64,000 nucleotides of DNA from Macrostomum hystrix (GCA_950097015.1 CATNEN010000001.1:8246001-8310000); one strand, 5' to 3'; counted from the stretch's first letter, positions 1 to 64,000 are shown. Program-made: numbers and translations. Notes: generated by a model not told the origin, from the sequence alone.

Positions 1-1384
1 CCTCAACCGGAGCCGACACCGCTCCCTGGGCCGTGGGAGGGGCGCTCGAAGGGCCCTGCTCGATGGAGCTGGGCACCTTAGAGGCCTCCCCCGTAGCCCT
101 TGGTTGCGGCGCCCGCCCCGGTGGGCCACCGCGCATCTCAGCGCGCAGCTGGGCCATCTTGGCGGTTCGCACCACCTCGGAGGCCCGCTGGAGAAGGCCC
201 TGGCGCTTTGTGATGCGCGCGGGGCGACGCTCAGAGCTGCCAGCGATGGCACGCTCTGGCCTTTTTTGGCGAGGCGACTGGGCCCTGCCCCCAGTCCCAG
301 CCTTGGGGTCCGAGGACCCTTCATTGGCCGACACGGTGGTGGGCCCGGTCTGACCCCGGGTTTTGTCGGCATCGTAGGCGAAGATTTTGGTCTTCCACAG
401 ACCGATGCAGACGTTTGCGCCATCTGGGTAACGGCGTGTCCATTGCTCGGACAGGCCCAGAATGGCGGTGAAGCCGGTGCCGTCGGGGCGCAGGATCGTG
501 CGGTGCACGATTAGGCCCGCTGTCGGAAGCTCCCGGTTCATCGCGATGAGGCCCATGCGGAGGTCCTCAGCGCTAGTAACGACGCTTTTCGCCGGGACGA
601 AAATGCGATGTCTTTTTGTCTGCGGCGGCTCGTTCTCCCGGAGGAAAGCGAGGTCGGCCGCCCAGATCTGCGTGGGCAGCAGCTCCAGGAGCCGCCGCCC
701 TGACTCCGCATCTCCGGGCCAGACAACAAAAAACGAGTCCCTGGTAGCACTCGCACCGACCGCCAGGGGCTCGCCTTTCAGTTGTAGTTGCCACAGCATA
801 GCGTCTATGCTGCGGCAGATGTCGCTGAGCCGCTCGCCGCTCAGCCGCTTGCCATCCTTGCCCGCGACCACGATGGCAGGTTGCCTGCGCGCGATGGTGG
901 CGTAGGTGGCCCGTGGTCCCGGGCCCTTTCCTGCCGCGTCCCCACTCTCGGGATTTGCGTCGGCGGTGGGCACGGGGCCCTCCGCCTCCACTCCTCCTTC
1001 AAGCCGAGCCGCCGGCCGGATGGGCGCCGGGACCTCCTTGGCCCGCGACCCTGGCCTCGGGGCGTCGTGGGCCCCGCCCTGGGCAGGGGCCTGGGCAGGA
1101 GGCACGGGGCCCCCCACCCTAGCCCCCGCCCTAGGCAGAGCCCCTTCGGCCCCTTTGGCCTGGGCCCGGTCCACGGTCGACGAAGCTGGCTTGCCTTGGG
1201 CCAGCAGGCGCCTACGGCGTTTCGCCGCTCCAGATGTCGTGGAGCGCTTTGTGCTTCGATCGCCGCGCGAGATGGGCATCGCGGCATTTGTGGCGGTCGC
1301 AGGGGCAGGCCCGGGCGCCGCAGCGTTTGTGACCTTGGGCACCGTGGTGCCCTCGGCCGTAGTAGAAGGTTGGCTGGAAGCCAT
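1..1384 (-). CDS. non-LTR retrotransposon ORF1 (gag-like, DUF4780-like), >=461 aa, open at the window edge
   Basis: ATG at 1384 reads MASSQPSTT...SGAAKRRRRLL...TYATIARRQPAIVVAGKDGKRLSGERL...FFVVWPGDAESGRRLL...RHRIFVP with no stop before position 1, which explains its absence from the ORF track. The plus-strand ORFs here are its antisense shadows. Family call from remembered motifs. Confidence 0.6.
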   Translation of the reverse strand, partial: MASSQPSTTAEGTTVPKVTNAAAPGPAPATATNAAMPISRGDRSTKRSTTSGAAKRRRRLLAQGKPASSTVDRAQAKGAEGALPRAGARVGGPVPPAQAPAQGGAHDAPRPGSRAKEVPAPIRPAARLEGGVEAEGPVPTADANPESGDAAGKGPGPRATYATIARRQPAIVVAGKDGKRLSGERLSDICRSIDAMLWQLQLKGEPLAVGASATRDSFFVVWPGDAESGRRLLELLPTQIWAADLAFLRENEPPQTKRHRIFVPAKSVVTSAEDLRMGLIAMNRELPTAGLIVHRTILRPDGTGFTAILGLSEQWTRRYPDGANVCIGLWKTKIFAYDADKTRGQTGPTTVSANEGSSDPKAGTGGRAQSPRQKRPERAIAGSSERRPARITKRQGLLQRASEVVRTAKMAQLRAEMRGGPPGRAPQPRATGEASKVPSSIEQGPSSAPPTAQGAVSAPVE

Positions 1385-1614
1385 TGCAGCTGCAAAGAGA
1401 AAATGGGGCTTCCTGTAGACACAGGCAGAAAAAACCCGCTCAGCCGCGATCCCAAAGCTGAGCGGGGGCAGCCAAAAAAGACAAGTTACAACCCGGGGTG
1501 GGATGCCAGGACCACCGGGAGGAACCGTAAGAGACCAGACTACTCCCTGGCCAAGCGTCCATCAGCACGGTCAACACTGGGACATTGGAGGGCGCCATTG
1601 AGCCAGCGCCGAGG

Positions 1615-1950
1615 CCTGCGGACTGGCCGCATACCCTGTTGAGGTCAAAGGGTGACACCTATCCCTCAGAGCCGTAGCCAGAGGTACCTGATCACGCACA
1701 GGTGCACGAACGCTGCGGACTGGCCGCATACCCTGTTGAGGTCAAAGGGTGACACCTCTCCCTCAGAGCCGTAGCCAGAGGTACCTGATCACGCACAGGT
1801 GCACGAACGCTGCGGACTGGCCGCATACCCTGTTAAGGTCAAAGGGTGGCACCCTTTCCTCAGAGCCGTAGCCAGAGGTACCTGATCACGCACAGGTGCA
1901 CGAAGCTGCGGAAAGGCCGCATACCCTGTTAAGGTCAAAGGGTGACACCT
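1615..1950. repeat. ~3.5 copies of a 97-bp tandem repeat in the LINE 5' region
   Basis: ggccgcataccctgtt recurs at 1625, 1722, 1819 and 1915. Confidence 0.9.
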
Positions 1951-2430
1951 ATTCCTCCAGCCGGGGCTAGAGGTACCCAGTTTGGCCGGAGGCCCTGGAT
2001 GGGTCATCCAGCGCTGTTGCCCATTCTGTCCGGCTGCCCTAGGGTCAGCCTTGAACACTCGCGGGACGTGTACCCATGGGTCAGCTGACGGGACAGCGTG
2101 GAGGAATTCCTGCACCCGAAGGGCACAGGTCTCCTTCCTGCCAAGCCTGCTCAAGAAACGACTGCAGGTGTGAGGCATCGCAGACCATAGCCCGTGGGCC
2201 TGGACTGACTCATACCTCACAGGCACTGTGTCCCGCCGGTGCGAGCTAGCAGCAGGTCCACTCCTGCCCAGCAGGTCCGCTCCTGCCCAGCAGCTCCGCT
2301 CCTGCCCCAGCAGCTCCGCTCCTGCCTAGCAGCTCCGCTCCTGCCCCAGCAGCTCCGCTCGCCACACTGCCCCCTCCCTCCTGACCATGGACTTTCATAT
2401 GTATGTTTCATTTTGTTGTATGCATGCAGT

Positions 2431-2813
2431 TGTAGCGACTTTTGGTTACGCGACTTGTTTGTACTTGCTCTGATTGTGTCTCTCTTTTCTTTATCGCTGC
2501 ACCCCCCTCCTTCCCCCTGCCCCTGCTACTCTCCACGAATGTACCCCAACCCCCCTTTCGTCGCTTTCCTTTGTCTGCCTATGTACATCTGAGGCGGGGT
2601 TTAACCCTATCCTTACTATCGATCGCTTCTCTCTAGCCGCTAGTGTTAAGTTCAAATATAATGTCTGGCCCTCTGGGCCTTTGTGAGTCATCCCCCATTG
2701 CGCTCTCTGTCTCGTTTGAGGTTTGGCCGTATGAACGGGCTCTTGCTGCGAAGATTCAATTAATTGCATGACTTCAACTCGCTTCGCTTCTTAATTCACT
2801 CGAAGTAAAGACA
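2431..2813 (+). repeat. 5' LTR of the BEL/Pao element
   Basis: Begins TGT, ends ACA and is followed immediately by a PBS. No second copy exists in the window to confirm the left boundary. Confidence 0.65.
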
Positions 2814-2825
2814 TGGCGCCCGAAC
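2814..2825 (+). promoter_or_regulatory. primer-binding site TGGCGCCCGAAC (tRNA-Lys-type)
   Basis: TGG start directly after the LTR-terminal CA; matches the first 12 nt of the canonical tRNA-Lys PBS TGGCGCCCGAACAGGGAC. Confidence 0.8.
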
Positions 2826-3400
2826 GAAAATAAGCCCTCTAGAAAAGTAAGTCGTCAGTCGTATTCTCATCGATTCGGTCGAAGTTGCCGGCGGTCTCGC
2901 TCACCTCTTTGTATGCTGCCGGTCTCGCTCGCCTCTTCGTCTGCTGCCGGCCTCGCTCGCTTCTTCACCTGCCTGCCGGCTTCGTTCGCTCTTCCGTCTA
3001 CTGGCTCACGCCTGCCGGCCTCGCTCGCTCCCTCGCATACCGGCTGGTGTCTGTCTCCCTATTTCGTGACTGTCTCATCAATTAACTGAACTGTCGAGAT
3101 AAGTAATAATAGATTTTACTGATCGCAATCCTATATTTATCATCTGTACTCGCTGGCTTTATTTTTACGTGTTTTCTCGTTATCTTGCAACTCAAACGTG
3201 TGTTTTTGCTCTTATTGTTATTTTGTTCTTCACGCATCTCAAAGCTAAAATTCTTCTGTTGCTTTCTCTGTCCTTTGAGTCTTTCTCTGCCTTTTTTTCT
3301 TCACCACTTCAAGGTCTTGCTGTATCCGCTTGCGGCATCCGTTGCGCTCTTCTCCTTGGGGTTCCGATCTTAGCCAGACGCACTTTCGCCAAGGTGGTCA

Positions 3401-6400
3401 ATGGATGAAGCCATCAGAAAGAGAGCGGCCATTCGGTCCGTTGTGACAAAGACCATAAATCGAGCAGAGAAGTGGCTGTCAGCTGGAAGTGGACGTGATG
3501 ACAAAATAAACGCTGAAGCGGAAGCATGCATTGATACTCTGAAGCAGAAACTGGGATTGATGGAGGAATTGGACCTGGACATTCAGAGTCAGATGGAAGA
3601 GGAAAAGCTGAGTCGTGAACAAGAAGAAGCTGATGAGTATGCATTCAGGTGTCGGAAGTACGTCAGATTGTTAGAGAAATCATTATCAAATGCGACTAAG
3701 TCTGTAACATCTGGACCTCAGGTCAAACTGCCGAAACGTCATATCCCTACATTTGACGGCACGGTGACGTCATGGCAAACGTATTGGGATCAGTTCTCCT
3801 CGTCAATCGATTCGAATAATCAGCTATCGGACATCGACAAGTTTAATTACCTCTTGGATTCGCTCTCTGAATCAGCCAAGTCCTGCATTCGTGGACTAAG
3901 TGTTACTTCAGCTAATTACAAGGTAGCTATCGATCTTCTACATCAACGCTTTGGTAAATCAGATCTGGTAATTCGAAGTCTAATGAACCAACTGTCAGAT
4001 ATTCACCTATCAGAGGTGTCATTAGCAGGCTTACGTTCGTTTCACGATGACATAGCTGCTGCCGTTCGAAGCTTGGAAGTTCAGGGAGTAATGTCGTCGG
4101 CTTATGAGGCATTGCTGTTGCCTAATCTGCTTCGTAAGTGTCCAAATGAATTTCGTCTCGACCTAATGAAGTGCGCGAGCCTGTCGAAGAAAGAAATCAA
4201 CAACATGGCTGTTCTGCTGGAGTTTCTACAGACGGAAATTCAAGTTCGAGAGAACGCAGCAGTGGGCGGTAAGAAATCGAGCAACTCAGAAGCCAGTCGA
4301 CATTGCCTTCAACCTAAGTCTTCGCTTGCAACGTTAACCGTGCAGTCACGAAATGATCGACAAGCTGTCATGAAGATCTTTTGTACGTACTGTGGCTCGG
4401 ACCATACATCTGAGAAGTGTTCGAAGTTGGTCTCGGTGGATGCTCGAATCGAATTTCTGAAGAAGGAGCAGCGTTGCTTTCGGTGCCTCAGGTCAGGTCA
4501 TTCATCAAGGACGTGTCATGATTCCCGGCGATGCAGAAACTGTTCAGGCGCTCACCATGTCAGCATCTGCAATTGTGGCCTGTCAGATGGACAGGGGTCG
4601 GGCTTCAAAATGAAAGCAAAGAGTATCAATTCGACAGTCAAGAGTGGCGCGGTCCAGAACAAGACCTTTGCCAATACGAAGAAGGACGTCATTCGGCAGG
4701 TGCAGACTGGGAGTACGAACGCGGCACAGAGTGAACCTGAATCTGTGGGTTCAACGGAAGGAAACTTTGCTCTCTCCATGTTCATCAATCGTAACCCCGC
4801 TGTCGCTCTTCCAGTTGCAAAGGCAATTCTGATTGCTCCTGACGGACGTCGAGAACTGCTGGTGAGGGTTCTGCTGGATACCGCAAGCAATCGGTCGTAT
4901 ATTCGAGAAGACGTATGCGACTTGCTCCAGTTTAAACGGTTTGCTGAGGAAAGTTTGAAAGTCTCTGCCTTTTCTGGAATCGCTACGACGGTGAACTCTT
5001 CAAGAGTGAAATTCCACATTCGCAAGGTTGACTCCATGGAGATCATCAGACTGGAAGCTAATGTCGTAAAGCAGATCTGTCAGCCTCAGACTTCAGTTAT
5101 CGTCAATTCGTTTCAACACCTTCGTGATGTAGACCTAGCGGATCCATATGACCCACGTGACATCAGTACTCCAATCTCGATCCTCGTAGGCTCAGATCAA
5201 TACTTCCAAATTGTAGGCGACAACGTGATTCGTGGCACCTCAGGACCAGTCGCCATTTCCTCTAAGCTAGGTTTCCTTCTCTGTGGTCCTCTAGCGATCG
5301 AGGGGTCAGCCAATGATGAGCCCATCGTTTCCGAAGATTCAGCTGATTGTAGTACGGCTCAGACCTTGTGCTGCGCTACTCCTGATGATGCCTTTGTCAC
5401 AACTGACTCGTCGAAGTGTAACCTCTCTTCATTCTGGCGACTTGAAGCACTAGGGATCAGTGAGCAAAAGGATGATTCCACGGAGGGTTCGTTTATCTGT
5501 AATCCAAGGCTCGAGAACGGTCGGTACAGCGTCAGTCTACCATGGAAATACCCGGAAGGCTCAGTGCCGTTGGATGATCACTTCGACATGGCGTACAGTA
5601 GACTGTCGTCCACAACTCGTGCTCTGAGGAAGGATCCAGAGACTCTGACAAAGTATAGCGGAATCATTTCGGAACAGGAAGCTTCTGGCATAATCGAGAA
5701 GGTGCCCGAGAAAGATCTTGGCAAGAACACTTGTCATTATATGCCTCATCACCACGTCATAAAGTCAGACAGTGAGCACACAAAGATACGTATTGTGTTT
5801 GATGGATCTGCCAGACTTCGAACAGGCGACTTCTCAATCAATGATCTTCTTCAAGCTGGTCCGACTGATGTACCTCTGATCCCAGAAATTCTGATGAGAT
5901 TTCGCAAACATCCGATCGCCATCATAGGTGACATAGAAAAAGCCTTCTTGCAGATTGCCATCGATAGTGAGGACAGAGACTATCTGAGATTTCTGTGGAC
6001 TAACCCGAGTGAGTCGGACAAGGTTTTTCACTATCGCTTCTGTAGATTGCCGTTCGGTCTTACGTGCTCTCCTGGGGTCTTGAGAGCTACGGTCCTTCAA
6101 CACATTGATAGCCAGAAGAATAATTTTCCACTCGCCGCTGAGATTATTCGCAAAGACTTGTACGTCGACAATTTAGTGACAAGCTGTAAATCTCTAAGTG
6201 ACGCATTCAATCTCTACAACGATGCAAAAAATATCTTCAACCTGGCTGGCATGAATATGCGACAGTGGAAATCCAACTCAGATTCGTTCAGCAGCTCGCT
6301 ACCCGATCAGGATGTTGGTCATACAGAAAAAGTGCTTGGACTCCACTGGGACTCGGTCAGGGACACATTCGTCATGCAGTTTTCTGAACTAGTTACCCAC

Positions 6401-8734
6401 GTCAACGGATCCTCTTCAACCAAGAGGTCGATGCTAGGAGTACTTGCGTCTGTGTACGATCCGTTAGGAATCTTGTCACCCTCTTTGACTGTTGTCAAGG
6501 TGATGCTACAGAAACTGTGTGTTCGCAAGTCGGGTTGGGACGACGAACTTCCGCCAGATATCGCCGAGAGTTGGAACCGTTGGTTACAGTCGTTGTCGAG
6601 CTCACGCTTCGAAGTTCCTCGCTACCTTTTCGCCGATCTCGATTCGGAGCCAGTTCGAATGGAATTACATGGATTCTGTGATGCAAGCGAATCTGCTTAC
6701 GCTGCCTGTGTCTACATTCAGGCCCGGTCGGAAACAGACAACGTTTCAACGCATTTAATTCAGGCCAAAACGCGCGTGGCACCGCTATCAAATCTTAGCA
6801 TCGCTAGACTAGAACTGCTGGGAGCCCTAATCTTAGCTCGTCTAATACGCACGGTGTCTTTGCAATTTCCCAGCATGACGCGTTATCTCTGGACAGACAG
6901 CAAGACAACTCTGCAGTGGATCACCAACACCGACAAGCTTCGCCAAGTTTTCGTTCAAAACCGCGTTAAGGAGATCCGGACTCTCACGTCAACGTCCGAG
7001 TGGCGACATGTTCCCAGGGAACTGAACCCCGCCGACCTGCCATCTCGAGGCTGTCTTCCAGGGCAGCTACAGAAAAACAAGGTGTGGTTTAGTGGTCCCG
7101 AATTTCTTCGATCAGGCATCTACCCAGTTTCGTCTGAAGATAAGCATTCGAGCGCAGTCGCGGAAGATCATAACTCTGCAGAAGCACTATCAACAGTCGC
7201 TGAACAGCCCATGGAATCTAAGAACGTCGATCGTATCTCTTTAATCATTGACATCGGCAAGTTTTCGAACTATTCGAGAGTTTTACGCGTCCTAGCATGG
7301 GTACAAAGATTTGTCCGCAACCTACGGAGTGCTCGAGCTCAATCGTTAGTCAATAGATCAAGGACGGTGACCGCCGAAGAGTTGACTGATGCAGAAATCC
7401 TATTGGTAAGGTCAATTCAAAGGGAATCGTTTTCAAAAGAAAACGATCACATTCGGCGTAGCTCTGCTGCAACACATCTGAACAGGAACTTGAATCTGTG
7501 GTTAGATGATAAGGGACTTTTGCGTTCACAAGGTCGTATCTCCGCACTGTCCTTCGAAGTTAATAATCCTATCTTAGTACCTCGCCACAGTCACTTGGAG
7601 CAGCTCATTATTCGACAAGCTCATCAGTCCGTTGCTCACGGGGGAGTTGCCTCAACGCTTAGTAAAGTTCGTGAAAAATATTGGATTCTGAAGGGACGTC
7701 AACGAACTAAGCAAGAACTATCGAAGTGTGTGGTGTGTAGGAAGGTACAAGGACGCTCATACGTTGTACCTCAGATCTCTCAGCTACCTGAGTTTCGCCT
7801 TTCCGACATCCGACCCTTTCAATCAGTCGGCGTGGACTACTGTGGTCCGATATTCTATCGGACGGGGGAGGATGGTTGTGACTCTCGGAAGGCGTACATT
7901 CTACTTCTCACATGCTCATCGACTCGCGCAGTGCATCTGGAACTGCTTCCTGACATGACCGCATCGCAGTTCTTGAATGGATTACGTCGTTTTGTCAGTC
8001 GTCGCGGAATACCTTCCATCATCAGTGACAATGCCAAGACGTTCAAGGCTGCCGCGAATATTCTTGGAGCTAGCACCAGCTATGAAGTTCAATCATTCTG
8101 TGCCAACAAGAAAATCTCTTGGGAGTTCATTCCGGAGAAGGCCCCGTGGTGGGGCGGATTTTGGGAAAGACTCGTTGGAATCGTTAAGGATGGATTGAAA
8201 AAGAGCATTGGCAAAGCTCTGCTAACATTCGATGAGCTATCAACTTCGGTTATCGAAATGGAATCTGTGGTGAACAGTCGACCACTTATGTATGTGTCGG
8301 CGGATGAGATCAACGACGTATTGACGCCTGCGCACTTTCTCTTCGGAACTCGGTTGACTCAGGAGCCAACTCTCTCGTCGAACCGTATCGCCAACGTCCT
8401 GCCATTGCCAGCTCGACTCAAACATCTCAGAAGAGCGTTGAATGTTTTTTGGGATGTATGGAAAACGTCATATGTCACCGCCCTGCGTGAGAAAGCGCTC
8501 AAGTCGCATGGAGGAGGACCAGTTGCAAAACCCGGAGACGTCGTTTTGGTTCAGGGAGAGCCGCATCAGCCAAGACTGCAATGGAAGATGGGTGTGGTAG
8601 AGTCTGTCCGTGAGGGTCGAGATGGTGCCGTTCGTTCCGCAGTTGTACGTCTGGCGAAGGAAAGGGGCTCTCGGGGGGCTGAGCGCATCAGACGGCCTGT
8701 CCAAGCTCTCATTCCTCTTGAATTGTGCATCTAA
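3401..8734 (+). CDS. gag-pol: BEL/Pao gag-pol polyprotein (1777 aa)
   Basis: DUF1759-like gag (KLPKRHIPTFDG), three Cys-His knuckles (CTYCGSDH, CFRCLRSGH, CRNCSGAHH), protease LLDTAS, RT DIEKAFLQI/YVDN, RNase H LHGFCDAS/LELLGA/NPAD, integrase DYCGP/SDNA/GGFWERLV, C-terminal GRDGAVR. Confidence 0.97.
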   Translation: MDEAIRKRAAIRSVVTKTINRAEKWLSAGSGRDDKINAEAEACIDTLKQKLGLMEELDLDIQSQMEEEKLSREQEEADEYAFRCRKYVRLLEKSLSNATKSVTSGPQVKLPKRHIPTFDGTVTSWQTYWDQFSSSIDSNNQLSDIDKFNYLLDSLSESAKSCIRGLSVTSANYKVAIDLLHQRFGKSDLVIRSLMNQLSDIHLSEVSLAGLRSFHDDIAAAVRSLEVQGVMSSAYEALLLPNLLRKCPNEFRLDLMKCASLSKKEINNMAVLLEFLQTEIQVRENAAVGGKKSSNSEASRHCLQPKSSLATLTVQSRNDRQAVMKIFCTYCGSDHTSEKCSKLVSVDARIEFLKKEQRCFRCLRSGHSSRTCHDSRRCRNCSGAHHVSICNCGLSDGQGSGFKMKAKSINSTVKSGAVQNKTFANTKKDVIRQVQTGSTNAAQSEPESVGSTEGNFALSMFINRNPAVALPVAKAILIAPDGRRELLVRVLLDTASNRSYIREDVCDLLQFKRFAEESLKVSAFSGIATTVNSSRVKFHIRKVDSMEIIRLEANVVKQICQPQTSVIVNSFQHLRDVDLADPYDPRDISTPISILVGSDQYFQIVGDNVIRGTSGPVAISSKLGFLLCGPLAIEGSANDEPIVSEDSADCSTAQTLCCATPDDAFVTTDSSKCNLSSFWRLEALGISEQKDDSTEGSFICNPRLENGRYSVSLPWKYPEGSVPLDDHFDMAYSRLSSTTRALRKDPETLTKYSGIISEQEASGIIEKVPEKDLGKNTCHYMPHHHVIKSDSEHTKIRIVFDGSARLRTGDFSINDLLQAGPTDVPLIPEILMRFRKHPIAIIGDIEKAFLQIAIDSEDRDYLRFLWTNPSESDKVFHYRFCRLPFGLTCSPGVLRATVLQHIDSQKNNFPLAAEIIRKDLYVDNLVTSCKSLSDAFNLYNDAKNIFNLAGMNMRQWKSNSDSFSSSLPDQDVGHTEKVLGLHWDSVRDTFVMQFSELVTHVNGSSSTKRSMLGVLASVYDPLGILSPSLTVVKVMLQKLCVRKSGWDDELPPDIAESWNRWLQSLSSSRFEVPRYLFADLDSEPVRMELHGFCDASESAYAACVYIQARSETDNVSTHLIQAKTRVAPLSNLSIARLELLGALILARLIRTVSLQFPSMTRYLWTDSKTTLQWITNTDKLRQVFVQNRVKEIRTLTSTSEWRHVPRELNPADLPSRGCLPGQLQKNKVWFSGPEFLRSGIYPVSSEDKHSSAVAEDHNSAEALSTVAEQPMESKNVDRISLIIDIGKFSNYSRVLRVLAWVQRFVRNLRSARAQSLVNRSRTVTAEELTDAEILLVRSIQRESFSKENDHIRRSSAATHLNRNLNLWLDDKGLLRSQGRISALSFEVNNPILVPRHSHLEQLIIRQAHQSVAHGGVASTLSKVREKYWILKGRQRTKQELSKCVVCRKVQGRSYVVPQISQLPEFRLSDIRPFQSVGVDYCGPIFYRTGEDGCDSRKAYILLLTCSSTRAVHLELLPDMTASQFLNGLRRFVSRRGIPSIISDNAKTFKAAANILGASTSYEVQSFCANKKISWEFIPEKAPWWGGFWERLVGIVKDGLKKSIGKALLTFDELSTSVIEMESVVNSRPLMYVSADEINDVLTPAHFLFGTRLTQEPTLSSNRIANVLPLPARLKHLRRALNVFWDVWKTSYVTALREKALKSHGGGPVAKPGDVVLVQGEPHQPRLQWKMGVVESVREGRDGAVRSAVVRLAKERGSRGAERIRRPVQALIPLELCI

Positions 8735-9302
8735 TCCGTCTCCGTCTCGGATCTCTGTTTCTCTAAATCTTTCTGTTCTGTTCATTGGTGCGAGATCAGC
8801 TACCTTGATAATTTTTGCTCATTTTTTTGTTCTCGACTCTTGTTATCGCGTTTCCATCTGTTCTCATTCACTTACCCTTTTTTGCTTCCCTGACCCTCAT
8901 TTGTACCCGGTAGTTATCATTCAGTCATTTATTTTTTTGCGCAGTAAACGAGATGAAGCAAAGATTCTTAATAAGCGGAAATATGAGATTGAGCATAAAA
9001 TCAAACATGAGATTCAGAATGAGTTGAAATACAAGATCGAGCATAAGATTAAACATGAAAGACATGAAATTCAAACGCTACTTATCTTTTATAGCCAGTC
9101 AACCAGGTCCCGCAACCGGTAGACGTCCCGGCACAATGGTAGAACTGGAAAAAATTATTCATTATGTAATTGATGCAAAAGACAAGATGCTTCTGTGTTT
9201 TTGTTCCATTATAAGATATGACTATGAAAGACATGAAATTCAAACGCTACTTATCTTTTATAACAAATCAACCAGGTCCCGCAACTGGTAGGGACCTGGG
9301 AC

Positions 9303-11525
9303 TTAGTCCTCCTCAGTCATGTAGCTCATCAGGCAATCAGCCTCCTCATCGGAGCACTCCAACAGCTCAGTTGGAGCTGCTCGACTGTGATGCGGCTGCA
9401 AAGAATGCCTTTTTTGCGAGGCATGACTGACCAGCTGCGAGCCAGGTCTTTTACCGCCGGCTGGCGGGGCGACGGCTGGCGAACTCGTGGCAGATGACCC
9501 TGGACCAGAGGCTGACACTGACAGGCGTCGATGCGGTCTGGCTCCTCGGCGGTCCTTGGCTCGATGGAGCATGTCGCAGATTCGGCTACCGACGAACGTG
9601 GCCGTCAATTCTTCGACGGCGTCCACTGTGATCGTCGGGCCGTAGATGCTGGTGGCTGCATTCTGGACATGTCGCAAAAGGACGCTCCTGAACCCAAGGT
9701 ACGTGTCGGACAACCGCGTTACGACTCCGTCCTGGATGCATTTTGCGCGAAGGCCTACACCGCTGTAATTAACTTTCTCTGCATCTCTGGAGTCAAGCAG
9801 GTGTCTAACCACGAGCGGAAGGTGGCTGCGACAGTCGCCGTTTTTAGGTTGGGCAGGGCTTGTTTTAACTCGTAAGTCCACTCTGCAGGCGTGTTCTCCG
9901 CGTAGTGGACATACGTCTCCCAAGAGTCGATGGGCCAGAACTGGAGCTGTCGCACTGGCTGCTGGTCTTTCGCTAACGACAGGCGCAGTTGCTGCACTTC
10001 CTCCTTAACGGAGGCCAGCTCGGTGGCTAGTTTCTCCTGTCTGGCTTCCATCTTCTTATACGCTCGGGTACTCTCGCGCAATGCGAGCAGGGCGACGTAC
10101 AGAAGACCGCGATTGCTTCCTAATGGGAAATCCACCTCCGACTGTACAGAAGACCGCGATTGCTTCCTAATGGGAAATCCACCTCCGACTGTATTTGCTG
10201 CTCCAGTCGTGTGATGAAGATGCCCGGGATGTTTCGGAAAACTGCTGAAGTCACCTCGGCATCGTCTGCTTTCGCTGCTTCTGTATCTGCCTCTGCTTCC
10301 GCTGCTGCCTCTGCTTCCACCGCTGCTGCCTCTGCTTCCGCTGCTTCTGCTGCTTCCGCTGCTGCCGCTGCTTCCGCTGCTTCCGCTGCTGCCGCTGCTT
10401 CCGCTGCTGCCTCTGCTTCCGCTGCTGCCTTTGCAGCTGCCGCCTTAGCTGCCGCGGCTTTTGCAGATGCTATGGACGCAGATTTCGGAATCGTAGACGG
10501 CAGTGGCACCAGCTTTGCGACAGTAGACGGCACGTCTACGTAGGGCAGCTTTAGAATCGGCGCTTCAGATTCAACTGGCTCCTCCGAACATCCAAAAAAG
10601 CCGTCGGTGTCGGACGCAGAACCAGTGGATACGTCCTGTTAGGTCGGATAAGTTGGAGGATAAGTAAGTCAGGAAAATATTGGGGTTACTGGCATTGGAT
10701 GATTATCAATATTGATTGATTATCAATAATAGTGATTGTAATTAGATAATCCAATTTTGGTGGATAATCGTTGTTAGTGATTGATTATTGATAATCGATT
10801 TATTAAGAGATTCGATAGGTAGATAGAGATAGGTAGATGTGTGCGTATGGAGATGGAGAAAAAGAGAGTGGACAGACAAAACAGAATGTAACTAAAAATG
10901 AATAACGTGACTTTTAAACAGCAAAATATAACATGAGGGTTCTTGATGATGAGAATCTAGAATCAGAATCTAGGATGAGAATCTAAGATAATCGATGGAT
11001 AATCGATGGATTAAAATCTAGGATGAGAATCTAGAATGATAATCTAGAATGATAATCTAGAATGATAATCTAGGATGAGAATTTAAGATAATCGATGAAT
11101 GAGAATCTAGGATGTGAATCTAGGATGAGAATCTAGGATGAGAATCTAGGATGAGACTTTTAAACAGCAAAAATGTAACTTACAACACACTGAAAATCGC
11201 GTCGCGCCCGCCGCATATCTTCAGCGTTGAGCACCCTCGGTTTCAATTGCCGAATTATTTCGACAATTGTCCGTTTCTTCTGAATCAGCTTGCGGACAAA
11301 GCTTAGGCTGGGTGGCTCCAGAGTGTCATCCAGGTATACCTGGAGGACTTCAGCAGCGTAGACACAGCCTGCATATTTGGCCGTGCAGTGCCACCTCTCT
11401 TCACTGTCTCTTAACAGTGACAACTCAGTTACTGTCAGACTTTTCCACTTTTCACATTCAACTAAATCACTTTCCTCAATTTCGATAACCTGCCTGTCGG
11501 CCTCGAATACGATCAAGAACTTCAT
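9303..11525 (-). pseudogene. two-exon DUF4806/BEN-like protein gene with two frameshifts (exon 1 11525-11184, exon 2 from 10635)
   Basis: Phase-0 GT-AG intron joins MKFLIVFEAD...FQCV to DVSTGS..., an Ala/Glu-rich linker and a coiled coil, then ...LTPEMQRK/VNYSG...HRAKDRRGAR. A 47-bp tandem duplication (10098-10191) and a second shift near 9775 break the frame. Confidence 0.6.
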
Positions 11526-12829
11526 GGTTGCTTTAAAAGTTTGAAACTTTGAGAACGACAAGAGGTTAGGGGAGCGTAAAGATAAGCTAGAGCTTTAATA
11601 TATGTCAGATCAAACTGCACGGCCCAGACAGTGGGAAGGCTCGTCGCGCGCTCATTGGTTAGTTATGAAAAATCCTCTAACCACCGATAGCTACCGATTG
11701 TGCCATTGGCGCCGAATAGCTTCCGAATATTCGTATTGCAGCAATTGAAAGTGCGTTGAAAGTGAGACTAAGACTACGACTAATACTAAGACTGAGTCTG
11801 CGACTAAGACTAATACTGAGACTAAGACTAAGACTAATATTTAGACTAATACTAATATTAAGACTAATACTAATGTTGTACCTGTGGTAGCGTGGCACAC
11901 ACAATTGGTAAAATTACCAAGACAGGGCACTAGATTCAGAGAGGATTTTGTACCGGCCTCAACACTGTTGTTTCCTAGCAGTAAAACAACCTGGTAGTCA
12001 GGCTTCAATTGCTAAGTTTCCTCGTATTTTTACTGAGTTAGCCTATGTTCTACTAACTCCCGTGACCTTGTACTGAAACGGACGACACACTATGCTTTTA
12101 AATGCAGTGTATGGTCTAGTTTGCAAATACAGACGGTAAGCACAAACGCATGAAGAAATTTTAGTCCACACAGTGCCATCAATATAAAGAAATAGTGCTA
12201 CCATGATACCAACACCATCTCAAGGATTCGTCGGACTGTGCTCTACTTATAGTAGGAGCATTTGAGCGTTGTTCTGCCAGTCTTCCTCCGAACTTAAGCG
12301 ATTGCACCATGGTGTGCAATGTGACTCAGTGCGCAGACAGAGCTGGAACGAGAAAGAGAAAGAGGAGGGGGTGGCGAGCGGAGGTGACAGTGCACGGGAA
12401 AACACTAACTACCTACACCCCGCCCTCCCACAGACCTAGGACAGCCTGACTCACGGATTGTTTGGAGGCTGCTCAGCAGTCTACAGCACATCACTCTCCT
12501 CCAGCTAAAGGATGACGGTCAACACCGGCTGGCCGTCAGCCGCACTTAAACCAAAATCGGGTAAGCACTTCGTTTATTTCTTTCTTCAATAATGGCGCAC
12601 CAAACTTAAAAATAAAACTACATAAACAATGACAATCTTTAATGGCGCACCAAAATTCACACAGTAAAAAGATGGAAACTACCACCGGAATAACAATAGA
12701 AAAAACCAACTGGATAAACATGCACAATTCGTACTAAAAACAAACAGAAGGAGAACACACCACATAGGGACCAGTAAAACAAACTAATAACGTAACGAAC
12801 TAGCAAATAAACGAGCATGGCACATGAAA

Positions 12830-13820
12830 ACTGTGCCAGTGGAGCGGAGTGGTCTCGCCTGCGGTCTCTCTTGGTAGTGCTCTTCTCGCAGCACCTGGTA
12901 CCTCTCGAGCTTGTCCCGGGCACAATTGACCGCCTGGTCTATGCGCTCCTGGAACTGTCGGAGATAATCTGGCAGGTCTGCGTACTCAGCCAGTGCAGTC
13001 AGCGTGTTGTCGACAGGCAGCCTGTACTCCCGTCCGAAGACCAGGAAGTACGGCGTGTACCCGGTCACAGGGTGGACACTGGTGCGCAACGCGATTAAGC
13101 ACGCGGGCAGCATCAGGTCCCAATCCCTGTGATCTTTCTCCAACAAACACGTGAGCACTGACTTAATCTGGCGATTCAGATTTTCGACCTGGCCATTGCT
13201 GGCCGGGTTATATGGACACGTGTGCGTGTGACGGATGCCTTACAGCTTGCAGAAGTCCTCAAACTCTGCACTCATAAAGTTCGTCCCTTGGTCCGTGTGC
13301 AGCCAGGCTGGTGCACCGTACTCGGGAATGAACCTATCTAGCAGCAGTTTGATCACTGTCTTAGTCTTCTGGTTTCGCATCGGATAGGCAAACGGGTACT
13401 TCGAAGTTGCATCACACAGGGTGAGGATGTACCGATGTCCTCGGGCACTTGGTTGTGACAAAGGCCCGATTACGTCGGCGTGCACCCTTCCCAAGACCTC
13501 ACACACTGGAAAGCTCTGCGGTGGCACCCTCTCCTTCCGCCTTGTCTTGCTCTCCAGGCATGTCCTTCAACGCGCTACGTACCCCGTCGCCTCCGACCAG
13601 AGACCGGGTCTCCAGAACCTGTCTTTAACTCTCTGCACTGTCTTGGACTGGCCGTGATGACCCGCCAAAGGTGACTCATGCAAGGCCTCAAAGACGCGCG
13701 AGTCTAATGCTTTCGGTAGCACTGTTCGCGGCGGCCGGTTATCATCAAAGTCAATGACGAGCAACCCGTTGCGCACCTCCAGCTCCTCAAATGCACCCAG
13801 CAGGTCTCTGACCTCCTTCG
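12830..13820 (-). pseudogene. Gypsy/Ty3 integrase fragment
   Basis: LHESPLAGHHG (HHCC), HADVIGPL, HTDQGTNF, PYNPASNGQVE, TGYTPYFLVFGR; in-frame stops at 13567 and 13240; truncated at both ends. Confidence 0.92.
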
Positions 13821-14539
13821 AATTGTAGCAAAGCAGGCAAGCAAAGCAAGTGAGCAAGTGCAGGAACACGAAGCAAGGATTGCTCGATAAATATGTTGTT
13901 TATCATGCTAAGGTAAAGCTATAAGAAGCTAAACATTTAGGCTGTGCATCAAGCTAATAAATAAATATGAGTGAAATAAAGGAAGACAACAAGCAAAGAT
14001 GTATTCCAAAATATTCTGAAAATGCATGACTCAAATGCATTTGAGTAGCTGATGACTCAATTGCGTCCCTCAAAAATGCGTCTGAAATGACGAAGTGGGA
14101 GGTTTCGAGGTGTGTTAGCAGCTTGTTTTTGGACAGCATGAAGGTGGAGTGAGGGGTTTGTCTTCGTACGCAGTTGCTATCTGCTTCTTTAAATTTGCAG
14201 ATAAACTTGCTATAAAGCTTGGAGGATGGCTCATGCAATTTTCTGGTTAAACACGAACACGACAAGACACGACACATGACATTATGGCTAAAATCATATT
14301 GAATGTGAGTACATTTTGTTACGTTGTAATATTGCATTAGCATTGTAGTGTGACAATCGCAGTTTGATAAATGGCGATGTAATGGCTAAAAGTAAATATT
14401 GTTTTACCGGAGTCAATGAAAACTTACACCTGCAAACGGGTATAATTGCACGCTTGGCTCTTATTTAAGGAATTAACGATTAAGGATTAAGAATTAAGGA
14501 ATAAAGGTATCACATATAGGTAGCTTAGACAAACCTTAT

Positions 14540-14701
14540 TTATTTATTCGCCGATGAGGGAGAGCACCGGGGCACCTTCGGCGGCGTGAAATTGGTGGCC
14601 GCCCCGGCCCCTCCCTTCTCCTTCCACCACTGGACTTTGCCTGCCACCGTGGTGGGCAGCAGCTTCCAAGGGCTGCTCCTGCTCGGAGTCTGCAGCTGAT
14701 G

Positions 14702-14770
<69 letters not shown>

Positions 14771-14800
14771 ATTATCCATGCTACTCGACTTATTATCCAT
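14540..14800 (-). CDS. putative polyQ micro-protein, copy 1
   Basis: PWxLLPTTV...KVQWWKEKGGAGAATNFTPP is shared with 31124-31390, with in-frame indels and the same stop position. No homology recognised. Confidence 0.35.
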
Positions 14801-17131
14801 AAGCAGTAGAATCTAGTAGAAACTAGTAGAAACTATAGAAACTATATAGTAGAAACTAAGTAGAATCTCCGAATTCTCTGAAAATTAAAAAGTAAATAAG
14901 TAAAAGTAAATGTAAAGCAAAAGTAGAAGTGAATAAGAGTAAAATGAGTGTATCAAATGGTGTTTAAAATGTACAAATAGATTTAAGGTAGTTAAAAGGA
15001 TGGTAAAAGTGTATAGCTTGGTTTCACTAGCTAGAGAAACCTAGCTTTTAGCTCAATGCTCCTGAGCTGCAGCTCATTGCTCATGGATAATGTCAGAGCC
15101 ATTTCAGCTAAAAGCTTAAAAGAAAAGTGAAATGTGGCTACAAATAATTGAAGAGCCTGAAAAGAATTATGGATTCAATAAAGTGAAAGCTGTTAAAAGG
15201 ATGGTAAAAACTTAGCAAACTGCAGTGAGGGATAGTACATCTTAACAGGTCCTTATCACACAAGCTGGAATGGTGGCTTTGCTTGCTATCTTCAGGCTGG
15301 CATCTGAGAACTGGTAAGGCTTGGCTAATCATTTGTTGTAAAGTGTTTGCTAGGTACCCAACCCAAAATTGTTGGTTAGCTCCTGCAAAGCAATAACAAT
15401 TGATCCCAATGTACACTAGAGTTATATAACTTTGCTATGAAATTTCCTTATAATGACTATTTATTTATCAACTTTATTTTAACAGGTCTTTATCACACTG
15501 GCTCACTAGCTGGAATTGTGGCATCTGGTTGTCTTCACTCTCATGGCATAGCTAAGGGCATATAAGAACTAATCACTTAGGATTAAAAGCTATGGTAAGT
15601 GCTTGAGTACATTATCATTTTTAGTGTTAGCCCAACACTGTACATTTATGCTCAAGCCCCGTACATAGTTCATACTAGCCCTGTGTAATTCCCCAATTGT
15701 GGTCCTATTTAACCTATAGAGCAACATTCCTCTATCATATCTTATCAGCATTCTGCCCATTCTTGCCTAGCTATAGATCTAAATACAAACAGCAAACCAA
15801 CTGTCTCACCTCTCACACCTAACAGGACAAAAAGAGCCTATCTAACAGGACAAGAGTCCCAAGAATCTGAGTCTGGTGTTGAAGCTGAATGGCCAACAAT
15901 CAACAACAGCCTGCTGAGTGCCAACCAAAAAGACATGATTGACTAACTGTGAATAAACTAATATTGTTCTGAATGCCTTTATGAATATTGATTAAACTGA
16001 GGCCCTGTTTTTATCCCTAGTAGATATTTCAAATTTTGCCTATTTAGACAAACACAGAACTTGAGCTGCTTTAAGAGACTTAATGGTAAAATAGTAAAAA
16101 ATGTGCCTTCTGTAAAAACTGTAGCTACAGTGCATAAATAATTAAAAACACACACAAACTTCATAAGAACACACTTTGCTGCTATATTCATATAACATAT
16201 ACTCTAAATACAAATGCCAACTCAAATAATTATGAGATGGCTGAAATTCCTAGCAATTATAAATGCTTGAAACAATAATTAACTTTGCAAAATAAACTTT
16301 TCCTATGTTTCGTGAAGAAATGGCAGGAAAAAATCTCATGAGTCTGTATTTATTTCGTCTTGTTTAATTAATTTCAGTGTCAACTTTGTTGATCGGTTTG
16401 AAATTCACACGTGCATTACATACCAGTTTAACGGAGAAGTGAAAGCGAAAGTGAAAACGGAGGTTTGCATTGCATTGCAGCTTAAAAAGTTATTTGCTCG
16501 AGCCAAAATAAACGTAATTCTCAAATTCTATGTCTGAAATATGTTTCTGATTTTCTAACTATTGCTGTGTGACTGGCTTTTTGAAGGGCAAAAACACTTT
16601 TTGACTGGCTGTTGTTAAGCCAAAGTGGCGTCAAGACTGACAATGCCGTAGGAAATTAGCGCTGTACACTGTGAAAGTTTTAACTACAACTATGTAATGC
16701 TGCTGCAATTACAATAATTGTCACATTCTCAATCGCAATCTCAAAGAGAACAACGTCTCAGAGAACTTTAAGCCCGTCAGAACTTCAGAATAAAGCCGCC
16801 TGTCCACCTGTGTTGACAGTCATTTTTTAATTCACACGCTCGCTGCAACGAGCTTTTTTGTGAACTCTAATTGTTGAGAGGTCCTCAAAGAATTGGTGAT
16901 ATTTCTTGTTTACTTATGAGGTTTGTTTTTAGAGATAAGGCACATTTGGGAGAATCTAGGCTGAACATGACAGCTAAAACTTCATTTCACGAGTGAAGCG
17001 GGGATAGAGGAAACAGGAAGCCGGGGGTTGGCGGTGGGGGTGTACTTATAAACTCGTGCGGCGGCCGGTCGATGGCAAAATTTTGAGCTCCGAATTAAAA
17101 AAACAGACGAACCACACGCCCAGTAGAGTTG

Positions 17132-17659
17132 ATGGAGCATAGGAGAATCAGCAAGCAGGTGATGGAGCGGCAGCGCAGAGCCAGAATTAATTCCAGCTTC
17201 GAAAAACTCATACAGCTGCTGAAGGCCAACAAGGTGATAAAACCGTACCGGCTTCAGCGTCTAGAGAACGCCGAAATCCTGGAGCTGACTGTCGAGCTGC
17301 TGCTGAATGGCTCAGCCAAGACTCAATCTGCGGCCATAAGCTTCTGCTGCAAGTCTTGGGCCTCATCAACGGTGTCGGCTTTGTCTACTGACGAAGAATC
17401 TAGCCAGTCGATGGACCAGCATCAGCAGCAGCAGCAGCAGCATCAGCATCAGGATAAAGCCCAGCCTGTTTGGCGTTTAAATGGCTCAGCCAAGACTCAA
17501 TCTGCGGCCATAAGCTTCTGCTGCAAGTCTTCGGCCTCATCAACGGTGTCGGCTTTGTCTACTGACGAAGAATCTAGCCAGTCGATGGACCAGCATCAGC
17601 AGCAGCAGCAGCAGCATCAGCATCAGGATAAAGCCCAGCCTGTGTGGCGTCCTTGGTAA
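17132..17659 (+). CDS. Hairy/E(spl)-like bHLH-WRPW protein, copy 1 (intronless, duplicated C-terminal segment)
   Basis: RRISKQVMERQRRARIN...RLENAEILELTVE bHLH; terminal WRPW*; TATAAA at 17047; 174-bp internal duplication (17306/17480). Confidence 0.85.
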   Translation: MEHRRISKQVMERQRRARINSSFEKLIQLLKANKVIKPYRLQRLENAEILELTVELLLNGSAKTQSAAISFCCKSWASSTVSALSTDEESSQSMDQHQQQQQQHQHQDKAQPVWRLNGSAKTQSAAISFCCKSSASSTVSALSTDEESSQSMDQHQQQQQQHQHQDKAQPVWRPW

Positions 17660-20600
17660 CCGGCCCCTGGCAACAGCATGCGGCATTACAAGTCAACTTA
17701 GTGAACTTGTTTCATTATTTTTCGTTATTCAGTTGTGCTCAGTGCTCATGTGCTCATAAATATATGTGTGCTCGTATGCTCATAATTGTGTTCAGACCTG
17801 TAGACGCTGCACTTTTACGGCCTTCCGGTTGGTCTTTCTTGACGTGCTTGGTGTCGTGGAGCTGCTGCTTTCTCTTCCTTGAGATTCTATGATGAGAATC
17901 TAAGATGAAAACTAGGATGAGAATATAAAATGAGAATATAAAATGAGAATCCAGGATGAGAATCGTAAAGACAATGCAACTCGGATACCTGCGAAATATA
18001 CTGCATCTCACTACCGCACTTCCTCTCACTCTGCTGCATCTCGCTACCACACTTCCTCTCACCCTACTGCATCTCACTACCACACTTCCTCTCACCCTAC
18101 TGATCTCCCTCTCACCCTACTGATATCCCCCACAGAAATGATTTCCTACACGACTGAGTTGGTTTTGATGTGGAGTGTGCTGCGGGAATCGAGTGGGAAT
18201 GTGAGCCAGCATAATTTTTCAAATTTTTAAGTACCTAATAATTGCGACCCACATAGCAGCTGGCCGCAAACACGATCATTAATCTTAGGGCCGTGTTTGG
18301 GGCGGCGGTGAATTAAGTAGCCGTCGAATCCCCTCTCCCTGGATCTGTCTAGACCCCTGTAGGAATGACTGATCGCGGCCACAGCTTTTATTGTATGAAT
18401 AGTTTAGGTCATAATTCCCCTCCAAACCGCGATCAGATATTGGGAATCACTCGGGCATTATGAGTGATCATAAATTCTTCATGTCCCCACTTCTTTACAG
18501 TATTCGAGTATTCGAGCTAAATTGGGTTCATTGCATAATAGAACTGAGATCATTGCTTAGCTAAATTGGGTTCATTGCATAATAGAACTGAGATCATTGC
18601 ATAACTAAATTGAGATCCTCGCATAACTAGATTGAGATCATTGCATAACTAGATTGGGATCAAGGCAAACCAGAATAGGATCGGATACAATCGGATCCCA
18701 ATTTAGTTGTGCCATGAAAGTTAATAAGTAATAGTGAAATTAATGTAGGTAAATATTAGGTGAATATATAGCAGGTTGGCTGCATATCAATGGGCCTTGA
18801 GATTGTGGTTGAAATAACGTGTTCGCTGCTTTTTCACGATTCAGAGGTTCTTCCACTCTAAAACTGAGGGTATGCAGCCATGAGAGGTTTGAAGCAGCTT
18901 CAGCAAACCTAGAGACTATTGTGATAGCTAAGCTTTTTGTGTGACGTTGAGTGCGTGAACTTAACTTGCCCCAGTGAATGCCTCTGACCAGCAGTGCAGA
19001 GTAAAGCAAGCCAACAAGCAGTAGGATTGACACCATTATTCTTGCAGTCAAATGCAATGAACTGTGCAATGATACTGTCTTGTTGGCGGAGCCTTCTGCA
19101 AGTTCATCATGTTTACTGTTTGTGGGTAATATTTTTAGGTGCAATGCAATTTTTTCTTTTTTCATTGAATTGAATTCTCTACATTTGGAGTTTGTTTTCT
19201 TATAACGTCATAATGATAGGTATTTGTATAATAATAATTTTGCCAGATGCTCACTCAATTGTTGTTGTTTTGTTTTCAATGTGTTTTGCAATTGAAGAAA
19301 TACAAAAAGCGTTTCAGTGGACTAAGACCAGTCCCATGACTCATGAATCTGCACACCTGGTACCTGCCTTATTCTATTTTAAAAGATAAATTGTCAGGCA
19401 TGCATTTATAATGAAGAATGATACAAAATGGATTACTAAGAAAAGAGGTCATGAGAAATAGGATCTGATCAGAACTGGAATCATTAAGAAAAAGAAAGGA
19501 GATTAGAAATTGATCCATTGATATTTAATTAGCCATTGATATTAGCTAACCATTTTGAACTATCAAAATGGGATCTAATTTGAAATAGACTTTTATGTCA
19601 TAAAGGATTTGATTCAAAATAAGATTTGACAATGTGAATGAGGCATATAAGAAAAAGAGAAGTCTGCTGAGGAGTGTGACTAGAAAAGAAAGGGGGGAAT
19701 TTAGCATGATAATATATTAAAAGTGTCAAACCAAAGGTCGAAGGATGTAGCTCCAGTTGCTTTTGCAAAGTCCATTCACAATAAGATAGCTGCATTGAAC
19801 TGACTCTTCAAGTCATTTAATATAATAAGAGGGGCCTCATTCAAGGGCAATAGTTGCAATGCTGAGCTACTTATTGTTCGGAACATTGCAGTCGCAGTTA
19901 GTACGATGAGCAGGGCTAAAAAATTCACTTACAAATAAAGAAAGTATAAAATTTGTCTGGATGTGTATAAAACTGTAGTTCACATGAGCAATACAAGCAA
20001 CAAGAAAATCGGAATAAAGCAAGTCATTTCTCGGAAAGTCGCAATTTCTTGGAATAACATTTAATTTATTTTCAGTAACAACTAAAAAAGTGCTCTCAAC
20101 AGTTTTATGAATAAAATAAATAAGATAATTTTTATCAAACACATTGACATATACAGGGCTCTAAACTAGAAAACTGTAAAAAGTTGATAGTTTTGTTTTA
20201 CCTAAAATGCGTTATTAACTATCTCCAAAATTCCTATTTTAAGCTTAAGCTTAAGAAAGACACTTAAAGTACTCCTGCTAAATGGTATATATTAGACGAA
20301 TATTAATTATTTCTGCTCCCCGAAGGGGGGCAAAACTTGCTAGTTCTATCTTATATAATATACTAAAAATGAAATGCTTGCTTGGTTGCTTGTAATTGAT
20401 TTTCTCCCAAACGGCTCAACCAATTTTCACCATTTCTTCACCAAAAGATGCCAAATATAGGGACAATTATACACGTATTTTTATTAAGCTTAACTTTATT
20501 GCTAGGGGGATTAAATATTCGAAAAACATGATTTTTTCAAAGGTTAAACCATCTTGGCCTATTGAGAATTTTACTCACTGCCACTGAATTAGAATTGCAT

Positions 20601-20944
20601 CGTCAAATTGCGCAACAACCCTTAGCTGATTGAATTTGAAGCCTGCACTCTGGAGACAAACTAGAAATAAATGTACACAACCAACCGCGAGACTGAGTGT
20701 ACTCTATTTTCTTACTTCATTGTACAAAGCCAGAACTTTGAAAATTCATTTTATAAAGCTGATTTTTGCACCCACTAACCAACAGTCGAAATAGCCGATG
20801 TGTAGGCACTAGGAATAGGTTAGGATAGGCTAGGGTTCGATTCTGCACTGCGTCAAATCATTTTAGAATAATTTTCAGCCATTAGTGATTAAAGATTATT
20901 TAAATTTATTTTTTTCATTTCGTAAATGAAATATTATAAATCAT

Positions 20945-21195
20945 AGCAAACCAGAGTTTGAATCATGGCAAAACCAGAGTTTGAATCATGGCTAAACCAG
21001 AGTCCGAATCATTGCTAAACCATAGTTTGAATCATGGCTAAACCAGAGTCTGAATCATGGCTAAACCAGATCTTGAATCATGGCTAAAACAGAGCTTTAA
21101 TCATGGCTAAACTAGAGTCTGAATCATGGCTAAACCAGAGTCTTAATCATGGCTAAACCAGATCTTGAATCATGGCTAAACCATCGTTTGAATCT
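20945..21195 (+). repeat. 23-bp minisatellite (gaatcatggctaaaccagagtct)
   Basis: Also at 38010-38320 and 59728-61672, and inverted in RepHel intron 4 (~41760-41840). Confidence 0.9.
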
Positions 21196-21395
21196 ACAGC
21201 AAAAGCTACACGAAACACTTTTTTATCCAGTAAACATAATTCTTTATTTATTCTTTATTTTGTATATTCTTTATATTTATAGAACGAAGTCGATCGCACG
21301 AAACTAACAAGGCAACACAGCCGTGTGCAAACCGAGCGAGCTGACCTCCGTGACCGCCTGGCGTCATATATAGACTTTATATTTAAAGTCTTTCT

Positions 21396-21438
21396 TTATT
21401 TGCGCTGCTGCTGCTGTTGCTGCTGCTGCTGTTGCTGT

Positions 21439-21497
<59 letters not shown>

Positions 21498-21729
21498 CCG
21501 CATCTTGGCGAGGTCCGGACACCGGGCCACTGTGTGGCCTCCCCCGCAGAGATAACAGGCCACTGTTAAGTTTGGAAAGTGCAATTTTACTCAACAGGGG
21601 GTTTCGAAAGACGTAATTACAATATAATGAGACTTAGAAATGAGACTTACAAGTTTTTCGCTGGCCACCACCACGGCCTCCCCGCCGCCTGCCGCCGCCC
21701 CCGCCGTAGAAGTTTTGCGTGAACTTCAT
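21396..21729 (-). CDS. two-exon RGG / zinc-knuckle / polyQ micro-protein, 81 aa (exons 21729-21651, 21562-21396)
   Basis: Splicing GTAAG...TAACAG gives MKFTQNFYGGGGGRRRGGRGGGQRKTLACYLCGGGHTVARCPDLAKMR(Q31)RK in frame. Confidence 0.65.
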
Positions 21730-22560
21730 TTTCTAAGTATCGAAACAAAGATATCGAAAGTATATCAATTATATATATATATGTATATCGTATCGTATAT
21801 ATATCGTATATATCTTTATGGCTTGTGGTTTGATAGTTTTAGCATCAAGGCCAATTGTGCCAGTTTATATTGCAGCATTTCGGACAACCCCAACTGTGAT
21901 GACTCATGCCAATAGAGGGTGCCATGTAAAGATCAATAATTAGATCTGGCTAACCAATCAGAGAGAGTTTTGTTCTAACATTTCTAATCCACCCACTGGG
22001 CTACTTGTTGTGGATTGCCTTAGCTTTTACGTTCTTTCTTTATGTACAGTGTGGGGTGTCAAAGTCGAGTGTGGTGCGACTTGTTATGTTATCTGCTTTC
22101 GACAAACTTCAATAATAGGACACAAAAACATCTTAAATGTACAGTGTAATTGGGAAGCCAGTGCGGCGTGTGGCTAACGTGGCTAAAAATAGAGGGTTTC
22201 AAGTCAGCCAATAGCAGTAAACTGTATTCAACTAAAGTGATTTCATTAAACTGCCAGTCCAAGCCCCAACCTAGTGCGACTTTTCAGTAATCACAGACAG
22301 CTAAAGCCTCATGACGCTCACCAATGAAGCCTTACACGATTTTAACTGGGGTTGGGGGTGTGTGTCCAAATTCCGGGGCAGAGGGCTCACAATGTTTTTA
22401 AATGAATTTATAAATATAATACATCATAGCTTGTCCGAAATGCTGCTATATATACAGGCACAATTGGCCTTGATGCTAAAACTATCAAACCACAAGCCGT
22501 AAAGACCTTATCAGTGAAATTTTTATAATCCATATTTTTGACAACTATCAATCGAGCAAT

Positions 22561-23952
22561 ATGGAGTCAACCGAAGGAGCCAAGAAAAGCAAAGCGTGTA
22601 TCTCTGCTCTGCTTCCGGGCCTGATGCACGCTGCAATCGTTGGCCTCGTAATGAGGCTGTCCAAAATCAAGGACTTTAAAGGCAAAAGAGGACCAGGCCA
22701 AGTGTTTTCCTTTATCCTCTGTGACGACACCGGCGATATACGTGTAAGCGTGTTCGGAAAGGATCTTAAGCCTTTCCTGGAGGTGTGTCGTGAGGGCGTC
22801 GCCGTCCGCATATCCGGCGGCTGGGTGAAGAAGGCGGATCCCAGGTACAGCACTACAGACAATGAGCATGAGCTAACAGTTTCAATTGACCAAAGTGGAA
22901 CCATTGTGAGGACCCTCGAGACCGTCACTCGACGTGCACCGGGCTATAAGAAGATAAAAGAGATTTCGGACTGTGAAATGAAAATGTAAGTTAACTTGTT
23001 GCAATTGTTAAAAATAAATGGAAAGGATTTGGAATATATATTCGTACTAATTGTTAGGTTAGCCAATTATTTCTAGGAAAACTTATTTAAATCAGTCAGT
23101 GAAGTTGCTTAGTGAATGAGTTAATGCATTCTAGTAAATTCACCATTTGCCTCACATATCTCAGGAATGTTAACGTCTATGGCACGATTTCTGCTGTCCA
23201 GAAACCAACGGAAGTTAAAACCGGTTCCGGAAAACTTGTCAACCTGGCGAAAGTGACGCTTGTTGATCAGTCTGGGTCCTCCGTGTCGTGCACATTTTGG
23301 TCCAGCTCTACTGCCCAAGTGAATGACTGGTCTGTGGGCGACGTTCTAGCGATTCATGGTGCTCAAGTCCAGGAATATTCTCAGACAATCAGTCTCGGAT
23401 GTTCGAAAGCGGAAATTCAGCATTGGCCAGAAGACTCTGCTGATGTCTCCGACATTACCCAGTGGTACAAGGATGCGGTTTCTAGCCAACAGTGCTTCGA
23501 GGAGCTACGCGTGACGCAAAGCTCCCAGCGGGAGAAAAATGCTATCCGTAACGACGAAATGGTATTGCAGTACCCAGAGCGAATGTTCAACCAATTCGAT
23601 GAGGTGCGAAGAATTAGAGTGCGATTTGGGGACAAAGAGGTAAGTTTATTTTATTTCGTGTGGGTTAAAAGTAACATGATGTCAGAGAACCTACTAAAGA
23701 AGCATTAAGTGATTGACTGCTTAGATTCATTATTAACTGGTTCGATGAGGCCTTTTGTCTCTAAAGATTACGTTTATGCATTTAAAAAACAATAATAAAA
23801 AAATTAATTAGGTATATATAAATTTCCTTTCACAGGTGACTTTTTCTCGAGATCAAATCTACAGGAGTCAGCAGATACCGGCTATGTCAACCCCTAAGGC
23901 GCCCAATGTGTCCGAGAAGCCTGGACCATCACATGATTACATGGACGAGTAA
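22561..23952 (+). CDS. RPA70-like tandem OB-fold ssDNA-binding protein, copy 1, 338 aa (exons 22561-22985, 23165-23639, 23836-23952)
   Basis: FSFILCDDTGDIRVSVFG (DBD-A-like) and VTLVDQSGSSVSCTFW (DBD-B-like); three GT-AG exons splice in frame; same structure as the copy at 48517. Confidence 0.88.
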
Positions 23953-24174
23953 GACTTGAAAGACTAATGAAGATGCAATTAACGTGAGTATTGCTTGTGT
24001 ACATGTTTGTCTGCCAGTGTCGCATTGGTATCTGTGTTTAATAGTGATCACAAGCAGTTTCTCCTGATATGTATAAAATGGCCCGATGAGACATATCAGG
24101 CAAATCCTGCTTTATTCACCTAATAAATTCAAATTAGATGAGATCATAATGGAATTGGGATCAGGGATTAGCTG

Positions 24175-24820
24175 AGCAAAATGATTAGCTAAATTGGGTT
24201 CATTGCATAACAGAACTGAGATCATTGCTTAGCTAAATTGTGTTTGTGGCATAACAGAACTGAGAACATTGCTTAGCTAAATTGTGTTTGTGGCATAACA
24301 GAACTGAGAACATTGCTTAGCTAAATTGTGTTTGTGGCATAACAGAAGTGAGATCATTGCTTAGCTAAATTGTGTTTGGGGCATAACAGAAGTGAGATCA
24401 TTGCTTAGCCTAATTGGGTTCATTGCATAACAGAACTGAGATCATTGCTTAGCGTAATTGGGATCATTTGGCATAACTAAGTTGGGATCCTTGCATACTA
24501 AATTAGGATCATAGCAAACCAGAATTGGAATTATCGCATAATGAAATTGGGCTCATGGCATGATACGAATGGGATCATTGAAGAATGGAAAATTGGACTC
24601 ATTGTTCACCAGAATTATGATTAGTAAGAGGGGCGTCCGTAAGGTAATGAAAATTTTCTGCTACGAGTTGGGATCAAGGCAAACCAGAATAGGATCGGAT
24701 TGGGTTCCCAATAGCCAATTGGGTTTCCAACCCAATAGCTAAATTGGGTTCATAGCATAACAGAACTGAGATCATTGCTTAGCTAAATTGGGTTCATTGC
24801 ATAATAGAACTGAGATCATT
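24175..24820 (+). repeat. ~43-bp minisatellite and degenerate derivatives (gcttagctaaattgggttcattgcataacagaactgagatcatt)
   Basis: Also at ~18516-18660, 36380-36490, 45425-45510 and 46750-46945; target site of the nested TIR element. Confidence 0.85.
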
Positions 24821-25049
24821 CCCGGTGGGACATTTACTATACGCCCCTCTGTACGCCCCACTATGCGCCTTCCCACCAGGCACCGGTGGGTGGGCGTATA
24901 GTGGGGCGTACAGCGGGGCGCTGGTGGCCCACCAGTGTGGGGCGCGAGTTGGGGTGGGTGGGGGGTAAATAAAATTCGGGGCACATCCTCAAAATCTACT
25001 GTTAGTAGGCTGTGTTGTATTTTTTGAGCGCAGTAATTAATCGACCATT

Positions 25050-25330
25050 TTCAACTGTGGGATAATTGTCAACTGGGGGATCATTGTCAACTGGGGGATT
25101 ATTGTCAACTGGGGATCATCATCAATGGGTAGTCATCATCAAATGGAGGATCCTGGTCAACTGGGGGATCATGGTCAACTGGGGGATCATGGTCAACTGG
25201 GGGATGATTGTCAACTGGGGGATTATTGTCAACTGGGGGATCATTGTCAACTGAGGGATCATTGTCAACTGGGGGTCATTGTCAACTGGGGGATCATTGT
25301 CAACTTAGAGATCATTGTCAACTGGGGGAT
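25050..25330 (+). repeat. 18-bp minisatellite (gggggatcattgtcaact)
   Basis: Same unit as the array at 61852-64000. Confidence 0.92.
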
Positions 25331-25400
25331 CTTTGTAGCTATAAAAAAGCTGAAAATTATACAGCTGCTATAAAACATTTACTGGACAAGAATTAAAAAT

Positions 25401-25730
25401 AGGGTGAGAGGGAGATCACTAGAGTGAGATGGAGAGCAGTAGGGTGAGAGGGAGAGCAGTAGGGTGAGAGGGAGATCAGTAGGGTGAGAGGGAGAGCAGT
25501 AGGGTGAGAGGGAGATCAGTAGGGTGAGAGGGAGAGCAGTAGGGTGAGAGGGAGAGCAGTAGGGTGAGAGGGAGAGCAGTAGGGTGAGAGGGAGAGCAGT
25601 AGGGTGAGAGGGAGAGCAGTAGGGTGAGAGGGAGAGCAGTAGGGTGAGAGGGAGAGCAGTAGGGTGAGAGGGAGAGCAGTAGGGTGAGAGGGAGATCAGT
25701 AGGGTGAGAGGGAGAGCAGTAGGGTGAGAG
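25401..25730 (+). repeat. 20-bp minisatellite (agggtgagagggagagcagt), ~16 copies
   Basis: Directly visible. Confidence 0.95.
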
Positions 25731-26756
25731 GAAGTGTGGTAGTTAGATGCAGTAGATTTCGCAGGAATCCGAGTTGAGTTGTATTTACGAATGTTCCCAG
25801 GTGTACAGGGAAGTCAGTTATTTAAAGTTTTAATTAATTTTATTAATGCCATTAATGACATGATAAGTCAGAGAGAGATCAAAGAAAAGAAATTAAATTT
25901 TTAGTTTCGCATTAGTAGATTTCTCTCGTAGGCACCAGTTAAGTTTGGGATGCTTAGTCACTCTTTAATTGAGCATATATTTATAGACATATAGTACTGA
26001 CGTAATAGTCAGAGTCAAGATAAAATTTTCTAGTTGACTTTCCAGGTTAATAAGTTCGAGTGGAAATCATTTGAAATCATGAAACCAACTCAGTCGTGTA
26101 GTAAATCATTTCTAGATTGATTTTCAATTGAATCCGACTCGATAAGCTGTGCTCAAATCTATTGGGACACCGACGACAACAATGTACTTTTCATACGTAT
26201 GTTTCATTTTGTTGTATGCACGCCGTATATATAAAGCGGCAATCACTTTAAATAAATATAATTGAACATGCTCATGTAAATTTTCTATTCGTCACCGCTA
26301 TAAATGGTTTACGAATATGTCTCTTCTAGTCTCATTAAATACTTTTGACGCAGCTAAAGGTACAGATTTTTTTTCAATTTCAAAGCGAATATGGATATGA
26401 AACATGTTATAAATTGTAAATTTATAAATTGGAAGAGGGAGGGTGAGTAAAAGGGTTTTGAATATTAGAGGATTTAGAAATGTAAATTGATCTATTTGAG
26501 AAAGGTTCTAACAGGTACGAATAATATGACGATTTAAAGAGACGAAAATTGGATAGGAGCTTGGGATTGAGATTGAGCATTGAGCATTGAGATTGGGTTG
26601 TATCCTGTATTCTGTAAGCTGTATCCATTAGGGGAATATGCGATACGAATTGCATATTTAAATGGGCGGCATAAATCGAGCGGCATAAATCGAGCGGCAA
26701 CCAATGAGAATTCGACTTAAAGTGAGTGCTCTATTGGTCCTCAGTCCTCAGTCCTC

Positions 26757-27246
26757 AGAAGTGGCTCAGTGACGGCTTCAGGTCCAAGAAGTGGCTCGGT
26801 GATGGCTTCAGGTCCAAGAAGTGGCTCGGTGACGGCTTCAGGTCCAAAAAGTGGCTCGGTGACGGCTTCAGGTCCAAGAAGTGGCTCGGTGATGGCTTCA
26901 GGTCCAAGAAGTGGCTCAGTGATGGCTTCAGGTCCAAGAAGTGGCTCGTTGACGGCTTCAGGTCCAAGAAGTGGCTCGGTGACGGCTTCAGGTCCAAGAA
27001 GTGGCTCGGTGACGGCTTCAGGTCCAAGAAGTGGCTCGGTGATGGCTTCAGGTCCAAGAAGTGGCTCGGTGATGGCTTCAGGTCCAAGAAGTGGCTCGGT
27101 GATGGCTTCAGGTCCAAGAAGTGGCTCGGTGATGGCTTCAGGTCCAAGAAGTGGCTCGGTGACGGTTTCAGGTCCAAGAAGTGGCTCGTTGACGGCTTCA
27201 GGTCCAAGAAGTGGCTCGGTGATGGCTTCAGGTCCAAGAAGTGGCT
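26757..27246 (+). repeat. 30-bp minisatellite (gtggctcggtgayggcttcaggtccaagaa), ~16 copies, between ~300-bp direct repeats
   Basis: Directly visible; flanks ~26436-26740 and ~27308-27650 are near-identical. Confidence 0.95.
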
Positions 27247-28114
27247 TGGGAGAGAAGGAAGGAGAGGGGGAAGGACAGGGAAGGAGAGAGGGAAGGAGAG
27301 AGGGTGGAAGAGGGAGGGTGAGTAAAAGGGTTTTAAATATTAGAGGATTTCGAAATGTAAATTGATCTATTTGAGAAAGGTTCTAACAGGTACGAATAAT
27401 ATGACGATTTAAAGAGACGAAAATTAGATAGGAACATAAGTTCGTGTTTAACTTACAATCGGCAGTTGAATGTCGGTCACATCCCAAGCTGTATCCATTG
27501 AGATTGGGTTGTATCCTGTATCCTGTAAGCTGTATCCATTAGGGGAATATGCGATACGAATTGCATATTTAAATGGGCGGCATAAATCGAGCGGCATAAA
27601 TCGAGCGGCAACCAATGAGAATTCGACTTAAAGTGAGTGCTCTATGGTCCTCCTTCTAATTGGTTGCTGGGTTGGACATAGTTTAATTCGATTCATTTTA
27701 TTCTTCGTTTGAATAATTGATTAATTGTTAAGGGGATGAATAGGGAGAATTGGGTGATATTGGGTTAGACTGCATGAGATTTAGTGAGATTGAGGGACAT
27801 TGGATTGTTATGGGAGAGAAAGGGTGAGATTGGGTTAGATTGAGTGAGATTGGGTTAGATTGAGTGAGATTAAGTGAGATTGGGTGAGATAGAGTGAGGT
27901 TGAGTGAGATGGGTGAGGTGGCGTTAGGTGAGGTGGCAAACAAAGCGTTTCTTTAGGGTAGCATATAGATAGCTTACATTGTAACTTGGCTAGCTGTCTA
28001 AAGCGGATACATGCACCCACAATATTTTTTCCAACAACTATAAGCAACAAAGCGGAAGCGGCCAAGAGTAATATTAACTGCTTCCTCTTAGAGGCTGTGC
28101 CAGACACTGGGACC

Positions 28115-29089
28115 ATGAATTTTGATAGCCGAAATACAACTGAATCCCTAAAGGTAAATCTATGATTCAAGACAGTGACTGGTAGTTCTATGGGAGACTG
28201 GGTATCTCGTAGATTTTCTAGGTAGCTAGCTCATAGCTAGAAAGACAGTTACTATAGCAACACTTTATTGCGGAGACTGGCTAGATTGTCTAGCTATGGG
28301 ACACGCTGTCTAGATTGATTGTTCACGGGAGACAAGCTAATCGCAAACTCATTTAATTCTTACCAGCCCGTCGATGACCTGAGCGGTCTAGACGCCTTGG
28401 ACTTCACCGTGATGCGCCGTGAATTCGGTGACCTCCAATCTTACGACAGCGCTGCCCTCTTCGATCTCTATAAGCCGGTTGCCGACGAAGATGCCACGGG
28501 GGCCATGAGCGCATCAGAGTGCTTCGCAGGCAAAAATGAGCAGCATACCATCAGGTCCATCGGACAGCAACAGCATCAGCAGCAGCTGCCTCCGATTGAT
28601 AGCTTCCTTTGGTTGGTTCCTTCGCATCTCCCAACGCATGTGCAGCCACCAGGCGTCATAAAAAGAACAAGGAAGAAGCGTGCTGGCATCGGTGAGTTTT
28701 TTTGAGCTGCGAAAATTTGGGATTTGGGAATCTTTAGTATTTACCAAAAATTAGCTATTAAAACTTAACATTGCCCAATCTCAGACAGGAATTTTTGGCT
28801 GTGGGAGTTTCTGTACCACTTACTCGAAACTCCGTCTGTCGCTGACCTGTCGCCACCATGCTTGCGCTGGGAGAACAAGCTGGAGGGCATTTTCCAAATT
28901 GTAAACCCAACCGGCCTAGCAGAGGCCTGGAGCAGTCACAAGCGGCGGGACATGAGCTTTGAAACGATGAAGCGAGCGCTGAGGCATTACTACGAGGACA
29001 AGCTTATCACCAAGACCCACCCAAGAGACAAGCACTTTTACAAATTTCACTTCGACCACGAGAAAGTAAAACTTTTTTTAGAAAAATGA
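28115..29089 (+). CDS. ETS-domain transcription factor (ELF/E74-like), ~222 aa (exons 28115-28153, 28367-28691, 28785-29089)
   Basis: Spliced in frame to WLWEFLYHLL...LRWENKLEGIFQIVNPTGLAEAW...MSFETMKRALRHYY...FYKF, the ETS signature. Exon 1 is less certain than exons 2-3. Confidence 0.85.
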
Positions 29090-31123
29090 GTTAGACAAAA
29101 TGACACCCAAATCAGAAATCCCATAATTTAATTACCTCAGAAATCCCTACGTTGCCCTAGAAATCACATGATCCAGACAAATAGACGATGACTCAATTAC
29201 ATCACGGATTGTCTGATTGTCAGTTGCGCTACTTCACTCATGTAAACAAGTATGAGATCTGAAATGTCCAGCTAGCGGTGTACTGCAGTATTAAATATGA
29301 ATTGGGTTTTGTTTTTCTTGCTTTTTTATTTTAAGTGTAACACTACCTGTGCTAGCTTGTTTGCTTATGGGGTTTGTTTTTAGATAAGGCACATTTGGGG
29401 GAATCTAGGCTGAACATGACATCTAAAACCACAGATAGGAATTCTAGAACAGAATTCATTTCACGAGTGAAGCGGGGATGCACATTACCCAACAATACCT
29501 TAGAAATCACATGATCCAGACAATGACTCAGAATTAAAGTACGGATTGTCCGATTCTCAGTTGCGTTACTTCACTCATGAAAACTATTTTTTCTTACGGA
29601 TATGTTTTGTTCTGTTTTCTCGTGTTTTCTCATATTCCCCATGCATGACTTATCATCTGTAATTAAACCTTGATTTTGAAGACATGTAATTAAGACAGAC
29701 TGTTTCCTATAAAAGTATGAGATAACTACAAGTACTTATAAATGCTATATAAATGCTACTTATAAATACTATTATTAAACCAATTGTTGCTGCACATTAT
29801 TTCATAAACTACAACAAACAAAACAAAAAGATTATTCAACCTTGTTGCGAGCGCAGCCGTTGAACTCCATTGACATGAAATGAGTCCGTGAAGGTCGCTG
29901 ATCGTTATCTAACCTGCTAAACTCGGCCAGATACAGCTCGCCGGGATGCTGGGCCAACTGCTACTCGACGCTGAGTAGCTGATTGAATTAGAATAGACAC
30001 TAATATCAATGTCATCCGCAGCTTCCGTTTCTTGACACGCCTGACCGTGTACCAGGCGTCAGGTGTTCATGGAGAACGTCTGGAAAAAATATGGAATGTT
30101 TCAAAACCAATTTACATATTTATCTTTGTCTATAACGATTGCCTGTAATCAGATGGGAAGCATGCTAATCTTTTAAGTGAGCTAGCTTAAGGGTCGGAGA
30201 GTAAATGTTAGTAGCAGCTTAGTATAAATGTTAGTTGAAATGAAAAAATGAACTTTTGCTACGAATTGTAGCAAACTCTTAGCTACAGGGACACAGAGGT
30301 CAGATGGTAAGCATGCGAATCTTTTAAGTGTTAGCCGGCTTAAGGGTCGGAGGGTAAATGTTAGTAGCAGCTTAGTATAAATGTTAGTAGAAATGAAAAA
30401 ATGTACTTTTGCTACGAATTGTAGCAAAGCAGGCAAGCAAAGCAAGTGAGCAAGTGCAGGAACACGAAGCAAGGAGTGCTCGATAAATATGTTGGTTATC
30501 ATGCTAAGCTAATGCTATAAGAAGCTAAACATTTAGGCTGTGCATCAAGCTAATAAATAAATATGAGTGAAATAAAGGAAGACAACAAGCAAAGATGTAT
30601 TCCAAAATATTCAAATTCAAATTCAGATTTAGCCATTTTAGCCATTTAGCCAATTCAAATTTCAGAAATGCGCGATCTGAAATGACGAAGTGGGAGGTTT
30701 CGAGGTGTGTTAGCAGCTTGTTATTGGACAGCATGAAGGTGGAGTGAGGGGTTATCTTCGTACGCAGTTGCTATCTGCTTCATAAAATTTGCAGATAAAC
30801 TTGCTATAAAGCTCATGCAACTTTCTGGTTAAACACGAACACGACAAGACACGACACATGACATTATGGCTACAATCATAATGAATGTGAGTACATTTTG
30901 CTACGTTGTAATATTGCATTAGCATTGTAGTGTGACAATCGCATTTTGATAAATTGTGCTATAATGGCTAAAAGTAAATATTGTTTTACCAGAGTCAATG
31001 AAAACTTACACCTGCAAACGGGTATAATTTTACTACTATAGCGCTTATTTAAAGAATTAACGATTAAGGATTAAGAATTAAGGAATAAAGGTATCACATA
31101 TAGGTAGCTTAGACAAACCTCAT

Positions 31124-31287
31124 TTATTTCTTTGCCGGTTGGGGAGGGCACCGGGGCCTGGGCCTCGGCGGTGTAAAATTGGTAGCCGCCCCGGCCCCTC
31201 CCTTTTCCTTCCACCACTGGACCTTCGACTGATCTGATCCCACCGTGGTGGGCAGCAGCTGCCACGGGCTGCTCGGAGTCTGAGTCG

Positions 31288-31339
<52 letters not shown>

Positions 31340-31390
31340 AATATCTATATTCGTTCTTTCCAATTCTTTATATTCTTTCCAATAGTCCAA
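31124..31390 (-). CDS. putative polyQ micro-protein, copy 2
   Basis: Paralog of 14540-14800 with a different N-terminus. Confidence 0.35.
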
Positions 31391-34360
31391 TATTCCAATA
31401 TTCTTTCCAATAATAGTCCAATAGTCTGAAAATTGAATTGGTATTGGTAACTATAATTGGTAATTGGTAATTGGTAACTTGGTAATTGGTAATTGGTAAC
31501 TGGCATTGAGAACTGGTAAGGCTTGGCTAATCATTTGTTGTAAAGTGTTTGCTAGGTACCCAACCCAAAATTGTTGGTTAGCTCCTGCAAAGCAATAACA
31601 ATTGATCCCAATGTACACTAGAGTTATATAACTTTGCTCTGAAATTTCCTTATAATGACTATTTATTTATCAACTTTATTTTACCAGGTCTTTATCACAC
31701 TGGCTCACTAGCTGGAATTGTGGCATCTGGTTGTCTTCACTCTCATGGTATAGCTAAGGGCATATGAGAACTAATCACATATGATTAAAGGCTATGGTAA
31801 GTGCTTGAGTACATAATCATTTCTCAGTGTTAGCCCAACCCAGCCCAAGATACCAACACACAATTGCTGGTTGCTTGAGCTCTTAGTTTTGATAATGCAT
31901 GCACAGTAGTTTGCCTTGAGCTATTGGTTTTGAGACTGCATGAGCAGTAGTTTGCCTTAAAACTGCTGTTTATCAAATCCTCTCCTCTTCTCCTCTCCCC
32001 CCTCCTCTTCTCCTCGAGCTCCTCTCCCCCCTCCTCTCCCCCTCTCCCCTCCTTTCCTCTGCTCTTCTTTCCTCTCTTCTTTCCTCTCCTCTTCTCCTCT
32101 CCCCCCTCCTCTTCTCCTCGAGCTCCTCTCCCCCCTCCTCTCCCCCTCTCCCCTCCTTTCCTCTGCTCTTCTTTCCTCTCTTCTTTCCTCTCCTCTTCTC
32201 TTCTGCCTTTATTCTCCTCTTCTTTTCTTGTTTCTATAAGCAATATAAGTGATCCTAGTGTACACTAGAGTTATTTGGTCTAGTACAGTTATATAACTTT
32301 GCTCTGAAATTTCCTTATAATGACTATTTATTTATCAACTTTATTTTACCAGGTCTTTATCACACTGGCTCACTAGCTGGAATTGTGGCTTCTGGTTGTC
32401 TTCACTCTCATGGTATAGCTAAGGGCATATGAGAACTAATCACATATGATTAAAGGCTATGGTAAGTGCTTGAGTACATAATCATTTCTCAGTGTTAGCC
32501 CAACCCAGCCCAAGATACCCAACACACCAATTTTTTGCTGGTTGCTTGAGCTCTCAGTTTTGATAATGCACGCACAGCAGATTGCCTTGAGCTATTGGTT
32601 TTGATACTGCATGAGCAGTTGTTTGCCTTGAAACTGCTGTTTATGAAATTCCTCTAGCTAGTGACTATTTATTTATGAACACTATTTTCCCCAGGTCTTT
32701 ATAACACTAGCTAGAATTGTGGCATTGCTAGCTATCTTTACTGAGTTATCTGATGTACTAGAGTGTACACTTGAGCTATCAGATCTTGTACATTTATGCT
32801 CAAGCCCCATACACAGTTCATACCAGCCCTGTATAATTACCTCAATTGTGGTCCTATTTAACCTAATATAGCTAACAATCCTTTATAAGCTCTTATCAGC
32901 CTTCTGCCCCTTCTTGCCTAGCTATAGATCTAAATACAAACAGCAAACCAACTGTCTCACCTCTCACACCTAACAGGACAAGGAGAGCCTATCTAACAGG
33001 ACAAGGAGTCCCAAGAATCCTAGTCTGGTGTTGAAGCTGAATGGCCAACAATCAACAACAGCCTGTTGAGTGCCAACCAAAAAGACATGATTGACTAACT
33101 GTGAATAAACTAATCTTGTTCTGAATGCCTTTATGAATATTGATTAAACTGAGGCCCTCTTTTTATCCCTAGTTGACATTTCAAAATTTGCTAATATAGA
33201 TAAACACAGAACTTGAGCTGCTATAAGAGACTTAAAGGTAAAAAGGTAAAAATGTGCCTTCTGTAAAAACTGTAGCTACAGTGCATAAATATTTCAGAAC
33301 CTATACACAAACTTCATAAGAACACACTTTGCTGCTGTATTCATATAACATACTCTAAATACAAATGCCAACTCAAATAATTATGACATGGCTGAAATTC
33401 CTAGCAATTAAATGCTTGAAATAATAATTAGCTTTGCAAAATAAACTTTCCCTATGTTTCGTGAAGAAATGGCAGGAAAAAATCTCATGAGTCTTTGTAT
33501 TTATTTCGTCTTGTCTAATTAATTTCAGTGTCAACTTATGTTTATCGGTTTGAAATTTCACACGTGCATTAGATTAACGGAGAGAAAGTGAAAGTGAAAA
33601 CAAAGGTTTTCAGTGCATTGCAGCTTAAAAAGTGATTTGCTCAAGCCAAAATAAATGTGAATTCTCAAATTCTACGTTTGAGAAATATGTGATATATGAA
33701 ATATGTTTCTGATTTTCTAACTATTGCTGTGTGACTGGCTTTTTGAAGGACAAAAACACTTTTTCACTGGCTGTTGTTAAGCCAAAGTGGCGTCAAGACT
33801 GACAATGCCGTAGGAAATTAGCGCTGTACATTATGAAAATTCTAACTACAACTGTGTAATGCTGCTGCAGTTCTAAATATCAATTCGGTTTTGGTTTTCT
33901 CGCTTTTTAATTTTATAAAACAAAATATTTTTACGAAGATCAAGCTGCTGGCTGCAGAAGTGTTCAGTCCATGGACTGGGGTTACGCCATGCTGACCCTT
34001 ATCTAAAAATTCTGAAGTTTGTTTTCTCAAAGGGAACAACGACTCAGAGAACTTAAAGCCCGTCAGAACTTCAGAATAAGCCGCCTGTCCACCTGTGTTG
34101 ACAGTCATTTTTTTATTCACACGCTCGTTGCAACGAAGATGATCTATCTAATTGTTTGCTTATGAAGTTTGTTTTTAGATAAGGCACATTTGGGAGAATC
34201 TAGGCTGAACATGACAGCTAAAACTGCAGAACATTCTAGAACATTCTGGAACAGAATTCATTTCACGAGTGAAGCGGGGATAGAGGAAAGGAAAGGGGGG
34301 TTGGCGGTGCCGGGGGTACTTATAAAATTATAAACTCGGCCGGTCGATTTCGAAATTTCG

Positions 34361-34726
34361 ATGGAGCTCCGAAATAAAACACGAACCACGCGCCCAGTAG
34401 AGTTGATGGAGCATAGGAGAATCAGCAAGCAGGTGATGGAGCAGCAGCGCAGAGCCAGAATTAATGCCAGCTTGGACAGACTCAAAGAGCTGCTGCAGGC
34501 CAACAAGGTGATAAAACCGTACCGGATTAAGCGCCTAGAGAAGGCCGACATCCTGGAGCTGACTGTGGAGCTGCTGCTGAATGGCTCAGCCAAGACTCAA
34601 TCTACGGCCATGAGCTTCTGCTGCAAGTCTTCGGCCTCATCAACGGTGTCGGCTTTGTCTACTGACGAAGAATCTAGCCAGTCGATGGACCAGGAGGGAG
34701 CCCAGCCTGTGTGGCGTCCTTGGTAA
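34361..34726 (+). CDS. Hairy/E(spl)-like bHLH-WRPW protein, copy 2 (121 aa, intronless, no Orange domain evident)
   Basis: RRISKQVMEQQRRARINASLDRLKELL...RLEKADILELTVE; C-terminal WRPW; TATAAA at 34321; CACGAG (N-box) at 34264. Confidence 0.9.
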   Translation: MELRNKTRTTRPVELMEHRRISKQVMEQQRRARINASLDRLKELLQANKVIKPYRIKRLEKADILELTVELLLNGSAKTQSTAMSFCCKSSASSTVSALSTDEESSQSMDQEGAQPVWRPW

Positions 34727-34824
34727 CCGGCCCCTGGCAACAGCATCCGGCATTCCAGCATAAGTCAACTTAGTTAATTAGTTTCGTCGTTTTTTTATTT
34801 AGTTGTCATGGACTGATTGTCCCC

Positions 34825-35550
34825 CAAACTGAGGATCTGGGATTGTCACGAAACTGAGGATCTGGGATTGTCACGAAACTGAGGATCTGGGATTGTCACC
34901 AAACTGAGGATCTGGGATTGTCACCAAACTGAGGATCTGGGATAATTGTCATTAAACTGAGCTTTAAATTTTTATATATTTTTGTATCATTGTATCGTTG
35001 TATCGTATCAATGTTGTATCATTGTTGTTGTGTTGTATCAGTGTTGTATCAAGGCTTAGTTCATTTCATTGTTTAAAACTTTTTATCTGGGGGATTATCA
35101 CCAATCTGGGATTGTCCCAAACTGAGGATCTGGGATTGTCACCAAACTGAGGATCTGGGATTGTCCCAAACAGAGGATCTGGGATTGTCACCAAACAGAG
35201 GATCTGGGATTGTCACCAAACTGAGGATCTGGGATAATTGTCATTAAACTGAGCTTTAAATTTTTATATATTGTTGTATCATTGTATCGTTGTATCGTAT
35301 CAATGTTGTATCATTGTTGTTGTGTTGTATCAGTGTTGTATCAAGGCTTAGTTCATTTCATTGTTTAAAACTTTTTATCTGGGGGATTATCATCAATCTG
35401 GGATTGTCACCAAACAGAGGATCTGGGATTGTCACCAAACTGAGGATCTGGTATAATTGTCATTAAACTGAGCTTTAAATTTTTATATATTGTTGTATCA
35501 TTGAATCGTTGTATCGTATAAATATTGTATCATTGTTGTTGTGTTGTATA
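34825..35550 (+). repeat. 25-bp repeats (aaactgaggatctgggattgtcacc) within a triplicated block
   Basis: Directly visible downstream of Hes copy 2. Confidence 0.85.
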
Positions 35551-38500
35551 CAAATCATTAAATAAATAAATCAATAAATGCTCAGTTAAAGAGTGACTAT
35601 AAGCATGCCACACTTAACTGGTGCCTACGAGAGTCAGTTCCGATGTCGCCGCATTAGAAATCAACAAATGCGAAACAAAAAATTTAATTGCTTTCACTGT
35701 CGATCAATTCTTTTCTTTGATCTCTTTCTGACTTGCTCATGCCATTTTAAAGAACTGACTTACCTGTATTACGTATTACGTATTATGACTTACGTATTAA
35801 CCTGGAAAGTCACCTAGAAAATTTTATCTTTACTCTGACTATGTCAGTACTATATGGCTGTCGTCGGTGTCCCAATAGATTTGAGCACAGTTTATCGAGT
35901 CGGATTCAATTGAAAATCAATCTAGAAATGATTTCCTGCACGACTGAGTTGGTTTCATGATTCAAATGATTTCCACTCGAACTTATTAACCTGGAAAGTC
36001 ACCTAGAAAATTTTATTTTTACTCTGACTATGTCAGTACTATATGGCTGTCGTCGGTGTCGCAATAGATTTGAGCACAGTTTATCGAGTGGGATTCAATT
36101 GAAAATCTATCTAGAAATGATTTCCTACACGACTGAGTTGGTTTCATGATTTCAAACTAACATTTCTACTAACAGTAGACTTTGAGGATATACCCCGAAT
36201 TTTATTTACCTCCCGTCGACCCCCCACCCCAACCCGCGCCCCACACTGGTGGGCCACCAGTGCGCCGCCTGGCCACACTATGCGCCCTCCCACCAGTTAT
36301 CGGTGGGTGGGCGTATAGTGGGGCGTACAGCGGGGCGCTGGTGGGAGGGCGCGGGTTGAGCGCGGGTTGTCCCACCGGGTTGCTTAGCTAAATTGGGATC
36401 TTTTGGCATAACTAAAATGGGATTATTACATAACTAAATTGAGATCCTCGCATAACTAGATTGAGATCATTGCATAACTAGATTGGGATCAAGGCAAACC
36501 AGAATAGGATCGGATACAATCGGATCCCAATTTAGTTGTGCCATGAAAGTTAATAAGTAATAGTGAAATTTATGTAGTTAAATATTAGGTGAATATATAG
36601 CAGGTTGGCTGCATATCATTGGGCCTTGAGATTGTGGTTGAAATAACGTGTTCGCTGCTTTTTCACGATTCAGAGGTTCTTCCACTCTAAAACTGAGGGT
36701 ATGCAGCCATGAGAGGTTTGAAGCAGCTTCAGCAAACCTAGAGACTCTTGTGATAGCTAAGCTTTTTGTGTGACGTTGAGTGCGTGAACTTAACTTGCCC
36801 CAGTGAATGCCTCTGACCAGCAGTGCAGAGTAAAGCAAGCCAACAAGCAGTAGGATTGACACCATTATTCTTGCAGTCAAATGCAATGAACTGTGCAATG
36901 ATACTGTCTTGTTGGCGGAGCCTTCTGCAAGTTCATCATGTTTACTGCTTGTGGGTAATATTTTTAGGTGCAATGCAATTTTTTCTTTTTTCATTGAATT
37001 GAATTCTCTACATTTGGAGTTTGTTTTCTTATAACGTCATAATGATATGTATTTGTATAATAATTATTTTGCCAGATGCTCACTCAATTGTTGTTGTTTT
37101 GTTTTCAATGTGTTTTGCAATTGAAGAAATACAAAAAACGTTTCAGTGGACAAAGACCAGTCCCATGATTCATGAATTTGCACACCTGGTTACCTGCCTT
37201 ATTCTATTTTAAAAGATAAATTGTCAGGCATGCATTTATAATGAAGAATGATACATAATGGATTACTAAGAAAAGAGGTCAGATGAGAAATAGGATCTGA
37301 TCAGAACTGGAATCATTAAGAAAAAGAAAGGAGATTAGAAATTGATCCATTGATATTTAATTAGCCATTGATATTAGCTAACCATCAATGCAAATCTTGC
37401 TAGTCCACTATACTAAAAATGAAATGGTTGCTTGGTTGCTTGCTAGGTTGCTTGTAATTGATTTTCTCCCGAACGGCTCAACCGATTTTCACCATTTCTT
37501 CACTAAAATATGCCAAATATGGGCAGAATTTTACACGTATTTTTATTAAGCTGAACTTTATTGCTAAGGGGATTAAATATTCGAAAAACATTATTTTGTC
37601 AAAGGTCAAACCATCTTGGCCTATTGAGAATTTTACTCACTGCCACTGAATTAGAATTGCATCGTCAAATTGCGCAACAACCCCTAGCTGATTGAATTTG
37701 AAGCCTGCACTCTGGAGACAAATTGGAAATAAATGTACACAACCAACCGCGAGACTGAGTGTACTCTATTTTCTTACTTCATTGTACAAAGCCAGAACTT
37801 TGAGAATTCATTTTATAAGGCTGATTTTTGCGACCACTAACCAACAGTCGGAATAGCCGATGTGTGAGCACTAGGAATAGGTTAGGCTAGGCTAGGGTTC
37901 GATTCTGCACTGCGTCAAATCATTTAGACTATTTTTTCAGCCAGTAGTGAATCTTTGAAGAATATTTGAATTTATTTTTTTCATTTCGTAAATAAAATAT
38001 CATAAATCATAGCAAATCTGAGTTTGAATCATTGCGAAAATAGAGTCTGAATCGTGGCAAAACCAGAGTCTGAATTACTGCTAAACCAGAGTTCGAATCA
38101 TTGCTAAACCAGAGTTCGAATCATTGCTAAACCAGCGATTGAATAATAGCTAAAATTGAGTTTCAATCATGGCTAAACCAGAGTCTGAATCATTGCTAAA
38201 CCAGATTTTGAATCATGGCAAACCAGAGTTTGAATCAGGTCTAAACCATCGTTTGAATCATGGCTAAAGCATCGTTTGAATCATAGCGAACCAGAGTTTG
38301 AATAATGGCAAATCCAGTTTTGCAAAGCCAGTTTTGGTAAAAGTGATACTGATCTGATCACTGATCACTGATATCAGTGATACTGGTTATAACACTGATA
38401 AGAATTTCAGTGTGTCAAATGTACATAACTGTGCCAACCCCACAGCTTTTCTCACTGTCCAGTGTACATTGTGAGCCCACTGCCCCGGAATGTGGACGCA

Positions 38501-38723
38501 CGGGCCTGGGGAGCCCGCACTCCAAATTATCGGTTTTTTAGATTTAGACCCCTGTTTTCTTTATCGATTTTTCAGTTTTTACCCTGGATAATAAAAAGCC
38601 TGCAAATTAGATTGGCTAAAGGGCGCCTTATCTGATTATTCAGACATCCGAATTCACAAACTTTCATCTTTCAAACCATATCATTATTTCTCAATTATTT
38701 ATTTTTGCTCTCATTTCTCAATC

Positions 38724-41700
38724 ATGGTTCGACGAGGCGCCAGCAGTTTAAAGAAGAGCCGCGATGCCAAGCGACGGCGACAGGCAGAATCCGAGGCAGA
38801 GCGGGCTGCCCGACTGGAAGAACAGCGGCAGCGGGATGCTCAGCGCAGACATGCTGAGACTGAGGCAGAGCGGGCTGCCCGACTGGAAGAACAGCGGCAG
38901 CGGGATGCTCAGTGCAGACATGCTGAGACTGAGGCAGAGCGGGCTGCCCGACTGGAAGAACAGCGGCAGCGGGATGCTCAGCGCAGACATGCTGAGACTG
39001 AGGCAGAGCGGGCTGCCCGACTGGAAGAACAGCGGCAGCGGGATGCTCAGTGCAGACATGCTGAGACTGAGGCAGAGCGGGCTGCCCGACTGGAAGAACA
39101 GCGGCAGCGGAATGCTCAGCGCAGAGATGCTGAGACTGAGGCAGAGTGGGCTGCCCGACTGGAGGAACAGCGGCAGCGGAATGCTCAGCGCAGAGATGCT
39201 GAGACTGAGGCAGAGTGGGCTGCCCGACTGGAGGAACAGCGGCTGCGGAATGCTCAGCGCAGACATGCTGAGACTGAGGCAGAGCGGGCTGCCCGACTGG
39301 AAGCCGATCGCATTCGTCGCCGTGGAGCTGTGGTTTCTAGGTGAGTTTTTAGCAAAGTTTTATAACAAGTCTTTATTTTGTTTTTTTCTTAATTGCCTTG
39401 AAGGGGATAATTTTTTGTATCCGTTTGTTTTAAAAAGCCAATTAAGGGAGCTGTGCTTACGTTCACTCATTGCCCGTTAGGTCGGACACGCAGCAGCAAG
39501 GTACGGAAGCTATTGTACCCTTTGAGCAGTTGCAGGTAATCCCCATTGTTGGTGATGGCAATTGCTTCTTTTATGCCGTGTGTGATCAGCTGCGTGGAAC
39601 CCCGCTGGAAACTGACGCAGCCTCCTTGCGGCAGGATTTGTCTTGCCGTGTTGCAGAACTCATGCCACAGTTGGTTGCAGATGGCCTTATTGCACCTGAG
39701 AGTGCTGATGACATTGTGAATTGCTCTTTTCAAACAGGAACTTATGTTTCAGATGAAGTTGCCTCTTTGTTTAGCCGCTGCTTTAATGTGGACCTGGTCA
39801 TTTACCAGGCCAATGGTAGTGTGATGCAGTATTTCAGGGCTAATCTGCATCCTCCTAATGCCATTGTGCGTGTGCTTTTGCGCCATGAACATTACGAGTC
39901 ACTGAGACTTCGAGAGCCTTTGCAAGCCTTTACAGATGCTGAGTTCCCGTGCCTGGCAGCTAGCAGAACTCCTGCCAAGAGGGCCAAGAAAGCCAAGGGC
40001 CCGAGAGCGATGCCGGCAGAACATGAGACTGCGGGCCGCGCTGAAGACGGACCCGCTACTGCAAGGTAAACTGACACACAATTAACAGTTACATTTACAT
40101 TTAACAGTTACTAAGAGATACATTCCATTTTTATTATCAGGCCTGAGACGATGGCGAGGCCAGAAGCTCCAGCCCATGACTGCGGGCCAATGGACTGGGC
40201 ATGCAACCATTGCGGTGCCAAGCTGTTCCGCATGGAGACAGGCAATTTCTGCTGTGCTGGCGGCAAGGTGAAGCTGCCCACCCGGACTGTGCCACAGCTG
40301 CTGGCTGACCTGTACATGGGCCGGCATGGCATGAGCTCAGAGTTCCTGACCAACATCCGGAGCTACAACTCTGTGCTGCACCTGACCTCGCTGAGTGCCA
40401 AGCCGCGGTTGGTGCCAGGCTGGAATCCCAGCTACATCATCAGCGGTCAGCTGCACCACACTGCTATGCCGCTGTTTGCTGAAGCGTCTGCTGTTCCTCG
40501 CGGCTGGCAGGTGTACTTCACTGACCGCGAACTCGAAAGCCAGCAGAGTCTGAGCGATAGGGTGAAGCCAGAGCTACATGAGCTGCTACAGACGTTGCTT
40601 CACGAGTGCAACCTTTACGTTCGGAGCCTGAAGGCTGCAGCACAGCGGATCATGGAGGATCCGGAGCTTGTGGATGCGCGAATCGTGATTCACCCGGACC
40701 GAAGACCTTCTGGGGAACACATTCGGTGAGCTAACAATAACTGAAAAGGGATTCGAACACATTTTAAAACCTGTCTTTTAAAGCTTTGTGCCTGTGTACA
40801 CAGGAATGTTTACCGTTGTAAAGAGTTTTGTTAAAAGCATTTGTTACTACCGTTCAAAATCAGGCGCTACAATTTGCCCACGGCAAACGAGGTCGGCATC
40901 CTCATTGTTAAGGACACTGAGGACACTGAGGCCCCTGAAGACGGTGATGAGCCAGCAACTAGCCGAGATGTTGTCATTCAACTGCGGGGTGGCGGCTACA
41001 AGAGGATTAGCAAAACGCACCGATCGTATGATGCACTGGAGTACGTGTTGCTGTTCCCCCATGGCGAGGACGGCTGGCACCCGGAGCTGCGCATGAGCAA
41101 TGGCCGCAAGCTGACGCCGATGAAGTACTATGCCAGCGAAATCATGGTGCGACGGGCCAGAGCAGCCTGCTGCACCACGGACGGAGGCTGTTCCAGCAGT
41201 ACCTGGTGGACATGTGCGCCAAGATTGAGTCAGAGAGGCTGCTCTATCTGCGGACCCATCAGAGCGATCTGCGCAGTGAGACGTACAGCGGTCTGCGAGA
41301 CGCTCTATTCGCTGCTGATGGCAGGTCGACCGACACAAATCCGACTGATATTGGCAAGCCTGCGCACGTGTTCCTGTCCTCCAGCTTCGTTGGCGGGCCA
41401 AGGTACCTGATGGAGAGGCTGCAAGACGCCATGACCTATGTACAAAAGTTTGGCAAGCCGGACCTGTTTGTCACGGCGACGTGCAACCCTAAGTGGCCGG
41501 AAATCAGTGCACAGCTGCTGCCTGGACAGCGACCTGAGGACCGGCCGGATATTGTCACGCGTGTTTTCGAGCTGAAGAAGAAGGCTCTGCTTGCCGAGCT
41601 GAGGAAGCGCTTTGGAAAGGAGGCCGCGCATGTTTGCTCTCTGGAATATCAGAAGCGCGGTAAGTTAGCAAATTGCGCTTTCAATTTTCATTCTGTAATT

Positions 41701-44700
41701 GCATTCCAGGTTTAGCAATCCATATTTTTATGCAAGGGGTCATTGCAAACCGGAATTAAGCTCTGGTTTAGCCATGATTCAAACTCCAGTTTCTCCATGA
41801 TTCAAACTCCGCTTTCTCTACGATGCAAACGCTGGTTTAGAATTTTAATTAATTTACATGACTAAATTGTGATCACTCATACGTCGCTTTGAATCACTTG
41901 TTTATGTCTTCCACAGGTCTCCCCCATGTGCACTTTCTGCTCTGGCTGGTCAGTGGACAGAGAGTGACTCCGGACCGCTACGACAAAATCGTGTCCGCTG
42001 AGATCCCGGACCCACAGCAGCAGCCGAGGCTGCACGAGCTGGTGAAGACTCACATGATCCATGGCCCCTGCGGCGTGGTAAATCCAGCCTGCCCGTGCAT
42101 GGTGGACGGCCAGTGCAGCAAGGGCTTCCCGAAGGAGTTCCAGCAGGCGACCCTAACCAGCGATACTGGCTACCCATTGTATCGCAGGCTGTCCCCTGAG
42201 ATGGGCGGATTTACGGTGGACAAACTATTCAAAGGCCGCAGCATTCGCATGGACAACAGGTGAGTGAGGAGGTGTTGGTGTTTTTTCAGACTTGATTGAA
42301 AGGTTGATTCTTTAATACGAAAGCAAAGTACTTAGTTTAGCCTTGTGTTTAGTTTATTTATATTGCTAAATTGTTTATTTACTGTAAGTTTAATTTACCA
42401 TTGCTAGAATACATAAATCATTAATTAGCAATTCTTTTCCTGGCACAAATACAGGTGGGTTGTACCATACAACCCGGGCCTGCTGCTCCTTTTCGAATGC
42501 CACATGAACTTTGAAGTTTGTGCCACCGTCAAGTCGGTCAAGTACGTGATCAAGTACTTGCTAAAAGGCGGCGACATGGCGTCGTTCAAGTTCGAGGCAA
42601 ACAAGAAGCCGAGCGGGCCAGGAGAGCAGGCTGCGGATGGCGAACGACAGGAAGGTTCAGCTAGCAAGGCTCCGACTCAAGCCAAGAAGGAAGGGCGAAA
42701 TGAGATCAAGGAGTATCTGCTGGCGCGCTACATAGGCCCAATGGAAGCCGTGAATACCATCTTGGGCTTTGAAGTAAGTCATAGATGTTTGCAAGGCAGT
42801 GCTAGGAGCAAAGAATGGGAAAATAATGATATGGTTTTTAAACTAAAACACAACAGGTGCACAACAGATTTCCGGCTGTGATCCGATTGTGCGTGCACAA
42901 GTCTAACGAGCAGCTCGTGTATTTCAACGAGCAAAATGCGAGCACAAAGGCCAGGGCGCCCAGAGATTCGACGCTGACGGCTTTCTTCAAGCTGTGCCGC
43001 ACTGATGAATTCGCTAGAGGCCTGGTGTACACCGAGGTGCCGTCCTACTTCGTGTGGCACCACAGCGAGAGGGAGTGGCGCCGCGCCAAGAAGGGTTCGA
43101 GAGTTAAGGGCCACCCTGGTGTTGTGCACAACACGAACATTGCCCGAATGTACACGGTGAGTCCGAGAGCAGGGGATCTGTTTTATATGCGAATGCTCCT
43201 CCTGCAGGTTAGAGGGCCAACCAGCTTCGAGGCGCTGCACACTGTGGACGGAGTGCTGTGTCCCAGCGCCAAGGCTGCTTGCACGGCCCTGGGTCTGCTG
43301 CAACGAGACGACCACTGGCGGCGCTGCCTAGCCGAGGCAGTCCAGTCGCGAATGCCGAGAGCTCTCAGGCACCTGCTGGCTGTCATTCTGATTTGGGGCA
43401 ACCCTGAGGATGGCAGCGATCTGTGGTGCACATTCGCCGAGGATCTGTGCGAGGACCTGCGGTTTCACCACCGAGATCTGAGCGCTGAGGAAATCACCGA
43501 CCTGGCGCTGCGCGAGCTGCAGAGCATGCTGACCTCCATGGGCGGTCACAGCCTGCCCGAGTACGGCTTGCCTGCGGCCTCCGTGCCGCCTCAAGTCGGA
43601 CCGATGCAGTTCGACCCGGTTGAACAGGCGAGATCCGGGAAGCGAGACTGTCAATGCTGACGGAGGAGCAGATTGCGGTGTACGAGTCGGTGACTGCGGA
43701 TCTTGTGGCCGGCTCGGGCGGTTTGCACTTCCTGGACGCGCCCGCTGGCACTGGCAAGACCTTCCTGCTGGAGGTTTTGCTGGCCTTTGTGCGCAGCCGC
43801 GGTGAACTCGCCCTGGCAGTTGCGGCGTCTGGAATCGCAGCGACTCTGCTGCCAGGCGGACAGACTGCGCATTCCACGTAAGTTTTTTAGATTAGGGGAA
43901 TGCTTCTGAATTTTATAGAGTCGCGTTTCTAATCGATTCTACCTATGACAACTTCACTCTAGGTTCAAGATCCCAGTCCGGCTGCTCCGATCCAACAAGG
44001 ATGTCTGCGCTGTTGGCGCGCAGTCCAAGCAAGCGGAAGTGTTTCGTAGAGTTCGGCTGATTGTCTGGGACGAGATCTCCATGACCAATCGAAAGGATCT
44101 GGAATCCGTGGACAGGTGTCTGCGAGACGTTCGGAAGCAGGACAAGCCATTTGGAGGAGTCACTCTGGTGTGTTCCGGTGACTTCCGCCAGCTCCTGCCT
44201 GTCGTAGTGAATGGAACCCGCGCCAACAGCGTCATGGCGTGTGTCTGCAGATCTTCGCTGTGGAAACTTTTCAAGCGACATCGCTTGACGAGAAACATTC
44301 GTCTGCTGTGCAGCTCCGAGCCAGCGATGTACCAGAAGTTCACGGAGCTACTCATGCAGGTGAGAATGGGGTGTAAAATCATTCGAATCTCGCGAATCAT
44401 TGCGAATATTATGTTTCATGTTTTTATTGCTTTTCTTTTCACAGATCGGAACCGGGACAATCGAGCAGGATGCTGAGGAGAAGGTGTCCCTTCCCGCTGA
44501 GATGGTGATTTCTGCAGAGGCTCCGCTGAATGACCTGATCAAGTTCGTGTACCCGTCGTTTGAAGAATCAGCGGAGCGGGACGACTATTTTGCAAGTCGA
44601 GCGATACTGGCGCCGTACAACGACTCTGTTGATGCCATCAACGAGACGTGTCTGGGCATTTTCCCGGGTTGCCTGCGAGAGTATCGCTCTGTAGACAGCC

Positions 44701-45209
44701 TGGCTGATGAGGAGGCCGCTACGCATTTCCCGACGGAGTTGCTAAACCAGCTGGATGCCCCGAATTTTCCAACTTATCTGCTCAGGATCAAGGTGGGCAT
44801 GCCGCTGGTGCTTCTTCGGAATATCAACCCGCCGCGGCTGTGCAACGGTACACGGCTCATCGTTCTCACGATGGGCGATAATGTGCTGCGCTGCAAGATT
44901 GCCGCCGGTCAGTTCACTGGAGACGAGATCCTGCTGCCGCGAATTCCGCTGATTCCAAACAATGCGGATCTACCAGTGAGTTTCAAGCGGCTGCAGTTTC
45001 CTGTGAAGTCGAGCTTCTGCCTTACAATACACAAAGCACAAGGACAATCCCTGGAGACCGTTGGAGTTGACCTGGCTGTCGGTTGCTTCACTCATGGTCA
45101 GCTGTACACGGCGCTGTCACGGGCGAAGAACGCCGCGAATGTTCGCGTCCGGGTTTCCGGAACCAAGACCAGGAACGTGGTGTATCCAGAAGTGCTCACT
45201 GGAGATTAA
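38724..45209 (+). CDS. RepHel: Helitron RepHel (helical repeats-OTU-Zn finger-HUH Rep-Pif1 helicase), 9 exons, two frameshifts (~41150, ~43640)
   Basis: Exons 38724-39340, 39481-40065, 40141-40725, 40864-41659, 41917-42259, 42455-42773, 42857-43877, 43963-44359, 44445-45209. Motifs GDGNCFF..HYESL, CNHC..CC, FVTATCNPKWPEI, EYQKRGLPHVH, KYVIKY, PAGTGKT, WDEISM, GDFRQLLPV, CNGTRL, TIHKAQGQSL, HGQLYTALSR. Confidence 0.95.
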
Positions 45210-45515
45210 GCGATTTCCAGGCGTCATTGAAGTGAGTATTACTTGTGTCTTTTTTGTCTGTGAGTGTTGCATTGGTATCTGTGTTTAATAGTGGTCACAA
45301 GTAGTTTATCCTGATATGTAAATGGCCCGCTGAGACATATCAGGCAAATCCTGCTTTATTCACCTAATAAATTCAAATTAGATGGGATCATAATGGAATT
45401 GAGATCAGGGATTACCTAGGCAAAATGATTAGCTAAATTGGGTTCATTGCATAACAGAACTGAGATTGTTGCTTAACTAAATTGTGTTTGTGGCATAACA
45501 GAACTGAGCATAACA

Positions 45516-46718
45516 GATCCCAATCCTAAACTCACAGAATCTCTTAGATCCCAATCCTAAATTCATAGAATCTCTTAGATCCCAATCCTAAATTCATGGG
45601 ATCTCTTAGATCCCAATCCTAAATTCACAGAATCTCTTAGATCCCAATCCTAAATTCATAGAATCTCTTAGATCCCAATCCTAAATTCATAGAATCTCTT
45701 AGATCCCAATCCTAAATTCATGGAATCTCTTAGATCCCAATCCTAAATTCACAGAATCTCTTAGATCCCAATCCTAAATTCACAGAATCTCTTAGATCCC
45801 AATCCTAAATTCATAGAATCTCTTATATCCCAATGCTAAATTCATAGAATCTCTTAGATCCCAATCCTAAATTCATTGAATCTCTTAGATCCCAATCCTA
45901 AATTCACAGAATCTCTTAGATCCCAATCCTAAATTCATAGAATCTCTTGAATCCCAATCCTAAATTCACAGAATTTCTTAGATCCCAATCCTAAATTCAT
46001 AGAATCTCTTGAATCCCAATCCTAAATTCACAGAATCTCTTAGATCCCAATGCTAAATTCACAGAATCTCTTAGATCCCAATCCTAAATTCACAGAATCT
46101 CTTAGATCCCAATCCTAAATTCACAGAATCTCTTAGATCCCAATCCTAAATTCACAGAATCTCTTAGATCCCAATTCTAAATTCACAGAATCTCTTAGAT
46201 CCCAATCCTAAATTCACAGAATCTCTTAGATCCCAATCCTAAATTCACAGAATCTCTTATATCCCAATCCTAAATTCATAGAATCTCTTAGATCCCAATC
46301 CTAAATTCACAGAATCTCTTAGATCCCAATTCTAAATTCACAGAATCTCTTAGATCCCAATCCTAAATTCACAGAATCTCTTAGATCCCAATCCTAAATT
46401 CACAGAATCTCTTATATCCCAATCCTAAATTCATAGAATCTCTTAGATCCCAATCCTAAATTCACAGAATCTCTTAGATCCCAATCCTAAATTCACAGAA
46501 TCTCTTAGATCCCAATCCTAAATTCACAGAATCTCTTAGATCCCAATGCTAAATTCACAGAATCTCTTAGATCCCAATCCTAAATTCACAGAATCTCTTA
46601 GATCCCAATCCTAAATTCATAGAATCTCTTAGATCCCAATCCTAAATTCACAGAATCTCTTAGATCCCAATCCTAAATTCATAGAATCTCTTAGATCCCA
46701 ATCCTAAATTTACAGAAT
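45516..46718 (+). repeat. 31-bp satellite (atcccaatcctaaattcacagaatctcttag), ~39 copies
   Basis: Directly visible; interrupts the 43-bp repeat region. Confidence 0.95.
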
Positions 46719-48516
46719 GCAAATTCATTAAAGCAATGAATCCTAAATAATTGCTTAGCTAAATTGTGTTTGTGGCGTAACAGAAGTGAGATCATTGCTT
46801 AGCCTAATTGGGTTCATTGCATAACAGAACTAAGATCATTGCTTAGCGTAATTGGGATCATTTGGCATAACTAAGTTGGGATCCTTGCATACTAAATTGG
46901 GATCATAGCAAACCAGAATTGGAATTATCGCATAATGAAATTGGGTGTCTAATGAAACAAAAGTCAAAAAATGTATGTTCTTATGTCTGCATTATTTGAC
47001 AGGAGTATTATATTTAACATTTATAAGCCCTGCAAAATGCTGTGAATGCATACAAAAGCAATTTATCCATTTTTAGAGTCAGCTGCAGAAGAATGCCTGT
47101 TTAAGAGTGCCGATTGATTTGCCATTAAGAATGAACATTCGCACCTGTCTGTCCACACACAGCTGGCCGAAATCACCGGCCACGTTTGACGATGAGTATA
47201 CTAAAGGCCAGAGTGGATTGTCCAACAAAGCAGGATTATCCTGCTGAAAAGCCACGGGTTGATTGAATAATAGCGCCTATAACTAAGGGAAATCCCCATT
47301 AAACACTAAAAAGTTTCCACGGGCGCCAGAGTCGAGAAATCAATTCTGCTCACCACTTTCGCTTCCCATGAGAAGATACTTCTCATCGCTTTCGCACTCT
47401 ATTGCCAAAATGTTCAAGAAGGGGAAGTGAACTTTCTCGAAGTGAAGCTGCCCCGTGCGAATTATACTAGCATAGATAATTGATGATTATTTGTGATTAT
47501 TATTGAACCATCAGAAATGCTGAACCTGTTGGATGCCCCGCACTTTCCAGGGCACCTTTTTAAGTTGGAAGTTGGGTATGCCTGTTGTGCATGGTTTGAA
47601 TGGCACATCAGACTCATTCATGAGAACTGCGCTGTCAGAATTGTATGGCTGGTGCTGACAGGAATAAATATGAGCAAATCAGTGTGGAGTTAATCTGTGT
47701 GGTGCCTTTCAGACTTCGGGCGACCCTCCAGCTCAGAGTAGCCGCGAGCTGATTGGCGTAGCCGCGAGAGGGGTAGAAAAACTGCAGACCTCAGGCGCTC
47801 GCTGATTGGCTAAGACTCGAGCCTTGGCGTTGGGGTTGGCTCCCACTCAGGCCGGTAGGCATATGTGAAGTTGACTCATCTCCCCCAGTGCACACCAGCT
47901 GTTGTTCTCTCACTCATATTGTTGATCGGGCACGTTGTACTCCAGGTAGCTGTAATAAACTTTGCACTAATTACATGCTGTGTACACCGGTGTGTGAGAC
48001 AATCAAAACCGACTGTGGCAATATCAAAGCTGATTTTGATTGGCTGGGAGCTTAATTGAGGTTGTCTAATCCAATTCAAAGCCGCCAACTTTCGCTCGCT
48101 GCTGTGCTCTCTAAATATTTGTCTATGCGTGAGTCATCACACTTTTCAGAGGGGTGTCGATTTGGGGTGGTGCCTACATAATGAGCACTGGTAATAAAAG
48201 TTGGCGCATTTGATATCTCACGACTTTGTCCTGCATCGTGCTGTAAGCTACACAACGCTTTTCAAAGCTTCTACTGTTGTGTGAGTATTTTTCATTTTTG
48301 GACTGATCTTATTTAATCGAAGCAATTGTCTTAGTCAAGCTATTAGTAATACAATCGAAAGAACGAATTGATTCACTTAATATAGAGTTTGAAGATATTG
48401 TTTTCAGAAGTGTATAAGCCGGAGTTATCATAATTAGTCTATTAAAAGACAATTAGTCTTAACTCAGACTCTAACTTGACTGTTTTATTTTCTGTTCCTC
48501 TGCTATCTAACGAGCA

Positions 48517-49922
48517 ATGGAGCCACAAGCCAAGAAGACCAAAGTCGGCGTCTCTGCTCTACTGCCCGGCCTAATGGACGCTCCGGTCGTTGGCCTGGTG
48601 ACGCGACTGACAAAAATCAAGGACTATGAGAACAAGAGAGGACCGGGCCAAGTTTTCTCCTTCATCCTGAGTGATGACACGGGAGACATTCGAGTGAGCG
48701 TTTTTGGCAAGGACCTGAAGCCATTGCTGGATATGTGCCAAGCGGTCGAGACTGTCCGCGTATCAGGAGGTTGGATCAAAAAGGCGAATCCAAGGTACAA
48801 CAGTACGGACATCGATTACGAGATGAATGTGTCCGTTGACCAAAGTGGCACCATTATGAGCACCCACGAGACGGTCAGTCGGCGTGCTCGGGACTACAAG
48901 AAAATATGTGATATTTCGGGCATCGAAATGAAAACGTGAGTAGTATAAAGTGTTAGCATGTCAATGCCTCTGTTTCCCTGTAGGGAGTTTTTCCCTCGGA
49001 GTAAAGATCTGGCACGTTTTAGTGGTTTCTGGGTGAGAAAGATACGCTCGTACAAGCAAACACCATTCGCGTAGTCATTTATTTTTTTACAATTCCACCC
49101 AAATTTGCACTACACAATACAGGAAAGTTGATGTTCGTGGCATCATTTCTGCTGTCGAAAAACCACGAGAAGTTAAAACAGGTGCCGGAAAGCTTGTCGA
49201 CTTGGCAAAAGTGACACTCGTCGATCAATCTGGGTCGTCAGTGTCCTGCACATTTTGGGCCAGCTCTTCCGCTCAGGTAAACAACTGGTCCGTGGGCGAC
49301 ATTCTGGCGATTCAGGGTTCGCAAGTCCAGGAATACGCCCAAATGATTAGTCTTGGCTGTTCGCAAGCGGAAGTGCAGCATTGGCCAGAGAACTCTGACG
49401 AAGTCTCTGAACTGACTGAGTGGTACAGAGGGGCCACAGGTAGTCAGCAGCGTTTCGAAGCACTGCGAGCGACACAGAGTGCTCCACACGAGCAGCAGGC
49501 ATCACGGGATGACGAAATGGAACTGCGGTACCCAGAGCGAATGTGCGCCCAGGTCGAGGGCTTGCGAAGAATTCGAGTGCGAGTCGGGAACAAAGAGGTG
49601 AGTTTCTGTCGAAAAATTGATTTTTCCATCTTGATTAGGAGATGCGCAAATATTTTCCTTCTGGACTCTTAAATATGCATGCTGGGTCTAAAAAAGTGCA
49701 CTTACGTGTGGCATTCCTCGTAGGGCTTTCAATTTTCGCGGCCACTTAGTCATTGAATGACTTCTAATTTGTATCTTATTTACACACAATTTTATTTCGC
49801 AGATGACATTCTCGCGAGACTGTCACAGCTGGAGCCAGCAGGTCCCCACCGGGTCTACACCTATGGCGCAGTATATGGGCGACATCTCAGGCCAGTCGCG
49901 GATGTCGACAGATGAGTATTAA
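48517..49922 (+). CDS. RPA70-like tandem OB-fold protein, copy 2, 337 aa (exons 48517-48935, 49123-49597, 49803-49922)
   Basis: Paralog of 22561 with the same intron phases and the same 475-bp exon 2; introns not visibly alignable. Confidence 0.88.
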
Positions 49923-50023
49923 TGAGCTTTGACCTGTGGCACATTGACCATGCGACTGTCCGCTTCTGAGTCACGACGAGAGGGAATTGAAGCATTGATT
50001 TGCTTACTGCTGCTTGCCCACTG

Positions 50024-50135
50024 ACAGCTGTACACGGCGCTCTCGCGGCCCAGAGATGCTGTCAACGTTCGCGTCCGGATTTCCGGTAACAAGACGCGTA
50101 ACATTGTGTACCCAGAGGTTCTTGCTGGAGATTTG
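50024..50135 (+). pseudogene. remnant of a second Helitron helicase C-terminus
   Basis: Reads QLYTALSRPRDAVNVRVRISGNKTRNIVYPEVLAGD, paralogous to the RepHel end at 45099-45209. Confidence 0.85.
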
Positions 50136-50759
50136 AATGACCAGCTGCAGCTGACTCGCTGGAACCTGGAATACCCTTGATTTCACCAGCAGGAAATTTG
50201 AGACCCGTGAAATAAGTGCAAGCAATATAGTGATTAAAGAGCAAAAGTTAGTCCAAATTTGGTGATACATTTGCACATTGCATATAAAATTGTCAGTGGG
50301 AAAATCCTGAGCTTTATAGCTATTATATTATTTATATATGCAAGTAGAGTTTTATTTTCGATACTTTTCGAGCGACAAAATTTCTCCTGCTGGTGTAAAT
50401 ATAAGGATGAGTCTAAGGCAAGCCCGACATTTTTTAAAGGAATTATCAATTTTTTGCACGCATTCATAATCCCGCCATAATTTTGCTCTCGAGACTTTTT
50501 CAGATAGCTTTTTTCTCAGTGCTAATATTTGCGATTAATTTTTAAAATCAATTATTAATTATAGTTCTGACTTTTTTCTGCGTTTAACTTTTATTTTATT
50601 TCATTATGCCCTCTTTTGTACTTTATGGGTACCACATTTCCATTAAGGGTCAAACTTTTTTTGGCTACTCGTAGATCCGGTTCTTCACATCTATTAGTTA
50701 ATTTGACCCATCCTACAATTTCTAGCTAATCACTCAGATACTTTGCATACGTGGCTAGA

Positions 50760-50985
50760 ATCTAGCATGTCTCCCAGCTAGCCCTCCTACTTATCATATT
50801 ATCTAATATTCTACTTAATCTCCTAGCTAATCTCCTAGCTAATCTCCTAGCTAATTTCATAGCTAATCTCCCAGCTAATCTCCTAGCTAATCTCATAGCT
50901 AATCTCATAGCTAATCTCCAAGCAAATCTCCTAGCTAATCTCCCAGCTAATCTCCTAGCTAATCTCATAGCTAATCTCCAAGCAA
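50760..50985 (+). repeat. 12-bp minisatellite (ctaatctcctag)
   Basis: Directly visible. Confidence 0.85.
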
Positions 50986-52679
50986 ATCGACGATGACAAC
51001 GAATTCGTTGCTCCGCATGCATTTCAATGCTTTATCTACTGTCTTTGACGGACATATTTTTCACACGTCCGCGATCTGTCATCAACGAAGCCTGAACTGG
51101 ATGGGAGCAGTGGTGTGTCTATCATTGCTTTGCGTATTTTCATCGGCATACTTTTCTCTCAAGAAGTTTTTCATTCAATTCCAATGTAGAATGCTTTTCA
51201 TTTTTTCTCAACTATATTTATGATGCTTTCTGCGCATTTTTCTACTTGGTGACTTTGCCTTGGAATCTTAGCAGCAAGCATTTCCCACGATTTCGTACTC
51301 TATATTATAGGAGTCTGCTTGAAATGTCTGACAGTCATCTCAGGGACGAAATTCGTTAATGAATTTTCTAAAGGCTCCTGATTTCTGATTTGCTTGCTGC
51401 TGCATCAGGGAAGGGCCTCCCTCTCGGTTAACAAAAACCCCTGATGAAGAGAAGCCAAGGCAAAAAAGAAGCAGACAGTTTGCATTGCGTACCAAGAAAT
51501 GATATGAATTCCATCTGATTATGCACAGTGCGCCGCAATCCGCTTGAATACGAGCTAGAGTTTTCGAATAATTAGTCAATCTTGACAAAACATTGCCAAG
51601 ACAAACAAAGACAAAAGACAAAGACAAAACAGACTTTGACCTGTGGCACATTGACCATGCGACTGTCCGCTTCTGAGTCACGACGAGAGGGAATTGAAAA
51701 GAAGTTAGTGAAAGCTATCAATGTCAAAAGGCCTGGCTTTCGCACTAATTAAATTTTTTATGTCCGAATTATACTGCTAGCTGAAGTCCGCTTTGCGTTA
51801 ATTGCAGAGTTGTAAAATGTCGGAGATTCTACAGATAGTAACGTACTACGTCTGACGTCTTATTCTTTTTTACTTAATTTATGTAGTAACTTTATTCAAT
51901 TACTTACTAAAGGCAGTCTCATGTATTGCCACACGTGTCACGTGTAACCACAGAGAAGTCGGACATTAGAATGCGATTGCTCTGACTGTACAATACGAGA
52001 AACAACTATTGCTGATTAATAATAATAATAATAAGGGTTGGCAGTATTCGAACAGGGTTGGCAGTATTGGTAGTTGGCAGTTGGCATGGCACACATGTCA
52101 ACATGAAGTCGCATTTGAAAGTCAAATCAGGCCGCTCATGGTTTCATGGTGAATTTTGCTGTATGCTGGGGCGTACATAATTTCAAATGCTAAAATGTAC
52201 ACTCTACTTATGGACAGTACTATCGTGCAAATAACGCTTTTAATGTACACGAATCGGATCTCCGAATTGAGATTTTGAAATCTGAGCATTTTGAATGCGC
52301 CTCTTGCTTATTTTTGCTGCTGACTTTCGCAAATTTATGCAAAATTTAACTCTCCATTTATGAACTGCCTACCGGCCACTCGAACTAAATATTTTACTAT
52401 AACAATACTTCAACGAATTTCTGGCTCATCAGAAAAATAACAATATTTGGCAGTTCACCTTTTGTATACAAAATTGCAGGGCATCAATTTGCGACGGGGC
52501 CTTCGTCTTCCAGTTGATTCACTGATGCGAAATAGATCCGAACTGAACTGACTTCTGTAAAAGGCGAAGGCCCTGAATGTTCTTGTTTGTCTTGCTTCTT
52601 TTGAAGGCCTGAATATTACGGTCTTTGAATAGTTGCATAGTTCTTTGTGTTTGTTTAGTTATTGTAAAGGTGTGGTTGC

Positions 52680-53185
52680 AAACAGTCTATGGTTGATGCT
52701 GCAAGGTGTCCATTGTTGATGCTGCAAGGTGTCTATGGCTTATGCTGCAAGGTGTCTATTGTTGATGTTGCCAGCTGTCTATGGTTTATGCTGCAAGGTG
52801 TCTGGCTGATGATGCAAGGTGTATATGGCTGATGATGCAAGGTGTCTATTGTTGATGCTACAAGGTGTCTATTGTCGATGTTGCAAGGTGTCTATGGTTG
52901 CTGTTGAAAGGTGTCTATTGTTGATGTTGCCAGCTGTCTATGGGTGATGTTGCAAGGTGTCTATGGTTGATACTGCAAGGTGTCTATGGTTGATGCTGCA
53001 GGGTGTCTATGGTTGATGCTGCAAGGTGTCTATGGTTGATGCTGCAGGGTGTCTATGGTTGATGCTGCAGGGTGTCTATGGCTGATGATGCAAGGGGTCT
53101 ATGGCTGATGTTGCCAGCTGTCTATGGGTGATGTTGCAAGGTGTCTATGGTTGATGTTGCAAGATGTCTGTGGGTGATGTTGCTA
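52680..53185 (+). repeat. 23-bp minisatellite (ggtgtctatggttgatgctgcaa)
   Basis: Directly visible. Confidence 0.9.
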
Positions 53186-53770
53186 GGTTTGGTGTAGTTC
53201 GAAATCTGTCTGTGTCCCGCGAAGCGGGTGGACCTGCTATTGTCTGCCGTCTTACATATGGCATGATTGTCTACGGTGTGATATATAGTCATGCATTGCC
53301 TATTAGCCTATGGTTGAGATAGTTGGTGAGGAGGAGGACATTAATTTGTTGAATCATTTAGTCCGCTCCAATCCATTTGCGTTGCAATGGACACGACTAT
53401 CATGTAATCACTTCCTTTTACAGTAATCTGATCTCGGAACATTATAAAAGATTTGTACTTTTTAATTTACGAGTCTTGCTTTTTTTAGAGTAACACCCGG
53501 TGGTACGGTTTGGGCCAACGGTCATTTGTTAAGATCAGAAATGAAAGTAGGAAAACGAAATCTTTTTTAGTTGTCCACAGGACACAGCGGTCCCTTTTCT
53601 TGCATGAATTCCGGCAGTACAGAATGAATGTAATTATTTCAAACGCTGCTCATAAAACTCTTTTAAAATTCCCTTTGACGAAAACAGATCAGCAGGATAA
53701 GAAAGGTCGTTAGAGGACGTAGGTTATGATGAAGCACAGGTTATAAGCATAGCACTGAGCGGCTGACTAT

Positions 53771-54573
53771 TCAAATGTCGATGAGCATATCATCTTGCGG
53801 CTCTGCGGCTTTGTCCTCGGAGGAGCGGCTGCGTCTTTGGCTGCGAGTTGGTTGGCTTTTCGGCAAAGACGGGCAATCGACGGCAAAGTGGCCCCGTCGC
53901 AGGCAGAAGCGACACAGTCCCACTGAAATGAGTAAAACGGTGGACATGTTGTACAAAATTACGACTTCGTGTGCTAGAATAGAGCTTCAAATGCTATAAT
54001 TATCAATAGATATAGATTTCTAACAGTGATTTAAATAAATCATTAAATGGCCATTATATGTACATGTTGGCCCATGTGTGTTATGAAAATACGCATATTT
54101 GAATGATCCTTACTGAAATGAACCTCGTACTATGCAAACCTTCTTCATCATTCTACAGCCACGTAAAACATTGGCAGCAATCATGATAATGCAAATTACG
54201 CTCACTGTGTAAGACTTACAAGCCCTCATTTCATTCCGAACACGTCGGATCCGCGCAATCCGGTGTCGTAGATCGATTGTCACTATTTTTTTCCGCGGCA
54301 GTGTCGGTGCGCGTGGCGGTGGCGGTCGTGGCGGTGGCGGCGGTGGCGGTGGTGGCGGTGGCGGTGGTGGCGGTGGCGGTGGCGCCGTGTATAGGGAAGG
54401 TTCAGAGGCGTAGGTGGTATAGTAGGGGGTCGGCGACTGAGTGTAGTAAGGTTGGGGGTGGTAGTAGTAGGGGGTGGGAACAGGGTGAAGAGCCAGAGGT
54501 GGTGGAAAATTATAAAGTGGGGGGGTAGATAAAGCGGAGGGTAAAAAGGAGGAAATTGATACTGGTAGCTCAT
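53771..54573 (-). CDS. two-exon Pro/Tyr-rich, polyPro, CCHC zinc-knuckle protein (exons 54573-54220, 53922-53771; needs +1 nt in the G7 run at 54519-54525)
   Basis: MSYQYQFPPFYPP...PPPP...RIARIRRVRNEMRA spliced (phase 1) to LGLCRFCLRRGHFAVDCPSLP (CX2CX4HX4C). Confidence 0.55.
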
Positions 54574-55774
54574 ATGTAGACAAAAATAAAGAAAGAAACA
54601 GGAAACAAGAAACAAAAAACAAAATCTAAAATCTAACTGATAATATGAGCAAAAATGTGAGGCAAATTCTTGGAGAATGAGTGAGTAAGTGTGATTGCGA
54701 AGATTGCGAGTGGACTGCGGTGAGTGGGTACGGAAAGTGAGGTAGAGTGTGGGGTGGTACGCGTGCCATATTATAATTGTCAAAAATCATTCATTTATAA
54801 TCCCGGCTTGCCCTGCAGCTCACGGTCAAACCGAAACCATGCAGTCCCAGTCCACAATTGGTCGAAAGATTGCCATTGGTATTTGAGGTTGGTCGCCTTA
54901 GTACCGCCTTGATTGGCTGAGTCAGAGTATAACAACCCCATACAGTGTACGTAAAGTGCAGTCACACGTAGGAGGGTGAGATGAACAATAAATGTCTTAT
55001 ATCGTAATCATCCTTGCATTCAACTCCGCTCTGCCAATCAGAGTCAGCCATGGATGCTTTAGGGGTGCATGTGTGGAGCTAAGACACCACACTACGTCTT
55101 GAATTGTTTCCCAGCCAAACCAGATAATGGCTGGTGTGGATGGACAACGGAGAGGGAGGCACTGAGAAAGGTTGACAGAGGAATGCTATATGTATAATGG
55201 GTGTGGTTATAAACATTTATGGGTTGTGGTTGCAAACTTCCTATGAGTGTGGTTGCAAGCCGTCTGTGTGTGTGGTTGTAAACTGTCTATTGATGTGGTT
55301 GCAAACCGTCTGTGGGTGTGGTTCCAAGCTGTTCGACTGTTTGAACTGTGTTTTGAGTATTCAGAGTTGGCTTTGACTATTTGAACTCTGTAATCTTGTA
55401 CTCTTGCCTCCAGTGATCGCCAGATTTGGCCAGTTTGCCAAAAGTAGCTCTCACTCGGGGTTGTTGATGCAGTACTTTCTCTGTGCGATAGCTACATGTA
55501 ATGGTGATATTACACGACTGCCCTACCTCAACCGATCTAATTTCTGATACCTGGGCCCAATTTTATGAAGCACTGGTTACAGGTAATTTACCAGCGAACC
55601 AGTGGTTTTTTCGTAGCTCAATTTTACCAAGCACGAATTTTACGAAGCACCAATTTCCGCTTAATCAATGCACTTTTTCAGCATAAGGCATGGAGAATAC
55701 TTTCACAAAAAACCACCCGGGCTGTAAAACTACAACGCAATTAGAAATGAAGTCAACTTTAGATATTAAAAAAA

Positions 55775-56025
55775 GAGAGTGGACAGGTAGAGAGAGTGAC
55801 AGATGGACAGAGTGACAGATGGAGAGAGTGACAGATGGAGAGAGTGACAGATGGAGAGTGACGGATGGAGAGAGTGACAGATGGAGAGAGTGACAGATGG
55901 AGAGAGTGACAGATGGAGAGAGTGACAGATGAAAAGAGTGACAGATGGAGAGAGTGACAGATGGAGAGAGTGACAGATGGAGAGAGTGACAGATGGAGAG
56001 AGTGACAGATGGAGAGAGTGACGTT
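55775..56025 (+). repeat. 14/16-bp minisatellite (gagagtgacagatgga)
   Basis: Directly visible. Confidence 0.9.
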
Positions 56026-56891
56026 GGAGAGGATCAATTAATTCAATGCGTTCAATTTCTCACGAACAATTCGTATATAAATAAAGCGTAAAATGTAAGT
56101 CAGGAAGACAACACAATTATCCATCACTACCATTGTCAATTGTCCTTCATGCAATGCACTCATTTCATTTTTATTTTGTCAGTTGCCTTCCATGAACACG
56201 ATAAGATTACACAGTATCCAAAATTTAATAATGGAAACAAGCATTACTGAGCAATTTATCCACCCACCGAGCAATTATTCGCCATACAGGGGAGCAAGGG
56301 TTAGAGAGTAGGGTTAGAAAAATTCGCCTTGCAAATAAAAAAATAATATCCGTTATGAACTTTTTTAACATTACCCTGAGCTGGTTATGGCCCCCTTCCT
56401 GCAGCTCGTAAGAGGCTGCTTAGCGATTTGGAAATGACACGTAAGCAATTTAGATTTGCTTATTTTCACACTTTACTCCAATTCGATACAGTAGATAATA
56501 AGGTATGTAGTAGGGTAAAGGAGACAAAAAATGTCAATTTCTCAATTTGTGGCTAATTCTCATATGCTAATTCTTAATACTCGTACTTGGTAATTGTCAA
56601 TTGTTCAGGTTCATATCTACCATAGAGCAGCCTGCGAGCCGCCAGTCGTCGAGTCGCTTCGCCTGAAAGTGTGTTATCGTGCTGAGTCTTTATTCTACTG
56701 ATTTTTGCTGCAGTACAATTTATCACTGACAATGGAAAAATTACTCACTGTGAGCTTGCAGCTTGTGTGCTGCCTTCAATGAGTATGATGGTCTGCATAT
56801 GAATGGTGTATATGGCGGTTATAGAATTTTATGGTATTATAAATGCTCAATTCAAATTTGCACCAGGGTAAAGTAGCGAATAGTCCCCTAC

Positions 56892-57345
56892 CTCCCAGCT
56901 GCCCTGTCTTATGCGCACGCGCTTGACGGAGCTGGGAACATCCAATACAAGTTATTCAGCGGAGACGGAGCCTCTACGACAGTCGCTTGGAGGGACTAGC
57001 GAACGAATTGACTCAAGCGGCGCTTGGCTGGACTTGTGGTCTTCGTACCAAGCACGAGCGGGTCCAGCTTCTGGTAGGTCCGGATCGAGTTGGCAGTACA
57101 CGGCACTACAGTTAAGCGAAAACGATCCGTAGTCGGACGTTTTCGCTCCTTTGATGACCAGAGCGCTTCCGACTGTCCACGCTACAACTTTGTCGGCGCT
57201 AGGGCCCATGAAGGTGCACTTGACAGACTTATTCGAGTGGTCGCCAACGATCAGCGATGATTTTGTGCACCCTCCGTATCTTGTGGCAATTTGCTCTGGG
57301 CCTTCTTTTGAAATGATAACGCCGAACACATCGATGATCATGACG
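56892..57345 (-). pseudogene. third, divergent RPA70-like OB-fold exon with an in-frame stop
   Basis: IDVFGVI...IVGDHSNKSVKCTF...LDPDLPEAGPARAWY; reading past the TAA at 56952 gives VKRVRIRQGSWE|gt, matching RRIRVRxGxKE|gt of the other copies, with the same exon phases. Confidence 0.75.
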
Positions 57346-59727
57346 CTGTTATTGAGATGGATAGTTTGATGAGAAAAGGAACAGTTGGTCTTTTGTATAT
57401 AAAGGATAAAAGGTTTTAAAGTACTCTCATCTCAAATTGTGTTTGCCCAAATCTGTGGCGTTTGCCCAAAGTTCATGAAAAGTTAGTAATTAGTTAGTAA
57501 CGAATTTATTCCGCTATTTAATTTATTCATTAATCATATTAACTTACTGAATGGTCGGTTGAGATCCGAGTTATTAGCAAACAGTTAGCAATAGAAATGT
57601 CAGTTTTGCCTATCTCCACTATGTATTAATTATAACGAGTCGTAAAGACAGAATGTTTACAGAAGACAAGGACCCGCGGGAAATTTGACACCGACCCCAA
57701 AAGGCCTATATAAGCAAGAGCGCTGGGCTCTTTTCCACTCCACAGTCGTTCGACCGCCCGCGCAGCTCCCGAGCAAAGTACGCGTAATTTAATCGAGGCA
57801 AGACAGATGAAATAGGAACTAGACAGGGAGTTTACGCCTTCACAATTGACTGAAGGGGAGTTACGCCCCGCAGTTAATAAGTTTAGCTTAATTGATCAAT
57901 GTGCAAACCTACTTTATCATTTATGCATACATGTGCTTCTATGTGCCATTTTGGCCTTTGTGTGTTTCACAAATCCTTTTTATTGACTTGTGTTTCACCT
58001 TCATTTTAAATTAATCATCGAATCTTAGGGAACATAGAGTAAGTATGGTGCAAGCAACACAGCATAATATGTTTTTTATTTGTGTTGACATCTCTTTTAC
58101 CATGACTGTATAATTAATTACCAATATTAATAATCATAATCCTTAAACCCTCAAACAGTTAGGTACGTACTTGGGTGCTGTTATCAGTAATAAGCACCAG
58201 ACCGGCTCGGTGCTAAGAAAAGAGGTCAGATGAGAAATAGGAGCTGATGAGAACTGGAATCATTAAGAAAAAGAAGGGAGATTAGAAATTGATCCATTGA
58301 TATTTAATTAGCCATTGATATTAGCTATCCATTATGAACTATCAAAATGGGATCTAATTTGAAATAGACTTTTATGTAAAATGGGATTTGATTCAAAATA
58401 AGATTTGACAATGTGAATGAGGCATATAAGAAAATAAAAGTCTGCTGAGGAGTGTGACTAGAAAAGAGAGGGGGAATTTAGTATGATAAATATATATCAT
58501 ATATCATAGCTATATAAAGCCAGTGTTAGCTTTATTAAAAGCGTCAAACCAAAGGTCGAAGGATGTAGCTTCAGTTGCTTTTGCAAAGTCCATTCACAAT
58601 GAGATAGCTGCATTGAACTGACTCTTTAAGTCATTAGTATAATAAGAGGGGCCTCATTCAAGGGCAATAGTTGCAATGCTGAGCTACTTATTGTTCGGAA
58701 CATTGCAGTCGCAGTTACTACGATGAGCAGGGCTTAGAAATTCACTTACAAATGAAGAAAGTCAAAAATTTGTCTGGATGTCTATAAAACTGTAGTACAC
58801 ATAAGCAATACAAGCAACAAGAAAATCAGAATAAAGCAAGTCATTTCTCAGATAGTCGGAATTTCTTGGAATAAAATTTAATTTCCTTTTCAGTAACAAC
58901 GAAAAAAGTGCTCTAAACAATTTTATGTATGAAATTAGTAAGATCATTTTATCAAAAACGTTGACATAAAAAAGCTCTAAACGAAAAAACCGTAAAAAAA
59001 ATAAGTTTTGTTTTACCTAAACTACGTTATTAGCGATCTCCAAAAAAATTCCTATTTTAAATAGAGAACATTATCGTAGTATTTTTACTTTTGAGTACTG
59101 AATATGGCTCCCCGAAGGGGGGCAAAACTTGCTAGTCTAATATACTAAAAATGAACTGTTTATTTACTTACTTGGTTGTAATTGATTTTCTCCCGAACGG
59201 CTCAACCGATTTTCACCATTTCTTCACCAAAATATGCGAAATATGGGCAGAATTTTACACGTATTTTTATTAAGCTTAACTCCATTGCTAAGGGGATTAA
59301 ATATTCGAAAAACATGATTTTTTAAAGGTCAAACCATCTTGGCCTATTGAGAATTTTACTCACTGCCACTGAATTAGAATTGCATCGTCAAATTGCGCAA
59401 CAACCCCTAGCTGATTGAATTTGAAGCCTGCACTCTGGAGACAAATTGGAAATAAATGTACACAACCAACCGTGAGACTGAGTGTACTCTATTTTCTCAC
59501 TTCATTGTACAAAGCCAGAACTTTGATAATTCATTTTATAAGGCTGATTTTTGCACCCACTAACCAACAGTCGGAATAGCCGATGTGTAGGCACTAGGAA
59601 TAGGTTATAGGCTAGGCTAGGGTTCGATTCTGCACTGCGTCAAATCATTTAAACTAATTTTCAGCCAGTAGTGATTGAAGATTATTTTGATTTATTTTTT
59701 TCATTTCGTAAATAAATTATCATAAAT

Positions 59728-61672
59728 CATAGCAAATCTGAGTTTGAATCATTGCAACAATAGAGTCTAAATCATGGCAAAACCAGAGTCTGAATCATGG
59801 CTACACCAGCGTTTGAATCATGGCTAAACCAGAGTCTGAATCATGGCTACACCAGAGTTTGAATCATGGCTACACCAGCGTTTGAATCATGGCTAAACCA
59901 GAGTCTGAATCATGGCTACACCAGAGTTTGAATCATGGCTAAACCAGAGTCTGAATCATGGCTACACCAGAGTTTGAATCATGGCTAAACCAGAGTCTGA
60001 ATCATGGCTAAACCAGAGTTTGAATCATGGCTAAACCAGAGTCTGAATCATGGCTAAACCAGAGTCTGAATCATGGCTACACCAGAGTTTGAATCATGGC
60101 TAAACCAGAGTCTGAATCATGGCTAAACCAGAGTTTGAATCATGGCTAAACCAGAGCTTGAATCATGGCTGAACCAGCGTCTGAATCATGGCTAAACCAG
60201 AGCTTGAATCATGGCTAAACCAGAGTTTGAATCATGGCTAAACCAGAGTTTGAATCATGGCTAAACCAGAGTCTGAATCTGAATCATGGCTAAACCAGCG
60301 TCTGAATCATGGCTAAACCAGAGTCTGAATCATGGCAAAACCAGAGTCTGAATCATGGCTAAACCAGAGTTTGAATCATGGCTAAACCAGGGTCTGAATC
60401 ATGGCTAAACCAGAGTTTGAATCATGGCTAAACCAGGGTCTGAATCATGGCTAAACCAGAGTCTGAATCATGGCTAAACCAGGGTCTGAATCATGGCTAA
60501 ACCAGAGTTTGCATCATGGCTAAACCAGAGTCTGAATCATGGCTAAACCAGAGTCTGAATCATGGCTAAACCAGAGTTTGAATCATGGCTAAACCAGGGT
60601 CTGAATCATGGCTAAACCAGAGTCTGAATCATGGCTAAACCAGGGTCTGAATCATGGCTAAACCAGAGTTTGCATCATGGCTAAACCAGAGTCTGAATCA
60701 TGGCTAAACCAGAGTCTGAATCATGGCTAAACCAGAGTTTGAATCATGGCTAAACCAGAGTCTGAATCATGGCTAAACCAGAGTCTGAATCATGGCAAAA
60801 ATAGAGCTTGAATCATGGCTAAACCAGCGTCTGAATCATGGCTAAACCAGAGCTTGAATCATGGCTAAACCAGAGTTTGAATCATGGCTAAACCAGAGTC
60901 TGAATCATGGCTAAACCAGAGTCTGAATCATGGCTAAACCAGAGTCTGAATCATGGCAAAACCAGAGTCTGAATCATGGCTAAACCAGAGTTTGAATCAT
61001 GGCTAAACCAGGGTCTGAATCATGGCTAAAACAGAGTTTAAATCATGGCAAAACCAGAGTCTGAATCATGGCTAAACCAGAGTTTGAATCATGGCTAAAC
61101 CAGGGTCTGAATCATGGCTAAACCAGAGTCTGAATCATGGCTAAACCAGAGTCTGAATCATGGCTAAACCAGAGTCTGAATCATGGCAAAACCAGAGTCT
61201 GAATCATGGCTAAAACAGAGTTTAAATCATAGCTAAACCAGCGTCTGAATCATGGCTAAACCAGAGTTTGAATCATGGCTAAACCAGAGTTAAAATCATG
61301 GCTAAACCAGAGTTAAAATCATGGCTAAACCAGAGTCTGAATCATGGCTAAACCAGAGTCTGAATCATGGCTAAACCAGAGTCCGAATCATGGCTAAACC
61401 AGAGTTTGAATCATGGCTAAACCAGGGTCTGAATCATGGCTAAACCAGAGTCTGAATCATGGCTAAACCAGAGTTTGAATCATGGCTAAACCAGAGTCTG
61501 AATCATGGCTAAACCAGAGTCTGAATCATGGCTAAACCAGAGTCTGAATCATGGCTAAACCAGAGTTTGAATCATGGCTAAACCAGAGTCTGAATCATGG
61601 CTAAACCAGAGTCTGAATCATGGCTAAACCAGAGTCTGAATCGTAGCCAACTAGAGTTTGAATCATGGCAAA
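59728..61672 (+). repeat. 23-bp satellite array, ~84 copies
   Basis: Expanded form of the left-arm minisatellite. Confidence 0.97.
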
Positions 61673-61851
61673 ATTTTTCTTTTGTCATTGAATTGAATTT
61701 TGAGTTTGTTATCTCATAACGTCATAATGATATATATTTGTATGATAAATATTTTGCCTAATAATCATTTAATTGTTGTTCTTCTCAATTTTCTACAAAA
61801 GAAGCTAATATAAAAATTAACTGGGCATCATCATCAATAAGGAGTCCTCAT

Positions 61852-64000
61852 CAAATGGGGGATCATTGTCAACTGGGCGATCATTGTCAACTGGTTGATC
61901 ATTGTCAACTGGGGCTTCATTGTCAACTGGGGGAAAATTGTCAACTGGGGGATCATTGTCAACTGGGGGATCATTGTCAACTGGGGGATCATTGTCAACT
62001 GGGGGATCATTGTGAACTGGGGGATCATTGTCAACTGGGGATCATTGTCAACTGGGGGAACATTGTCAACTGGGGGATCATTGTCAACTGGGGGATCATT
62101 GTCAACTGGGTGATCATTGTCAACTGGGGGATCATTGTCAACTGAGGGATCATTGTCAACTGGGGTATCATTATCAACTGGGGGATCATTGTCAACTTGG
62201 GAATGATTGTCAAATGGGTGTTCATTGTCAACTGGGGGATCATTGTCAACTGTGGGATCATTGTCAACTGGGGGATCATTGTCAACAAGGGGATCATTGT
62301 GAACTGGGGGATCATTGTCAACTGGGGATCATTGTCAACTGGGGGAACATTGTCAACTGGGGGATCATTGTCAACTGGGGGATCATTGTCAACTGGGTGA
62401 TCATTGTCAACTGGGGGATCATTGTCAACTGAGGGATCATTGTCAACTGGGGTATCATTATCAACTGGGGGATCATTGTCAACTTGGGAATGATTGTCAA
62501 ATGGGTGTTCATTGTCAACTGGGGGATCATTGTCAACTGGGAGATCATTGTCAACTGGGGGATCATTGTCAACTGGGGGATCATTGTCAACTGGGGTATC
62601 ATTATCAACTGGGGGATCATTGTCAACTTGGGAATGATTGTCAACTGGGGGATCATTGTCAACTGGGGGGATCATTGTCAACTGGGGGATCATTGTCAAC
62701 TGGGTGATCATTGTCAACTTGGGGATCATTGTCATCTGAGGGATCATTGTCAACTGGGGTATCATTATCAACTGGGGATCATTGTCAACTGGGGGATCAT
62801 TGTCAACTGGGGGATCATTGTCAACTGGGGGATCATTGTCAACTGGGTGATCATTGTCAACTGGGGGATCATTGTCAACTGGGGGATCATTGTCAACTGT
62901 GGGATCATTGTCAACTGGGGGATCATTGTCAACAAGGGGATCATTGTGAACTGGGGGATCATTGTCAACTGGGGATCATTGTCAACTGGGGGAACATTGT
63001 CAACTGGGGGATCATTGTCAACTGGGGGATCATTGTCAACTGGGTGATCATTGTCAACTGGGGGATCATTGTCAACTGAGGGATCATTGTCAACTGGGGT
63101 ATCATTATCAACTGGGGGATCATTGTCAACTTGGGAATGATTGTCAAATGGGTGTTCATTGTCAACTGGGGGATCATTGTCAACTGGGAGATCATTGTCA
63201 ACTGGGGGATCATTGTCAACTGGGGGATCATTGTCAACTGGGGTATCATTATCAACTGGGGGATCATTGTCAACTTGGGAATGATTGTCAACTGGGGGAT
63301 CATTGTCAACTGGGGGGATCATTGTCAACTGGGGGATCATTGTCAACTGGGTGATCATTGTCAACTTGGGGATCATTGTCATCTGAGGGATCATTGTCAA
63401 CTGGGGTATCATTATCAACTGGGGATCATTGTCAACTGGGGGATCATTGTCAACTGGGGGATCATTGTCAACTGGGGGATCATTGTCAACTGGGTGATCA
63501 TTGTCAACTGGGGGATCATTGTCAACTGGGGGATCATGGTCAACTTGGGGATCATTGTCAACTGTGAGATCATTGTCAACTGGGTGATCATTGTCAACTG
63601 GGGAATCATTGTCAACTGGGGGATCATTGTAAACTGGGGGATCATTGTCAACTGTGAGATCATTGTCAACTGGGGGATCATTGTCAACTGGGGGATCATT
63701 GTCAACTGGGGGATCATTGTCAACTGGGGGATCATCATCAACTGGGGGATCATTGTCAACTGTGGGATCATTGTCATCTGGGGGATCATTGTCAACAAGG
63801 GGATCATTGTCAACTGGGGATCATTGTCAACTGGGGGTTCATTGTCAACTGGGGGATCATTGTCAACTGGGGGATCATCATCAACTGGGGGATCATTGTC
63901 AACTGGGGATCATTGTCAACTGGGGGTTCATTGTCAACTGGGGGATCATTGTCAACTGGGGGATCATCATCAACTGGGGGATCATTGTCAACTGGGGGAT
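61852..64000 (+). repeat. 18-bp satellite array with higher-order periodicity
   Basis: gggggatcattgtcaact units; variant blocks recur at offsets of 287 bp (62028/62315) and 647 bp (62315/62962). Confidence 0.97.

What the first reader, a model, noticed from the sequence alone, without database searches (positions are those of the whole stretch)
24821..36379. Gene-capturing TIR transposon carrying intact ETS and Hairy/E(spl) transcription-factor genes, nested in a Helitron
Seen: perfect 12-bp TIRs (CCCGGTGGGACA...TGTCCCACCGGG), a TT duplication, an exactly reconstructable empty site, subterminal repeats (actatacgcccc / ggggcgtatagt type) and longer inverted arms (24915-25008 vs 36165-36268; 25990-26180 vs 35860-36045). 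They enclose a spliced ETS gene, a polyQ micro-ORF and a bHLH-WRPW gene, but no transposase. Known: CCC-starting TIRs with 2-bp TSDs typify animal EnSpm/CMC elements, and Pack-type elements usually carry gene fragments rather than whole genes. Inference: a mobile activator-plus-repressor cassette that can move by cut-and-paste and be amplified by the host Helitron.
Basis: partly seen in the sequence, partly recalled or inferred. Interest (0 to 1): 0.9.

Follow-up and report, generated by a model that had tools for sequence, protein, structure and literature searches.

The report
Flatworm transposon carrying two regulator genes
An 11.6-kb cut-and-paste DNA transposon in a Macrostomum-like flatworm has lost its transposase but carries complete ETS-type and Hes-type transcription-factor genes, and its relatives have spread these genes to dozens of sites on one 27.6-Mb contig.

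Summary
Window 24821-36379 is bounded by perfect 12-bp inverted ends and a TT duplication. Three paralogous uninterrupted sites show a precise 2-bp insertion.

- **Mobility:** the same ends recur at 40 or more places. Six complete elements each have a different 2-bp duplication.
- **Partner:** the family is CMC (EnSpm/Mirage-like). Its transposase (intact 646- and 661-aa ORFs elsewhere) has the D-D-E triad with the C(2)C and H(3)H motifs. It is 73% identical to a Macrostomum lignano protein.
- **Origin:** the element is a transposase-deleted derivative of this family.
- **Cargo:** a two-exon ETS gene and a minimal Hes gene (bHLH + WRPW, no Orange domain). ETS and Hes ORFs also lie downstream of transposase copies, so they are a lineage-wide module, not a one-off Pack-type capture.
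- **Host repeat:** Helitron-like by gene content. Its other copies are empty at this site, so "amplified by the Helitron" is not supported.
- **Selection:** mixed. ETS dN/dS is 0.47 between subfamilies and about 1 among recent copies. Hes is 1.1-2.0. Several copies are broken.
- **Transcription:** assembled contigs with GT-AG junctions indicate sense-strand transcription. The predicted ETS splice was not seen.

First readers noted similar Hes/ETS cassettes elsewhere in this genome. Follow-ups found CMC elements with BEN or CtIP partner genes.

The parts
24819..24820 (.). left copy of the 2-bp target-site duplication (TT)
   Evidence: paralogous empty sites with a single TT
24821..24832 (+). 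5' terminal inverted repeat, CCCGGTGGGACA
   Evidence: the same end sits next to unrelated flanks at 25 or more loci
24833..25030 (+). 5' subterminal region: repeats of the terminal motif (CCCACC[A/G]G) and GGGGCGTA[T/C]AG units, with a local hairpin 24842-24877 / 24885-24920
   Evidence: 99-100% identical over the first 200 bp (24821-25020) in three other elements
25046..25336 (+). 18-bp tandem array, 16 copies
   Evidence: related to a satellite at window 61.8-64 kb
25400..25731 (+). 20-bp tandem array, 16.6 copies, shared with the transposase-bearing element T
   Evidence: 96-97% to T 552-1054
25985..26188 (+). roughly 190-bp unit, inverted relative to 35795-36156
26757..27246 (+). 30-bp tandem array, 16 copies; the ORFs listed here are repeat artefacts
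27577..28388 (+). backbone segment 98.6% identical to T 13107-13919; it overlaps the first 70 bp of the ETS exon-1 open frame
28319..28691 (+). ETS gene exon 1 (open frame from 28319, first in-frame ATG at 28411), with a GTGAGT donor after 28691
   Evidence: 100% identical protein in copy C
28692..28784 (+). predicted 93-bp intron of the ETS gene
   Evidence: intron position conserved in 14 or more copies and in a host-like gene on C39; diverges about 5 times faster than the exons; not seen spliced in contigs
28785..29089 (+). ETS gene exon 2: whole Ets DNA-binding domain plus stop codon
   Evidence: Pfam PF00178, 58.3 bits, cut-off 26.9
31500..33235 (+). region giving a spliced, apparently non-coding sense transcript; exons and introns were mapped on copy C and transferred approximately
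34318..34331 (+). TATA-like box about 35 bp upstream of the Hes start codon
   Evidence: sequence reading only
34361..34726 (+). minimal Hes gene: 121 aa, single exon, bHLH plus C-terminal WRPW, no Orange domain
   Evidence: Pfam PF00010, 40.9 bits; E(spl)/HES are the best named relatives and M. lignano Mlig018776 is 78% identical in the bHLH
34815..35451 (+). 25-bp arrays within a 292-bp duplication
35795..36156 (+). 189-bp repeat, 1.9 copies, inverted partner of 25985-26188; T carries a longer array of it
36166..36367 (-). 3' subterminal region, inverted homologue of 24842-25008
36368..36379 (-). 3' terminal inverted repeat
36380..36381 (.). right copy of the 2-bp target-site duplication (TT)
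23112..24820 (+). host repeat, left side: RPA-like OB-fold ORF (23112-23708) and a 44-bp satellite
36380..45209 (+). host repeat, right side: satellite, then fragmented Helitron Rep/helicase ORFs (Helitron_like_N 41206-41715; PIF1 44039-44476; Pif1 2B and UvrD_C 44400-45209)

Best explanation
Window 24821-36379 is a non-autonomous, transposase-deleted member of a CMC-superfamily (EnSpm/Mirage-like) cut-and-paste transposon family of a Macrostomum-like flatworm.

**Shown**
- Identical 12-bp ends, and 2-bp target-site duplications at six independent elements.
- Paralogous empty sites that are uninterrupted at exactly this point.
- A family transposase with the CMC catalytic signature, present as intact ORFs elsewhere in the genome.
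- Sequence continuity between this element and a transposase-bearing element T: the termini, the subterminal arrays, and an 812-bp segment at 98.6% identity.
- Two complete transcription-factor genes: a two-exon ETS gene and a minimal Hes gene (bHLH + WRPW).
- ETS and Hes relatives lying downstream of transposase copies on the same strand.

**Inferred**
- The ancestral element was TIR - transposase - ETS - spacer - Hes - TIR.
- This copy lost the transposase region and is moved in trans by the 646-aa transposase, which binds the shared ends.
- The element inserted into one copy of a Helitron-like repeat and has not been copied by it.
- The ETS gene came from a host gene by DNA-level capture, because the intron is kept and a host-like gene on C39 has an intron at the same place.

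What the two factors do is not shown. My split is about 55% passengers that hitch-hike and decay copy by copy, about 30% element-serving regulators, and about 15% a host-used expanding gene family.
For: - **Ends and insertion:** TIRs and TT duplication. The 200-bp 5' end has 74 matches from 40 scored candidates, next to unrelated flanks.
- **Duplications:** TT, CA, GG and AC at the four near-identical elements, AG at a roughly 530-bp miniature, and AA at T. The chance of six out of six is about 6e-8.
- **Empty sites:** flank matches overlap by 2 bp at three loci.
- **Transposase:** intact 646- and 661-aa ORFs. D186, D263 and E509, with C282/C285 and H485/H489, are invariant or nearly so across 14 homologues. 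This is the signature given for EnSpm/Mirage/Chapaev/Transib in PMC12730594. Nine of the 14 aligned proteins match PF13960. The nearest Atlas clusters carry Transposase_21, DUF1258 and Plavaka, at score 0.98. The best hit is M. lignano at 73% identity.
- **Derivation from T:**
- **Shared backbone:** locus H has an intact transposase followed by the non-coding backbone that lies between ETS and Hes in this element.
- **Linkage to the transposase:** in L051 the transposase is followed 90 bp later by an intronless 208-aa ETS ORF. Same-strand transposase / ETS / Hes neighbourhoods occur at C1:17.82, 19.07, 19.40, 21.28, 22.62 and 9.02 Mb.
- **Domains:**
- **Constraint on ETS:** dN/dS is 0.47 between subfamilies (p = 0.019), and the intron diverges about 5 times faster than the exons (p = 0.001).
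- **Transcription:** contigs with three GT-AG introns and an exon/intron depth contrast on the sense strand.
Against: - The ancestral architecture rests on one 4-kb locus plus coordinates.
- T, the only transposase-bearing element with both ends read, lacks both genes. It keeps only the first 70 bp of the ETS frame, and its transposase is frameshifted.
- The transposase itself has no Pfam hit at E <= 1.
- The termini are CCC..GGG, not the CA..TG that is usual for CMC.
- Hes dN/dS is 1.1-2.0 between subtypes, and recent ETS copies are about 1.
- Copies are decaying. C ends WRP-stop and H ends WRPR. F has two stops in ETS. B, D, E and F lack ETS exon 1.
- The predicted ETS splice was not seen, and the runs' type is not on record.
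Confidence: 0.85

Rival explanations
1. The ETS and Hes proteins are element-serving accessory factors, comparable to TnpA of En/Spm or to the BEN partner genes noted in other CMC families of this genome. They would bind the element's own arrays or tune its transcription, or that of host genes, and would be kept by selection among transposon lineages.
For: - The module travels with the transposase lineage in several subfamilies.
- ETS dN/dS is 0.47 across the older divergence, and the exons are conserved relative to the intron.
- In 16 Hes copies of 93% identity or more, the matched stretch has no internal stop (two of them match only residues 1-120 and have lost the last W).
- The changes between the Hes subtypes keep the key bHLH residues.
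- The element ends are packed with arrays.
- Earlier scan notes report partner genes in other CMC families here.
Against: - T transposed with neither gene present in cis.
- Hes dN/dS is 1 or higher.
- Many copies are broken.
- No ETS core (GGAA or GGAT) or Hes class-C site is enriched in the ends. The CACCAG motif is enriched only as a variant of the terminal motif, and it is absent from T's ends.
- No binding data exist.
Confidence: 0.3
2. The genes are pure passengers. A host ETS gene and a host Hes gene were captured once at the DNA level, have since hitch-hiked, and decay neutrally after each insertion. Open frames persist only because the copies are young.
For: - dN/dS is about 1 among recent copies, and 1 or higher for Hes.
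- There are truncations, stops and lost WRPW motifs.
- T moves without the genes.
- M. lignano has just two annotated copies of the Hes relative.
- A host-like ETS gene on C39 has the same intron position.
Against: - ETS dN/dS of 0.47 over dS of 0.38 is not neutral.
- Coding divergence is lower than non-coding divergence between A and C (p = 1e-5).
- Linkage to the transposase has persisted across subfamilies that differ by 30-40% in ETS protein sequence.
Confidence: 0.55
3. The repeated units are segmental or tandem duplications of a gene cluster on contig C1, and the inverted ends are incidental.
For: Almost all copies lie on one contig (28 of 30 Hes copies on C1). Copies differ by large indels.
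Against: - Homology stops exactly at the 12-bp ends, next to unrelated flanks.
- Each element has its own 2-bp duplication.
- Three empty paralogous sites exist, and copies also occur on C38, C34, C3 and C12.
Confidence: 0.02

Closest known systems
En/Spm (CACTA) / Mirage / Chapaev transposons (CMC superfamily)
   Same: [quoted passage not shown]
- Short target-site duplication of 2 bp. By my own recollection this is the Mirage and animal EnSpm length; PMC12730594 gives 2-5 bp for the wider clade.
- Short TIRs followed by dense subterminal repeats.
- Non-autonomous deletion derivatives that are moved in trans.
- More than one gene per element.
   Different: - The termini are CCC..GGG rather than CA..TG.
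- The transposase scores below every Pfam model, and only its homologues reach PF13960 or Transposase_21.
- The extra genes are ordinary animal transcription factors (ETS, Hes), not a TnpA-type protein.
Pack-MULE / Pack-CACTA type gene-carrying non-autonomous elements of plants
   Same: Family TIRs and target-site duplication, no transposase, and host-derived coding sequence between the ends.
   Different: - Those elements carry gene fragments, and full-length genes are exceptionally rare (PMC6431247). Here two complete genes are present, one with its intron.
- The genes are shared with transposase-linked copies rather than acquired by this copy alone.
Enlarged multi-ORF En/Spm families (red alga Chondrus, cited in PMC6431247) and TET/JBP-carrying EnSpm, Plavaka and KDZ transposons of fungi (PMC12730594)
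   Same: CMC-type or related DNA transposons that carry extra complete genes alongside the transposase, spread within the lineage.
   Different: The host is an animal. The cargo is a pair of sequence-specific transcription factors, not a DNA-modifying enzyme. The benefit to the element is untested.
Hairy/E(spl) (HES) repressors
   Same: The bHLH is most similar to E(spl)/HES proteins (about 45-50% identity), with a C-terminal WRPW, the motif that recruits Groucho/TLE.
   Different: - No Orange domain.
- The basic-region proline is replaced (SKQVME instead of SKPIME).
- Only 121 aa and intronless.
- The nearest relatives are two short M. lignano proteins of the same build.
ETS transcription factors
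   Same: A complete Ets winged-helix domain (Pfam, 58 bits).
   Different: The protein is short, about 195 aa if translation starts at 28411. It is only 41-45% identical to the best database ETS domains found.

Membership tests
CMC (EnSpm/Mirage/Chapaev) DNA transposons | [quoted passage not shown] | tested here: met
   D186, D263 and E509 are invariant; C282 and C285 (CSYC), and H485 and H489 (HALLH), are invariant or nearly so in 14 homologues. The criterion is taken from PMC12730594.
CMC (EnSpm/Mirage/Chapaev) DNA transposons | short target-site duplication (2-5 bp in the clade) | tested here: met
   2 bp at six of six complete elements, plus a 2-bp overlap at three empty sites.
CMC (EnSpm/Mirage/Chapaev) DNA transposons | termini 5'-CA..TG-3' (in most cases) | tested here: not met
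   The termini are CCCGG..CCGGG. The source says 'most cases', so this does not exclude membership.
CMC (EnSpm/Mirage/Chapaev) DNA transposons | match to curated transposase models (Transposase_21, DUF4218) | tested here: inconclusive
   The family transposase has no Pfam hit at E <= 1. Nine of the 14 aligned proteins match PF13960. The nearest Atlas clusters carry PF02992 at score 0.98.
Pack-type gene-capturing non-autonomous elements | family ends and target-site duplication, no transposase | tested here: met
Pack-type gene-capturing non-autonomous elements | cargo acquired by the non-autonomous element itself, typically as gene fragments | tested here: not met
   The genes are complete, and the same genes and backbone are linked to transposase copies.
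Hairy/E(spl) (HES) family | bHLH of the E(spl) type | tested here: met
   PF00010 at 40.9 bits. The best named hits are E(spl)/HES.
Hairy/E(spl) (HES) family | Orange domain (PF07527) | tested here: not met
   No hit. Nearly all E(spl) hits carry PF07527, but this protein and its M. lignano relatives do not.
Hairy/E(spl) (HES) family | C-terminal WRPW | tested here: met
   The last four residues of the ORF are WRPW. The motif is lost in copies C, H and E.
Hairy/E(spl) (HES) family | proline in the basic region | tested here: not met
   Q stands at that position (SKQVME), read. That this position is normally a proline is my own knowledge.
ETS family | Ets DNA-binding domain | tested here: met
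   PF00178 at 58.3 bits against a cut-off of 26.9, covering profile positions 20-80. The preceding LWEFL helix is in the same exon.
Helitron (host repeat) | Rep (HUH) plus Pif1-like helicase gene | tested here: met
   PF14214 at 135 bits and PF05970 at 113 bits, on fragmented ORFs at 41.2-45.2 kb, with an RPA-like OB fold at 23.1 kb.
Helitron (host repeat) | 5'-TC..CTRR-3' ends with a 3' hairpin, insertion between A and T | not tested
   The boundaries of the host repeat were not determined, and other copies could not be fetched.

The most novel reading that the evidence does not exclude
A lineage of animal CMC transposons has made an ETS factor and a minimal Groucho-recruiting Hes repressor part of its own gene set. 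The pair would act for the element. They might time or place its expression (for example in germline or stem cells), or bind its subterminal arrays as TnpA does. As a by-product, the element seeds one chromosome with dozens of fast-evolving transcription-factor genes.
Probability: 0.25. Interest if true: 0.85.

Novelty: new variant of a known kind. Interest (0 to 1): 0.62.

Why it matters
Cut-and-paste transposons of animals are usually thought to carry a transposase and little else. Whole host genes inside TIR elements are reported as very rare (PMC6431247).

Here a young, demonstrably mobile CMC family carries two complete sequence-specific transcription-factor genes. It has raised them to roughly 20-30 copies each, nearly all on one 27.6-Mb contig.

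If the factors serve the element, this would be an animal counterpart of the two-protein En/Spm system, built from borrowed developmental regulators. If they are passengers, it is still a clear natural case of transposon-driven duplication and fast divergence of transcription factors. Either way it offers a ready test bed, with known ends and a known transposase, for a new 2-bp-duplication transposon tool in flatworms.

Tried and rejected
1. **Upstream CCC..GGG element as the partner.** Rejected: different ends, an 8-bp duplication and a hAT-like protein.
2. **Pfam on the transposase pieces and on the intact ORF.** No hit.
3. **Binding-site enrichment in the ends.** GGAA, GGAT, CACGTG and CACGCG are not enriched. 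CACCAG is enriched 20-fold in A-D, but it is only a variant of the terminal motif and does not occur in T's 5' end. I found no link between Hes subtype and end motif.
4. **PolyQ ORF.** No domain, wrong strand relative to the transcripts, and it lies in a variable CAG tract.
5. **Exons of the spliced transcript between ETS and Hes.** No open frame.
6. **ETS protein search.** Only 8 weak hits at 41-45% identity, none named, so the ELF assignment is untested.
7. **A 190-kb fetch of further elements.** As a result, dN/dS used only 8 Hes and 6 ETS copies, and no complete transposase + ETS + Hes element was read.
8. **The look-up of encoding contigs.** Closed, so synteny in M. lignano could not be checked.
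9. **Literature searches.** Searches for Macrostomum CMC elements or for transposon-borne ETS/Hes genes found nothing relevant.
10. **The joined two-exon ETS coding sequence.** It was never built or searched.

Full report
**Observation**

The ends are as described. CCCGGTGGGACA lies at 24821-24832, and its exact reverse complement at 36368-36379. With up to one mismatch, the window has 3 matches against 0.15 expected. TT flanks both ends.

The inverted-repeat scan confirms two sets of arms. The subterminal arms pair 24842-25008 with 36166-36337 at 82-92% complementarity. A second pair joins 26005-26186 with 35851-36156 at 93-96%. There is also a local hairpin, 24842-24877 against 24885-24920. 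The interior is rich in tandem arrays of 18, 20, 25, 30 and 189 bp.

**Is it mobile?**

The first 200 bp were searched against the window's own genome (220 Mb, 42 contigs; the window is C1:8246001-8310000). This gave 74 matches from 40 scored candidates. In the fetched loci the homology begins exactly at CCCGGTGGGACA and sits next to unrelated flanks.

Three further elements share 99-100% identical ends and could be paired end to end:

| Element | Orientation | Length | Duplication |
|---|---|---|---|
| This element (A) | + | 11.6 kb | TT |
| C1:17794322-17803647 (C) | - | 9.3 kb | CA |
| C1:19957940-19982181 (B) | + | 24.2 kb | GG |
| C1:27086569-27103949 (D) | - | 17.4 kb | AC |
| Miniature at C1:8066.4-8066.9 kb | | about 530 bp | AG |
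| T on C38 | | 15.75 kb | AA |

Six out of six has a chance probability of about 6e-8.

The flanks of the window copy are themselves a repeat, with 15 or more copies at 95-98% identity. At C7:6753945/6, C5:5174285/6 and C1:12993309/10, the matches to the left flank (ending at 24820) and to the right flank (starting at 36380) overlap by exactly two bases. These are uninterrupted paralogous sites with a single TT. Transposition with a 2-bp duplication is therefore shown, and segmental duplication is excluded.

**The autonomous partner**

It is a different thing. Its ends read CCCTATTGGAAT..., it makes an 8-bp duplication (AGCCAGGG), and it has a hAT-like protein. It is inserted in a non-LTR retrotransposon.

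The true partner was found by pairing ends on C38. Element T (C38:21951122-21966876) has the same 12-bp ends, and 48 of its first 50 bases are identical to this element's. It encodes a transposase that is frameshifted in this copy. Intact ORFs of 646 and 661 aa, 98-99% identical to T's, lie at C1:14.185 Mb and C1:17.826 Mb.

Evidence that the protein is a CMC transposase:
- Aligned with 13 homologues, D186, D263 and E509 are invariant. So are C282 and H485/H489, and C285 is nearly so (CSYC and HALLH).
- This is the D-D-E triad with C(2)C and H(3-4)H motifs that PMC12730594 gives for EnSpm, Mirage, Chapaev and Transib. The same paper gives 2-5 bp duplications for the clade.
- Nine of the 14 aligned proteins match PF13960.
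- The nearest Atlas clusters carry Transposase_21, DUF1258 and Plavaka, at score 0.98.

The protein itself has no Pfam hit, and the termini are not CA..TG. Its best database hit is a Macrostomum lignano protein at 73% identity. This, with the Hes result below, places the genome in or near Macrostomum.

**Relation of this element to T**

This element shares four things with T: the termini, the 20-bp array and neighbouring segments (96-98%), the 189-bp inverted units, and an 812-bp segment (27577-28388) that is 98.6% identical to T 13107-13919. That segment runs 70 bp into the ETS exon-1 open frame. T therefore keeps a stump of the ETS gene, and this element keeps none of the transposase (tblastn gives no hit in the whole window).

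Locus H (C1:14173001-14203000) has an intact transposase followed by the same non-coding backbone that lies between ETS and Hes in this element.

In L051 a decayed transposase is followed 90 bp later, on the same strand, by an intronless 208-aa ETS ORF.

By coordinates, transposase, ETS and Hes hits lie on the same strand within 0.5-12 kb at C1:17.82, 19.07, 19.40, 21.28, 22.62 and 9.02 Mb.

The simplest reading is an ancestral multigene element, TIR - transposase - ETS - spacer - Hes - TIR, from which different copies lost different parts.

**The ETS gene**

- Exon 1 is open from 28319, with the first in-frame ATG at 28411, and ends at 28691 before GTGAGT.
- An AG at 28783-28784 restores the frame, so exon 2 (28785-29089) encodes the whole Ets domain. 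Pfam scores it at 58.3 bits against a cut-off of 26.9.
- I did not build or search the joined coding sequence. The exons were treated apart.
- The intron position recurs in 14 or more copies, with the same 115-bp gap between protein matches. Another subfamily has a 224-bp gap at that place. A host-like gene at C39:4927400-4928741 has a gap of about 830 bp there.
- The intron diverges about 5 times faster than the exons (p = 0.001).
- Only A and C of the six sequenced cargo copies keep exon 1. B, D, E and F are 5'-truncated, and F has two stops.

**The Hes gene**

- The ORF at 34361-34726 encodes 121 aa with a bHLH (40.9 bits) and a terminal WRPW. It has no Orange domain, and a Q stands where Hes proteins normally have the basic-region proline.
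- The nearest relatives are two short M. lignano proteins of the same build, 78% identical in the bHLH. After those come E(spl)/HES proteins at about 45-50%.
- A TATA-like box lies about 35 bp upstream of the start codon.
- There are two subtypes. Type 2 lacks the first ATG and would start at the Met that M. lignano uses.
- Copy C ends WRP-stop, H ends WRPR, and E is frameshifted.

**Copy number and location**

There are about 30 Hes matches at 74% identity or more, 16 of them at 93% or more with no stop inside the matched stretch. There are about 30 ETS-domain matches at 60% or more. Of the 30 Hes matches, 28 lie on C1, which holds 12.5% of the genome (p about 1e-23).

**Selection**

- ETS between the cargo type and the L051 type: dN/dS is 0.47 at dS 0.38 (excess of synonymous changes, p = 0.019).
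- ETS among recent copies: about 1, on very few changes.
- Hes type 1 against type 2: 1.1-2.0. This is not different from neutral, but it is incompatible with an omega of 0.2 (p = 5e-6).
- Coding sequence is less diverged than non-coding sequence between A and C (0.67% against 2.79%, p = 1e-5). However, the few coding changes are non-synonymous.

The picture is weak long-term constraint on ETS, fast or relaxed evolution of Hes, and copy-by-copy decay.

**Transcription**

No run on record as RNA holds the stretch. Two runs of unrecorded type (about 48-50 Mb of contigs each, from one study) hold a quarter of its words.

Laid on copy C, their contigs show three GT-AG introns with GTAAG donors on the sense strand between ETS and Hes. 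They also show an exon/intron depth contrast, for example 76-149 against 2-5. Depth over ETS exon 2 is 74-120, from a contig about 96% identical, so from another copy. One 165-nt contig identical to the Hes ORF has depth 7.

This behaves like RNA, but that is my inference. The predicted ETS intron was not seen removed. The spliced exons have no open frame.

**The host repeat**

An RPA-like OB-fold ORF lies at 23112-23708. Helitron_like_N (41206-41715) and PIF1 / Pif1-2B / UvrD_C (44039-45209) lie downstream on the same strand, broken into several frames. The flanks are multi-copy. So "nested in a Helitron-like repeat" is reasonable, although its boundaries were not determined.

The other copies of that repeat are empty at this site, and the three other near-identical copies of the TIR element lie in unrelated flanks. 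There is therefore no sign that the Helitron has copied it.

**Comparison with what is known**

By transposase motifs and duplication length the element belongs with CMC. It departs in its terminal bases and in its cargo.

It resembles Pack-type elements in having no transposase. It fails their defining point, because the cargo is complete and is shared with transposase-linked copies. Complete host genes in TIR elements are called exceptionally rare, and enlarged multi-ORF En/Spm families are known from a red alga (PMC6431247). Fungal EnSpm, Plavaka and KDZ elements carry TET/JBP genes (PMC12730594).

I found no paper on Macrostomum CMC elements or on transposon-borne ETS or Hes genes.

Within this scan, first readers noted Hes/ETS cassettes in giant transposons at C1:19.39-19.41 Mb and at about C1:15.19 Mb. 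Follow-ups described BEN and CtIP partner genes in other CMC families of this genome. I used these as leads only.

**Verdict**

This is a new variant of a known kind: an animal CMC transposon lineage with a two-transcription-factor module, seen here in a transposase-deleted, recently mobile copy. The function of the module is open.

Noticed in passing
L031:4989 to L032:4106 (C1:8234989-8244106): A separate hAT-type transposon. Its ends read CCCTATTGGAAT..ATTCCAATAGGG, it makes an 8-bp duplication (AGCCAGGG), and it has a 688-aa ORF with a DPAH motif. It is inserted inside a non-LTR retrotransposon whose two halves lie at L032:3944-5827 and L031:3013-5037.
   Followed up: partly
window 11038-17659: A second, older partial copy of the same transposon lineage, without TIRs. 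One piece is T-like (11038-11864), and a cargo backbone (13816-17419) is 88-97% identical to 30412-34693. It carries a type-2 Hes ORF (17108-17659) whose C-terminal half is internally duplicated.
   Followed up: partly
contig C1 as a whole: Nearly all Hes, ETS and transposase copies of this family lie on the 27.6-Mb contig C1, spread from 0.9 to 27.1 Mb. So do many copies of the host Helitron-like repeat. Of the 30 Hes copies, 28 lie on 12.5% of the genome. What makes this contig special is unexplained.
   Followed up: no
copy C, L033:2791-4849 minus strand (about window 31500-33235): A spliced sense-strand transcript with three GT-AG introns, including alternative acceptors, and no open frame lies between the ETS and Hes genes. 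It has higher contig depth than the Hes ORF.
   Followed up: partly
G000:C39:4927400-4928741: A host-like ETS gene is 52-59% identical to the transposon-borne one and has an intron at the same position. It is a candidate source of the capture. It could not be fetched.
   Followed up: no
L044:4270-4635 minus strand and L047:41-349 minus strand: A conserved small ORF (about 100-120 aa, starting MKFL.VFEADRQVIE) lies upstream of the transposase and antisense to it in two copies. It has no Pfam hit.
   Followed up: no
window 3401-8734: An intact-looking 1777-aa BEL/Pao LTR-retrotransposon polyprotein, with DUF1759, Peptidase_A17, RT, integrase zinc-binding domain and DUF5641.
   Followed up: no
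window 61800-64000: A satellite of 2.2 kb or more, made of the same 18-bp unit as the element's 5' subterminal array (25046-25336), at 86-89% identity.
   Followed up: no
G000:C1:8066403-8066929: A miniature derivative of the family, about 530 bp, with both ends and an AG duplication.
   Followed up: partly
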